NCBI GenBank assembly: GCA_043228905.1
Contig: JBHGNT010000016.1
Coordinates: forward strand, 13,144,001 to 13,208,000
Reading direction: 5' to 3'
Length of the DNA: 64,000 bases
From: Azolla caroliniana
Lineage: Eukaryota > Plantae > Polypodiophyta
The notes under the pieces: model-generated
The model's database searches: none
Seen by the model: the letters and a program-made list of their open reading frames with translations, nothing else
What the model was told of the DNA's origin: nothing
Program-made: the position numbers and the translations under genes
In this document: in pieces, positions 1 to 64,000 of the stretch
How the letters are laid out: the number at the start of each line of letters is the position of its first letter
How positions within the stretch are numbered: the stretch's first letter is position 1

Positions 1-3000
1 GAGCAAGATGGACGACTTGAACCACAGTGGGCTAAGACATCCTTAGCGAAATTATCTGAATGAAGTTGTTGCCAAATAGTGTCAAGAAGGGTAGAATCAA
101 GTGGCGTGGCATAAATTGTTGTTACTTGTAGCTTTGATGGCCCGAGGAGAATTTGCTTTTGATTGTCAAAGGCCGGATCTCCATGTTGAAGTGCTGGATA
201 CGAACGTCGAGACAAAGCATCTGCTTTCCCTTGTTGTTTTCCGGGGTGAAAAAGGATCTTGAAATCGAAACGCGTTAGAAATTGGGCCCACCGAGCTTGG
301 CGTTTATTTAATACTCGAGCTGTTTGAAAATATGTGAGATTTTAGTGATCACTATAAATGATAATCTAATGAGGTGATCCTTCTAGAAAATGACGCCATT
401 GCTCGAATGAGTCGACCACAGCTAGTAACTCCTTATCATGCACCTCATAGTTTATCTCCGAAACATTAAATTTTCTCGAGTGAAACGCGATTGGATGTGT
501 CTGTCCGTCCTCGCCTGGTTGCGATAGGATACTCCCCAATGCAAAGTTCGATGCATTTGCCTCAATAGTAAATGGCTTTTCAGGATGAATATGTGCTAGG
601 ATGGGTGCTGATGTGAATGCCTCTTTCAGTTGCGTAAAAGCCTTGTCCGCTTCAATACTCCAAAAAAATGCTTGATTTTTCTTGGTGAGTTTAGTAAGGG
701 CCAAAAAAAAATATCCAAGAAATCCCGGAAGATGTCATTTGCCATATGTTGGAATACTGCAGGTGCATTTGTGAGCCCGAAAGGCATGACTATATACTCG
801 AAATGACCATACCGAGTATGAAATGTTGTTTTCCACTCATCTCCCGGCCGAATTCGAACAAGATTATATGCACCCCTTAGATCAATTTTGGTACAATGCT
901 TTGCCCCACCAATGCATTCTAAGAGATTGGAGATTAAAGGTAAAGCATACCTATTCCTTATGGTGACTTTATTTAAGCCTCGATAGTCCACGACCAAATG
1001 AAGGGAGCTGTCCTTTTACTTCACAAAAAAGATAGGAGCACCAGTTGGAGACTTTGAATGTCGAATAAACCCATGTGCAAGATTTTCCTCGATGTATTCT
1101 CGAAGAACCTCAAGCTCAGTGGGTGATAAATTGTAAATCGGATCCCACGGTGGCTCTTTTCCTGGTTGGAGATCAATAGGACAGTCGTACGACCGATGCT
1201 TTGGAAGAACACTAGCTTTGACTTTGTCGAAAACATCAGCATAGTCTTGATATTTTTTGGGAATTTGGATGTCTGAATTCCCTTGAGTGACACTAGAAGG
1301 TGTCACTGATACTGCAAATAAGAAAAGGTCCTCCTTGCCTCCCACTTGGCACAATTGTTGCAATATGATGGCTGAAATTTGATGAGAAGGATATGGCGCA
1401 TCGATAGAACTATATACTTTAGGAGGATAATCCCGAGTTCGATCCTTGACAATGATATTTTCTGCTAAAGGGCACCTAATTTCTCACTTCCTCCAATCGA
1501 TTCTAGGGTTATGTAGCTCGAACCATGGCAAACCGAGAACAATTAGATGCTCAGGACTACGGATTATGTTAAATGAAACTACACATCCTAAATCACCCAA
1601 GAGTATGTGTATTGGCTCAGACTCTTCATATATCTTCCCGGAAGCTATGGGGCATCCATCAATCACTACTACGGAAACTGGACAAGGAAGTGTATGCAAG
1701 GATATTTGGTGTTTTTGGGCAAAATCTCTATCCATGAAACAAGAATTGGCTCCAGTATCTAAGAGGGCTTGGACTTGAAGTTGACAACTGGGTGTCCTAA
1801 CTTGTACTAGGGTTGAGAAGACTCTACAAACATGCTTGGAAGAAATGGAACCCACACTAGGTTGTACATATCTAGGGTTGTCCAACCAAACGGCTCCTAT
1901 TTTGGCCAGACTTATTCGTTTGACTCCTCTTCTAATTTGCTTAGGACTTCAAATTTATTGGACAAGGGTGGATTATTCATAATATTAGATTCACTAACTC
2001 CTTCTAAAATGTTAGACTCATTTTTATTGTCATAGTGAATTTGATTTACCTGATGTCTCGGCCTACGGGAGCAATGAATGGCTATATGTCTTGGACCTCC
2101 GCAATATAAGCATAGATGGTTTGCTCGACGATGTTGCTTCTCTTCGTCTGACAACGGTCCTCGTCGTTGAGTCATATCAATCTCCATGGGTGCAGGACTA
2201 TCCATTGGGACTGGACTACGTGTTTGCCTTGGAGTTGGAGCAGGGCTATACATTTGCCTTGGGGATGATTGCGCCGTTACTGATGCATAAGTTGGTGTGA
2301 ATCTTGATCTTGTTATTTGTTGTTGTTGCTCACATCGACGCTCAAAAAGGCGATTATCACACCGTATTGCTCGACTAATAGCTTCTGTAAGTGACCTTGG
2401 ATCCTCGGGGAAGGTAAGAAGTAAGTCTTTGACATCACTACGAAGGCCTCAACGGAATTGCTCCATTAGGGCTTGTTCATCCCAAGGAATATCGCTTGCG
2501 ATGAGACGGAAATTGGCAGCATATGTCGAAGCTGGTTGATCACCTTGACAAAGTGTACGAATCTTGTTGATAACTGTTCTCGCCCCATCAGTATCTCCGA
2601 AACAAGCCTTAAATTTCTTGATAAATTCCTCGAAATTATTAAGTAGAGGAGAATTGGTCTCTAGCAATGGAGCAAACCACGACAATGTTATGCTAGTCAA
2701 TAAGGTGCCCACTAGCCCGACTCGTGATGCATCTGTTGGATAACGCGCGGGATGCATTTGAATCACCAACCGTACTTGATTCAAGAAACCTCAGAAATGC
2801 ACCCTCGACCCATCAAATTTAGTTGGGAGGCAAATTTTGGGCTCCTTGATAAGTCCCTGACCTTCAACCCTTTGTTGTTGTAACACTAATTGTTGCACTC
2901 GTCGCGTGAACTCCTCTTGTTGTTGTTGCTTCTCTATAGTAACCTTTTGTAGATCCCCAAGTAGACATTGATTCTCTACTTCAAGAGATGCAAACTTGGA

Positions 3001-3150
3001 TTTAAGGTTCTCCATTTCTGCAACAAGGGTGAGATATTCTTCTGAGTTAATAGCAACCATGGTTTCAGGATGGTTACAAAGGAGGATAAGAGAGAGAGAG
3101 AGAGAGAGAGAGAATTCGAATCAAACTAAAAGATAAAAGATAGAGTGATG
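1..3150 (-). mobile_element. Degenerate Ty3/Gypsy retrotransposon (Tcn1/PEG10-like chromovirus), gag-PR-RT-RNaseH; continues off the window start
   Basis: Gag fragments 1912-3060 (PTKFDGSR; zinc knuckle CLYCGGPRHIAIHC), protease LLDTGA (1484-1885), [29 protein letters not shown] (626-997), RNase[11 protein letters not shown] (366-704); many stops and frameshifts. Confidence 0.9.
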
Positions 3151-6100
3151 GTTTGCGTTTCCCGAATCTCGATGAAGCTTTGCGTTTCTATCCAGAGGGG
3201 TCGAGATGGGCTTACAGTTTGCCATCCCGAACTTGAAGAGCATATTCAACGCGTAATGATGCTGGCTGATCAATATGCCTTCGGGGGTACGGATCACTTC
3301 GATCCTGAGGAAGTAATGAAGGTCTCCGAGATCCTTGATTTCAAACGATGCCGCAAGCTGAGACTTCACGCGGTGGATTTCGTCCAGATCGGCACCAACG
3401 ATGACTAAATCATCAACATATAATAGGAGACTAACCGGTCCGGGTTGACCTTGCCGAACAAATAGCGAAGAATATGATTTCGACGTTTTAAAGCCCATCT
3501 TGCGCAACTGTTATGTGATCTTCGCATTCCAGGCTCGCGGTGCTTGCTTAAGTCCGTACAATGACTTCTTCAGTTGGTAAACTACCGAGGTGTTTCATTT
3601 GGATAGAAATCCGGGGGGCTGTATCATGTACACCGGTTCCTCAAGATCACCTTGCAAGAACGCATTCTTTACATCCATTTGATGTAAGTGCCACCCCTTT
3701 GCCACAGCTATGGCTAGCAGAACACGGACAGTGGTCATCTTTGTGACAGGTGCAAAGGTCTCATCGTAATCGATGTCGTGTTGCTGCGCGTAGCCTTTCG
3801 CTACTAAGAGGGCCTTGTATCGATTGACGGAGCCGTCAGTATTGTATTTCATTTTATACACCCACCGACATCCGATCAGCTTCACACCCTTCGGTGCGTC
3901 AACCAAGTCCCATGTCTCGCTCTACGTTAAGGCGCGCATCTCTTCCTCCATCGCAGCACGCCAATTTGTGTGTCTCACCGCTTCTACATAGCTCTCCGGC
4001 TCACGCACTTCCGCCACTCGCGTCATATACGCATAATGGTGCGCCATGTATTCATTATACCTGTATCTCTTTACAGGGTTCTTTAGGCGGGTAGATCGAC
4101 GTAATTCGTGATTACTCAATTTCGCGACCTTTTCGGCTACTGTCAACCTCTTGCGTGGAGGTTCCTTTCCAGTTTGACCATGGTCAGACTCGCTCCGATC
4201 TGACTCGGGACTACCGAAGTCATATTCTGGCATTTTGTTCTTGCCCTTCTTATTATGCGGGAACCATCTCCTCGGTTCTTTACGCGGGGACATCACGGCC
4301 AAGTCTCCACTACTCACCGTCTCATCATCTAGTTGGCCATCTCGGCCCAACTCATCATTAGGCCCACTCAGCCGAAATGAGATCGGACCCTCTCTCAGAG
4401 CTCGAACATCTTCATCATGCGAAGGCATTACAGTCTCGCTGATTTCTTCTTCAGAAATCGGAATGGAGTCATGAGGTTCCGGAGGAGAAGGCAGGTACCA
4501 CTAAGCGGACTCGTCAAATACGACATCGCGGCTTACGCTTACTTCCTTTGTTTGGGGGTTATAGCACTTATACCCCTTTTGCTCGTCTGAATAGCTGACC
4601 AAGATACATTTTTCGGCCTTGGCATCTAGCTTCCTCCTCTTCTCCTTCGGCACGTGCACATATGTGATGCTGCCGAAAATCCTCAAGTGTGCCAAGTTCG
4701 GCTTCTTTCCGAAATACAGCTCATGTGGCAACACTCCTCCATTAGCAGAAGTCAGATTCTGCAGGTAGAAAACTGTCTTCATGGCTTCAACTGAATAGAA
4801 TTTTGGCATATGATTCTCTTCAAGCATTGCCCTGGCCGCTTCTTCAATTGTCTGATTCTTCCGCTCAGCCGCGTCGTTCTGTTACGACGTTTATCTACAT
4901 GAGAATTCGCGTCGAATTCGCTCCTTCTGTAGATAACATGTGACTTGGTCAGAGAAATACTCCTTCCCGCCATTGGACTGTAGGCATTTGATCTTACGCC
5001 CCGTTTCCCTTTCCACAAGGCTCTTCACCTTCAGGAAACATGCAAAGACTTCGCTCATCTTCTCAATCATGTATGCCCACGTGTGCCGAGTGAAGTCATC
5101 AATGAAGATTACAAAGTAACGACTTCCACCGAGACTCGCGTTCTGTGCCGGACCCCACACATCCGAATGGATCAAATCCAGCAGACTTCAACTACGATTG
5201 CGCTCATTGGGGAATGGAAGTCGATGTTGTTTTCCCATCTGACAAGCTTTGCAAACTTGGCCATTCTGGCCCCGAAACTTCGGCAAGTCGAAAACAATGT
5301 TCTTCGTCTGCATCTCACGAAGCCGTGGGAAATTTATGTGGCCGAACCGTTTGTGCCACAGGTTGATATCCGATTTGACCTTTTGTCCTTTCGCGTACAA
5401 AGCGGTTTCGGCTTGATTAGTGTCGAGGATAAACATCCTCCCTTCACGGCGCCCTTGCACGATCACTTTGCCTTCCTCTTCTATGAAGCAGCCGAGGTGC
5501 ATGAATCGAACTTGCATACCTTTGTCAACGATCTAACCGACCGACACCAAGTTCTTCGTTATTGTCGGGACGTGCAACACATTCATAAACTTCCCTTTCT
5601 ACCCGACGTGGCTGAGGGGAACTTCACCGACATGTTTGATGGTATGCGGGGTGTCATCTCCCATTTCAACAACCCCTCATGATTCCGGCTTCTCCAAGTA
5701 CGAGAACCATTCCTCGTGACTCGTCATATGATTTGACACTCCGGAGTCGACATACCACACCTCGGGTGATTTCGAGGTGTTCATGGACATTGGGTTGGCC
5801 TTATGCTTCATTATGAAGGCAGGGCCCGCTCCATTTCCGGCTCGTTCTGAGCCTTCCGCGTAGTGTGACTTATGACGCATTCCTGTGCCTATTCCGCTCG
5901 ATCCAGCTTTGTCTGAATCAACTTGTTTCTTCCAGGACTTGCTCTCCTTGTGGCCATTCTTGCCACAGTACCAGCATTCCGACACGGCCTTCTCTTGCCA
6001 ACTTCCGGCGCCGCCATGACTCCCCCTGCTTCCGGGGTGTTTGGAATTTCTTCTGGCATTTCGATTATGCCGTCCATTCTTCTCTTTTCGGCCGCCTACA

Positions 6101-6742
6101 TTGCACACCAGTCCACCTCGTTCACCACGACCAAGGGGCCTATCATCCTCCGTGTAGAGCATCTTGCCATCAACGTGTGCACTCATCGACGCACCCGCGT
6201 GGTTTTCTTCTACGAGCAACATCGAAAAACGAAGGTGTATTCTCCCTCATGCAGACCGCCATTCGAAAAGCGTTGAACTTAGACGCTAACCCGCCAAGAC
6301 AAACCTGCGCCATCTCGTCCTCCTCAACGTTCACATTAACAGAGGTGAGTGAGTTGCAGATTTCTTTGATCTTGGTGGTGTAGTTAGCCACCGACATATC
6401 TCGTTATCATACATTGCTCAACTCTTGCCTTAGTTTAAGCTTTCTGGATGTAGTGCTTGCAGCAAAGACCTTTTTGAGATTCGCCCATACGTCCTTTGGC
6501 GTCTTACCATCCCGAATATAGCTCAATAGTTGGTCGCTCACACAAAATGCAAAGTAGTAGACAACTCTGCTTGCCACTTGTTCTCAAGCCGAAAAATTTA
6601 TGTGTGTCGAGTCGGGTGCTACATCATTAGCTCCTTCGACATAACTCTAGTAGCCATGACCAAGTAGGTACTGGTGCATCTTGTACGACCAAGATGCGTA
6701 GTTGCTCCTGTCGAGCTTCTCAGTCGGTAGCGAGCTTCCCAT
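3150..6742 (-). mobile_element. Degenerate Ty1/Copia gag-PR-INT-RT, truncated within RT
   Basis: Gag start MGSSLPTEKLDRSNY at 6742; CWYCGKNGH knuckle; WYVDSG protease; HSDVWGP integrase; QMDVKNAFL and LYVDD RT motifs; abuts the Gypsy leader at ~3150. Confidence 0.92.
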
Positions 6743-6915
6743 ACATGTGGGTCATAAAGTACCCATTAACTACTCTACCTAGTACTTTAGATATTTTACA
6801 CATGTTTACATTTCTTGTACTCCGGTCCTTATGTTTTATGCCTATTTGCACACCCTCTTTCACACACATATCCACTCCTCTTTCTTCATATGACTAGGTT
6901 TCTTCACGACAACGT

Positions 6916-8917
6916 CGTATTCTACCACAAATATTGTATCTCTCGTCATAAGACAACCTTTGGTCGAGGTTATGTCATTAATTGTCCAAGATAAGGATGT
7001 CTTTACTTATTAGGCTGCTCTATGGTACCTGTTGAAGAAGTGTACCACATAGATGATTCAAACACATCAAACTATGTGACCGTACTATGGCACTACCAAT
7101 TACATCACGTAAACCATCAAACAATGATTCACATGGCCTGACAATGTATAACAATTGGTTTTACCCTTCCTCGAGAATCGAAACTATCCCTCTATTAATG
7201 GTGTATCTTTGGAAAACTCTCTAACTCTCCATGTCCTTCACATTCTATGACAACTACGAAACCCCTACAACTAGTGTACACACATATATATTTGGTCTTT
7301 TATCTACTCCATCGTTATATGGAAATGTATATTTCTTAACATTTATTGATCAATTTACTCATTTCACAATGGTCACTTTTCTAAAACAAAATCTACTGAT
7401 GAAGTCCTTGAAAAAATCAAAGCTATCAAAAATGTGTAACAAATCAACAAGATTTAACCTGTAACGCACTTTAATCAAATAAAGGTGGAAACTTCAAGTC
7501 CCAAAACTTCCAAACTTATTGCCAAAAGCATGGGATTCAATAACGGTTTACGATCCCTTATACACCTCAACACAATTCAAGCGTTGAATGGCAAAATCAG
7601 TTGTATATGGATGCAACTTGTTGCATGTGTGTCGTTGCAAACCTTCCCCGAACATATTAAGAAGAGGTTGTTTCAATTGTTTGTTATATATTCAATAGAA
7701 CATATGCACTCGTACCCTTAAACACTCGATCAAAATTAGATTATCATGGGGTTTCGTACAATAATCATTGGGTATGGCAAACCTCATGACTATAAGGGTT
7801 ATTGATTATATGACCCACAATCCAAAAGATTTATATTCAGTCGATGGGTGATATTTGATGAAGATAACCTAATATCTAATCCTTACCCACACCATGAACT
7901 TGAAAAGGTACAAGTCATAACCACCACATAATACTCATGTAACACCAAAATTGGGGCATGTTTAGTATGGTGGTTGTCTTGTAACTTTCCAAGTCCATGG
8001 TGTGGGTGAGGATGAGATATTAGGCTATCTTCATCAAGTATCACCCATTGATTGAACATAAATATTTTGTCTTTTGGGTCATACATTAAATAACCCTCAT
8101 AGCCATTATGTTTGTTTTAACCAAAGAATAAAGTGTAAAACATGTGATTATCTAACTTTGATTGGGTATCTAAGGGTACGTGTGCATATGTTGGACATCC
8201 TAATATGTTCAGGGAAGGTTTGCAATAGCGAGCATACAACGAGTGGCAATACCGGTTTCGATGTTGAGCCCTTGAATTTGTTTAGAGGGTATAAGGGATT
8301 GTAAACTTTTCTTGAATCCCATATTTTTGGCAATAGGTTTAGAAGTTTTCGATCTTAAATTTTCCAACATTATCTTGTTGAAGTGCTTTAAGAGTTAAGT
8401 CTTGTTAACTTTTTACAAGATTATGATAGGCCTTGATCACTAGATTTTCTCCTACAAAAAGTGAACATTGTGAAATGAGTAACGTTATTGATAAATTTTA
8501 AGAAATATACATTTCTAGATAGCGTTGGAGTTGATAAGGGACCACATCTATCTACGTGTACTAGTTGGAGAGGTTTAGTAGTTGATGTAGTATGTGAAAG
8601 AAATAACGAGTTAGAGAGGTTACCAAGGATACACCCTTCGCAAAGGGATAGTTTCAATTTTTAAGGAAGGGTGAACTAACTATTTTACGTTGTCGGGCCA
8701 TGTGAACCCTTGTTTGATGGTTTGCGTGATGTAGTCGGTAGTGCCATCATACGGTCATATAATTTGATGTGTCTGAATCATCTATAGGTGTGCATCGTCA
8801 ATAGGCACCACAGAGCAACCTAATAGGTAAAGGCATCCTTTTCTTGGATAATTAACGACATAACCTCGATTAGAGGATGTCTTATGACGAATGATACAAT
8901 ATTTGTAATAGAATTCG
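6916..8917. repeat. ~2-kb imperfect palindrome (two ~1-kb arms) of Copia GAG-pre-integrase/integrase sequence
   Basis: 6916 cgtattctaccacaaatattgtatc is the reverse complement of ~8895-8917. Matching continues inward to a centre near 7950. Translations 7231(+) and 8421(-) are homologous (GLLSTPSLYGNVYFLTFIDQFTHFTM vs GPLSTPTLSRNVYFLKFINNVTHFTM). Confidence 0.88.
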
Positions 8918-9239
8918 AAGTATGTATTTTATCATTTATCAGTTATTGACAAATATCAAGTTTTTTGCTATGTTGGGTATATAATAAATTTCATTAACTT
9001 CTGTAAAGAATCTAGTGTGATTCTGTGCAACGGAAAAAGTATGTGTGTGTGAATGAGAGAGAGAGAGTGTGTGTGAGTGAAAGAACACAAGTATACAGAA
9101 AACTAGAAATTTGTATTAACAAGAATGAGCAACAACAGTTACAAAGAAGAGGAGAATGTGCTTATGTCGTCATGTTCTCTCTATACTTTCTTACTACAAC
9201 TACCTCTTCAGAAAGATATGGAGACTTAATTGCCGACAA

Positions 9240-10530
9240 ACTATGTTTCATAGGAGTTAAGTTCTATGACACATTAGTTATGATACAAAGTATTGGGTTT
9301 GGAGAAGTCATAGATGAACATGACATAGTATCAGCATCCACCGAAGGTTGCCATTTGGGTTGGTCCCCACACATCTGAATGTATCACATGCAAGAGTCCT
9401 TTGCTTACATTCCTCTCCTTCGGAAACGGTTTCCGATGTTGTTTGCCGAATTGGCAAGCTTCACATACTACAACAATTCCTTCTTGGTAAAATTTAGAAT
9501 CCAATCACGACTCCTTTTGTCAGCATGCCTTTGAGCTTTTTGAGATTGATGTATCCAATCCTTTTATGCCATAGCTCTACGTCGGCTTTATGGCCCTTTA
9601 CGAACATTATTGATTTCATCTCGTGAGAGTCGAGAATGAACATCCGACCTTGTCTTCATCCTCGAGCAATGACGTGAACGTCCTTCTTGATAAAGCAGTC
9701 TCCGTGGTTGAAGCGGACTTGCATACCTTGTTCTACAATTTAGCCGAATGAGATCAAGTTCTTCGTTATAGTTTGTAAATGCAAGGCATTCTGGATGTAG
9801 GTTTGGTTGCCCTCTTCGCCGAATGGTACACTACCATCATGCCGTATCGGATGTGACGTGACATGTGGCTCATGTATCAAGAATCCACATTGAAGTGGGA
9901 GAGTTGTCAAATGAAGTGAGGGCCATAAAGCCAATGAAGGAATCTTCATGTCATTATTTTGATCATAGCCATCATGTGATGCATTGTAAGAGTGGTCTTG
10001 TTTATATGCTCTTTCCCCTTTGTTATTAGAATTCCTATAACAATCTTTTGTTTCATGTCCATGCATTTGACTATTTTTGCAAAAGGATTTAAGGAACCTA
10101 GATTTGTTATGATCTCTTGAATAATTAAATTTAGAGGTCCTTGATTAAAATTTGGAGTAGATTGGTATGTTGATCTAGGTTTATTATAAGCTTTCTTATT
10201 GTATTTTGATTGCTTGATATAAAGTGTGGTGTGAGATCAAGAGGGTTGATTTATTGCCCTATGAAGTATGTTTTGTTGTGAGATTGATTCCTCTAATTTT
10301 GGTTGATGTGGATTTTGTGCTTATAAATGGTTGTCATGATGGTGTTAGGGCGGCTAACAAGAGGGAGGATTAAACGAAACTTGGCAAACTAAGTCTCGAA
10401 AGGATCATTAAATCAAGGGAAAGTCTCCAAATTTTGACAAACATGTCAACATCATCATTTTCACTCATGTTCATGTTTATTAAACTTTTTAAATTGGCAT
10501 CTTGGGACGTAACATCGGTTCACACACTTT
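9240..10530 (-). pseudogene. Degenerate Copia gag/PR/INT fragment
   Basis: Minus strand reads VIHSDVWGP at ~9360-9390; HETKDC knuckle remnant and NALHLQTITKNLISFG post-protease motif. Confidence 0.75.
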
Positions 10531-10779
10531 GCTTAAGTCAAGTGAGGGTTTAAATCACATCACTTGCGTGTTTGCATGTCAAGTGCATTTGTGGGGTCAT
10601 CAATGTCGGGACACACGTCGGTTCGATCGACGATATGTAACAAATTATATTGTTCTAATATGATTTCCATGGTCATATGCCAACATTGAGTTTTTCAATG
10701 TGATAAGTGCAAGACAATACTTTCGGCGACATTTGCCGCCATATTCATTATCACTCCAATGTTTGACATGGTCAAATAT

Positions 10780-11141
10780 TGTTGCTTTAATTAACACGTT
10801 CGGTTATTGACACCACGACAAGCTTCTTGGTGGGGTTGGGCTCCTTCACCGCTCTGCTCCCATGTAGAAGTATCCACTTGAGAGAGAGAGAGAGATAGAT
10901 AGATTGTATTATCGTCTTCAGAGGTCAAATATGAACTATGAGAGAGAGAGAGAGAGAAAGAATTTTGTATTGAATCTTTTAATCTTTTCACTCTACAACC
11001 AACCTACGGGTTGTCAGAGATTGTGGTAGTTATAGGTGCACCCTATTAGTGGGGTGGACCTTTTCATATTAGGATTACCTCTTAGTTTTCTATTCCCTAT
11101 TTTTCTACTTATTTACTTCAACTAATTAGTTTATTACAACA
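10780..11141. mobile_element. Solo-LTR-like element TGTTG...CAACA flanked by a 20-bp imperfect direct repeat
   Basis: Termini TGTTG (10780) and CAACA (11141); flanks tgtttgacatggtcaaatat / catttgacatgatcaaatat; internal (GA)n tracts. Confidence 0.55.
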
Positions 11142-12119
11142 CATTTGACATGATCAAATATTACCTTGTTCACCGCGCCAAAACTTCGGCGAAACCATCA
11201 CTTCCAAGTCGGTTAGGAGAAGGTTCCATGCGAGCGAATCTTCGAGGAGGTTTCGTAGCTTCTAATCTAAGCCTTGTCTCCTGCATAGATAATAGTAAAT
11301 ACCCGCCTAACAATACGCCGATAAGTGTGACAATACCTGGTGCTGCTGGCACTCTCATTGAGATTGAATGTGGGTGTGAATGGAGATGGCATCTCCATGA
11401 ATTTGAAGGATATGGAAAATTCCTCCTTTTGCTGAAGCCTTCACTATGCTGGTGGAATGAAATTCATGGCCCACCACAATCCAGGTTCCGTTAGTCACAT
11501 ACACCATAAAAATCTGCAGAAGAGGTGCAATCTGAATGGATTTCGAGAGCTTCGACGGAAGGGGCCGGAGAAACTCTCCCCAAACAGCACTTGTATTGAG
11601 ATATCTGCAGATGTCATTGAGCATGAATGAAGGTGATCTCCAATATCACATTCCGGCCTGCGGAATGTGGCATATGGGATTGCCTTCTTCATCGTATCAC
11701 ATCCCAAATAGAGATTTTTTGTGGCATGCCTTCATCTACTACAACTCTGCAGAATGCATTGCAAAATTATTAAAAGCTGGAGGTTCATGGAACTTGCCCC
11801 TTTCTTGCTGTCTTTCCCAACCCTTTGGATGCCAGCAGAGAAAGGTAGTAAGATTGGGGGTACTGCCATCACTTCTTGTCACAGATTTCATCCGCTGATT
11901 TAACTAAGTATGTCCAGATGCTAGTAGATAGCATATATATAGAGTACCATGGCCCAAGTAAATGCTATTGGGGGAACCTGTATACTACCTCTCCCCTGTT
12001 ATTCAAATCTTGTAGAAGTGATCATCCGTTGCTGCAGGATGGAAAATTCCTGTTAGAAAGGTACTGGCTGTGTATGCTCGATTTTTGGAATCATCTGAGA
12101 AAAGCCTGTGATTCTTGAC

Positions 12120-12205
12120 TACATCAGAATCACAAGCTCTTCATGACTAGACCAGAATCACGAGCTCTCCTTGAGTAGACCAGAATCACAAGCTCTCCAC
12201 GACCA
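12120..12205 (+). repeat. ~29-bp tandem repeat (accagaatcacaagctctc...) x3
   Basis: cagaatcac(a/g)agctct recurs three times at ~29-bp spacing. Confidence 0.7.
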
Positions 12206-12766
12206 TGACCAAAACTTGTAATTAGCATCCATGGACTGCGTGGTAGTTTAGGGCTTTATGAAGATCAAAGAACGCCATGAATCTAATTTATACTGTACAT
12301 ACAACAACAATTGGAGGAGGAGCAGGACTTGGTCACATTCAAGTAGCTTAAATTAATGGGATAAAGAAATTGGTAAGCCAAGATCACAAAATCCAGCCAC
12401 TTACAAGAACTTATTCAATTCTAACAAATTAGTAACTAACTATAGAAGGATTTCTCGTTTCGGAGAATTCAAATATAGCCTTAGGTGAATTCTAGGTCTA
12501 TTAACTATAAATAGGGTTGTTTTGGCCGTCCTTTGTCCTCTTCTTCACAATGCTTCTACTAGTGTTCGTTGGGCCACTTTTTTTAGCGGCAACATCTTCT
12601 ACATACATACATACATACATACATGTATATATATAGTCTTATAGATATTACTTATGTATAAATATTTGGAATTGCTTGGTGAGTCTATAATAATGCATGT
12701 AGAAGAAGCTTGGTAAATTGGTAATGAATATGACAAAAGATGATATAAGACATTGTCACTTGATAT

Positions 12767-13009
12767 TGTGAAATGCTCTCAAGAATAGCCTCCCTTTCAT
12801 TATGTCTCAAGTTACATTTTATAGACTCTCTCTTAGCGTGGAGGGTGTTCTCCCGCTCCAATTAGCTCTACTAATTATGGGGCTTGGTGGGGGCCTAGTT
12901 TGGGTGTGGTGCATGAGGCTTGGTAGGGGCCTAATTTGGGTGTGGTCTATGTGTGGTGCATGGGGCTTGGTAGGGGCCTAATCTAGGTGTGGTCCATGTG
13001 ACCACCACA
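12767..13009 (-). repeat. 3' LTR of the 12767-17585 Gypsy
   Basis: Direct repeat of 17343-17585; adjacent to PPT (minus strand acaagggggaat). Confidence 0.95.
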
Positions 13010-13031
13010 ATTCCCCCTTGTAAAAAAAAAG

Positions 13032-16000
13032 TTACTGTGCAGTCGAAGCGCGACGAGGCGTGGACGACGGTTCCAGATGGGGGGATGACACGGGCGTGGG
13101 CGTAGGCATGAGTGTGGGCGGGGGCGGTGGTAGTTGATGGAAGGGCTTCATGCGAGACTGGTGAGCAAAGGTAGAGCGGTTGTTGGAGGCGCGGCGGAGC
13201 AGGTATGTAGTGTCGCGTATCTGCTTTTGAACTTCGAAGGGACCAATCCATCGGTGCATGAGCGATTCGCTGAGACCGCGACGACGGATGGGGAAGTAGA
13301 CGAGGACTTTGTCACCGACGTGGTATTGATGGTCGACACGGCCTATATCGTGTTGTCGTTTTTGGCGTAGTTGTGCCTGGTGTAGGTTGCTCGTGATGGC
13401 TTTGCGGAGGAGGGGCTGGAGTTGTTGTAGGTGGGACCACCAAGACACTGCGTCAGCGTGGAGTCGTGTGGTTGGTTGCGGGACTGCCACTTCTGGGGGT
13501 AAGCGCGGGTCCCTTCCGTAAAGGGCCCGAAATGGGCTAATGCGGGTAGAGGCTTGCACAGTTGTGTTGTAGGCATGCGTAACGAAGGGCAAGATTCGGT
13601 CCCAGGTTGAGTGCAGGGGATCGATGTAGGCTGAGATTTGTTGTTTTAAGGTTCGATTGAGGCGCTCCGTCAACCCATTCGTTTGCGGATGGTAGGGTGA
13701 CGTGAATAACTGTTGGATTCCTAGTTGTGTTGAAACGAGGCGTAGGAGCTCACCGTTGAACTGGGGTCCTCAATCGGACAAGATTTGGAGTGGGCAACCG
13801 TGGAGGAAGATGATTTTCTCCAATAGTTTGGAGGCGATGGTCATAGCCTTTGCATCTGGGATAGCGGCCGTCTCAGCCCAACGCGTCAAGTACTCGGTGA
13901 TGACGAGGATGAATTTGTTCCCTCCTTGTGACTCGGGAAAGGGGCCCATAATGTCCCATCCGACGATTTCAAATGGAGCTTGAACTTGTATCAGATGTAA
14001 GAGGCCTTGAGCCACTTGAGGTGATTTGATGGCCTGACATAAGTTGCATGCTTTGATGTAGGAGGCGACCTTGTGGCGTAGCCCAGGCCAATAGAATTTG
14101 CGACGAATTTTGTCGAGCACCTTATGAAGACCCAAGTGGCCGGACAACGGGTGATCATGGAAGAAACGAAGGTAAGACTGGCATAGTTGCTCAGGCACGT
14201 AGACTCGGGGTTCTTTGCCTACTTGACAAAAAAGTAGGACATTATCCTGGATCATGAATTGCTTGGTGAGGGATGATGTTGGTTCAGCTTGTAGGCGGTG
14301 GCAGATATCTTGGATTTGTTTGTCATGTTGTTGCATGTTGGCCATTTGGGACGAGGATATGGGGAAATCGATTGTGTTGGAGGTGATCTGGTTCGCCTGA
14401 AAGGATATGCGGGATAATCCATCGGCGACGATGTTTTGTGGACCATGGCGATAGCGCAGAGTGAATGTGTAATCCTGTAGCGCCAAAACCCAACGAAGTA
14501 AGCGGCCGGGTGGATGAGCCTTCTTTATGAGAGAGAGCAATGGCTGATGGTCGGTTTCGACTGATGTATTTGATCCGTGAAGGTATGGGTGGAAACGATG
14601 GAATGCCCAGACGATGGCGAGGAACTCTTTTTCAGTTGTCGAGTAATTTTGTTCAGCTTTGGTAAGTGACCGACTGATGTAGGCAATCGGGCAGAGTTGG
14701 TCGTTGTCGTCGGATTGGAGCAGGACCGCACCAAGGCCGACATTGGAGGCATCTGTCTGCAGATGGAAAGGCTTCGTGAAATCAGGGTGGGCCAGGAGGT
14801 CAGAGGCTTGGAGTGTTCTCTTGAGCTGCAGGAAGCTGGATTCGCAGGCTTCGGTCCACAGGAAGGGTGCGTCTTTTTGTAGGAGCGCGCGTAGTGGGGC
14901 TGACAGGTCGGCTAGCCGTGGGATGAAACGAAGAGAGAACGTGAGGAGGCCGAGGAGGCGTTGAAGCTGCTTGACTGTGGTGGGGCGTGGGAATTTTTGG
15001 ACTGCTTCTGTCTTTTGTGGGTCCATTTGTATTCCGTCGGAGGAGATGACGTACCCAAGGAAGCGGAGGCACGTACTACCCCATCGGCACTTCTTCCATT
15101 GCAGCTGCAATCGATAGCGTTGAACACAAGTTAGGACCTCCCGAAGGACTTGAAGGTGTTCTGCCCAAGTGCTTGTATGTACCAGAATATCATCTAGATA
15201 GACGATGACGACACGACGGGTGATGAGGTCATCGAAGATGGCATTGGCCATTCGCTGGAATGTGCTCCCCGCATCAGATAGGCCAAAGGGCATCCGTGTG
15301 AACTGAAAAATGCCTTTCCTAGTGCAGAATGCAGTTTTGTGGGCATCGTGAGGATTCATCGGGATCTGCCAATATCCCGAGGCTAGATCGAGGGAGGTGA
15401 AGTACTTTGATTTGCCAAGCTGGTCGAGGAGGTCATCGATACGAGGGAGAGGGTATCGGTCATGGGTGGTGACATGGTTCAGTTGTCGGAAGTCGACACA
15501 AAAGCGGTAAGAACCATCCCCTTTCTTTACCATGTGTGGCTCCGAGATCCACTCGCCCTTGGAAGGTGTGATAATCCCTTGTTGGAGCATAGTTTTGACG
15601 GTGTTGTCGATGCGCTCGTGGTCGAGAGGCGAGCGACGTCGGGGAGCTGCGTTGATGGGGCGGGCATTGCCTGTAGGAATCGTGTGGTGAATCGGAAAAC
15701 GGACCGAGGGAGGTTTTACAGGTGGTGTAGACAACGAGGGAAAGGTGGCGAGGAGCCGTCTGATGTCGTTGATGCGCTCCGCCAGTGATATCAGGTACTG
15801 TGTGTTGCTGATGTGGGTGGTATCCCGCGGAGTAGTGAAGAGCGCGATCGGAATGTGATTCGGGAGGATGAGCTGTTGTGCGGAGAAATCGAGACAGGCT
15901 TGACTATGGAGGAACCAATCACATCCCAAGGTGATTGGGAACAACTGGCGCGGGAGGACGTAGAAACAATGGTGGATCTGGGCGGAACTAATGGTGAGCA

Positions 16001-16316
16001 TGCACCTGACTTGCGTATGTGAGTGGTACACCCGTTGTTGGTCGCCGAAGAGGATTTTAATGGGCGGTGCGTGGCTCGTGGGAAGTTGTAATTGGGTGAC
16101 TAAATCTGCGCTGATGGAAGAGATGTTGCTGCCGGAGTCGAGGAGAACTTCTTGGGTCGTGTGCTGGAGGCGGGCGATTGTGGTACAAACGGGCGAAGTT
16201 GATGAAGTGGAGGCGTGGACGTGCAGGGGCGGCTCGATCGTGGGAGAAACGGGAGAAGTTGAGGACGTGGAGACGTGGACGTGCGGGGGCGGCTCTCCCT
16301 GCGGCACCCCGCGCAT
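13032..16316 (-). pseudogene. pol: Gypsy pol (PR-RT-RNaseH-INT with GPY/F motif), one premature stop
   Basis: 848-aa ORF with LLDSGS, YLDD, TDAS/TEKE/TDH and HHCC integrase. In-frame TGA at 13770-13772 (LSD*GPQ, probably CGA>TGA). Frame continues to 13032 (TNGLTERLNRT...WIGPFEV). No chromodomain. Confidence 0.93.
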
Positions 16317-17437
16317 TAGTTTTCCGGGAGCTCAGAGAGGGAGGCAGCGTCAGCTAATTGGACGTTCTGCTTCTGTTGGTGATTCTGCCACTTTCGGCAG
16401 TGACGCCGAATGTGGCCATAGTTGTTGCAGTAGAAACATTTGGGGCGTCCCTGGCTGTCTCGTTCGGGCAATGCACGCTTGGCACGTAATTGCGCGTTCT
16501 GGATGTCGATGTCCATGGGAGTGACGGCTGGTATAGTGTTTGTATGATCATGACTGAGATTACCTGGTGTGTGCATGTCGTGTGCGTCTACAGCTTCGAT
16601 GCGTTGGGCAGTGAGGATGGCTTCGTGTAGTGTCGTCGGGCCTTGATCGCGTACACGGCGGCGGAGGTCATGTCGTATACGTGGCCAGAAAAAAAACAAC
16701 TTCATGTCCTCCGACATGTTGGCGTCAGCCCGGCGTAGGATCTGCACAAAACGAACCGCGAACTGGGTGATGGGTTCGCGTGGTTGTTGGGTAATTGACT
16801 CAAGTTGTTGTAGGGCCGTATGGCGGGAGTCTTGATGAGCAAAATTCCGAATCATGGCTGCCCGTAACAGATCCCAGTCGTTGCGTGTCTCTTCGGGTTG
16901 TTGTACAAGCCATGTTGTCGCGATATTCTCGAGGAGTGTCTTCATCTCCATTGCCTTCCGAGGGTATGGCCACTGGTGGTAACTGGCCACCATTTCGAAA
17001 TGATCCAGCCAAGAGAGGATGTCTTCCGATGGTAGGCCGGAGAACGGTTTTGGGCGAACTCGAGAGTCCGGGAGATTTTGTTGTGGCTCGGATCGTGCTG
17101 AAAGAAAGGACAACATGGCTTGGTTAGTATGGTTAACTTGTAAAATGATGTTGGACAGAGCTTGAACCAGTTGGTCGATTGGCGATGTGGGCTGGTGTCC
17201 TTGATTGTGTTGTAGGAATTCTGGATTCATCGAGTTTCCGTTGCCGTCGTTGTTGTCGTGTTGCATCGTGGCGGGCGTTGTTGGGGTCGTGAGTTGGGGT
17301 GGCTTGGCCCGTCTTCTCCACCAAGATGTGAAATGCTCAAGATGTGAAATGCTCTCAAGAATAGCCTCCCTTTCATTATGTCTCAAGTTACATTTTATAG
17401 ACTCTCTCTTAGGGTGGAGGGTGTTCTCCCGCTCCAA
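16316..17437 (-). CDS. gag: Gypsy gag (true start probably near 17270, downstream of the PBS)
   Basis: RPKPFSG...WL retrotransposon-gag motif; CFYCNNYGHIRRHC zinc knuckle; ends in a TAATG overlap with pol. Confidence 0.88.
   Translation of the reverse strand: MERENTLHPKRESIKCNLRHNEREAILESISHLEHFTSWWRRRAKPPQLTTPTTPATMQHDNNDGNGNSMNPEFLQHNQGHQPTSPIDQLVQALSNIILQVNHTNQAMLSFLSARSEPQQNLPDSRVRPKPFSGLPSEDILSWLDHFEMVASYHQWPYPRKAMEMKTLLENIATTWLVQQPEETRNDWDLLRAAMIRNFAHQDSRHTALQQLESITQQPREPITQFAVRFVQILRRADANMSEDMKLFFFWPRIRHDLRRRVRDQGPTTLHEAILTAQRIEAVDAHDMHTPGNLSHDHTNTIPAVTPMDIDIQNAQLRAKRALPERDSQGRPKCFYCNNYGHIRRHCRKWQNHQQKQNVQLADAASLSELPEN
17308..17323 (-). promoter_or_regulatory. Primer-binding site, tRNA-Ala type
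   Basis: Minus strand TGGTGGAGAAGACGGG; the plus strand ...TCTCCACCA matches the 3' end of tRNA-Ala. Confidence 0.7.
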
Positions 17438-17585
17438 TTAGCTCTACTAATTATGGGGCTTGGTGGGGGCCTAGTTTGGGTGTGGTGCATGGGGCTTGGT
17501 AGGGGCCTAATTTGGGTGTGGTCTATGTGTGGTGCATGGGGCTTGGTAGGGGCCTAATCTAGGTGTGGTCCATGTGACCACCACA
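17343..17585 (-). repeat. 5' LTR of the 12767-17585 Gypsy
   Basis: Direct repeat of 12767-13009; followed by the ATAT TSD. Confidence 0.95.
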
Positions 17586-19174
17586 ATATGAACTAGTACA
17601 AATATGGCTGTTTATTCATGAAAATGACCCAAGTGTTTTAAATCTAGAGGAGATGATTAAGGGCACACATATGGGAAAAAAAGTTTAACTCGTGATGACT
17701 TGAATAAAAGCTCATAGAGAAAATAAGTGCTAAATTTTGCCTCAAGATGTTTAGGGTTTTGAAATAGTTAATGAGGAGAACAAAGATTGTGGTGAAGTCT
17801 TGATCCTAAAGTCTCAAAATAGTGAAACCCCAAATATATCTATTTCAATGATTAAGTAATCAAGGAAACGATCAAGGGTAATATTCATGTGTTGATGATA
17901 GGAGAAGCAAATTAAAAGGTTGTGTAGAAAATTTGTGAAACAAGATGACCAAGATAAATTGCATTTTCTTTTGGATATATGGTTTGAGTTTGCGATAATA
18001 TTTTTAAACCTCAACTCAATTCTGCTATTTGAGGGTACATAAATTTGTTGAACTTGATTTTAATAAATGATGAATTTTGTTTCAACATCTTATACTACAA
18101 GTGTGATTGACAATGATAGTGTTATACATCAAAGCAAATCTATGAAATTGGGTGATTTTATTTGTGTCGTCGTTGTGATGTAGGGTGCACATAGGATGAA
18201 ATAAGTTAAACTACAAACATCAAAAGGATGAATGTCAAAGCTAAGGTGTGGTATGAAGAACAAGTAACGTGTTGCATTAAAAAACAATAAAAAATTCTTA
18301 CTCAATTGGTAAGAGCTAGTAACATGAGTAAGAGGGGGAAAATAGAGCACGTAATTGGGATGAAAGCCTCTTTCATCCTATAAAAGGGTGAAGAGAGCTC
18401 ATTATTAGGGAGAAGAGAGAGAGAGAGCGAAGCAGAAATTTTGCCGAAATGAGAAATGAAGAAGCTAGGGTAGCAAATCAAGAGGGCGTGTAAGACTAGC
18501 ATTAACAAGAGGCAACGTGGTTTTCGATCACTAGAACATTGCACCAAAACTCGCTCGAAGACTCATGAACAAATCTTCTCCGATTTTTCTTTTCTTCGTG
18601 ATCTTCTTCTTCTTCACAACATACTTGCTATCTTAGGGTTTTATTTACATCATCTTCATGAAATTTAGGCTCTTAGTTTATGTTTCATTTTTGAAAAATT
18701 ACCATCGTTGTAATTGTTTACCCCAAAAACTTGTAATCCTTGTATTATAAAGGGAGTTTCCTTCTTAATCTACCAATTTTGGAGTTAATATTGTAAAATC
18801 CATTCGTACTCTCATGGTATTTAGGCTAATTATATGTTACAATCTTAATCTCGCACATAATTCATTGTTCGGCTCGTTGATACCTTCAACTCTAACGAGC
18901 CTTCAACTCTGAAGAGCGGTCAACTTTGAGGAGCCTTGTGACACGGCCACACCAACCGCTAACTCGGACGAAGCACGGATGACTGGTGTTGAATCCCTTG
19001 AAAGGGACCAAGGAGGTTACACGTATTTATACTCTGAGTCGAAGTACATGCATTAGAATATTCGTGAGAATATTCTAGAACCTTCTAGTTCTAGAACTTT
19101 CTAAAAACTCCTAGAACTTGAAATAGATAATCTACTAATAATATACTAAGATATATATAACATGATCATATATT

Positions 19175-19238
19175 TGGACGTGTTGGTTAGAACACAACAC
19201 TTGACTATATACAAAGAGGTCAAGAGTTCAAATCTTGT
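19175..19238 (+). pseudogene. tRNA-like A/B-box segment in the LTR (second copy at ~22173-22236)
   Basis: TGGACGTGTTGGTTAG (A-box-like) ... AGGTCAAGAGTTCAAATCTTG (B box with a T-arm-like hairpin). Confidence 0.6.
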
Positions 19239-19289
19239 CATCATGTTTGTGACATTATCCTCCCCTTTACGGCCGCCTTTTCGAAAGTG

Positions 19290-20580
19290 TAGTGTAGGGG
19301 TGAGGAGACTGGAACACCAACGTGACTGCCGCCTTTTCGAAAGTGTGGTGTAGGGGTGAGGAGACTGGAACACCAACGTGAGCGTGAGCGACTATGTGCG
19401 GTCCTCACCGGACAAAGGAACACCAAAATGAGTGTGAGTGACCATGTGTGGTCCTCATCGGAGACTGGAACGCCAACGTGAGTGAGCGACCATGTGTGGC
19501 CCACACCGGAGACACAAACACCAACATGAGTGAGAGACCATGTGCAGTCCTCACCAGGAATTGGAACACCAACGGATGTGAGTGAGGGGTGAGGAGACTG
19601 GAACACCAACGTGACTACCGCCTTTTCGAAAGTGTGGTGTAGGGGTGAGGAGACTGGAACACCAACGTGAGCGTGAGCGACTATGTGCGGTCCTCACCGG
19701 ACAAAGGAACACCAAAATGAGTGTGAGTGACCATGTGTGGTCCTCATCGGAGACTGGAACGCCAACGTGAGTGAGCGACCATGTGTGGCCCACACCGGAG
19801 ACACAAACACCAACATGAGTGAGAGACCATGTGCAGTCCTCACCAGGAATTGGAACACCAACGGATGTGAGTGAGGGGTGAGGAGACTGGAACACCAACG
19901 TGACTACCGCCTTTTCGAAAGTGTGGTGTAGGGGTGAGGAGACTGGAACACCAACGTGAGCGTGAGCGACTATGTGCGGTCCTCACCGAAGAAAGGAACA
20001 CCAAAATGAGTGTGAGTGACCATGTGTGGTCCTCATTGGAGACTGGAACGCCAACGTGAGTGAGCGACCATGTGCGGCCCACACCGGAGACATGAACACC
20101 AACATGAGTGAGCGACCATGTGCAGTCCTCACGAGGAACTGGAACACCAACGGATGTGAGTGACCATGTGCGGCCCTCACCAGAGACACGAACACCAATG
20201 GGCGTCAGCGACCATGTGTGGTCCTCACTAGAGACACGAACACCAACGGGCGTGAGCGACCATGTACGGTCCTCACCGAAGACACAAACACCAACGGACG
20301 TGAGCAACCATGTGTGGTCCTCACCAGGAACTGGAACACCAACGGATGTGAGCAACCATGTGCGGTCCTCACCGGCAACTGGAAACCAGCAGGTGTGAGA
20401 GGCCATGTACAATCCTCACCGAAGACGTGAACACCAATGGGTGTGAGCGACCATGTGCGGTCTTCACCGGAGATAGGAACACCAACGGGCGTGAGCGACC
20501 CTGTGCGGTCCTCACCAGGAATTGGAACACCAACGGGCATAAGCGACCTTGTGCGGTCCTCACCAGGAACGGGAAAACTT
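19290..20580. repeat. 48-bp tandem array with a 289-bp higher-order repeat (about 3 copies)
   Basis: Unit ~ccatgtgcggtcctcaccggagactggaacaccaacggatgtgagcga (16-aa periodicity in the ORF track); ORFs ending at 19609 and 19898 are near-identical, 289 bp apart. Confidence 0.92.
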
Positions 20581-21095
20581 GATGTCGATGAAGGCCAGGC
20601 AAAGTAGTGTTGATGATGACACCAAGAGGTGTTGAAGACAATGATTTTGAGGAAGTGTCTCTAGAAGCAATGACTGTGACTATGGCAATGATGGAAACAG
20701 AGAAATAGATGAAGAGGATAAGAAACACAAAGATCAAGATGTTGAGGATAAAAAGAACACAAAGACAAAGATATGGAGGATGATAGAATACACAATGACA
20801 AGGACGAAGATGATAAGAAACACATAGATAGAGATGAAAATGGCAGGAAACACAGGGAGAAGGATGACAACGACAATAAACGCAGAGATAGGGACGTGGA
20901 AGACGATAAGAAGCGCAAAGATAGGGATGATGATGATAAGAAACTAAACGATAGAGACAACGATGAGAATAAACTAGGAGATAGAGATGACGAGGAAGAT
21001 AGGAAACAAAGGGATGCTGATGACGGTAACTATGGAAGCAATAACGATGACAATGGTAACTCTAGAAGCAAGGGAGATGACGAAGATGGGTGATG
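20580..21095. repeat. Purine-rich low-complexity degenerate ~30-bp repeats
   Basis: Recurring gatgacga..gataagaaacacagagat units giving D/K/R-only translation. Confidence 0.75.
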
Positions 21096-21174
21096 CTTCT
21101 AGTTGGAAGGGATTCAAATTGTCACGAACACACAAATTGCTAATTGGATGAAGCACGGATGACAACGCTATGAG

Positions 21175-21863
21175 TAGCAATGGGCCCGGTTTCGGCTCAA
21201 ACCGAAACAAACCAAAAAACCGTGACTTAACAGTTTATAGGTTCAAAGATAAATAAACGATTTGGTTTAGTTTCAAATGTTACTAATCGGTTTCAATTTG
21301 GTGCGGTTCGGTTTTGAATTTATCGGTTTATCGGCTTATCGGTTTCTATTTATGTGGTTCGGTTTAAAGGTTTAAAGGTTTAGAGGTTTAGAGGTTAAAA
21401 AATACTCAAAAATATTCTCTATAGGCTCTAACTTTCAACTTTTAATTTTAAACTCTTGTTTTAACTTATTAAATATTATATGTATTATATGTAGAGTCTC
21501 CTTTTCATTTATGATGATCAAATTTATGATTAGTATGATGACCAAATTTATGATAAGTATGATGACAAATTTTATGATGAGTATCATGATTTTCTCACAC
21601 AAATTTATAATAAGTATGATGATTAATATCAATAAAAAATGGTTTGGTTTGGTTTGGTTTTGATTTATGATGAACCGGTTTGGTTTGGTTTGGTTTTAAA
21701 TTTTTCGTAAACGGTTTGGTTTCTCCTATTCTTTAAACGGGTTGGTTTAACGGTTTGGTTTAAATGGCTTCATAAATTTTAAAATAGTTTGGTTCGGTTT
21801 TTATTATTAATAAATGGTTTGGTTTGGTTTCAAGGCCAAGAAATCGAACCGGGCCCATTGCTA
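21175..21863. mobile_element. hAT-family MITE inserted in the 5' LTR
   Basis: 17-bp TIRs TAGCAATGGGCCCGGTT / AACCGGGCCCATTGCTA; 8-bp TSD gctatgag/gctacgag; subterminal AAACCG/CGGTTT repeats. Confidence 0.93.
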
Positions 21864-22429
21864 GCTACGAGGAACTTAAAGAAGCTAGGAATGACATTAG
21901 AGAATGAAGACAAAGATGAAGAACGAGACAAGATGGAATTGAACAAGAATACTAGATTGATGTGTCAATGTCTGGTGTTGAATCCCTTGAAAGGAACCAA
22001 GGAGGTTACAAGTATTTATACTGTGAGTTAAAGCACATACATTAGAATATTCGAGAGAATATTTTAGAACCCTCTAGAACCTTCTAGTTCTAGAACTTTC
22101 TAAAAACTCCTAGAACTTGAAATAGATAATCTACTAATAATATACTAAGATATATATAACATGACCATATATTTGGATGTGTTGGTTAGAACACAACACT
22201 TGACTATGTACAAAAGGTTAAGAGTTCAAATCTTGTCATCATGTTTGTGACACCTTGGACACGAAAGACTCTTTGACTCTAACCTACGTTTGACTTTGTC
22301 TTACCTTCGACTCAGGGATACATTTTACTCTAACTTATATTCCACTCTAGGTTACATTCGACTTTGCCCTACCGTCGACTCCATTGTGGAGCCTTTGAAT
22401 TTGAGGAACTTTCAACTCTGTGTCGTCCG

Positions 22430-25400
22430 TGACGGGAGGAGGAAAGGCATCCGTGATCATGGCCGCGTCGAGTTTACGATAGTCCACGCACACTCGGATT
22501 TGCCCATTTTTTTTCGGCACGACGATAATCGGGCTTAACCAAGTTGCCCTTTTTACTAGCCAAATGAACCCTACGTGGAGGAGTTTGTCGATTTTCTCTT
22601 TTACCTTTGTTGCGTAATTTGAGTTCATCCAGTTGCGACGTTGTTGTACCAGTCGTGCATCATGTTGGAGGTGAATCTGGTGTGGATAATATAGGGGGGT
22701 CTAACCCCTTCATGTCACTGTATGGCCAGGTGAAGACATCTTGATACTCGATCAACAACCTGATCAAAGTGGATCGTTCGTCAGAATCCAAGGCCTTCGC
22801 GATTTTCAGTGTCTAGGGCTTGGTAGAAGAACCGAGATTAATTTCCTCTTGTGTTGAGGCTTTTACGCGCTAAGAGAGTGCTAATTCGCGTTTGAGTGCA
22901 TCGTGGGCATGCCGTAACTCCTCGATCGATTGTGGGTTAGGGTCGTGTGGAACAATGTGGTCTATCGTCGCGATGTCAATTAGATATGACTCTATGGCTG
23001 TGAGAACATCGTTTTCGAATAGGGGGACGATCGTGGGATGCTCGTCCAGAAAGGATTCCATCTCTTCGTTCTCTAGACCGTTGAGCATATGCACGCCTTT
23101 AGCATACAACGGGCTGTTGTCGGGAGGCGTCATGATGAGTTCCTCCATGACGACCTGAACTTTGGTTTTCCATGGGGAAATGATATCATGTTGCGCTGCC
23201 AGTGTTGCTTGATATTAGATGTTCATAGCCATGGACGTCCGAGTAACAACGGGTAAGCGCCAGGAGCGTCGAGTCGTAAGATTAATGCGGACACTATGAA
23301 GATGTGCCCATCGAGGATTAAATCGAGATTTCGGATTAACACTATTAGTCGAACCGATTGTGTATCCGCCATATGAAGCCAAAACAGGCATGGCTCCCAT
23401 TGCGTGATGCCCAGGTCATGGCATGTTGCCTCACTGATAACATTCACTCCTAATCCGCTATCGATAATGCACCCATGGACTTCGCGGCCTCTAATGATAA
23501 GTTTGACCACCGGGTTCGAAGAATCTATTAGTGGTGCTCCGGGTTCTGGCACCGTGACGTGTAGGGGCAGGGTAGTTGGTTCATGGCCGGTGGTGAGAGA
23601 TTGGACCGTGTCCTTGAAGCGCGGGAGCAACTATAGCCGTTTATGCAGGGGCATGGAAATTTGGTAGCTGGTGAGGGCTTGTCAAACTGGGTCGTTTTTG
23701 GGTGGTTCGGTAGGTGAAGAGCGATGTGATGGAGGAAAAACGATTTCTTCCATTTCAGTGTGCATTCAGTCGGTGTTGGCGCGGTTGGCCATTTCGATCC
23801 ATTTCTTAGCGGATTGTCGAACCTCATCCTAAATCTCCTATTGCGATTGTTGGGTCTTACTTCGGGTAGTGACCTGTTGGACATCGATCATAATCATGTT
23901 TATGCCGGTGCTTTACCTCAATTGTTAGTTGGACATTGAGTGGCATAATGATCTAGTTGATTACAGTTGAAGCATGTTACTGTTGCTGAGTTGTTGGGCT
24001 CTCCTTGCTCGAATTGAGGTTGTGCTCTATGTCATGGTTGATCTTCTCGAGCCGGCGGGGAATAGGACTGCAAAGGGTTTTCACGAGACTCGGATTGGGG
24101 AGGCCGCCGATTATCGGTGCGCGGAGGGTCTCGGCGACGGTTGTCGAAGGGTCCTCGATTATTCCCCGAAGATCGGAAGCCACGATTATGATGTGGGGGT
24201 TGTCAATCATGTCGTGGATACTGTGGTTTGTAATAGTCTTCTCGATCATAATCATCCCGGTAATAGTGATCCTCCGGATAATAGTGATCGTCACGATGAT
24301 AGTGTGGTAGATTATGATAGTACGGTGGCTCCGGCCGGTAGTGGTGATCCCGATGATAGCGATCCGGTTCAGGTGGTAGCCATCGTTGTGGTGAAGCTGA
24401 TCCTTCTCCCAGGGTTGTTTAGTGTCTCTATTCTGTCGTGGTGGTCACTCATCCTGTTGTGAACGATCGGGGCATGGCTCGATTTGAGTTAGTACGGTTG
24501 AGCATGTGGTACTCACATTGGTAAACCGTATGTACTCTACAATGGCAGATGGAAGAGTGTGGCCGTAGAGGGCAATCGATAGCCAAGTTACCAGACTTGG
24601 CACAAGTCGTGCATTGCAGTGCTTGCCGAAACTGGGTTTCCTCGGTTGTTGGCAAGACAGTTTGGAGCATGCCCATGGAGAAAGAATTGTTATGAGGAGC
24701 CCTATCTAAAGCGAGACCACGAGCAACCACTTGCTTGATAGTTTGTTGTGAAAAATCTGTGAGAGCCAATGTCGTGTGCAACGGGTCCTGGAGTTCGACA
24801 ATGAACGTATCTTTTAGATGATTTTCTGACACGTCCTATGTGAGTTCCCGGTAAAGGTCTTGAAATCGGAGGGTGAACTGAGAAACCATTTCATTAGGCT
24901 CCTGGGCAATGGCATAGAACTGGTGGAACAGTTCACGCTTAGGGACCTCCTAGTGGAATAACTCCATAAAACGGGTACAGACATCTTGGAATGTGATGAA
25001 CTCCCCAGGATCATGGCGAGAATACCACCGTGCAGCCAGGCAGTCTAGAGAAAGGATGAATTCCGTGATTTTGGAGGCATCGACCTCCACAAGGGTGAGG
25101 TGCTGCGTAGAATGGTTGGCTTGCCACGTGGAGAGAAAGGAGTGGATGTGGGATTCCGCATCGGGACCGTCCGTGTAACGGGTAGAGGGGTACAACATTG
25201 TGTCGAAATCTGGATCTTTCGGTAGAGCCGGGAAGGGGTTGAACTCGGATTGTTGAGTGACTTCTGGGATACTCGGTGGAGTGGCAAGATCGAAGCCATT
25301 TGGTTGTGTTTCATCGATGATTGGTGATGAGTGCAATTCCGAGGGTTCTGGTGATGCGTGTTGTGTGAGCACGGAATCAGCAGTATCCTCGATTGGCTCG

Positions 25401-26072
25401 GCATGACGGGATGGGAGCCGAGAGCGGGTAGGACGGTTGAGCGTCGTAATGGTAGCTGGGAGTATCCACCGATGTTGTTCGTTGTGGTGCACAACGTGAA
25501 CCGGGCGTGCCAAATTGTGTTGTCTCCTTCTCGGAAGCAACACCTTTGATTACCCCTATGGTAATCAGATCAGGGGATTGTGGTACGTGGTGGAGGTCTG
25601 GGTGAGAGAGGGATTGCTCGGCAATCTAATTCATACAGTGAGACAGTCAACGTACGTTAGCCGTAAAACAAGATCTTAATTCGAGATGGTATAGTTCAGA
25701 AATGATCTCAAGACATAGAACAGATTGGACCTAAAACTAGATATATATTATGTAATCTGGAACAGTAATACACGGCGCACAACCGGAGTTACAAACAGAA
25801 AGCTCAATTAGATATCCTATGTGTCTTAGTACTGTATTCCTATTCTAAATAGTTAGCTTCTCTTCCCTCTTTTGTCCTCCTCCTCTGTTTCGTTTTTGCT
25901 TCACATTTTATAGTTTTCTTTCCCGCTTAGTGTGCTTCAGTCTTTACTCGTTTCTGGCCCACCTTTCACGTCTGCATTTTCTTCGCCACCTTCCTTGTTA
26001 TGGTTGTCTTTACCTACTTCACCTACATCCATATTCAATTCATACCCAAATTACCAATCTGTCCCACAGACA
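22430..26072 (-). mobile_element. Truncated Ty3/Gypsy (Tat/Athila-like non-chromovirus): LTR, gag, PR, start of RT
   Basis: Gag 24449-25543 (CTTCAKSGNLAIDC), protease CIIDSGLGVNVIS, RT WLSPIIVVPKKNGQIRVCVDYRKL; LTR-like region ~25650-26072 with a minus-strand TATA; boundaries approximate. Confidence 0.8.
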
Positions 26073-26586
26073 ACATGGAAACCCAAACTGGTAAAAACCA
26101 TGGGAGCCCACAGACTCCGAACCAAATCACTATATTGAGAGGAATACAATAAGAACCTTCAAGGCACCGACCTTGAGTTCTTCTTCATCTAAACAAATGG
26201 TTTTAGAATTACAACTCTCTCACACACTCTCACTCCCACTCTCTAGTTACAGAGGCAACAATCCACAGTAATTGTACAACCACAAGCAACAAGAATAATA
26301 ATCCCATAATGATTGCCCTAGTTGTATTTATACTAATACAACATTCAGGGCTATTTATAAATATAACCCACAGGGCACATTAACTCCATTTATAGATATA
26401 GCCCTGAGTCGGCTTCAACAAATTCAGCTATTAGACGAATCGATTCGGATTCGATTTTCGGTCACAACCGAATTGAACAATTGGTTTGATTTTTCGGCCT
26501 CCATCGAGTTGTTCTCAACCGATTCAGTTCTCCCTTTTCTTCGACTTGTGCTCGTCTTCACATCTAGAGGGACCTGTTACCTAACA
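26073..26586 (-). mobile_element. Partial Copia-type LTR (family B)
   Basis: Ends CTAACA at 26586; shares catggaaaccc...aaaaaccatgg and gtccctc motifs with the LTRs at 32839, 46216 and 51096. Confidence 0.7.
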
Positions 26587-27424
26587 TGTAGAAAAATCTA
26601 TCTATGGCTGATTATACTGCCCAAATCAAGGAGATATGTGACTCCCTCACCTCCGTCAACGTACCATCAAGGAGGATGAAATGGTTCAGGTTTGCATCAA
26701 GGAGGATGAAATGGTTCGGGTTGGCATCTAAGTTTGGAGCATTCTGAATAGCAGTCTACACCAAGGAGAATACATCGTCTCTCTTCGAACTGTAGTGGAT
26801 GCTACTCATTGAAGAAAACCACACGGGTGCATTGACGAGTGCGCATGTCGACAACGCCGATACCCTGCAAGGAAAGGCTATGACAGATTGTTGGTGTTGT
26901 GGCCGAAAGGGCCAGAGAGAGAGAGAGAGAGAGAGAGAGTACTCGAAAAAGCGGGACAATTTAGAAAAGAATGGAACGAGTCGGGGTGATGCAGATAGGT
27001 GTCACAGATCACACTTCGTTGAAGGCTTAGGGCTAGTCGGAACATGCCCAACTCTTGTAATGAAGCATAAAGCCAATCAAATGGGAATCCGCACCTCTAA
27101 GCCAGATCAAGTGTGGTATGTGGATTCCGGAGCTTCCAACCACATGAAGAACCATGCAGAATGGTTCTCCTTTCTTGAGAAGCTAGAACAGCTAGGAGTT
27201 GTCAAAACCAACGACAATACCATGCATCCCATCAAGCACATGAGCGATGTACCACTCAGACATGTTAGGTAGAAAGGACTGATGCAGAATGTGTTGCATG
27301 TCCTAACGATTGCGAAGAACTTAGTTTTTGTTGGACAAATCATTGACCAGGGAATGCATGTACAGTTTAATCACCATGGTTGCGTCATTGAGGATGAAGG
27401 CCGACAAATCACATGTGGGCGTTA
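26587..27424 (+). pseudogene. Copia gag-protease fragment (similar to 3150-6742)
   Basis: MADYTAQIKEICDSL, MLLIEENH, WYVDSGASNHM, LHVLTIAKNLVFVGQ. Confidence 0.85.
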
Positions 27425-30400
27425 TTACCCGTATGAGTTGTATGGGGAGGGTGAAAAACTATAGTTGTGGTATTGTGTATGTGTCATGGTTGTAACATAC
27501 GTAGCATACCGTATGCGTACAATACGTATGCTACATATTTTATAAGTATTCTAAAAAAAATTATAAGTTCTTAGAATACATATTTTAAAGGTAAAATACT
27601 TTGAATACGTTAAATATGTTAAATTCGTTGAATACGTTGAATACAAAGATACTTGAAATTTGAGTATTGTAGAGTAAATACCAATTATCTTTATTGTCCA
27701 TGGATACCACATGGTTATCTATGTTTCAATACATGTGATATACATATTTTAAAAATTAAAATGAAACTGGAGAACGTAATTAAAGTTTCAAATTCGAATC
27801 AAAGCACATAACATTTCAACCCTCAAATTGTGGAAAATGAATAAAGTGATCAAAACACTATTAGAATTTACTAATTTAGAACTTAGACTTTCTTCATACT
27901 CATAGTTATTGGTTCTTAAATTCAAATAAATATGTAAAAATCAATAATAAATTTTCTCCATGCAATTTACGATTATATTTATTCTTCTACATAATCATTC
28001 GAAGATTCAGTTGTTGTATCATCATAGTTTTCCACATAATCACTATCAGAAGATGAATCAATTGTGGTATTGTCAATGTCTTCATCCTTTTGATCTCCGT
28101 CGTCATTACCATATTCAGCATTGCAAGGAATAGGTTTAGCTTATCGAGTAAGTACCCTTCTTGTACTTGCAACTCTCACACAAGCATGAGTACGAACATG
28201 ACCTCCTCTAATAGTGCTAGAACTTGAACCTACCAATCCTTCATCCACTATCATAGTGGCAAACTTAGATCTACTCCGAATAACCTGACCAATATGCATA
28301 GCCTTTGCTTCCTTAAAATATGTTTGTGCGACTTGAGTATCAATATTGGTTATTGATGGAGGCATTTCAGGAGTCTTGTCAATGTCTATCTCATCTAGAT
28401 TCACCTAAATCAAGTAATATTTTGGTATCATAATCATGATTCATAATTTTTAAACCACAACCAATTAACAAGGCTCATTAATTAACCTATAAATGACTTG
28501 TCTAGACTCTAAACATCAAATGTCAAAGATGAATAAGAAAGATGTTGACTTGCATCGGAAGACCAGCATGAGTTTGAAAACTCTGAACAAGCCTTAAGTT
28601 TTACCTAACATATACCGATTGCTCCACTTGTTTCACCTTCAAACGATTCCTCCTTTTTGTATGTGCCAATCCATGTGCATTCCAATTTCTTTCAACAGCT
28701 CCAAAAGAGCAATCCTATGACACAAAGTATTCAGTAACGAACATATGTCATTGTAGACAATTAATAACATTGAAACAATAATAAAAAATGAACTATAATA
28801 CCTAAGACAAAACTCTACAAGCTAATGATTGTAGTAAGGCCACATTGTCCCCATATCTTTCCCACCATGAGACAGGTTTACATTTTGCAATGTGTGATTT
28901 TGATAGTTCATTGCTAAATCGGCCCACGCCATTTCTATACATGTCAAATTGATCTTGTAAGATTTCTCATTCATCTATAGAATATACCTTTCGAATATAG
29001 CCAAGCCATCCATCTGTCATCTCTGCATTCATAACTATTGGTTGATCTTTGGGCTTCCATAAAGGATGCAAAATATGGGCAACAATATGAATTGGCTTTT
29101 TCAACCAAGACCAATGACAATCAAAGCATTCCAAAACCTCTTTATATTTGCATTAACATTTGAATTTGAATCAAAACTGTAAATCATTTACTGAAATATG
29201 CATAACATAGATGATAGCAATGATTCAAAGAAATGAAAAAGATACAATGTTGAATGAATAAAAATTGTACATACTACATACTACATACAAATAATAATAT
29301 TAGAATAAAAACAAATTACTTGTCCTTGTTTGATGTGTCTTCTCTCGCTCCTCGTTGCAATGTGTCTCTAGCTCTCCTCATGAACTCATAAAGTAAGCCC
29401 ATCGTAGATCCTTCTTGATCAGTTAGTTGCAAAACAAAAAACTGTGGATGCATAATAGAAATTACAATCATAATTGAAGTCAAAGTAGAGCTATCTTGCA
29501 CAATGGACTTCACCTTGACAACATTTGGCCTTTCGGAGTCACTCCAATCCTTCCAATAGTTACTAACCACAGTTTCTACAAGGGTTCTCCAAACTCTTGC
29601 AAGCCTCTCAAGGATAATAAGAATGTAGCCAAATCGAGTGGGACTTGGCCTAAGAAGCACAAGAGACTGTAAAGAATAGTGTGGCTTGTAGACAAACCGG
29701 CTTAGTTGAATTACAACAATAAAATAGAGAATGAAGGTTTAATGGAAGCTTAAGAAAGGAGAATACACAGGAGAGACAGAGAGAGCAGAAAGCATAAACT
29801 CAATTCAAAATAATAACACTCTGTACATACAATGTGCGCAGTGAGCACTTTTATACAAGTCCATGAAAGGACTGACAGAAGTAATGACAGGTACTTCAAT
29901 GCTCATACGAGCGACTAACACTGACTCCCAAAAATATGCCTACATGCTAGGCTAGCTTTGTAAGCCTCTAACGGCCCACCAGTTCCAATACGATCCGGCT
30001 CTCCGATCCGGATCCTGGTTCCGGACACCAATCCGGTTCTCTGTTCCAGATACCGATCCTGATCCGGTTGACCTTGTCCACTCAAAACTCCCCCTCAAGC
30101 TCAACTTGAGGTCGGATTGCACTATCTGTGTTTGCGGTAGCCGGCCTTCTCCTCCAGCTCCACCTGGCGACTTCTCGCCTTGCTTGCGCTCCTAGACCCA
30201 TCCAGTTCCTCTTTCCACGACCCGTCCGGTCCTGTGCACCTCGACCTTCTCGGTCGTCTTGTCTACTCATAAGGCCCTTCTCAACTCCTTCGCTATTGTG
30301 ACTTCGGCACGTCTCGACCCATCAGTTCCTCCGTGTCGGTGTCAACTTCCACTGCCTCCACGTCTATTTGGCCTTCTATTGATGCGGCTCCTCCAAATCA

Positions 30401-31058
30401 AACTCCTTTTTAGAATTGGTTGCCTCCGATTCATTCCAACTCTTGTTCGAATTGGCTCTCTCCAATTCATCTTCATCCTCTAGACCCTTCACGACATCGG
30501 CCCATATCTGTGTTTCGGTCTTTCCGTCTTTGCCTCCCCCTTTTTGGTTTGCTTGGGCTTGGGCTCTCCGTTCTAGTGGCTCCCCATGCGTTCGGTCTCG
30601 GCTTCTTCAGTCGTGTCATGTTGTCCGACTTCTTGAGTCAGGCCAAAGTCGAAATTGGTTTCCAACTCGGTTGTTCGTTCATCTTCCCCATTCCTCCTTT
30701 CATTCCTCCCCCTCAAGTTCGGCATATCGAGGTACTAGACACCTAGTGCACTAGAAAATTGCCGCAACTTGTCCAAGCCAAGGGTTTTGCTGAAGATATC
30801 GGCCAACTACTGATTTGTCGAAACATGTAGTAGTTCCACTTCACCTGAGAGAACGCACTCTCAGACAAAATGATAGTGTACCTCGATGTGCTTAGTCCGA
30901 GCGGGAAAGACGTGATTCTTTGCCAACTGGATGTTGTTGAGGTTGTCGCAATAGATCGTTGTCGGATCAAACACCTGCACTCGCAGATCCTTCAGAAGCC
31001 TCTTGAGCCATATGGCTTCCCACATTGTGACAACCACTCCTCGGTACTCGGCCTCCGT

Positions 31059-31904
31059 TGTCTTAGTGTAAATCGCACACTATGAGAAAACTGCATTTTT
31101 GGTCCCTCCGGATGGGACATGGAGACCCGGCAAGAACCGGATGAAGAGTACCCGGTGAGAACCGAATGAAGAAGGCCGGTAAGAGTCGGTGAGAAACGAA
31201 CGAAGAGGACCCGATAAGAACCGGATAAAGAGATGAAGAGACATATTTGCAAATAGGAGAGAATATCAAAAATATTGTTATTTTATGCATAGGGCAAAAT
31301 TCGAACCTTGTACCTCCATGTACATAATGTGAAGCTTTACCATTACACTAACATATCATTAGCGTTACAAAAGTAGACGTCCCACATAGAAATGTAAGTG
31401 CACACTAGGATAAACTTTAGTTAGAAGAAAACGCGTGATAAAAGAAAAAGCTACACATGCACATCTAGCGTGCATGAACACTATAGTCGATAAAAACGCA
31501 TCAAGTTAGAAAAAGCATATTAGATAAAGCATGAAGTTGATAATTACAGAAAAAACATGGAGTGCTAAGATTCTCTCATCACTATATAAGGATGGGGAGC
31601 ACAATGTAATAGGGGGTGTGAAAAATTTGGAAATTGGATATATTTCTAAAAAACACCAATTAATAAATTATACTCGTGGGATTCACGAGATTTCTATATC
31701 CTTCTCTTTTTATCTAAATTCATATTATTATCTTAATATTGATTAATCTAATACAATACACTCGTGGGATTCACGAGGTTTCTATATCTCTTTCCTACAA
31801 CCTATCTATATTCTAATTAGTCTCAAATTCTTCCTCCTCCTAGTCCAAAACCTCAACGGTTCCCACCCGACTCACGCAACGATCCAGCGCCGAAAGGCAC
31901 GACA
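31059..31904 (+). mobile_element. Solo LTR, 4-bp-TSD group, carries a tRNA-like module
   Basis: TGTC...CACGACA termini; TSD ccgt/tcgt interrupting Copia RNaseH (ALSS|TEAEY); TATA ctatataagg at ~31582; homologous to 47569-48369. Confidence 0.88.
31293..31352 (-). pseudogene. tRNA-like A/B-box segment
   Basis: Minus strand TAGTGTAATGGTAAAG ... GGAGGTACAAGGTTCGAATTTTG. Confidence 0.65.
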
Positions 31905-32838
31905 TCGTGCTCGAGAGTGCTACTATCGGTTGCTTTTTACTGCTCCAGGCGACCGCGCGCTTCCAAGTGAAAACACATATTCAGATGTAGACATGCGGTC
32001 GCTGGCATTTTCAGCCCAATCGGCATCCGTGTATCTGACAAGTTGTCCGGCTACACTAGTCTGATACAACAACCCCTTGTCCTTAGTGCCGTTGATGTAC
32101 CTCAATATTCGGTGCACGCACTAAAGGTCCTCCACGGTTGGATGCACCATAAATTGATTGATGAAACAGAACGGATAATTGAGGTCCGGTCTGTTGAGAA
32201 GAAAGCTCAACAAAGGTATTTGATGCTTATTGAGAAATAAGCTAGAGTAGTTATTAGCTAATTAGTTACTAGTGGACATAATGGTGAAACATCTATTTAG
32301 CTACTGACAACTATTTAGCTACTGACAGCTAATTAGTTGCTTATGTAAGTGACTTATAACTTAGGTAAAAAGTATGTAGTAGAGTAGTGATTGTGTAGAG
32401 AGAAGTAAGAACAGAAAACAGAAAACTAACGAGAGCGAGTTTAGCTTTGCGTGTAATGAAATAGAAGAAGCTTTTTGGTTTCCTACATAGAGGTAAGTCT
32501 CCTTCCCCTTCCTTTCTATGTTGAGCATTAAACGATCCAGCACATCACGATCTGTTGTGCATACAGAAGAGCCGTAGTGCCTTCGTAACATGGTATCAGA
32601 GTAGAATTGCTCGTAAAGAGGAATAGTACAAATCTGAGAAGTTTGTGTCTGGTTGTTGACCTGAATCAGAAAGTTGTCTGTGAAGTTAACCGTAACAAAA
32701 GCCCTAATTTGAAAGAGAGAATGGTTGCTGAGAATGGAAGCCAAATAGTCACAAAAAAGCTGGATAAAAACAATTTCCCACCGTGGAAATTCAAAATGAC
32801 AAATTTCCTGATGGGAAAAGGATACTGGGATTACATTG

Positions 32839-33612
32839 TGTTGACAGGAACTAAACGCTCGTTATGCGCAACGCTCAGCCACAACTGAGCTTAGAATCAT
32901 ACACAGAAAACGAGAAAGGTGAAGACACAACACAAAGGAGAAAAAAGTACACAGGATGTTTACGTGGAAAACCCAAACTAAGGGAAAAACCACGGCAACC
33001 CACAGGCTGCAAACTATCACTATGTTAGAATGTACAACAGTGAGTTCGCGGAGGCAACGACCTCGTGCTCACGATCTTCGCCACAGGCGGCGGTTACAAT
33101 AGAGGCAACGACCTCTTCCTCTCTCTCTCACTCTCTGTACACTGTTACACACACTCTCTTCTTACACCAACAAGAAAATGACAACAACTACTAAAAGTTT
33201 TCCCTAAGTCATATTTATACTAATATGACTTTTCGGCTATTTACAAATATAGCCATGATGGACTCTCAGAAACACATTTACGAATATGTCTCTTCATCTG
33301 GTGAGCACTTCTCACCGGGTCTGCACCATCCGGCTCTCCGTAGCCGGGTACTCCTCATCTGGTTCTCACCGGGTCTACACCATCCGGCTCTCCGTAGTTG
33401 GGTACTCCTCATCCGGTTCTCACCGGGTCTGTACCATCCGGCTCTCCGTAGCCGGGTACTCCTCATCCGGTTCTCACCGGGTCTGTACCATCCGGCTCTC
33501 CGTAGCCCGGTACTCGTCATCCGGTTTCGGCCTTGGCCTATCGGCCTCGGCCGAGTTTGTTCATCGGCACTGTTCTTCTCCCTTCCCATCCGGAGGGACC
33601 TGTCTCCCAACA
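32839..33612 (-). mobile_element. Solo LTR (family B) containing 54-bp tandem repeats x4
   Basis: TGTTG...CAACA; TSD CATTG; interrupts gag (WDYI|EGD); repeats at ~33310-33525. Confidence 0.92.
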
Positions 33613-34629
33613 CATTGAAGGAGACCTAGATGAGGCTCTAGAGATCCCTGAGGAAAATGCAACTATTGCACAAATTAAAGCATTTAAGAAATGAATCAAG
33701 GGGCAAGGAAAGTAATGCATTGGCTATCACTTAGCATCTCAGATTCGATGCTTGGACACATACAAGATGTTATGGTTCCAAAAGAATCTTGGGACAGTTT
33801 AGTAAAACTGTTTGCAGTGAACACAAATGCTAGAAAGCTTCAATTGAAGACTGAGCTAAATACCTTGGAAAAGGTAAGATGTTAGTGAATGACTATGCTC
33901 TAAAAATAAAGGGCATATGTGAATCATTTGCTTCTATTAATGTGAAGGTAGAAGATGATGATAAGGTGGAAATATGCTTAAGAGGCTTAGGACCTCAATA
34001 TAAAAGCCTCAAAACATCTATTCTCACAAGGGATAGCATCCCAAGTTTTCCAGATCAGGTTTCAATGCTTGTAGTGGAAGAAAGAAATCAGATGGATGAT
34101 GTAAACAAAGGAAACTTTGAGAGTGAGGGGCAAGCCCTCTACAATAGTGCTGGAAGAGGCCATGGAAGAGGCCATGGAAGAATTGGTGCTAGAACCAACA
34201 ACAATTATCAAGGAAGAGGACAGCAGGTTGTAAGTGGAAGAAACAACATCAAAGGTAGGGGGAGCAATCGAGGTAGAGGTAAGCAAACTTATTTGAATAA
34301 TGATGGTTGTTGGTATTGTGGAAAACCAGGCCGTACACAAGCTAAATGCTATAAAAAGCAAAATGATGAGAAAAGAGGGAAGTGACAGCAAAATAATTAT
34401 GCCTCAACTAGTGAGGACTGTGATAAAGATGGTGCATTTGTGGTGCAACATGAAACAACAACAATGGATGAATGTTCACAGAGATGCAATGAAGAGTGTA
34501 TGTGGTATGTAGATTTTGGGGCATCTAATCATATGATAGGACATGCAAACTGGTTTGAAAGTCTAAGAGAACCAGATATTCCTGGTTATGTACAGACAAG
34601 TGATTGTCATGAAGACATACATTTTGGCC

Positions 34630-34692
34630 TTACAAGGATTCGAGCCCAAAACGTCTTGGTCTATATGTTAGACCTTCAACCATTATAATAAC
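34630..34692 (-). pseudogene. tRNA-like A/B-box segment
   Basis: Minus strand TATTATAATGGTTGAAG ... GGGCTCGAATCC. Confidence 0.5.
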
Positions 34693-34750
34693 ATATATGA
34701 TGTATAGTTATAATAAATGTATTATTAGTTATTACAAGATATTTAGAGTA

Positions 34751-34783
34751 TTCTAGAACATTCTAGAATATTCCAGAACATTC
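34751..34783. promoter_or_regulatory. Heat-shock element array (7 alternating nGAAn/nTTCn units)
   Basis: TTCtaGAAcaTTCtaGAAtaTTCcaGAAcaTTC, ~100 bp upstream of the LTR TATA. Confidence 0.7.
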
Positions 34784-35193
34784 TATAGTATTCTAAAACA
34801 TTCTAGGATATTCCATGATTATATTAAATATCATAAATATCTAAAATATTCTAGAACATTCTAGAATACTCCATAAGGACCTATAAATAGGTGTCTATTC
34901 ATTCATCACAACTCATTCGGTTCAAACTGTCGAGACTTGAGAATAGGAGAGAGAAAGATAAGATGACAATAGAAGGTATAGAGAGAGAGAGAGAGAGAGA
35001 GAGAGAACATTAGAAATGGAAAGAGAGTTTATATTATAAGAGAGCAAGGATTACAAAGAGTAGGCTAAGGGCCTACAAACTGTGTCTATTCATTCATCAC
35101 AACTCATTCTATTCAACACCAGTTTGTAGCCCCTTAGCCTACTCTTTGTAATCCTTGCTCTCTTATAATATAAACTCTCTTTCAATTTCTAGT

Positions 35194-35251
<58 letters not shown>

Positions 35252-38200
35252 CCTTCTATTGTCATCTTATCTTTCTCTCTCCTATTCTCAAGTCTCGACA
35301 GTGATAATACTACTCACCAAATAGAGCATGTTGGAGATATCCCATTCTGGGAAGAAAAAGGAAAAACAAAATATACATTGAATGTTATCCATGTGCCAAA
35401 CCTTACAAAAAAACTGATTTCTGTTGGACAGATAGTGGAGCAAGGAATGCAAGTTAAGTTTAAGAAAAGTGGATGCTTTATAGAGAAACAGGGCAAGCTT
35501 ATTGCGAAAGGAAAACAACAAGGAAGGATGTTTGTGTTAGATGTGGATATGCCTAAAAAGATTACAGCCATGTTTGTAGAAGGAATGAGTGTAATCTCAA
35601 ATGTGGAAATGTGGCATAAAAGAATCGGTCACATAAGTATGCAAACCTTCAAAAATATGTTGAGGAAAAATGTTGTGGTTGGACTACCTAAGTTGAAAGA
35701 TTGTGAGATGAGCAAAATATGTGAAGAATGCCAATATGGAAAGCAAAACAGGTTACCTTTCCCTCATGAAAGACATGTAAGCAAAATTTTGTTGGATTTG
35801 GTACATACAGATGTATGGGGACCAACAAAAAATGCATCAATTAGTGGATGTAAGTTTTATGTAACATTTATTGATGATTGCTTAAGGAAAACATGGGTTT
35901 ACTTCATGAAAGAAAAAAGTGAAGTATTTGATTGTTTTTGTAAGTTTAAATGCATGGTAGAAAAGCAGGCTGGAACTAGAATAAAATGTTTAAGATCTTA
36001 CGAAGGAGGACATTACTTCTCAAATGAATTTTCTGATTTTCTATGCAATCAAGGAATAAGAAGACAGTTCACATGTAGATATACTCCACAACAAAATGGA
36101 GTTGCTGAGAGACAAAACAGAACTTTGGTGACCATAGCAAGGGCTTTAATGACAAAAAAAAGAAGCCATTGTATTACTGGGCAAAAGCTGTAAACACAGC
36201 AAATTATATTCTAAATAGATGTATAACATTTGGAGTGCATGAAGTAACTCCTGAAGAATGTTTCTATGGCGGGAAGCCTAGTTTAAAACACTTAAAAGTG
36301 TTTGGATGCCTTGCTTATGTTCATGTACCTACTGAAGTGAGAAGTAAGCTTGATCCACAAGCTGAAAAATGTATTTTTGTTGGATATTCAAAGGAGCAAA
36401 AAGGGTATAGATGTTATAACCCTTTGACAAAAAAGATTGTAGTAAGTCAGGATGTAATATTTGATGAGTTGGGCAGTTGGTACAGCCCAAAATAAAATGT
36501 AGAAACTTATGAAGACAATGAAAATGAAGACAGGGATAAATCTGAAAATGTAAGAGATACCCACAAAGATGGAAAACAATGTTGGACATCAAAGTTCAAC
36601 ATCAATAGAATGTATAGGACCATCAAAAAACTCTAGTAGTAAATTTGATTCAAATGCATGGAGTGGAAAACATGCAAGACATAAAAAATATGATGATAAA
36701 AAGGGAAAACAGAAAATGCCAGAATATGAAATGCTTGATGATGGGTCTAGAAACATGGAAGATGTAGATTCAGATACATCATTGAATAATGATCTTGGTA
36801 TAGGAGCCTTGAAAATCCCTAGTATGGAAAAGGCAATGAAAGATGCAAATCATAAACTGAGAAGATCAGATAGAGAGAAAAAAACAGTTAAAAGATTTGG
36901 TTATGATACATACATGGCTATGCATTATGCATATATGTCTAAAGTGGTACAAATCCCTGATCCAAATAATTTTGATGAAGCAAAATCTGATAAGAAATGG
37001 GTGAATGCAATGCAAGAAGAAATAGATGAATTGGTTGAAAACAGAACATGGGATTTGGTAAAGTTACCGAAAGGAAAAAATGTTGTAGGTTGCAAATGGG
37101 TCTACAAGACAACATAAAGCAAGACTTGTGGCAAAGGGATATACCCAAATGCATGGAATTGATTATGATGAAACATTTGCACCGGTTGCAAAGATGGCAA
37201 CATTGAGAACACTACTTGTTGTGAGTGCAGCCAAAAGATGGGTTCTACACCATATGGATGTAGAAAATACTTTTTTACATGGTAACTTGGAAGAGGAAGT
37301 ATACATGTGTCAACCACCAGGTTTTGAAGATAAGAGGCATCCAGAATATGTATGCAGACTGAAAAAGGCTCTCTATGGATTGAAACAAGCACCAAGGGCA
37401 TGGCATAAAGAACTTTCAGAATCTCTGAAAAATTTTGCTTTCAAAATGTCAAAGGTTGATCCATCATTGTATGTAAAAAGGATAAATGATTGCATTGTTG
37501 TTATTTTGATTTATGTTGATGATTTAATCATTGGAGGTGATTCCATGGATGAAATTAGCAAGCTGAAAAAAAATCTTGAAATGCAATTTCGTATGAAGGA
37601 TTTGGGAGAGCTGAGATACTTACTTGGCATTGAGATGATCAAATTTGAAAGTGGTATATATATGTTGCAAAAATAGTATGCAACAACTATGTGGAAGAAG
37701 TATGGTATGCTTGGATGCAAACCTATTGGTGTACCACTAGATAAGAACTGCAAATTGAGGGCTGATTTGGGAGCCAAAATAGAATATGTAAACATGCATA
37801 GGTCTATGGTGGGCAGCCTCATATATTTGACTATAACTAGGCCTGATTTGAGTTATGTAGTTCGATTAGTCAGCCAGTTTATGCAACAACCAACAAAGTC
37901 ACACTTGGACTGCATTAGAAGAATCTTGAGGTATGTAAAAGCTACTTAGAACTACGGACTGTTTTACAGGACTGGTCTGGACATAAAGTTGGAAGGATAT
38001 ACAAATGTTGATTGGGCTAGAAGCCAAACTGACAGAAGATCCACAAGTGGATATATGTTTACATTGGGAAGTGCAGCTATTTCATGGAGTAGCAAGAAAC
38101 AAGCTATAATTGTTGCATTATCAAATACTGAAGCTGAATATAGAGGAGCTGCAATAGCTACCTATGAAGAGGTATGGATCAAAAGACTGCTTGCTAATTT

Positions 38201-39055
38201 GGGAGAATATATAGATGGTGTTGTCACAATTTGGTGTGACAATATGAGTAGCATTCAACTCGCAAAAAACCCAGTGTTCCATGCAAGAACAAAGCACATT
38301 GAAGTGCATTATCACTTTGTTAGAGAAAAAGTGATTGATGGAGAAGTGGATCTACTGTATGTAAGTACAAATCAGCAAGTGGTTGATATTCTTACAAAAG
38401 GATTGAGCATGGAAAGCATGGTACCTGAAAAGCATGAAGAAAAGAAGATTGAACATAATCCCAAGAAAGGATAAGTTGAGCTTGAGGCGGAGTGTTGAGA
38501 AGCAAGCTCAACAAAGGTATGTGATGCTTATTGAGAAATAAGCTATAGTAGCTATTAGCTAATTAGCTACTAGTGGACATAAAGGTGAAACAATTATTTA
38601 GCTATGCACAGTTATTTAGCTACTGACAACTAGTTAGTTGCTTATGTAAGTGTCTTATAACTTAGGTAAAAAGTATGTAGTAGAGTAGTGAGTGTGTAGA
38701 GAGAAGTAAGAACAGAAAACAGAAAACTAACGAGAGCGAGTTGAGCTCTGCGTGTAATGAAATAGACGAGGCTTTTTGGTTTGCTACATAGAGGTAAGTC
38801 TCCTTCTCCTTCCTTTCTGTCATGAGCAATAAACAATCCAACGCATCACGATCCATTGTGCACACAGAAGAGCTATAGCGCCTTCGTAACATGGTCGGGT
38901 GATGGTCAGATATATAAGGCTTTCGACGATCTGTCAAAACCTTTTCGGGTTGCATGCCATTCTGGAGTCGGGGCGGATCTTCACATTCTGGTCCAGAGCA
39001 GTCAAGATGGATTTGCATTCCGTCATACAGAATTTGATAAGCATACTCAACACGT

Positions 39056-40253
39056 TCTCGTGAAGATTTTCGGTAATGGTGTGAAAATCACATAAAACGT
39101 ACAAAATCGAGTATAAATCACATAAAACAATAATAGTGAAGTATCTAAGTACAAAATGATGGAGGTCTTCAAGAGCTTTCAAATGCACTTTGTTACACGA
39201 TAAACAGACAACTAGATGTCACGATATAAGGGTATAAAGTTTGTGAAAGGAAAAGAGAAAATTGTGAGATATCCCACATAGGCACGACAAATACGACTCT
39301 CATCATATATAAGGTACAACAAAAGCTATTATCTTTGTGTCTATGTGTTCAACATAGAGAGTTCAAGGTAACTTGAACTAAGAGTGCAGGTGGCCTAGCC
39401 ACTCATAAAGGTTTTGGCCAACCAAAACGGAACTGGACGGTAACCGGCGATCGATAATCCGGCGGTATCGGCATCCGACGGAGCCGGCGAGGCGGCGGCG
39501 AAGCTAGTGATCAGGCATCTGACGGGTGGCGAGACGATGGCGAAGTCGGTGACCTAGCGGAATCGGCATCTCACGGAGCCGGCGAGGCGGCGGTATCGAC
39601 ATCCGGCGAACCAGCATCATCCGGCAACCGATGGTAACCGGCGACAACCGGCATCCGGCAAACCGGCGACCAAATTAATAAATATATATATATATATATC
39701 ACATATATATACACAATGAGGGCAAGTGAGGATTCGAACCTTGCACCTCCTAGTTAAGAGTCAATAGGCTTACCACTAAGCCATGACATTTAGTTAAATT
39801 TATATTTCTATCATTATACTTTTACATGGAAATTCTCATACATGAGAGCTAAAGTGAGTGACATGGTTATCATGCACCACATGTAATACATGAGCGCCAA
39901 ATGGCACACATGCATTTTATGCATGTCTTGTACCCTCACATGCATCATATGCATGAGAGCGTCTATAAAAGAAGGGATGAAAAAGAAGAAGGGTTATGCT
40001 ATTTTTGGTTATGAAATTAAGAAGAGAATTCGTTATCGAATTGATCGTGTAACTTGTTTCTTAAAATCTAAAATCAAGAGTTCAATCTTAATCTTTCTCA
40101 ATCTAAGTCAAGCGTTTAATCTTAATCTCTTTCTCTCTCTCAATCTATCCTAAATACTTTCTCGCTAAGCTTGGTGCGAACTTCGATCCTTCCGGTCCAG
40201 AACCCCGGCCGTTCCGCCTCACGATCCGCGCCTAGTGACGGATCTTCACGACA
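39056..40253 (+). mobile_element. Solo LTR, 4-bp-TSD group, carries a tRNA-like module
   Basis: 12-bp terminal inverted repeat t(c/g)tcgtgaagat / atcttcacgaca; TSD ACGT; interrupts Copia RT; CCGGCG-rich block 39430-39670; TATA at ~39964. Confidence 0.85.
39722..39786 (-). pseudogene. tRNA-Lys(CTT)-like segment with consensus A and B boxes
   Basis: Minus strand TGGCTTAGTGGTAAGCC (D-arm GGCTT/AAGCC), loop CT-CTT-AA, GGTTCGAATCC; no acceptor stem. Confidence 0.75.
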
Positions 40254-42183
40254 ACGTGGTGGCGTTAACTGATTAGTATACCTTCCGGAGCACGGATCAC
40301 TTCGATCCCGAGGAAGTAATGAAGGTCTCCTAGATCCTTCATGTCAAACGATACCGCAAGTTGGGATTTGACACAGTCGATTTCATCTAGGTCAGTGACA
40401 ACGATGACTAAATCATAACATAAAGTAAAATACTAACCGGCACGTGCCAACCTTGCCAGGTGAAGAGAGAAGAGTCTAATTTCAACGGAGCAAACCCCAT
40501 CAGACGTAGTCTCTATGTGATCTTCACGTTCCAAGAGCGTGGGGCTTGCTTAAGTCCGTAGAGGGACTTCTTCAATCGGCACACAAGCGATGTGTTCACT
40601 CCAGACTGAAATCCGGGGGACTGAACCATAAACACCTAATCCTCAAGATCACCTTGCAGGAATGCATTTTTCACATCCATCTCATGTAGATGTCACAACC
40701 CCTTCGCCGTTGCCACCGCAAGCAAGACACGAACGGTCGTCATCTTTGCGACCGCGCGAATGTCTCATCGTAGCTGATGTCGTGTTGTTGCGTGTAGCCC
40801 TTTGCCACCAACCGGGCCTTGTACCTATTGACGGAGCCGTCGGTGTTGTATTTAACCTTGTATACCCATCGACAATTGATCGACTTCACTCCTTTCTTTA
40901 CATCCACTAAATCCCACGCCTCATTTTCCGCGAGTGCGTGCATCTCTTCCTCCATGGCCTTCTGCCTGTTCGGATCCTTAGCCGCTTCTACGTAGCTCTC
41001 CGTCTCACGCACGGTTGCAAAGGTTCTCAACCCTCCACTCGAGCCGGACTTCCCAATCTGGGAACAAGCGGCATGCAGAGTTATGTACTACTTTGCATCC
41101 AGTGTCGGCGATCAGCTACTAAGCGATATCCGGGACGCCAAGACGCCAAAGGAATCTTGGGGAATCCTGTCATTACTCGGTCCATATTTTCCTTTTGTCT
41201 GTTCTTTACTGGGTGTTAGGGTTTGTCTTCAGAAATCGCTCATCGGCTGCAAAGGTTCTCAACCCTTGCGCTCTGATGCCATGTAAAGAATAGCGAACCG
41301 GCTTATCCGTATTACAACAATAAAATAGAGATTGAAGGTTTAATGGAAGCTTAGGAACGAAGAATACACAGGAGAGATAAAGAGAGCAGCCATCATAAAC
41401 TCAATTCAAAATAATACCACTCTGTACATACAATGTGCTCAGTGAGCACTTTTATCCAAGTCCATGAAAGGACTAACAAAAGTACTAACAGATACTTCAA
41501 TGCTCATATGAGCAACTGACACTGACTCCCAAAAATATGAATACGTGCTAGGCTAGATTCATAGGCCTCTAAAGGCCTACCGGTTCCAATCGGATCTGGC
41601 TCCTGGTTCCAGATACCATCCGGACACTGATCCAGTTCTCTGTTCCAAATACCGATCCGGCTCTAGCTTATTCAGCCAATCCGGATCCAGTTGACCTTGT
41701 CCGTTCAACAGAGACGAATAGTTGCTGAAAAGTTTTTGTGCATTCATTTTCTTAGTGAATAGTTTAACCACACAATTTGCTCTCTTGTGCACTCGACGAA
41801 CCCAAGACCACTTCCCAATATCCTCTAGCAATAAATCTAGACAATGTAATGCACAAGGATTCCATACAACGCTTGGAAATTCAGTCTCTAAAATGTGACC
41901 CATGCTAACACAATTAGATGCATTGTCAATGACAATTTGCACCACATTTTCTGCTTTTACTTCCTTTATTGCAATTGATAGCATTTCCACCATCCATGGA
42001 CCATCAACCCTTGTAGAAACACCACTACAATCAATAGTTTTAAGGCACATAGTTCCATAACAACATGAGACCAAAATATTCACAAGTGCTCTCTTGCTAG
42101 TGTCAATCCATCCATCAGAAAGTATTGTAACTCCATATTTTGGCCAAAGGACTTTCACATTTTCCACTTTGTGTTCCACATGT

Positions 42184-42642
42184 TGTTACAGGAATGACCA
42201 TATAATATTCCGTGGTGAGAATTTACCGTAGCGTTCTATACACGTGGATAAGTGTGAGGGTTAAACGAGAGTGTAAAGAAGGGGAGGATTACTTTTAATC
42301 CTCGCGATTGAAACAACCCATTAGGCCAAGTGTGAACTTGCTTGGGGGCCTTGGGTCTCGCTATAAATATGAGGCCTAGCTACCCTCATGTCATCATCTC
42401 TTGACTACGTTGAGACTCTGTTACGTGGTTGGTCAACTCTTGTAGCGAGCGCGCCAGCACCAGGCATGACTCGACACCACGACGGTGGTATGGGACACCG
42501 ATCGAGGATCGATTCCGTCTCGATCCCTTCACTCGAGGGTGGTCGGGTGGATCAACACCCTCCCCTTCTTTCTCTCTGTCCTTTCTTATTTCATATATAT
42601 TATATCCTTATCATATGCTTACATTAGAACATCACTCTAACA
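42184..42642 (+). mobile_element. Solo LTR of the same family as the 42897-49155 chromovirus, opposite orientation
   Basis: TGTTA...TAACA; TSD catgt/catgc within the hAT transposase; 5' part is the reverse complement of 42897-43035 and 3' part of 48951-49155. Confidence 0.88.
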
Positions 42643-42693
42643 CATGCAGATGCTCTTTCTTTAAATATTTAACTCTTAAATCCTTCTAGGTAA

Positions 42694-42896
42694 TGTTAGG
42701 AATATGGTCCCTCCGGATGGGGTAGGATGAGCCGGATCGAACAAGCCGAAGCAAGGAGCTGGATCGGATGGACCATGAAGGATATCCGGAAGACGGACCG
42801 GATGGACCCGGAAGGGGTCCGGCCGGATCCAATGTGAACCATGAGAAGGGACATATTGGTAAATATGTTCCTATGTGTCATTGAGGACATATTTGT
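42694..42896 (+). mobile_element. 5' fragment of a family-B LTR
   Basis: tgttaggaatatggtccctccggatggg start, as at 46216 and the reverse complement of 33612. Confidence 0.7.
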
Positions 42897-45800
42897 AATG
42901 GGTTGTGTCAATCCCGAGGATTAAAAGTAATCCTCCCCTTCTTTACACTCTCATTTAACCCTCACACTTATCCATGTGTATAGAATACTACGATAAATTC
43001 TCACCACGGGATATTATATGGTCATGCCCGTAACATACTCCCCCTCTTTAAAACATTGCACTCTTGCAATGGAAAGTTAGGGAAGTTAGTTCTGAGAGTA
43101 TTTTCGTGTTCCCATGTGGCATCTTTTATTGATTTATCCATCCATTTTATTTTAAATTCTCGGATTTCTTTAGTACGTAATTTTTTTGTTTTAACATCGA
43201 GAATTCTTTCTAGTACATGTGGTTTAGAAGATAATTCTTCAAAAGTAACCAGAGTTCCAATTGTAACGGTATTGTCACCAGAATCTAGAAGTTCTTTTAG
43301 ACAACTCACATGAAAAACTGGATGAATTTCAACACCATCAGGAAGAGCGAGACGATAGGCCAATGACCCAATGCATTTGACGACTGTAAAAGGTCCACAA
43401 AATTGTGGGGCTAACTTAGTGCACTTACCCTTACACATTGTCTTAGAATTGAGAGCTACATGTAAAAATACCTTCTGTCCAAGGTTGAATACACGAGGTT
43501 GCCTATGATGATCGGCATAAAAACGTGCTCTATCTTGAGATGTTTTTATATTATCTCGTGCAATATGCAACATATCTTGCATATCTCGAAGAAAGTTTTG
43601 CGTACTTCGCAACTCATCATGATGTATATTAACATCAATCGGGGCTCGTGGCTGAAAACCATACATCAACATAAAAGGACTATATCCCGTCGATGTATGA
43701 TTGGAGATGTTATAAGAAAACTCTTAAATTGGGAGATAACGTTCCCATTTTGTTGGTTTTGTATGCTCGAATCATGTCCTCAATAATTTGATTTACTCGT
43801 TCTGTCTGTCCATCGGATTGAGGATACTCCGTGGAGCTCATGCTCAATGTAGTTTCTAACTTCTTAAAGACTTGCATCCAGAAGTCACTAGTAAACTTTG
43901 GATCTCGATCACTCACAATATCTATTGGTAACCCATAAAAACGAAATAACTTGTCAACGAATTGGGAAGCCAATTCAGGAGTTGTTACCATGGTTTTTGT
44001 AGCAATAAATCTGGCCATTTTAGTTAGTCTGTCAACCACAACCCAGATGGCATCATGACCTTTTTGGGTGCGAGGAAGGCTAACAATAAAATCCGTGGAT
44101 ATACTTTCCCACTTATTATTGGGAATGTCCAAGGGATGTAAAAGTCTTGCGGCTTTAAGTCGCTCAGCTTTGTTAACCTAACATTGGTGACATTTAGTCA
44201 TATACCTATGTATGTCAGGGCGCATCTTAGGCCAATAGAATTGAGTGGAGATGAGAACGAGTGTACGATGTATTCCAGGGTGCCCTGCTGAGGGTGCGTC
44301 ATGGCATTAAAAAAGAATCATTTTTTGACCTCAGGTAAATCTAGAACACAAACCTTCCCATTACGGTAGAGCAGACCGTTGGCAATGTGGAAGTATTCCT
44401 TCAAGGATGTGGTGGTGTCTATTCCAGACTCAACTCTTGCCTAGTATTTCGCAAAATAATTGTCATCAAGATACTTTCCTCGAAGGCGATCATAAAGATC
44501 TGATGTTATTTCAATGAAGCTAAACATGTTAACTTCACGGATGTGACTTAGTGCATCAGCGACAATGTTCATGGAACCTTTACGATATCGTATGGAAAAA
44601 TCAAAGTCCTAGATGAGATCAGCCAATCGTGCCTTACAACCTTTCAGGTCTTGTTGGTCACAAAAATATTTCAAGGACTCATGATCCATAGTTACCACAA
44701 AGCGATCTCCATAAAGATAATGGCACCATGTTTTGAGTGCATGTATAACTGCAAATAATTCCTTTTCTTGAACGGTATATCAACATTGAGCACAATCAAG
44801 TTTCTTACTCTCAAATGCTATTGGTTTACCATCTTGATATAAGACAGCACCTATAGCATAATCGCTTGCATCGGTTTCAACCTCAAAAGGTTTTGAAGGA
44901 TCGGGTAAAAGAAGTGAAGAAGCGTTGCACACTGAGTTCCTTAAAGGCGAGGTCTAGTGTAGCATTCCAGACAATAGGTTTTGTAGACTTACGGGTTTGA
45001 CCTTTTAGAAGATCAGTAAATGGCATCATCAATTGGGAGTAATTATGAAGGGATTTTCACAAAAACCCGACAAAACCAAGGAATGATCGAACTTCTCGAA
45101 TATTCCGAAGCGTGGGCCAAAGCTTGATTTTCTCGATGCGAGAAGGATCAATTTCAACTCCTCATTCGGTTATGAGATGTCCAAGATAAGTAATTGATTT
45201 CTTGAAGAACTCACATTTTGAGATCTTCACATAAAACTATTTGTCATGCAATGTTTGTAAAACAAAGCGGACATGTTTAGCATGTTCTTGTAATGTACGG
45301 CTATAAACTAAAATATTATCCAAGAAAATAACGACAAATTTTCCAAGTTGTTCCAAGTTTTTGAAATGTAGCCGAAGCATTGGTCAAACCAAAACGCATA
45401 ACCAAAAACTCATAATGGCCATAGCGTGTACGAAATGTCGTTTTAGGAACATCGTCCTCACTTATACGAATTTGATGGTAACCAGTACGGAGATCAAGTT
45501 TCGTAAAATACCGAGCTCCCTGGAGACATTCAATTAGAAAGTCAGCCTGGGGCAATGGATACGAATTCTTGATCGTCACTTTATTTAAGTGTCGGTAATT
45601 AATAAACATACGCCATGTGCCCTCTTTCTTTTTAACCAAGAGAACTGGTGCACCCCATGGAGATTTACTATAACGTATATAACCCATTCGTAAATAGTCC
45701 TTTAGTTGCTTAGATACCTCATCCTCTTTGGATTGACTTAACCGATAAGGAGGTATACTTATTGGTGCAACGCTAGGTACAATATCTATACGATGGTCTA

Positions 45801-46215
45801 CATTACGTTTAGGAGGTAACCAATCTAGTAGTTCACTCAGAAAAACATCACAAAAATCATTTAAGATTTCATCAAGTTGAATAAAATGAGTATAAAATGA
45901 GTATAATCATTCTGTACAAAAGTTATTGAATGATGAACCCAATCAATAGATAAAGAAGAGTTTTTATTATAGAACCAACAAAGATTCATTACATGGAAGT
46001 CTACTTCCTTTATATAAGTATCAATAGAAATTCCTAATGAATGAATCGCCCTGTTGATGTATTGTACTCTTTCATCAGCCAAGTGCACCGTATAGGTGTG
46101 ATCACTTACGGTGGGTTGGATTCCCCATATCTGAACCAAACGATCATTCACAAAGTTGTGTGAGCTTCCCAAATCAAACAAAAATTGTACAGGAGATCCA
46201 TTGATATAACCGTTT

Positions 46216-46776
46216 TGTTGGGAATATGTCCCTCCAGTGGGAGGATGATCCGACTGTTCGGAAAGCCGACAGTCGAGGAGCCGAGTTGATGAGGGACTCG
46301 GCCGAAACCGAAATCGTGTAAACAGCCAACTCAGGAGACTATATTTGTAAATCGTCTATGTGTGCGCCCCATGAGGGCTACGTATGTAAATAGCCAGAAA
46401 AGTAGCGTAAGTATATATGTAACTAGGGCAAACTTTAACTGATGTGAATAGAACAGTGTGTAGAATAGACTGTGTGCGGAGAGAGAGTATGTGTGAGAGA
46501 AGAAGGTAGAGTCACGCCATAGTTGTGTGTGTAACAGCAGATGCGAAGAGCCCTGTGTGGCTGATGCACTCGTGAGAGAGTGTTGTAATCTTCTCGCTAT
46601 TGTATATCCACTATTTGTATAGTGAAGAATCTATTCCCATGGTTTTCCCCGTTTTAGGGTTTCCACGTAAATCACTGTGTATAGTCGTTTATCTTGTCTT
46701 TCTCGCATTGTGGTGTGATTCGTATTTCAACGCGTAGTTTGTTTATTGTGATCTATTCCGCATCGATTTCTCAACA
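46216..46776 (+). mobile_element. Solo LTR (family B)
   Basis: TGTTG...CAACA; TSD CGTTT; inserted in the Gypsy protease. Confidence 0.92.
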
Positions 46777-47568
46777 CGTTTGCACGTAGTAAATCATTGG
46801 GACCCAATACATAGTGAGGGAAAGAACATTGACAATTACTTAAATGATGTGTATAGACCTGAAGGACATTAGGAATCTTACCTTTATGGTCTCCAGCTTT
46901 AGCTTTGCTGTCGTGCTCTTTCCGTTGGACCTTTCCGTTGGACCCAATTAGGTTGCTCTTTTTGAATGTTTAATGTTTCATGCGTATAAGAGATATGCAA
47001 GGCATTTGCCCATATATGTTTTTTTAAAAGAAACATATATGTCAAGAGTCCTTATTTCCCCCTCGTTTACCACAAACTTTGTTGGTATGTTACTTAACCT
47101 CAAGTCTCATAATTACGATGGCATACACCAAAGTGCAACCTAATGGTCAAGCCAAATTAGCCCTCTTTTCGTAGTAGGCCCACGTGGCCCATCACATGGT
47201 TACGTCATTACGAATGCCTTTTGTAAGAATGATCTCATGGTGGCATCGTATCCATGTAATGAGGGAGGGATGTTGGATAGGTGTGTCATAAGAGCGACCT
47301 CACATCAAGTGGGTCAAGCCCTACGTTCTCAACACCATTGTGGCTAAGAATGTTTCATTACGTAATGAAATCGAAGTCACCAACGGGGATGTCAACAATA
47401 AAAATTTGTTGAAAAAGGGATGGTGACAACGCCATTCTCACAAAAATGTGAGGATGTCCACCAAGATCCTTTGCCCGAAAAGGAAAACATTCGATATTGA
47501 AATCACGTAATAACTTATATACACATATGTATATTATCACATATATACAATCAAATACGTATACACGT

Positions 47569-48369
47569 TGTCGTAGTGTAGGTTGCACACTATGTGGAAA
47601 TTATATTTTTGTCCCTCCGGATAGAGAATGGAGTGCTCGATGAGAACCGGAAGAAAACGGCATACCGGCAAGGAGGAAAACGGCATACCGGCAAGGAAGA
47701 GCCGGATAAAGAGACATAAATGTAAAAAGGAAAGGAAATACTCACTACTGCGCAAGGCGTGATTCGAACTCTGCACCTCCACGTTGACAAACCCCAACCT
47801 TACCATTACATTAACTTATCTTAAGTGTTTTACATATAGATTTAATACGTATAAGACCTTTATTTATGCATACCTTTATTAAAAGGTAAATCATGTATTT
47901 TTAGAGTGCGTCAATATTTTATAGAAAAACGCAAGCAACTAAAAAGTGACTCATGCACATCTAGCGTGCATGAGCACTATATTTAGCAAATAAAAGCAAG
48001 GATTAGAAAAGCATCACATGCACATTTAGTGTGCATGAACGTATTAGAAAAAGCATGTAGCTATGCTTAGTCTCTCCCATCACTATATAAGGATGGGGAG
48101 CACATTGTAGTTTTTGTTGATTATTTTTCTATAATGATCAATCAATCTAAAATATTCGTGGGATTCACGAATTTGCTAAAATAATTCTCTCTTACTACCT
48201 AAATATTGACTAAATATACTAAACTCGTGGGATTCACGAGATTCTTATCTTATAACTCTTTATACCTATTCTTTACTAGCCTTATTTGTATTTTTCTTTT
48301 CTCCTAGTCCAAAACCCCGGTGGTTCCCACCCGACTCACGCAAACGATCCGGAGCCGAAAGGCACGACA
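47569..48369 (+). mobile_element. Solo LTR, 4-bp-TSD group, carries a tRNA-like module
   Basis: TGTCGT...ACGACA; perfect TSD ACGT; homologous to 31059-31904. Confidence 0.92.
47752..47815 (-). pseudogene. tRNA-Asp(GTC)-like segment
   Basis: Minus strand TAATGTAATGGTAAGG, loop TT-GTC-AA, GGAGGTGCAGAGTTCGAATCAC. Confidence 0.6.
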
Positions 48370-49329
48370 ACGTGACCACATATGCATATATAAAAGAAAT
48401 TGTAATATAAAATAGCCAAAAATGATGTAATCGAGATACATAATCGAGGCATATACCCTCTACACACACGAAACATCTAAAAATAAGGGTTAATCATAAT
48501 ACGTAATTGAGGTATTGACCTCATACACATACGACACCAAACGCATATCATTTACATACAAACCAAGGTAATGACCTCATACGCAAACGTAACATATGTT
48601 TGTGAACATAATACGTAATTGAGGTATTAACCTCGTACGCATACGACACTAATCACATATTAAATGTATGTCAAATGAGGTATTGACCTCGTGCACATAT
48701 GTAAACATTTTATATAACCAATTAATTAACACTACAACATCATTGAATTAATGGAAAAAAAATTACATATGACCATATACATGATTAGAAGGGAGAAGAA
48801 AAAATAGAAATAAAAAACAAGAAAGATTACCAAAGTTCCTTTGTTGATCAATGTCTGGATCAAGGCCGACCTCACATCGATCGATCACCATCAATCAAGA
48901 AGACAAAAGACAACGAAAAGAAACATTAGAACATGAGCTTTGAAACCAACTATTAGAGATATGATCTAATGTAAGCGTATGATAAGGAGAAAAGAATGAT
49001 AAATAGATAGATAGAAAGGAGAGAGAGAAAGAAGGGCGTCGATCCACCCGACCACCCCCGAGCGAAGGGATCGAGACGGACTCGAGCCTTGATCGGCGTC
49101 CCATACCACCGTTGTGGCGTCGAGTCATACCTAGTGTTGGCGTACTCGCTACAAGGACGATGAAGAAGTTAGTAAAACAACGTTAGGTTATTGCTTATAT
49201 ACTAAGCCCTAACTATTTGGACGTGTTCACACACTAGGATACAAAGTGGAAGGAGTTGGCCTTTTATGCTAACACACCCTCTGTGGGACATCACCTTTCA
49301 AAGGCACTAAGGGAGACATGTTTATCACA

Positions 49330-51755
49330 TAAACAATCGTTCAACTCAGGGGTCTTCAGCACTGTGTATTTGATTCGAATACGTTGGGTCTTGTAGTATT
49401 CTTCGAACTGCCCTCTATATTAGCCACCATTGTCGGTTTAGGCAGCCTTCAACTTCCGACCCAACTCTCTTTCGTCCCTTGCCTAGAACTCCTTGAAGAA
49501 TGACAGTACTTGGTCCTTCAACTTTAGTACAAAAGCCCACAACTTTCGACTGTAGTCGTAAATGAACGTTACGGAGTACTGTCCACCATGATGCGATGGA
49601 GCACCTACATAGCACACGTCTGTGTGCACTAGTTCCAGTGCAGGTTCTCTTCTCCTTGGTGTTCTCAAGTGGAATGCAGCTCTGTTCTGCTTTCCAACTA
49701 GGCCGTCGACACACTTCTCCACCTTTCACTTTTGGGAGAAGTTTCTGGTCGGCAAGGATATGCATTCCCTTTTCACTCATGTGGCCTAGCATCTTATGTC
49801 ATATCTCTCCTGCTGAGTCGGCTGCCACATTCACTTCCGACTTGCACAACCTAGCTTGCATCATGTACAGAGTGCCTTGTTTCTTTGCTCGGGCCACTAT
49901 GAGGTTTCCTCGGCAGAACTTCCACTTGCCATTTCGGAAGCTACCATTGTAGCCTTCGTTGTCCATCCTTCTAGTTTATATCAAATTCAGCCTAATATCG
50001 AGCACATGCCGAACATCCTTCAGAGTCAGCTGACAACCACTTGATGTTGTTAGGCATACATTTTCAACTCTGACTATCTTGCATTCCCCATTATCTCCCA
50101 TCTTTACATAGTCATGGTCATCGGTTGTGTAGGTCGAGAAACACTCTCTCGAGGGAGTTATATGAAAAGATGCATCGGAGTCGATCACCCAGGTGCTCTC
50201 TTCACTTGCAAGATTTGTGCTTGCATGCTCACAAATGAATAAGATCTCCTCTTCTTGTAGCTACGACTGATGTGCCCTTCTCCTCAGAAATCGTTCTAGG
50301 TTTGGCATCCTTTGAGGCACCTTTTTCCTTCTTGAGGTGTCGACAATCCTTCTAGAAGTGTTCAGGTTTTCCACAGTACAAGAATGTGAGCTTACCGCTG
50401 GACTTGGATCTGGCATGGGACTTTTCCCTTCTTTGCCGGTTCCTTCCTTTGTCGGAATGTCGTGTCACATTCGCATCTTCCTGGGACATGACATCCTTGT
50501 ACTTCTTGTCTCCTTGTTCACGATGCTTATCTTTACCACTTGCAAGGATAAGTTTTATTCTTGACACGAGGTACTAAGAGTCACCACCAGGTTCTCCCAG
50601 TTGTCCGGTAGGGTACACAGTAATAGGATGGCCTACATACCATCATCATAGGGAAACTTGGTTGCCACAAGTTGGTTCACATACCCCATGAATGTGTTTA
50701 TGTGATCCACTATACTTTCTCCGTCCCTGTACTTCAGTCATATGATCTTCCTCATCAAAGATGTCTTGTTTATGGCATTCTTTCTTTCGCAGAGCCCCGA
50801 CAACTTCTGCCACATCTCGTACGCATTTGTGTCATTCGCCACATGATGAAGGACACTTACATCTACGCACTGTCTGATGGTGGCCACCGTCGTCCTGTTG
50901 AGGAGTTTCCATTCAAACTCTAATACCTCTATGGGTATTTGCTCTCTGTCGATGGGCTCGTACAGATCTTTGACAATGAGAAGATCTTCCATCTTGATCT
51001 TCTAGTTTGTGTAGTTCTGTGAGTTCAGGACCACCCTTCCTAGGAAGCCACTCACACCTCCTTCCATCGTTGCACCTATCGCTCTGATACTAGTTTGTCG
51101 AGATGGGGATCTCCGGATTTGAGACCAAGATATGTAGAAATACACAACGCGCGGAAACAAAGACCAACAAGTAGACAAAATACACAAAGTATACACAGGT
51201 TTTACATGGAAAACCCTAAACGGGAAAAACCACGGGCAACAGAGATTTCACTATTATCAAAAGTGTACAAGTCAGAGCAAAATACAACACTCTCTAATCA
51301 GAGTGTATCAGCCACACAGGGCTCTTGGCGTCTAGTCTGTGTTTAGCTATGGCGCCGCTCACTCACGCTCTCTCTTCTCTATGTACTCACATGTGCTCAC
51401 ACACACACTATTACTCCGTTACTACTACTTCATAATGTTTGCCCTAGGTGTATTTATACTTATACACTATGGGCTATTTACAAATGTAGTGCCTACTACT
51501 ACCATTACTGTTATTATTATAGTGATAACTATATCCATTAATCAGCTGACTAGTCGACTAGATTCGACTAGCCGACACCTATGTCGACTCTCCAGTCGAC
51601 CCAACTAGTCGGCCTTGTCGTCGACCATCCGGTCGGCCCAACTAGTCAGTCTTTTCTTTGACTTGGATCATCTACAGTCGACTCTCTGTATCTTCCATTG
51701 TCGGCTCTCAACCCGACCAGTCAACTTCTCCTAGAGGAGGGACATATTCCTAACA
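49330..51755 (-). mobile_element. 5' half of a Tnt1/Tork-like Copia (5' LTR 51096-51755, PBS, gag-PR-INT)
   Basis: PBS gctctgatacta (51081-92); KMEDLLIVKDLY gag; IDSDASFH protease; MLGHMSEKG and LVHTDVC integrase; truncated. Confidence 0.9.
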
Positions 51756-51759
51756 AAAA

Positions 51760-52823
51760 CATGGAGGTTGAAGCTAATCAGTGGAAGTTCATTACTTCTG
51801 AATGGGATGTCAAACGTGTAGGGTCTCTTATAGTTAATCATTTGTTGACATCTTGGGAAAGTATGTTTGATTTTGTGCAATCCATCCTCCACAAGAAAGG
51901 GGATGTGTCAATTCATTATAAATGGAGGTGTTGGCAACATCAAGGTTATTGAGGTGGGAACTTCTTAACCTTCAATTTAGTCAGATGGCTAGATTGGGTT
52001 TAGTAATAGTCAAGGATGCTATGTTGGTGTCACAAAGAATATTAATGGCCTTTCGAACAACAAGATTAACATATCGTATTCCAAGAGTTTATACCTTTAT
52101 TTTGGATGAGTTGTGACAATTATTATCATCATATGAGCCAATTCCTAATTTAGATGGGGGACCTCAAGAGTTTGATTGGACATTTGTTAGAAAGAGGATA
52201 TTGACTATGATCTCTAACAAATGATGTTTATCTTGGCATTTTGGTGTTCCCAATTGATGCTACGAGCTAAGGTATTCATTTGGAGAGTTATGACTAGAGC
52301 TTAACCATTGGGGGATGCATTAAACAAAAGAAACATTGCTAGATGAATGTGTTTCTTTCGTTCGGTGGAATTGGAACATGGTAGGCATCGATTTCTTTCA
52401 TGCCCGATGTTTAGAATGGATTGGAGGTGTATCAAGTTAGTGTGGATTTCCTGAACTATAGTAAGACTATCTTTCTATAGTTGGGTTTTTGCACATATGG
52501 AGAAAATTCAACTGCTACCTCATGTCCAAATTATTTTTGTGTTCTTGAGGTATTGGGGCCTATGGTTCATAGTTATTCGCAAGTACTTCTTTTGTGGCAA
52601 TCGATAGTGCTATAGAAATCGCCAAATCTCAACCATCAAGAGGGAGACCTCTACAAGGTCGCATATCATCATATTCAACATTTGAATTGGTATGTAGGGT
52701 GGTTTGAGCTTGTAGTTGTTGTGGTATTTAGATCCATAGAAGTGTTTTATACTTGTTGTAAGCTAGACTTCATGGTGGTGTTTTTTTCTTTTTGTAATGA
52801 AATCCATTATTTATGAAAAAAAA
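51760..52823 (+). mobile_element. 5'-truncated L1 LINE remnant (zf-RVT region) with A-rich tail
   Basis: ~52255-52410 reads RAKVFIWRVMTRA*PLGDAL...ELEHGRHRFLSCP; ends in an A run at ~52817-52823. Confidence 0.6.
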
Positions 52824-52899
52824 GAGAGACAAACATGCATGCAGAGAGTACAAGAGCACACAAAGAGAATTAGAGGGGGAGATCATTATTTATAGGCTA

Positions 52900-53035
52900 A
52901 AAAGTAGTCATTTATGGGCGTCACTTTGCGACGGGGGTATAAAACATGTCGTTAATGGCATTGCACAATGATGGTACATAGGGGTGTGGTTAGCAACACA
53001 TTTTGGTGTTACTAAATTTTGATTCTATTGTAGTA
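52900..53035. mobile_element. Possible degenerate CACTA terminus
   Basis: tagcaacac...gtgttactaaa subterminal palindrome followed by ttctattgtagta, resembling TTTTCTTGTAGTG. Confidence 0.35.
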
Positions 53036-56000
53036 ATTAATAAACACTCATGATTGCTTTCTATTGATAAATCCTAACTAACAAATTAAAAAGAAATATG
53101 AGACAAACAAGGGAGAAAATAACTAATGTTACCCACTGAGATCCATTGGATTCAACTAGATCCTCATGAACATCACAAGATGCCACCTCTCATTGAAGCC
53201 ACATCTTACATTCTTATCCACCAATTCAATCGTCACTTAACTTTCTTAAATTACTACTTAACTATAGGTACTATCAATTTCCTAACTAGCTAGTTCATTA
53301 GTCAAAATCCAATCCTAGACAAATTCTTTTAGTTCTTATAATTATATTGTATAATACGATGGTGACATATTTGTGAAAGTATAAGATGTTCATCGAGGTG
53401 TTCAAGGGTTCAAGTCCTCCTTGTGATATTTGGTCATGAAAAACATTAAGATTCCAATTTGATCAAGATAAACATAATTGGGTCTTGGACAATGAAGAAG
53501 AGCATGAGAGCAACAAGTGTACTACCAAATGGATTGACTTATTGATAGTAATATGGCTTGATTAGATGAGGAGATAATGAATGTATCTACATCAACCATT
53601 TATATTTCGCCAATAGCTATACACTAGCCTATAATGTGTAAATGTTGATTGCATACTCCAAAAATCTCATTTTGAGTGTTCTATTTGGTGTTTTGCACAT
53701 TGGATATGTTTGTGAACGTGACAAATATATGGGTTAAATTGTATTCTTTTTTCGGTGGTCCCCTCCTATAGTAATTCTAATTTTATTGGTGTATTTTTGA
53801 ACAATCATTGCATGTACAATAGGTTTAATGGTTTTCAAGGTAAACAAACATGTGACAATTTACCAAATTTTACATTAGCCATAATTTGGGCTCATAATTG
53901 TGCCTCTTACAAATAGCATAGCATCAGTATATTTTTGTATTGGGGGTTGGTTCAAGACCGATGTGGTAAAATGTACAAAAACATATCAAAGATATATCAC
54001 CATAATGATCTTAGTGAGAGGATTCTAAACTTTCACTAAAATATCAACCATTGACAATTTGGGGTTGTGTGAAAGTTGTGAACTTTTTCTAAAAACAACA
54101 CCAAAAATGAGGTTTCAATTTAGATAAGATGTTACTCATTCATGATGCAAATGTTGTTTAAACATAACGTTAATTGCTCCCTCTATTTTTCACCAAATTA
54201 CAATTGAATTAAGTAACTATGGCAACAAGTGATTGATGTATTTAAATTAGTAGTGCATTTTCATCATCAACTGGATTGTACCATTTGAAGATATGTGTTG
54301 TTCACAATTGTGGTTGAAGATTCACAATTGCATGATATATTTATAAAAAGTATGGGACTAGGAAACAATTTTTTCATTAATGGGCGCTTGATTTCTACTT
54401 GTTTGGATTCAATTCTTGCAAAAAAAGAAAATTGAAATCACAAATTCATGTGATTATAAATTAGATTATATGATTTTGTTTGTAATCACATTAAAGTTTT
54501 GAACTCCGACAAGCGGAGTTGTTTTAAAGAAGAGGCCTATAGGTTCACATACTTTTAAAACAAAATGAGCTTTCGAAGTGAATGATCAATATTGCAGGAA
54601 AACCATACCCTTTTCCCTTCATCTAAAAAGTACACAATGATTGTACTTTCTTACAATACCCTTTCAAGGTCCACCTTTTTCCTTCCTCAGTGTAAATTTG
54701 TCACTTTATTACATGTTTGAGGTGTTTTGGTAGAAAAGGCTAGGCATCATCAATATAAATAACTATGTCAAGAGTTTTAAGTCTTACAAGATGCAATCAT
54801 GTACAAACGCTAGTTTGTGTTTTATTGTCATCTATCGAAAATGCATCACTATTTGCCCATGGCTCTCACCTTGCCAATAATATCTGATGTTCGCCAATTT
54901 CACTTGTGATCATCATGTTTTACTTGTATTTGCATAGAAATTGTATGAGACATGCATCAATATCTCATTACCAACATTGTTGAATTGATTATAAATATTT
55001 GTATAAGAAGATAATGAATATGTTATCCTTAAATCTAAAGAGATGACTATTAATTATGGCTATTGCCTATATTTTTCACATGGATCTAGAAATCACTACC
55101 TTATTTGAAATTCATCACTTTTATTTGTGCTCAAGAAGAATATTAAATTTGGTTGATATGCATCTTTTCTATTTCCAGGATTTTATATCCTACTTGCAAT
55201 ATTCGTTGAATGTTTGGAAGGGTGGTCACTAACTTGATACCTCCATATTAACTATTGTTTCAAAGGATAATAAGTTTTACATTAGTTTAATGTGGGTTTC
55301 CGTGAAAACGTTCACATGTACAACTTGACAGTGTGACACATTACCTTAACACAATGAAATTGTCATACAAATAAATCAATACATGTGATGGAGACGTTAA
55401 TTTACGAATCCATAAAATTTTACCCCTGAAGCCACATCTAGCTTCAAAATTTTGATCATTTATTGTTGATACAATGTCATGGGAGAACATTAATTATGTT
55501 CATGTTTGTGTCTTGTTTAAATGTTTTATTAAAGTACAACTTAGTTTTTTGCTTATGATTAGTATTTCATTTGTTTTGAAATGTCTTGCATTTAATATGT
55601 TCATAAAACCATACATGTTCTAGATAGGGCCACGTGATTTAATCATGTCAATAGCCCGCACCAAGAATCATGTGTAACCAAATTGCATTTGAGTACTCTA
55701 CAAGATTGTAGCAAGATTAGGAAACTTTTAACAGATTCTTATAACAAACATGTGTAAGTACTACTTTGCAAGCAATATCTTTCTATGCTAGATAGACACT
55801 ATTTCCCCAAACCAAGTTTTAAAGGTTATTGTAATACAACAATCTAAAACATAAGAATTCGCAAGGCAAAATAAATGCAATGCCAACCTCCGTTTTCCAT
55901 GCTTGCAAGTAATTAATAATTTGCATGTTTAGAATACAATCCACCTTTTTTAGTATATTGCTACAACATAAAAGAATAAACTCTCCTTTTCTCTTTGACT

Positions 56001-57697
56001 TCCTCTAGTTTACATAGTAATATAGCTCGAAAGTTTATAAAAAACGATTATGACCGTACTAATATTGAGGAGGTTGCATGTGTTTTTGTAGGGTTTACAT
56101 ATCGTTCAGGTCTTTTTTTGCGTCTTTTTCATCTTGAGGAATGACCTAGGATTAATGGACGAATAAATGCATGTTATCATATATATGGTGCTTTCATGCA
56201 ACATCACCAAAAGGGTATAAAAATGTGCTTGTCCAATCAATTAAAGTTCCACATTTCAAAATACCAGCTATTAATCACAATAAGCAAAGAAAAGGTGAGA
56301 TTCTAAATCCAGCTCCATGATGTGTTATGAATACAAGTTATCTTCAAAAGAAATGCCATCCAAGTGGATGAAACATCACGTTTTGATTTCATTTTGGTTG
56401 TTTATGCATGAGAATGGAGATTGTAAGGAGATACAAATGGAGATCACATGACATCATTTTCAAACCAATGTGTGTGAAACGTTATGGTGGCGAAAGGCTG
56501 CTTTCCAGCTAGAAAAGGTGAAGAAGTGACGATTGATGCATTATAAGATGTGAGTTTGAATCCACCATAATACTCTATATAATATATATGTGTCTTATCA
56601 CATTTGTATATATTGAACCCACTTGCTTTCAAATAATTAGGGGTAGCATATCGTAGTCAAACAATAGAATAGATTCATTGATGGGTTTTGAACAATGTGG
56701 TTCTTATCTCGATGAAAGGTGCCAATATTCAATATACAATACTCCGAGTCACCTAGTCCACCGGAATTTGTATGGAAGGATCATATTGTTCTCAACAATA
56801 TATTATCTTGATGACTTGAGCTACCAAATGATATTGTATGCCATCAATAACTTGAGGAGACTTATGGATGTCCCTTTGAGAACCATCATTGATCTCAGAC
56901 TCTTTAATGCTCCAACCCACAACATTGTTTATTTGACTTGATTGAAAAGGCGTGGATAAACATCGTATGTGACAACATCATGCATTGCTGGCACATAATA
57001 AATAAACAAAAGCACAATCACTTTATCGATGTCTAGTCTTAATAAGCTTTACAGTATGAGTTGGGCCACATAACACATGTGTGCGAGCATGTATGTATGT
57101 ATGTATTGTATGTATGCATGTATGTATGTATCTATCTATTTATTTAACCAAACGGGAGGGACCTTGGAGTGAGCATGTGTGTATGTAAATCATCTTATAC
57201 CGAGAACCTCAAAACACTCGTCTGTGTGTGTGTGTGTGTATACATGTAAACTTATAAAGAGCGGTTACAAGGTCAAGACTCAATAAATCTACTCAAAATA
57301 ATTCCAATTTATAATATAGAAAAAATATCAATAGTTAATTGTGATAAGAAGGGAAACTTATTGTGATTATATTCATATTTAATTAATAAAATTATAAATA
57401 ACAATCGTAAAGAAGTATGTATCATTGTATTGAGAAAACAAATAATGAGAGAGAGAGGGAGAGGGAGAAAGACTTTCTCTCTCTGTCTCTCACTGTGTAT
57501 GTATGTATTTCTGTGAGCACTTCATTCTCTCTGTCTATGCCTTTGTATCTTCTGGAAACAGAGTAAGAGCTTCTTTCTTCATATTTTAATTATTATTTAT
57601 TCAATTGTTTTGCATATGATATATAGGTGGGGAAGAAAAGCAAATCCCACGAATATTTTCTCTTCTTAATTTATAAACATTAATTGTATTTTGTTGA

Positions 57698-57702
<5 letters not shown>

Positions 57703-57742
<40 letters not shown>
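57703..57742. repeat. (GA)n microsatellite upstream of the SDR gene
   Basis: About 20 GA units; further GA/CT tracts at ~57447-57490. Confidence 0.9.
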
Positions 57743-57748
<6 letters not shown>

Positions 57749-57923
57749 TAGTACATGGAGGGTTAGTAGTTAGTACCAAGGAGTAATTATGATGCTTAAT
57801 GGTACTTTTATCTCTCATCATCATCATTGATGACTACATACATTGCAGATCTAGCTAGACAAAAAGAGAAAGCATACATACTAATCGAAGAAAGGCTAGC
57901 AATCTTATACATATATAGTACAC

Positions 57924-60900
57924 ATGAGATCATATCATCATTTTCGAAGAGATGGTGGTGTAGATGATGATGGCGATGACAATGATGATGATAAAAACAC
58001 ATTTAGGGTTGGGCTAGGTTGGACTGAGTGGATATTGGCATTGGCCCACGTGGTTCACGACACCTTGTTCCAGAGACTTTATGCTCGGCATCTCCCAACA
58101 CGCCTCCCATTGCCCGACCTCTCTACCCACACTTGCATCATCACTGGCGCCACAAGCGGCATCGGACTCGAAACCGCCAAGTAACTACGATAGCTAGCCA
58201 ACTTTCCTTTGGTGTTACTCATCTTTGTCGAGGATTTGTATATGCCACATCTAATTCATAAACTTACATGCATAGTAATCCGTGATGCTGCCATCTTTAT
58301 GAATGTATGTAATGTGTGTATTCATGTATGCATTAATTAATATATACATGTATCATCATGTATGTGAGTGTGTGTTTTCTTGGTTAAGTGTGTTTGTGTT
58401 TGCCACACAAGAAGTTATTGGCAAAAACTTAATGTCTTGTTAAAACATTATATGGAAAAACTCGATTACATTATTGAAAACTTCAATTATTGCCATGAAT
58501 AATTATTCTTAATTCACCAGGCAGCTCGCAGAAGCTGGAGCTCGAGTGATTCTCGCATGTCGAAACCTCAATGCAGCTCATGCTCTTGTGCAAGACTGGC
58601 GTCAACAAGCATATACACAATTGAATGTTGAGGTAAGGTACCGATGCAAGTTAGTTAATCGAGGAAAGATTGATTTGCTTGAACTCCTAATATGATGATG
58701 ATTCATAAGAAACCTTGAGGATTAATAACGGCAACAAATGGGAGCAATGATTTGACACAATAGTCTTAAGATAAATTATAACGAAACAAAGTGAACTAAA
58801 AAGTTGTATACAAAAAATATGTAGTACAAAATAATTGAACAAAATAAAATATCATCCAAAGATCCATATTATAATCATTTCTATTTTATTTATTATTTTT
58901 TCTCATAATTTCTTGAGTTAGTTCTTTTCTTTTTGTTTCCCTTGTATTTTGCAATTGCATTCTGATTTCATATTTAAATTTTAAACATAATTTTTGTTTT
59001 TCTTTGCACTTAGAATTTGATGTTAGACAATAATCTTGATTCATTTATTTATTCTTTTCTCGCACTTGAATTTGATTTTATACTAAGCCTTATGCATTCA
59101 ATTTGATCTTCTTTTCTGTTGTTGATGGTGTGACATGACATGGTGCATGATAATTATGATATGATAGGTTATGGAGTTAGATTTGCTTTGTCTTGCTTCT
59201 GTGAGGAAATTTGGTGCAACATGGGAGGCGAGACGATGTCCTCTCCACATCCTCATCAACAATGCTGGCATCCTATCCATTCTAGGTGAGAGAGATTGGG
59301 GTTTATGGTTAGCTTTTTATACTTTGTATAAGAATAAGATTAGGGTTTGAAGTTCGTAATGACAATATAGTTTGGGACTGGGTTTCGTTTTTGCATATTG
59401 TGTAAGAATAAGGTTAGAGTTTTGGTATTGTGATAGGTAAGAATAAGGTTAGGTTTTTGTGAATTTCAACGAACAATCATGTTAGGTTTTTGCAATATGG
59501 TCAAGGATAGATTTTTGCCTTGTGTTCATGAATAGGTCAAATTCAGTTAGTGTTTTCTAATGTGTGCAAGATAAGAGTCCAAATTTAGTTAGAGTTCACA
59601 ATGGCATTTTGTGTTTTGGTTGTGTGTTTTTCTCAAACAAAGGTTTCACTAAAAGTAGGATGTCATTTTTGAGCCACTTAGGGTTTGGGTTTTATGGTGT
59701 AGAGGGTACCTAATGAAGATATTTGATGGTGTAAGGGTCTATGTTAGGTTTTATTGCTTGAATATATATGTATAAGTGTGGTTCATATAAGATGAAAATT
59801 TTCCCAGCACCACAGAAATTCTCGAGGGATGGCTATGAAGAGCACATGCAAGTCAACCATCTTGCACCTGCTCTCTTGACTCTCTTGCTTCTTCCATCAC
59901 TCCTACGCTCAACCACTGCTCGTGTTGTCAATGTGAATTCAGATGTGAGTTTTTCATATATCATATTCCTTGAGTTCAATCTCTTTTTTTAGCTCGAATG
60001 CCCCTATGTTTTCATTATATTCCACAAGTGCCACTAGCCACCCACCCTTGGCAAAATGGTGATAAAAAGGGGACGATTTCATTTGCTCATTAAATAGCAC
60101 ATAATTTTTTGCTTTAGAGAAGGTTGAGCTAAGGGTATATCTTGGGAAACAATGGGATCTATAGTTGTTTTATGTACATCTATTTTCAATGTATCATTAT
60201 AAGTTTAACTTAAAGAGAGATCCTATACAATCTTTGTTTCATGCTATTGATATAGCCTTAAGGTCATGTAACCACATTAAATTGCTTCTTTTTGTTTTGG
60301 GAAAGCTTAGATGGAGTGCTTTGGAGCCATAGACCCTAATGACCTCAATCTCACCTCCAACAAACGCACTTATAACACCCTTGCAGCATATTCTGGAAGC
60401 AAACTTGCACAAGTAATTTATACCACGATAGTATTTACAACTTGTCTATGGCAATATGAAATGCTTCCAATGTTTTTTGTTTGATCTAAGTGTTTGTTTT
60501 CCGGGGGGTCATAATTAAACCTTGCAAAACAGATTTATTTTAGTTCTATCTTGGAGAAAGAGTTGATCCGTTACAAGAAATTGAGTGTGCATGTGATGTG
60601 CGTTCATCCCGGATTCGTGTTGACGAACATTGTACGTTTAATTTTTGTTCATTTTTCACCCAACTTTTTTGCAAATATGAAAATACATCATTAACATTTT
60701 TATGTCAACATGCAAAATTAATATTGTCATGTAATTGAGGAGTGATACAAATGCAAAAGAGATGATGGTGATGATATATAGATATATATATACATAGATA
60801 GATACATATATAATTATGATGGTGATGATATGTGTATATACATATGCATGTATCATTTATACCATATTCATAGAAGTGATGATGAATTATGTGGTACACA

Positions 60901-61539
60901 TACAAAACTTTGTCGATATGATATGATTTAAGATATTTAACATCTGAATTGCAGACACGGACTTTGCCAAGGTATTTACAACCTAGTCATAATTGCACCA
61001 GCAACATCTACTCTTTCAGTCCTCTAGAAGGTATTATGCATCTTATGACCAAATTTGTTTTCAAAACATGTATCCCGATACCCAACCTATGTATCTATGT
61101 ATATGTGTGTCTCATGTGCATTTGTAATGTACATTTTTGTATATTTAGTGACAATATATCATGTGATGTATGTGAGAAAAAAATAATGAGTGTATGTTCA
61201 AGTATGTGAGAAATGATCAAAAGTAAGTGCATGTATTTTCATGTGTGTGAATAATATGCGCACATTTTCATGTGTGTATTCTGGGGTCGAAATACAGGAG
61301 CTAGAAGTGTGTTGTTTTGTGCTACATCACACCAAGCATTAGAGCATGCCATGGAGCTAAGATCAGAAAATTGGCCAATTTGTCCGTTTTTCTCATCAAA
61401 TTGCAAGCCCATGGTGAGCTTAAAACGAGCTCGCGAAACAACCCTAGCCATGAGGGTGTGGGAAAGTACCTTAGAACTTGTGGGAATCCCCAGAGAGTAC
61501 ATAGTGAAGGTGATAGATGGATCTGTCACTCGACAATGA
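57924..61539 (+). CDS. FEY: FOREVER YOUNG-like short-chain dehydrogenase/reductase, 8 exons, 380 aa
   Basis: GT-AG exons 57924-58180, 58521-58632, 59168-59285, 59808-59944, 60311-60412, 60533-60631, 60955-61030, 61298-61539 total 1143 nt in frame. Motifs TGATSGIG, INNAG, VNVNS and YSGSK. LGWTEW..LFQR, GYEEHMQVNHLAPALL and WPICPF match Arabidopsis FEY as I recall it. Confidence 0.92.
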
Positions 61540-64000
61540 GAACTTAGATAGAACTATTGTTTTCTATATTTGATTAGCTTTTCCTATTTCATCGACATTT
61601 ATGAGTAAAAGAGTTGTTGAAACAATGAGTATAAAGACATTGAAAAGGATGTCCTAAAAAGTTTAGTATTCTTTTTAACCCTCTCATCTTGTTCCCGAGA
61701 GACTAAATCTAAATGGTGAGTACTTCGCATACATGGAAAGGGATTTCCATAGAAGTTTTGCCAATGTATACTATCATTCTTTCCGCATTGCTTACAATCA
61801 AAAACAATATTCAAGCCCTTCATTTCAGAGCATTCTTATACACATTTGTAGTACAAAGATATGCATACATCAACACATATGTATGTGTATATGGATGAAC
61901 AAATATGGGCTCACATTTTTATCCAAAAGTCAATGATGTGAGGAGATAGCCTTTGTACCATAAATTAATATAGTTGCGTTGCCACACAGTCACAACATAT
62001 ACGCACAACAATACTGCATCCACTACATTGTGCATAAATATATACAAACACACACAAGTATATAAATATGTGTATGGATAGTGGGTTTTACAAATTCAAA
62101 TGGAAAAGTTTTGACTGGCAATGAGATATTGATTGAATCATACTTGGTTGTAAGTTTACTACCATACAAGCATAAATTTTGCAACCATTTGCTACATTGT
62201 TTAAGCATGCTTCTGAAAGTGCTCAAAGGTTTGATCATAACTAATCCTCGTAGAATATTTAATACATCTATATTCTTGGCACCCATTTTCTGAATTATAT
62301 GTATATCAATCAATGGGTAAGATTCAAGAATTACTAAAATGTAGAGACATAAACAATGACAATGGTTCCTTGAGTCTCAACCATTGCAAAAATATGATAC
62401 TAATATCGAGGACCCCCACCAACCAAAGTTGCCCCACATATACATTCTAAAAGGATGCCTCACGCATTCAACCACGTGGCATTAATGATGAATTAGGCTT
62501 CACCTTTTCCCGTTGCTTGCATTTTTGTTCCCCCTTCCTCTTGTCATTCATGGAGCTTATGAGGGGATGCTTCACTTGTGCTGATTTTCACTTGTTTCAT
62601 GACCACTTCCACTATGAGTCCTAGCCTATGTGTTGTTATTGATTATCTCCTTATTCCCAAGACATTGTTCCTTTCACATGCTTTGTTGTAGGTTGGTTGG
62701 AGCATCTATAACGTTGACTACATTCTAGGATTAACAAGAACAAATGTTGGTGAAGTGCGACTGTGAATCGTGATTTATATCCTATGGTCTAGCTATCTCC
62801 TTTTTGGAAACACTATAGATTAGATGCGGATGAATATGCATAATGAAGCATGCAATAATTGTGAATTGCTCTAGCATGCACACTTGAACCAATACATGAA
62901 CTCTAAAAACGGGGAATTGGAGAGAAAAGCCCTTCGTCCAATCAACATGACTTGGGAGAGATGGGCAAGCTCATGGTTGACATATCATATTGTAGCAAAA
63001 CGTGAAACCTCTTCTTCGAATGGGTAAACTACATTCACAAATTATACATTCTACAAGGTGCCCCCTCTTTGCAAATTGCATAACTGTTTCGGTAGAGCAC
63101 AACTCACATTGTCTTTCGTTTTTCTAAAAACAAGTTTGCAACTCAGAATATCATGTCGGGTGCGATGTTGCACCTTCTACCATATTTGAGGCATTTCCAA
63201 ACATGTAACATGATATAAATGGGTTAAAAGAGTAAAGACACTTTTGTATGCCAAACAATATGATATGAACATAAGGAGTAGAACAGGGAGGGCGAAGGGG
63301 GCAATATGGTCTTCCTTCTCTTACTCCCTCTATAAAAACCACTAAACAAGGGTGATCCTTTTTTAAGCAAGAGGCAACCCAAAGTTAGATTGAACTTAGT
63401 ATTATGGATATGAGATGTAGTTTACCCTCCATTATGTTTAGTTGCAGTCAATTAATTGATAATATCGGTGTTGTTTGCCATTATTTACTCAATGCTTCTT
63501 GTTCTTGTATTGTTAAATCCTTCTTCCCATATCGTTAATCTTGTGCCAAACAGTGCAAGGGAAATATGGTCCAAGGCAGTGCACAAAGTGCACCAGATGT
63601 CAAACAAGTGGAACATTGTGAGCAGATGAAGGCATCACAACCCGTGATTGGTTAAGAATAAGATCCATCTATCTTTACATTTAGCTTTGGAGCTATAGTT
63701 TTTTACATATATCAGTATGTTACACAAGAGAGAAATGGATCTATTGCAAATTTTTATTGTCACACAACTGTTTCCATTTATATGTTACACTAGCTAATCA
63801 TGAAACCTTTTTGTTGTCTAATAAGATTAAACATGTTTGTGCGGTATTTGATATGAAAACACAAATTTTTAACCAATATGCATATGATTCCTTAAAATTT
63901 TGGTCTTTAATCCCCTTTGCTATAAGTCCTATTTCGATTCCCTTTTTAGCTTTGGGTTACGTAGTATAAAAGGATAATATATGTAGTGCCCAATGACGCA

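What the first reader, a model, noticed from the sequence alone, without database searches (positions are those of the whole stretch)
21107..21988. Tf1-type self-priming signal in a non-autonomous plant LTR element
Seen: there is no TGG tRNA PBS. On the element (minus) strand, 2 nt after the 5' LTR, the sequence is TTGAATCCCTT (21107-21117). It is the exact 11-nt complement of AAGGGATTCAA (21978-21988), which starts ~32 nt downstream of the LTR TATAAATA, where transcription should begin. Known: S. pombe Tf1 primes reverse transcription with the first 11 nt of its own mRNA. Inference: this is a self-priming, protein-less element, plausibly mobilised by Tcn1-like chromoviruses such as the one at 1-3150.
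Basis: partly seen in the sequence, partly recalled or inferred. Interest (0 to 1): 0.75.

Follow-up and report, generated by a model that had tools for sequence, protein, structure and literature searches.

The report
Protein-less retrotransposon with self-priming signal
A plant jumping element with no retrotransposon genes carries the same fold-back signal as its gene-bearing Tcn1 relatives, so it likely starts copying itself from its own RNA instead of a tRNA and likely borrows their enzymes, a priming trick already known from yeast Tf1 and predicted for plant Tcn1.

Summary
Observation confirmed. The minus-strand element (22252-18939; CAAGG target duplication, polypurine tract, no gag/pol homology) has an 11-nt PBS two bases after the 5' LTR. 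It exactly complements the 11-mer 32 nt after TATA (4 of 3000 shuffles). Hundreds of contigs in three organisms list no variant across PBS and LTR end, with truncated tables. Of 79 metagenome loci with Tcn1-like gag, 43 could be tested: 29 show the same design exactly and 8 with one mismatch, using 13 different PBS/primer pairs. This is the Tcn1 (Tf1/sushi) self-priming signal, kept by compensatory change. The transcription start, the cleavage and the helper were not shown. The broken Tcn1 at 1-3150 has a different, 12-nt primer. Primer type and tract point to another Tcn1 clade (L068/L072), while U3 resembles the first. This copy has a MITE in its 5' LTR and a deletion in its 3' LTR. Self-priming is published for Tf1 and predicted for 83% of 1500 plant Tcn1 elements. 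I found no paper on a non-autonomous plant rider, but this scan noted similar elements in other genomes. A modest new variant.

The parts
22253..22257 (-). Target-site duplication, 5' copy (CAAGG)
21120..22252 (-). 5' LTR, TGTCAC...GTGACA; 1133 bp as it lies, about 436 bp not counting the MITE and one copy of its target duplication
   Evidence: U3 plus start of R is 259/272 identical to the 3' LTR
22088..22100 (-). Heat-shock-element-like GAAnnTTCnnGAA in U3 (three such matches in the 3' LTR); motif meaning recalled
   Evidence: 4 of 2000 base shuffles of U3 hold one
22013..22020 (-). TATA box TATAAATA
   Evidence: the same 31-33 nt offset to the primer in 28 of 28 related loci that include the TATA region
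21978..21988 (-). Predicted self-primer (first 11 nt of the RNA)
   Evidence: exact complement of the PBS; pair probability 0.94-1.0 for nt 2-10 in the native sequence with the MITE in place
21970..21977 (-). Post-primer context CACCAG(A/T)C, the predicted RNase H cut side; this 5' LTR has A where the 3' LTR has T
   Evidence: C[AG]CCAGT[CT] follows the primer in 25 of 29 exact-match loci
21175..21863 (.). hAT-like MITE inserted in R-U5 of this copy; 15-bp terminal inverted repeats, 8-bp target duplication (21871-21864 / 21174-21167)
21118..21166 (-). U5 end stem (21166-21160 pairs with 21124-21118) and the 2-nt spacer AT
   Evidence: pair probabilities 0.68-0.87
21107..21117 (-). Primer-binding site, 11 nt, 2 nt after the LTR
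   Evidence: no variant listed at 21101-21126 in runs X1, X5, X10 (40 of 59 rows shown)
21062..21102 (-). 9-bp leader hairpin just after the PBS (possible packaging signal; untested)
   Evidence: p 0.96-1.0; listed variants at 21100 and 21098 would give G-U pairs
20707..21081 (-). Degenerate 30-bp pyrimidine-rich repeats
19291..20564 (-). 48-bp tandem array (25 copies) with a younger 289-bp triplication; nearly stop-free frames, no Pfam match
   Evidence: similar translated repeats in 18 unnamed ENA ORFs
19255..19268 (-). Polypurine tract AAAGGGGAGGATAA abutting the 3' LTR
   Evidence: 17 nt across tract and LTR start are identical in L068 and L072
18939..19254 (-). 3' LTR, 316 bp; about 112 nt of R-U5 missing between two GTCAT-like words; ends GTGTCA
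18934..18938 (-). Target-site duplication, 3' copy (CAAGG)
3113..3124 (-). PBS of the separate, broken Tcn1-like element at 1-3160: 12-nt type, different from this element's; its 5' LTR is almost entirely absent

Best explanation
This is one damaged copy of a multi-copy LTR retroelement family that has no gag or pol, likely primes minus-strand DNA synthesis with the first 11 bases of its own RNA, and is likely copied and integrated in trans by Tcn1-type (Tf1/sushi) chromovirus proteins. Shown: LTRs, 5-bp target duplication, polypurine tract, exact primer/PBS complement at TATA+32, the family in three organisms, and the same design with different letters in autonomous Tcn1-like loci. Inferred: transcription starts at 21988; the RNA is packaged by a helper's Gag; nt 1-11 pair with the PBS; the helper's RNase H cuts between A11 and C12 (the CAA|CACCAG context) as in Tf1; reverse transcriptase extends the 11-mer; the tract primes the plus strand; the helper's integrase inserts the DNA. 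The helper is more likely the clade with 11-nt primers starting AAGG (L068, L072, L085, L071, L086) than the 12-nt clade of the element at 1-3150, but this is unsettled.
For: Exact complement, 4 of 3000 by chance. The duplex forms in the native RNA despite the MITE. Of 79 Tcn1-gag loci, 50 had an LTR-end + 2 nt + TTG motif upstream of gag and 43 of these had enough upstream sequence to test: 29 exact 11-12-nt complements, 8 with one mismatch, 6 with two or more. The 29 use 13 different PBS 11-mers, on average 4.6 letters apart, and all 28 with a TATA region have it 31-33 nt before the primer. No variant is listed at 21101-21126 among 512, 594 and 167 contigs of X1, X5 and X10, against 12 of 20 positions at 21081-21100; none at 18979-19010. 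Tract plus LTR start are identical to L068/L072. 11-nt AAGG primers form one gag clade (100/100). In X5, seven contigs follow this element's leader but leave it into an LTR end and a different PBS that reads as that of autonomous L071 (table 7, agreement 0.63). There is no gag/pol homology in the internal region (best tblastn E 0.007 over 26 aa among 212 proteins; gag HMM negative). Literature: PMC7175516, PMC6317226.
Against: No transcription start, RNA structure or cDNA was observed. No autonomous element with this LTR was found among the 79 loci (the best 80 of 209, chosen by closeness to another gag). U3 aligns best with the 12-nt clade (L015 and kin), largely through TTCTAGAA arrays, which conflicts with the AAGG-clade assignment. 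The third duplex of the Tf1 'pretzel' is not supported in the related loci (own partner -3.4 against foreign -3.0 kcal/mol). The spacer is AT, not GT/GA/GC as in all 50 loci. The variant tables were cut (19 and 37 rows hidden), and the 80% likeness filter favours conserved copies. The loci come from few assemblies and are not independent. Host tRNAs could not be searched.
Confidence: 0.85

Rival explanations
1. The element is self-primed but is mobilised by the 12-nt-primer Tcn1 clade to which the copy at 1-3160 belongs, or by any co-resident Tcn1, since the cut context is shared.
For: U3 aligns over about 190 nt with L015 and shares heat-shock-like arrays with that clade (5 of its 6 gag-tree loci were scored; 4 have 4-5 matches, L011 has no U3 in its contig), whereas L068, L071 and L072 have none. 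CAA|CACCAGTC is common to both clades.
Against: Primer length, the AAGG start and the polypurine tract match the other clade. The window's own copy has stops in gag and has lost its 5' LTR.
Confidence: 0.3
2. The PBS is bound by a host tRNA fragment or other small RNA, and the complement in R is a by-product.
For: Half-tRNA priming exists in plant copia lineages (PMC6317226, passages). The host tRNA set could not be searched (no genome held; no tRNA in the window).
Against: 13 different PBSs are each matched by their own R at a fixed TATA offset, which an outside primer would not produce. The PBS does not start with TGG.
Confidence: 0.04
3. The family is a dependent of self-priming TAR-type copia elements rather than of Tcn1.
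For: TAR is the other plant lineage predicted to self-prime (89% of 203). The window holds many copia pieces.
Against: LTR end, 2-nt spacer, TTG start, post-primer context and tract all match loci with Tcn1-type gag and chromodomain integrase. TAR sequences were not compared directly.
Confidence: 0.03
4. The family is not wholly non-coding: the 48-bp array encodes a repeat peptide.
For: The unit is a multiple of three; one minus-strand frame has an ATG-initiated 188-codon ORF; 18 unnamed ENA ORFs match its translation.
Against: All three minus-strand frames are nearly stop-free; 50-, 47- and 143-bp units break frame; variation by codon position is 0.10, 0.14 and 0.18 over 10 distinct units. 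The ENA ORFs switch between frames and some run through the tract into the LTR. No Pfam match.
Confidence: 0.08

Closest known systems
Plant Tcn1 chromoviruses (Tf1/sushi group; Neumann et al. 2019, PMC6317226: passages and Additional file 5 read)
   Same: [quoted passage not shown]
   Different: No gag, pol or chromodomain; about 2.7 kb against 5.5-9.4 kb; internal region of tandem repeats; spacer AT instead of GN.
Tf1/Tf2 of Schizosaccharomyces pombe (through PMC7175516, PMC4600332 and bioRxiv 2022.12.06.519325, passages only; the Levin papers were not read)
   Same: An 11-nt primer at the predicted RNA start pairs with the PBS; a second duplex at the U5 end.
   Different: Tf1 is autonomous and its mechanism is shown by experiment. 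Here nothing is shown at RNA level, and the third duplex of the three-duplex structure is not supported.
TRIM and LARD non-autonomous LTR elements (TRIM definition from PMC6934838 passages; LARD size recalled)
   Same: LTRs, PBS, polypurine tract and target duplication without coding capacity; depends on a helper.
   Different: TRIMs are under 1 kb with 100-250-bp repeats and a tRNA PBS; LARDs are over about 4 kb. This element lies between them in size and has no tRNA PBS.
TAR copia lineage (Houba, Osr-1; PMC6317226)
   Same: Predicted self-priming in plants.
   Different: The cis signals here match gypsy Tcn1 loci; TAR sequences were not compared.

Membership tests
Tf1/sushi-type self-priming (works like) | PBS 0-5 nt after the 5' LTR, not complementary to a tRNA 3' end | tested here: met
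   2-nt spacer, starts TTG, no TGG; internal tRNA fragments not searched
Tf1/sushi-type self-priming (works like) | At least 10 nt of the PBS complementary to the 5' LTR | tested here: met
   11 of 11; 4 of 3000 shuffles
Tf1/sushi-type self-priming (works like) | Primer/PBS pairing kept through sequence change | tested here: met
   In autonomous relatives: 13 PBS types in 29 exact loci of 43 testable. Within this family only invariance was seen
Tf1/sushi-type self-priming (works like) | Primer is the 5' end of the transcript | not testable with these tools
   Inferred from TATA+32 here and +31-33 in 28 of 28 loci; only contigs, no raw RNA reads
Tf1/sushi-type self-priming (works like) | Three-duplex 'pretzel' structure | tested here: inconclusive
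   Central duplex and a U5-end stem predicted. In 24 distinct loci duplex A: own -5.9, foreign -3.8, shuffled -4.4 kcal/mol; duplex B: own -3.4, foreign -3.0
Tf1/sushi-type self-priming (works like) | RNase H cleavage after the primer | not testable with these tools
   Only the conserved context CAA|C[AG]CCAG (25 of 29 loci)
Tcn1 chromovirus clade (membership) | Gag-PR-RT-RH-IN with chromodomain, placed by RT phylogeny | tested here: not met
   No coding homology in 19255-21106. The element is a likely dependent, not a member. The relatives carry DUF4939 gag and chromodomain pol; no tree with named Tcn1 references was built
Tcn1 chromovirus clade (membership) | 5-bp target-site duplication, TG...CA ends | tested here: met
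   CAAGG on both sides; TGTCA...TGACA/TGTCA
Non-autonomous LTR retrotransposon | Two LTRs, PBS, polypurine tract, target duplication, no gag/pol, many copies | tested here: met
   1383 contigs laid on the 3' LTR in X1
TRIM | Under 1 kb, 100-250-bp repeats, tRNA PBS | tested here: not met
   3314 bp as it lies, LTR about 436 bp, no tRNA PBS (definition)
TAR copia lineage | Copia-order pol or shared LTR with a TAR element | not tested
   No TAR sequences were fetched

The most novel reading that the evidence does not exclude
This is an undescribed satellite lineage of plant Tcn1 chromoviruses, spread over several related species, that has reduced itself to a portable self-priming module (TATA, 11-nt primer, CAA|CACCAG cut site, PBS, hairpin, tract), swaps primer/PBS pairs between subfamilies, and combines a heat-shock-type promoter from one Tcn1 clade with priming signals from another, so that the primer duplex marks which helper it parasitises.
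Probability: 0.25. Interest if true: 0.55.

Novelty: new variant of a known kind. Interest (0 to 1): 0.32.

Why it matters
The sources I read present plant self-priming as a prediction, from a single complement per element. Here the signal comes with a fixed TATA offset, a conserved cut context and 13 co-varying primer/PBS pairs, which is firmer comparative support. An abundant non-coding family that keeps the signal would show that the primer duplex works in trans on an RNA that makes no protein, and its many copies make 5' RACE and strong-stop DNA tests cheap. It does not change the known mechanism. Annotation tools that require a tRNA PBS or protein domains would likely miss such families.

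Tried and rejected
No whole genome is held for this window, so there was no copy census, partner search or host tRNA search. Sequencing runs: no RNA holder listed; X17 (RNA is a guess) gave 2 low-depth contigs, which say nothing on expression. The pattern TATA..ATTCAACACCAG in viral contigs gave 8 loci, none with a matching PBS or similarity to the window: chance. The gag alignment found no relatives in viral or prokaryotic genome contigs. blastn of the whole element against the 79 loci found no family copy, only short matches at the tract/LTR start and the TTCTAGAA arrays. Rfam: 2 matches at E about 1, rejected. The third pretzel duplex was not supported in relatives. Leader and R-U5 alignments to the 29 loci singled out no partner. 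Of the 79 loci, 29 lacked the LTR-end motif (many are contigs that end close to gag; the rest were not examined) and 7 more had too little upstream sequence; these 36 were left out of the 43 tested. In one search the L031 row, and the L011 U3 length, are indexing artefacts and were ignored. Contig depths (about 300,000 at the primer and 57,000 at the PBS in X1, against tens for many single contigs) suggest very many copies but are not used as a copy number. Literature searches for a non-autonomous self-primed plant element found none; Additional file 1 of PMC6317226 (per-element PBSs) was too large to read and subscription journals are not covered. Considered and rejected: that the short 3' LTR is the family form, because loose ends in all four runs continue as in the 5' LTR.

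Full report
Anatomy. The element lies on the minus strand from 22252 to 18939, inside an older gypsy-like sequence, between two CAAGG copies. The 5' LTR (22252-21120) starts TGTCAC and ends GTGACA. The 3' LTR (19254-18939) follows the purine tract AAAGGGGAGGATAA. U3 and the start of R are 259 of 272 identical between the LTRs; the U5 ends are 36 of 44. The 5' LTR carries a 689-bp MITE with 15-bp inverted ends and an 8-bp target duplication, which is hAT-like (classification by duplication length is recalled). The 3' LTR lacks about 112 nt of R-U5: in all four runs laid, 43 to 59 contigs leave it at 18979 and continue as the 5' LTR does. So this copy is damaged at both ends, and the family LTR is about 436 bp.

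The observation. Two bases after the 5' LTR, 21117-21107 is the exact reverse complement of 21988-21978, which begins 32 nt after the first T of TATAAATA. Four of 3000 dinucleotide shuffles of the LTR held any such 11-nt complement. Folding the native RNA from 21988, with the MITE in place, gives the duplex with pair probabilities of 0.94 to 1.0 for nt 2-10, a U5-end stem beside it and a 9-bp hairpin just after the PBS.

Coding capacity. The 1.85-kb internal region consists of degenerate 30-bp repeats and a 25-copy 48-bp array with a 289-bp triplication. Its three long frames have no Pfam match. Against 212 retroelement proteins the best tblastn hit was E 0.007 over 26 residues, and a gag HMM found nothing. 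One frame of the array holds an ATG-initiated 188-codon ORF, but all three minus-strand frames are nearly stop-free and off-length units break frame. Eighteen unnamed ENA ORFs resemble its translation. Of the eight read, three run through the same tract into an LTR start and several switch frame. I read these as gene calls on sister elements.

The family. Sixteen of 19 listed runs hold part of the stretch, under four organism codes and two metagenome labels; most shares are small and only five runs were laid. On the 3' LTR 1383, 1058, 1508 and 607 contigs were laid for X1, X2, X5 and X10. On the PBS region 512, 594 and 167 were laid for X1, X5 and X10. No variant is listed at 21101-21126 (leader start, PBS, spacer, LTR end), against 12 of the 20 positions 21081-21100; none is listed at 18979-19010 around the primer copy. 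Both tables were cut (40 of 59 and 40 of 77 rows shown), so rare variants may be hidden, and the likeness filter favours conserved copies. Seven X5 contigs follow the leader to 21110 and then show an LTR end with a different PBS, which reads as that of autonomous locus L071 (agreement 0.63); their R could not be seen.

Autonomous relatives. The element at 1-3160 has a DUF4939/Ty3-capsid gag. Its best named RT matches are amphibian elements (57-73% among the listed hits), and unnamed metagenome proteins reach 93% and carry chromodomains. This fits the Tf1/sushi-Tcn1 group; no tree with named references was built. An alignment of 24 gag relatives fetched 79 loci, the best of 209. Fifty had T[GA]ACA + 2 nt + TTG within 700 nt upstream of gag, and 43 had enough upstream DNA to test: 29 showed an exact 11- or 12-nt complement 117-270 nt upstream, 8 had one mismatch and 6 had two or more. 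The 29 use 13 different PBS 11-mers that differ from each other by 4.6 letters on average. All 28 with the TATA region in the contig have TATA 31-33 nt before the primer, and C[AG]CCAGT[CT] follows the primer in 25 of 29. The element has the same offset (32), primer end (CAA) and context (CACCAG). These loci come from few assemblies and share ancestry, so 13 types is the fairer count. An outside primer such as a tRNA would not make R track the PBS in this way.

Mechanism. By analogy with Tf1, whose first 11 bases pair with the PBS and are cut off by RNase H between bases 11 and 12 (PMC7175516, passage), the RNA would start at 21988, fold onto the PBS inside a helper's particle, be cut at CAA|C and be extended; the tract would prime the plus strand. 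Each of these steps is inferred. Tf1 needs three duplexes (bioRxiv 2022.12.06.519325, passage). Here the duplex at the U5 end has moderate support in the relatives (own partner -5.9, foreign -3.8, shuffled -4.4 kcal/mol; best tenth in 9 of 24). The third has none (1 of 24), although the element's leader can pair with its 3' LTR U5 (-7.4) and less well with the 5' one (-3.5).

Which helper. The copy at 1-3160 has stops in gag, has lost nearly all of its 5' LTR and has a 12-nt PBS at 3124-3113; it groups with 12-nt loci. The 11-nt primers beginning AAGG form a separate clade of five rows in a 26-row gag tree (100/100). Two of them, L068 and L072, share 17 identical bases across tract and LTR start with the element and score best on the pre-tract region. 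Against this, U3 aligns best with the 12-nt clade, largely through TTCTAGAA arrays that read as heat-shock elements. No autonomous locus with this LTR was found. The family may be a mosaic, or may use any Tcn1 particle.

What is known. Neumann et al. predict self-priming for 83% of 1500 plant Tcn1 and 89% of 203 TAR elements (PMC6317226, passages and Additional file 5). Novikova et al. saw no such signal in SM-Tcn1 (PMC2864245, passages). Passages of PMC4600332, PMC6934838 and PMC3350952 were also read. Five searches found no description of a non-autonomous self-primed plant element; coverage is open-access only, and Additional file 1 of PMC6317226 could not be read. Earlier notes of this scan describe similar small self-priming elements in other genomes; I did not check them, and they are not evidence. 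The host is inferred from its retroelement content to be a non-seed land plant.

Verdict. The feature is real and well explained as a non-coding dependent of Tcn1-type chromoviruses that keeps their self-priming signal. Confidence in the mechanism 0.85; a new variant of a known kind; interest 0.32.

Noticed in passing
L068, L071, L072, L085, L086, L087 (between TATA and primer); window 21990-22015: In the AAGG-primer clade a 9-10-nt copy of the PBS lies in U3 just before the primer (0-7 nt in the other 23 loci; 5 nt in the element). In the 3' LTR part of the RNA it could fold over the second copy of the primer and keep it from competing for the PBS. Untested.
   Followed up: partly
window 22088-22100, 19068-19101, 34751-34866; L009-L017 group: Heat-shock-element-like GAAnnTTCnnGAA arrays: 11 of the 12 plus-strand matches in the window fall in these Tcn1-type LTRs, which suggests heat-inducible transcription (motif meaning recalled).
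   Followed up: partly
window 34606-35300: Solo Tcn1-type LTR (81% to the 3' LTR of L034) inserted in a copia element with a GTGAT duplication; its R-U5 is rearranged into a long inverted repeat (34926-35302) with AG/CT microsatellites.
   Followed up: partly
window 12767-17602, minus strand: 4.8-kb gypsy element with 99% identical 260-bp LTRs, open gag (373 aa) and pol (853 aa and 245 aa) frames and a TGG-type PBS; size and PBS recall the Selgy group; apparently young.
   Followed up: no
window 42184-46700, minus strand: Degenerate chromodomain-bearing gypsy element whose 850-bp 3' LTR has 140-bp inverted arms (93%), inserted in a hAT transposase (DUF659) fragment.
   Followed up: no
window 6912-8921: 2-kb near-palindrome (74% over 2080 nt), probably a foldback or MITE-like DNA element.
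   Followed up: no
window 19032 and 22030 region, runs X1, X2, X5: 13-29 contigs per run share the TATA-to-primer stretch but have a different U3: a second subfamily or the missing partner.
   Followed up: no
P0213, P0215, P0226: Unnamed ENA ORFs that run through the same 48-bp array and purine tract into different LTR starts: likely sister non-coding families in other samples.
   Followed up: partly
window 39720-39790 and 47750-47800, minus strand: tRNA-like stretches inside repeats (read by eye; ARAGORN called none).
   Followed up: no

Follow-up and report, generated by a model that had tools for sequence, protein, structure and literature searches.

An inverted LTR joined at a predicted self-primer in Azolla caroliniana DNA

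How does an LTR come to carry an inverted copy of its own 3′ end, and why does the joint fall at a predicted self-primer? A preliminary description of a 64,000-nt stretch of Azolla caroliniana DNA (the window, to which all positions refer) had noticed such an LTR and read it as self-primed strong-stop DNA that was retained through a template switch. We followed up this locus by comparing it with related elements, by folding its predicted RNA and by weighing the routes that could have produced its two junctions.

The solo LTR and its inverted arms

A 696-bp LTR occupies 34605–35300 on the forward strand, starts with TGTCA, ends with CGACA and sits within decayed copia gag/pol. As claimed in the preliminary description, it runs to CGACA and is followed by the TSD GTGAT, which is also found ahead of its other end. 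In all four DNA runs contigs of the host copia family pass from 34604 directly into the sequence after the right GTGAT (11, 12, 15 and 4 contigs), and these empty sites confirm the TSD. Because the TSD flanks both ends, the LTR was inserted by integrase; it combines TG...CA ends, a TSD within the 4–6 bp range (here 5) and the lack of an internal domain, as an integrase-inserted solo LTR does. The internal domain may have been lost through LTR–LTR recombination or may have been absent from the start. No second copy of the LTR was found within the 64-kb window, and the comparison of the locus with viral contigs gave 0 matches. Purine-rich loose ends ahead of 34605 in X1 and X4 fit the PPT of 3′ LTR copies, at an agreement of only 0.44–0.45. 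The features of the locus are as follows, read from the letters where no other evidence is given:

33855–37673 (+): decayed Ty1/copia host element with gag and pol fragments (Pfam Retrotran_gag_2, Pol_BBD, gag_pre-integrs, rve, RVT_2)
34600–34604 (+): left TSD, GTGAT (sequence and empty-site contigs)
34605–34914 (+): U3, the promoter part of the LTR (84% identity over query 1–321 to the intact LTRs of L043 and L061)
34751–34785 and 34849–34868 (+): two putative HSE-like nGAAn/nTTCn arrays (7 overlapping perfect three-unit matches)
34872–34894 (+): U3 stretch forming an imperfect repeat with antisense R +11 to +31, where the strong-stop 3′ end is predicted to have landed (15/20 identical)
34882–34889 (+): TATA box, 33 nt ahead of 34915
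34915–34925 (+): predicted self-primer, +1 to +11, ATTCGGTTCAA (exact complement of the family PBS)
34926–34927 (−): junction 1, antisense of the GT spacer between 5′ LTR and PBS of full-length members (also in L017 and X1 record 8)
34928–35085 (−): arm 1, antisense U5-R (strong-stop sequence), beginning with the LTR end and reaching +15 exactly, or +11/+12 if one G is taken as missing
35082–35105 (+): junction 2 and repeated U3 tail (−24 to −1), the hairpin loop
35106–35116 (+): second primer copy, with TA for GG at 35110–35111 (GG in L065 and 8 more family loci)
35120–35300 (+): arm 2, R-U5 in sense orientation up to the LTR end, including (CT)26
35301–35305 (+): right TSD, GTGAT

The inverted arms extend over 34926–35082 and 35120–35302. 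The inverted copy of the LTR 3′ end is present as first described: 34928–35082 (155 nt) is the reverse complement of 35120–35300. If the (CT)n tract is set aside, 3 of 129 positions are mismatched; the tract itself counts 13 units in the first arm and 26 in the second. Both arms carry derived bases in common relative to L065, the closest relative. A direct repeat had been placed at about 34892–34918; the repeat exists, and its extent is longer, with 34891–34925 and 35082–35116 identical at 33 of 35 positions. Folding of the RNA, proposed earlier as a check, gave −271.4 kcal/mol for 34891–35300 (z −29.4), and 0 of 100 shuffled sequences folded equally well.

The element family and its self-priming geometry

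When 34540–34978 was matched against four DNA runs, 691–1018 contigs per run were obtained (read depth was not taken as copy number), and the LTR family is a common repeat under several organism labels in these runs. Normal copies diverge from the window at 34925 and continue like arm 2 (14, 18 and 17 contigs in X1, X4 and X9). A further 39 contigs (8, 15, 8 and 8 in the four runs) match from 34915 rightward and then enter an unrelated leader; by their letters these are 5′ LTRs followed by spacer, 11-nt site and leader. A pattern scan of metagenome contigs returned 75 loci, 25 of which were kept; all belong to one accession series and give 23 distinct contexts, which are not independent samples, and the invariance of the PBS among them is built into the search pattern. 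Matches to gag or pol were found in 19 of the 25 family loci versus 0 of the 50 others, and these 50, which also have 0 primers with one mismatch or less, were set aside as chance matches.

Family loci read LTR-CA, a GT spacer, TTGAACCGAAT as PBS and then gag-pol. L065, 91% identical to our LTR over 219 nt of its 3′ part, reads LTR-CA, GT, the same PBS, leader and gag, which is the sequence predicted in the preliminary description to follow the 5′ LTR of full-length members. L059 and L027 contain gag and PR-RT-RH-IN after the same spacer and PBS, with overlapping gag and pol ORFs, and the LTR is tied to them via the LTR end, the PBS and the gag start of L065 (78% over 27 aa). L059 itself is broken ahead of the chromodomain position; P0004, P0005, P0008 and P0010, which are 89–95% identical to L059 RT-RH, carry a C-terminal chromodomain (PF00385), in P0004 (95%) with the aromatic cage residues. 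By these sequence features the family is a Ty3/gypsy chromovirus. Among the best 120 protein matches, the named ones include a Mucoromycota fungus (65%), amphibians and fish (50–65%) and one angiosperm (45%); that these are more fungal, vertebrate and algal than angiosperm would be in line with the Tf1/sushi group, in which the accessible text of PMC6317226 places plant Tcn1.

In Tf1 the RNA's first 11 bases pair with the PBS and a cut is made between bases 11 and 12, as described in the available part of PMC7175516, and this pairing and cut lead us to place +1 of the family at 34915. The RNA likely starts there and not at 34891; the R start assumed earlier at 34891 therefore does not hold, and most of the direct repeat becomes U3 tail. 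That the primer is the RNA 5′ end, cut after base 11, is predicted from the TATA spacing and the position of junction 2. Upstream 11-mers complementary to the PBS with no more than one mismatch were found in 14 of the 25 family loci (9 of them exact) versus 0 of the 50 others; three family loci have two mismatches and eight lack a good match, with less than 120 nt upstream in three of these. Where a TATA box is present, the 11-mer lies 31–34 nt after it, and the intervening sequence varies between subfamilies. The TGG that starts a site for a tRNA 3′ end is absent from the PBS of L065 and the other family loci: in place of an ordinary tRNA PBS, which the preliminary description had named as contrary evidence, we found a site complementary to an 11-mer of the LTR. 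The primer:PBS pairing probability was 0.88–0.94 in all nine perfect-primer loci folded (without shuffled control). The self-priming RNA of Tf1 is reported to adopt a three-duplex ‘pretzel’ structure in the accessible text of 10.1101/2022.12.06.519325; in our folds a central duplex and a helix just before the PBS appeared in 9/9, and a helix after the PBS in 1/9 (no control). The stretch 34915–35085 equals primer, spacer complement and minus strong-stop sequence letter for letter, one G short. We infer that the family has a Tf1-type self-priming geometry.

The family shares several features with plant Tcn1 chromoviruses, of which 83% are predicted to self-prime and which have a 5-bp TSD, separate gag and pol ORFs and a chromodomain (Neumann et al. 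2019, PMC6317226, text available): predicted self-priming, a TSD of 5 bp, gag and pol ORFs that overlap (L059, L027) and the chromodomain of P0004 with its aromatic cage are found here. In contrast, Tcn1 elements are reported from mosses and club-mosses in the text available, and the likeness here is one of features, not of a tree. Self-priming of plant Tcn1 and TAR elements is predicted there from complementarity only (PMC6317226), and SM-Tcn1 is described without an evident priming site in the accessible part of PMC2864245. The family PBS string was absent from the 17,418 characters of PMC6317226 supplement text searched.

Several other elements share the window. The element at 18939–22252 (−) is a second one of self-priming type, with the spacer AT, HSE-like LTRs and a tandem-repeat internal region. 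The self-priming geometry ascribed to it in the preliminary description is borne out, in that its LTR ends at 21120 and, after the AT, the site 21107–21117 complements an 11-mer of both LTRs; this primer 11-mer is a different one, and each of its 4 differences has a compensating change in the PBS. Interruptions of the element's 5′ LTR include an insert of ~690 bp with terminal inverted repeats at 21175 and 21849–21863. A decayed element of the same clade lies at 1–3140 (−) (gag 57%, pol 66–68% to L059), with a PBS-like GT and 11-mer near 3115–3127, no LTR upstream and adjoining copia RT sequence. At 6912–8921 we noted an old 2-kb inverted duplication, apparently of a copia integrase fragment, with arms ~75% identical. 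A young Ty3/gypsy element at 12767–17587 (−) has LTRs 99% identical and long ORFs for gag and pol; ahead of its leader the final ~16 nt of the 5′ LTR occur as a tandem repeat, and we saw no clear PBS in it.

Junctions at the predicted primer and cut site

Junction 1 consists of U3, the 11-mer, AC and anti-U5, so that the joint falls exactly at the 11-base predicted primer. It recurs base-exactly at other sites, as the search for further copies proposed in the preliminary description brought out. L017 (1 of the 25 family loci) has a U3 81% identical to ours, the same 11-mer, AC and TGTCG; after junction 1 it continues with 13 nt of anti-U5 and then sense gag codons 288–336, and on this sequence it is a separate outcome from the LTR at 34605–35300. 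X1 record 8 crosses the same junction (34850–34961, 10 other letters, 76 and 36 letters flanking, depth 91.7), as does X9 record 32 with 27 letters on the short side (threshold 31 letters). Judged by their letters, all three are other copies and not our locus. No contig matching the 34605–35300 locus exactly and none bridging junction 2 was found among the matches listed (32 of 3418 and of 369). A resemblance to a tRNA T-loop was weighed as well, and the family spacer and PBS were preferred to it.

Further observations concern copies of the family. The L017 copy of junction 1 adjoins antisense gag/pol fragments of its own family, and its right end lies beyond the contig. One X1 contig switches strand between U3 and U5 at the joint 34904/34961, possibly as a deletion variant of a normal LTR or another rearrangement. 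The family LTR of L024 (~874–1130, LTR-sense) has a tandem duplication in R whose second copy sets in at +2 of the predicted primer, which is another junction at the predicted RNA 5′ end.

Junction 2 is where the antisense arm stops, either exactly at +15 or at +11/+12 minus one G, and the sequence resumes at U3 −24; the distance between the joint and the predicted +11/+12 cut is 0–3 nt. When the final 20 nt of the predicted strong-stop are set against U3 −41 to −22, 15 of 20 positions match. We compared this site with candidate landing sites drawn from this U3 and the internal regions of two relatives, 92 in all, each with the required match to the 3′ trinucleotide. The junction 2 site ranked first of the 92 by identity for lengths of 12–24 nt (the runner-up reaching 11/20), and its DNA duplex energy also put it first at lengths of 20 and 24 nt; at 12 and 16 nt it fell outside the top five. 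The homology lies behind the strong-stop 3′ end and hence in the orientation that priming needs. The first primer copy has GG, as in the family and the PBS, versus TA in the second; at 35111, A>G is found in 99.6% of X1 depth, and the base at 35110 rests on metagenome loci. This difference would fit two sources of the primer copies (the primer and the 3′ R), or it may stem from a later tandem change.

Origin and possible consequences of the inverted LTR

The inverted LTR is quite probably an aberrant product of reverse transcription, if two routes are taken together. We lean, with modest confidence, towards the one in which minus strong-stop DNA, likely with its RNA self-primer attached, was misused as a plus-strand primer; its order of steps and the loop orientation were reasoned from sequence, not simulated. 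To go by the sequence and by Tf1, the first 11 nt of the RNA would pair with the PBS, be cleaved and prime a strong-stop product of the form primer-AC-antiU5-antiR that ends at +12. The 3′ end of this product would then anneal not to the 3′ R but to the minus-strand TATA region, by the 15/20 match, and extension through the U3 tail, R and U5 would give junction 2. The copy strand would run on through the attached primer and so receive a PBS-like 3′ end. Where U3 meets R in a normal plus strand, this end may have paired with the 11-mer and been extended by U3, creating junction 1. With both ends intact, the product would finally have been integrated, as the TSD shows for the LTR. By the title of one Tf1 study, the primer is reportedly not removed. 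In about 50% of Tf1 cDNA a copy of the PBS stays single-stranded at the 3′ end and is able to pair with homologous sites, according to the accessible text of PMC11042837. Against this route stand the expected G that is missing at junction 2, the two strong-stop molecules and one extra transfer that it requires, and the second junction of L017, which lies away from the strong-stop end. The earlier proposal that primer and minus strong-stop DNA were retained via a template switch is supported in its sequence match and in the recurrence of the junction, and it has a competitor in re-copying by a folded-back strand.

In the latter case, which is possible though rather unlikely, the growing minus strand, having reached U3 −24/−25 immediately after the first strand transfer, would have folded back onto its antiR, made a copy of R-U5-GT and the primer, and been transferred via the primer copy to the U3 of a second template, so that the strong-stop sequence would be a copy and not the molecule. 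The two routes differ only in the strand that makes junction 2. One growing strand and single-stranded templates would be enough, GG versus TA and the loop orientation would be accounted for, and 37 nt of U3 hold 6 3′-terminal matches of 5 nt, of which the first, at −25, lands at +16. L017 would be suited as well, as a minus strand in gag that jumped onto the last 13 nt of U5. However, the homology is only 4–5 nt, and the 15/20 match and the +12 coincidence are left to chance. We also regard as unlikely a genomic origin, in which a full-length element, once integrated, had the 190 nt that separate primer and PBS inverted at the 11-bp inverted repeat, and a later deletion between the now-direct 15/20 repeat and the TATA region of the 3′ LTR removed the internal domain. 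The same sequence would result, GG versus TA and the 3 arm differences would be 5′/3′ LTR divergence, and L017 could be a second inversion with a different deletion. But two rare events are required, recombination of two 310-bp U3 copies would more readily leave a normal solo LTR, 1 of 25 loci with junction 1 seems high for inversion between 11-bp repeats, and a copy with the inversion only was not seen in this small sample.

An artefact of assembly or library preparation, such as a fold-back chimera around the (CT)n tract, would explain why the DNA runs provide, among the matches listed, no contig that confirms the locus or bridges junction 2. It is nevertheless very improbable: the arms are not identical, with 3 positions and 13 CT units setting them apart, both junctions lie away from the (CT)n tract, the TSD and both copia flanks are intact, and junction 1 contains PBS-side sequence and occurs in unrelated data sets. 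Hardly credible is a replication template switch in an existing solo LTR that copied AC from the two bases with which the right TSD opens. The TSD does begin with GT and the arm match reaches 35302, but the flank homology stops after 2 nt, the AC junction also occurs at other sites (L017, X1 record 8) and GT is the family spacer. The recurrence of junction 1 at other sites argues against an artefact and against an AC taken from the TSD, which it largely refutes.

What the locus does today was considered from its promoter and its predicted transcript. HSE-like units and the TATA box were recognised by their general consensus sequences, and three-unit HSE-like matches number 7 in U3 versus 5 in the other 63 kb, 4 of the latter in the LTRs of the 18939 element. 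A predicted transcript from 34915 forms 95 pairs if it ends at 35200 and 156 if it ends at 35300; the stem of an RNA that starts at +1 would measure ~155 bp at most. All 18 Rfam matches lie under the gathering score, and the miRNA matches among them reflect hairpin shape only. The LTR is likely a dead-end fossil; our default reading would be that it is silent, with heat-induced hairpin siRNAs as a hypothetical alternative.

The nearest described system is Tf1 of Schizosaccharomyces pombe. In the accessible text of PMC7175516, PMC11042837 and PMC4600332, an 11-nt stretch at the RNA 5′ end complements a site just after the 5′ LTR, as at the predicted RNA 5′ end here; Tf1 too is a Ty3/gypsy element (with a chromodomain in close relatives in our case), and its cDNA 3′-end PBS copy is known to pair with homologous sites (PMC11042837). 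In contrast to Tf1, the host here is a plant and priming follows from complementarity of sequence; PBS-guided insertion and tandem elements are described for Tf1 in the text available, not LTRs with inverted R-U5 at the primer. Long fold-back potential is shared with reported TE-derived hairpin siRNA loci (PMC10760457), here as a predicted fold. Self-priming itself is known, and an LTR inverted and joined at its self-primer appears to be new, as no description was found among titles and the starts of abstracts in the open-access literature. ONSEN is a heat-activated LTR element, and LTRs of this type share HSE-like arrays in U3 (putative here). Sabot and Schulman reportedly described in 2007 complex LTR insertions that arose by template switching and join collinear elements. 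Those are likewise abnormal RT template-switch products inserted by integrase; the switch here differs in that it would be strand-inverting and guided by the self-primer.

Should the locus be no more than a silent fossil that arose once, it would count as a curiosity. More speculatively, and with no great expectation that it will hold, self-priming elements may have a built-in error route, in which primer/PBS pairing takes a few percent of copies through one additional transfer that inverts the strand; the fossils would mark primer and cut site to the base, and some would be heat-inducible hairpin loci with siRNAs against their own high-copy family. A base-exact recurrent junction together with a second junction at the predicted cut would be genomic evidence of a self-priming intermediate, and the junctions give exact positions for testing self-priming in plant elements. 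They suggest a route specific to self-priming by which an ordinary LTR may turn into a long hairpin behind a stress-type promoter.
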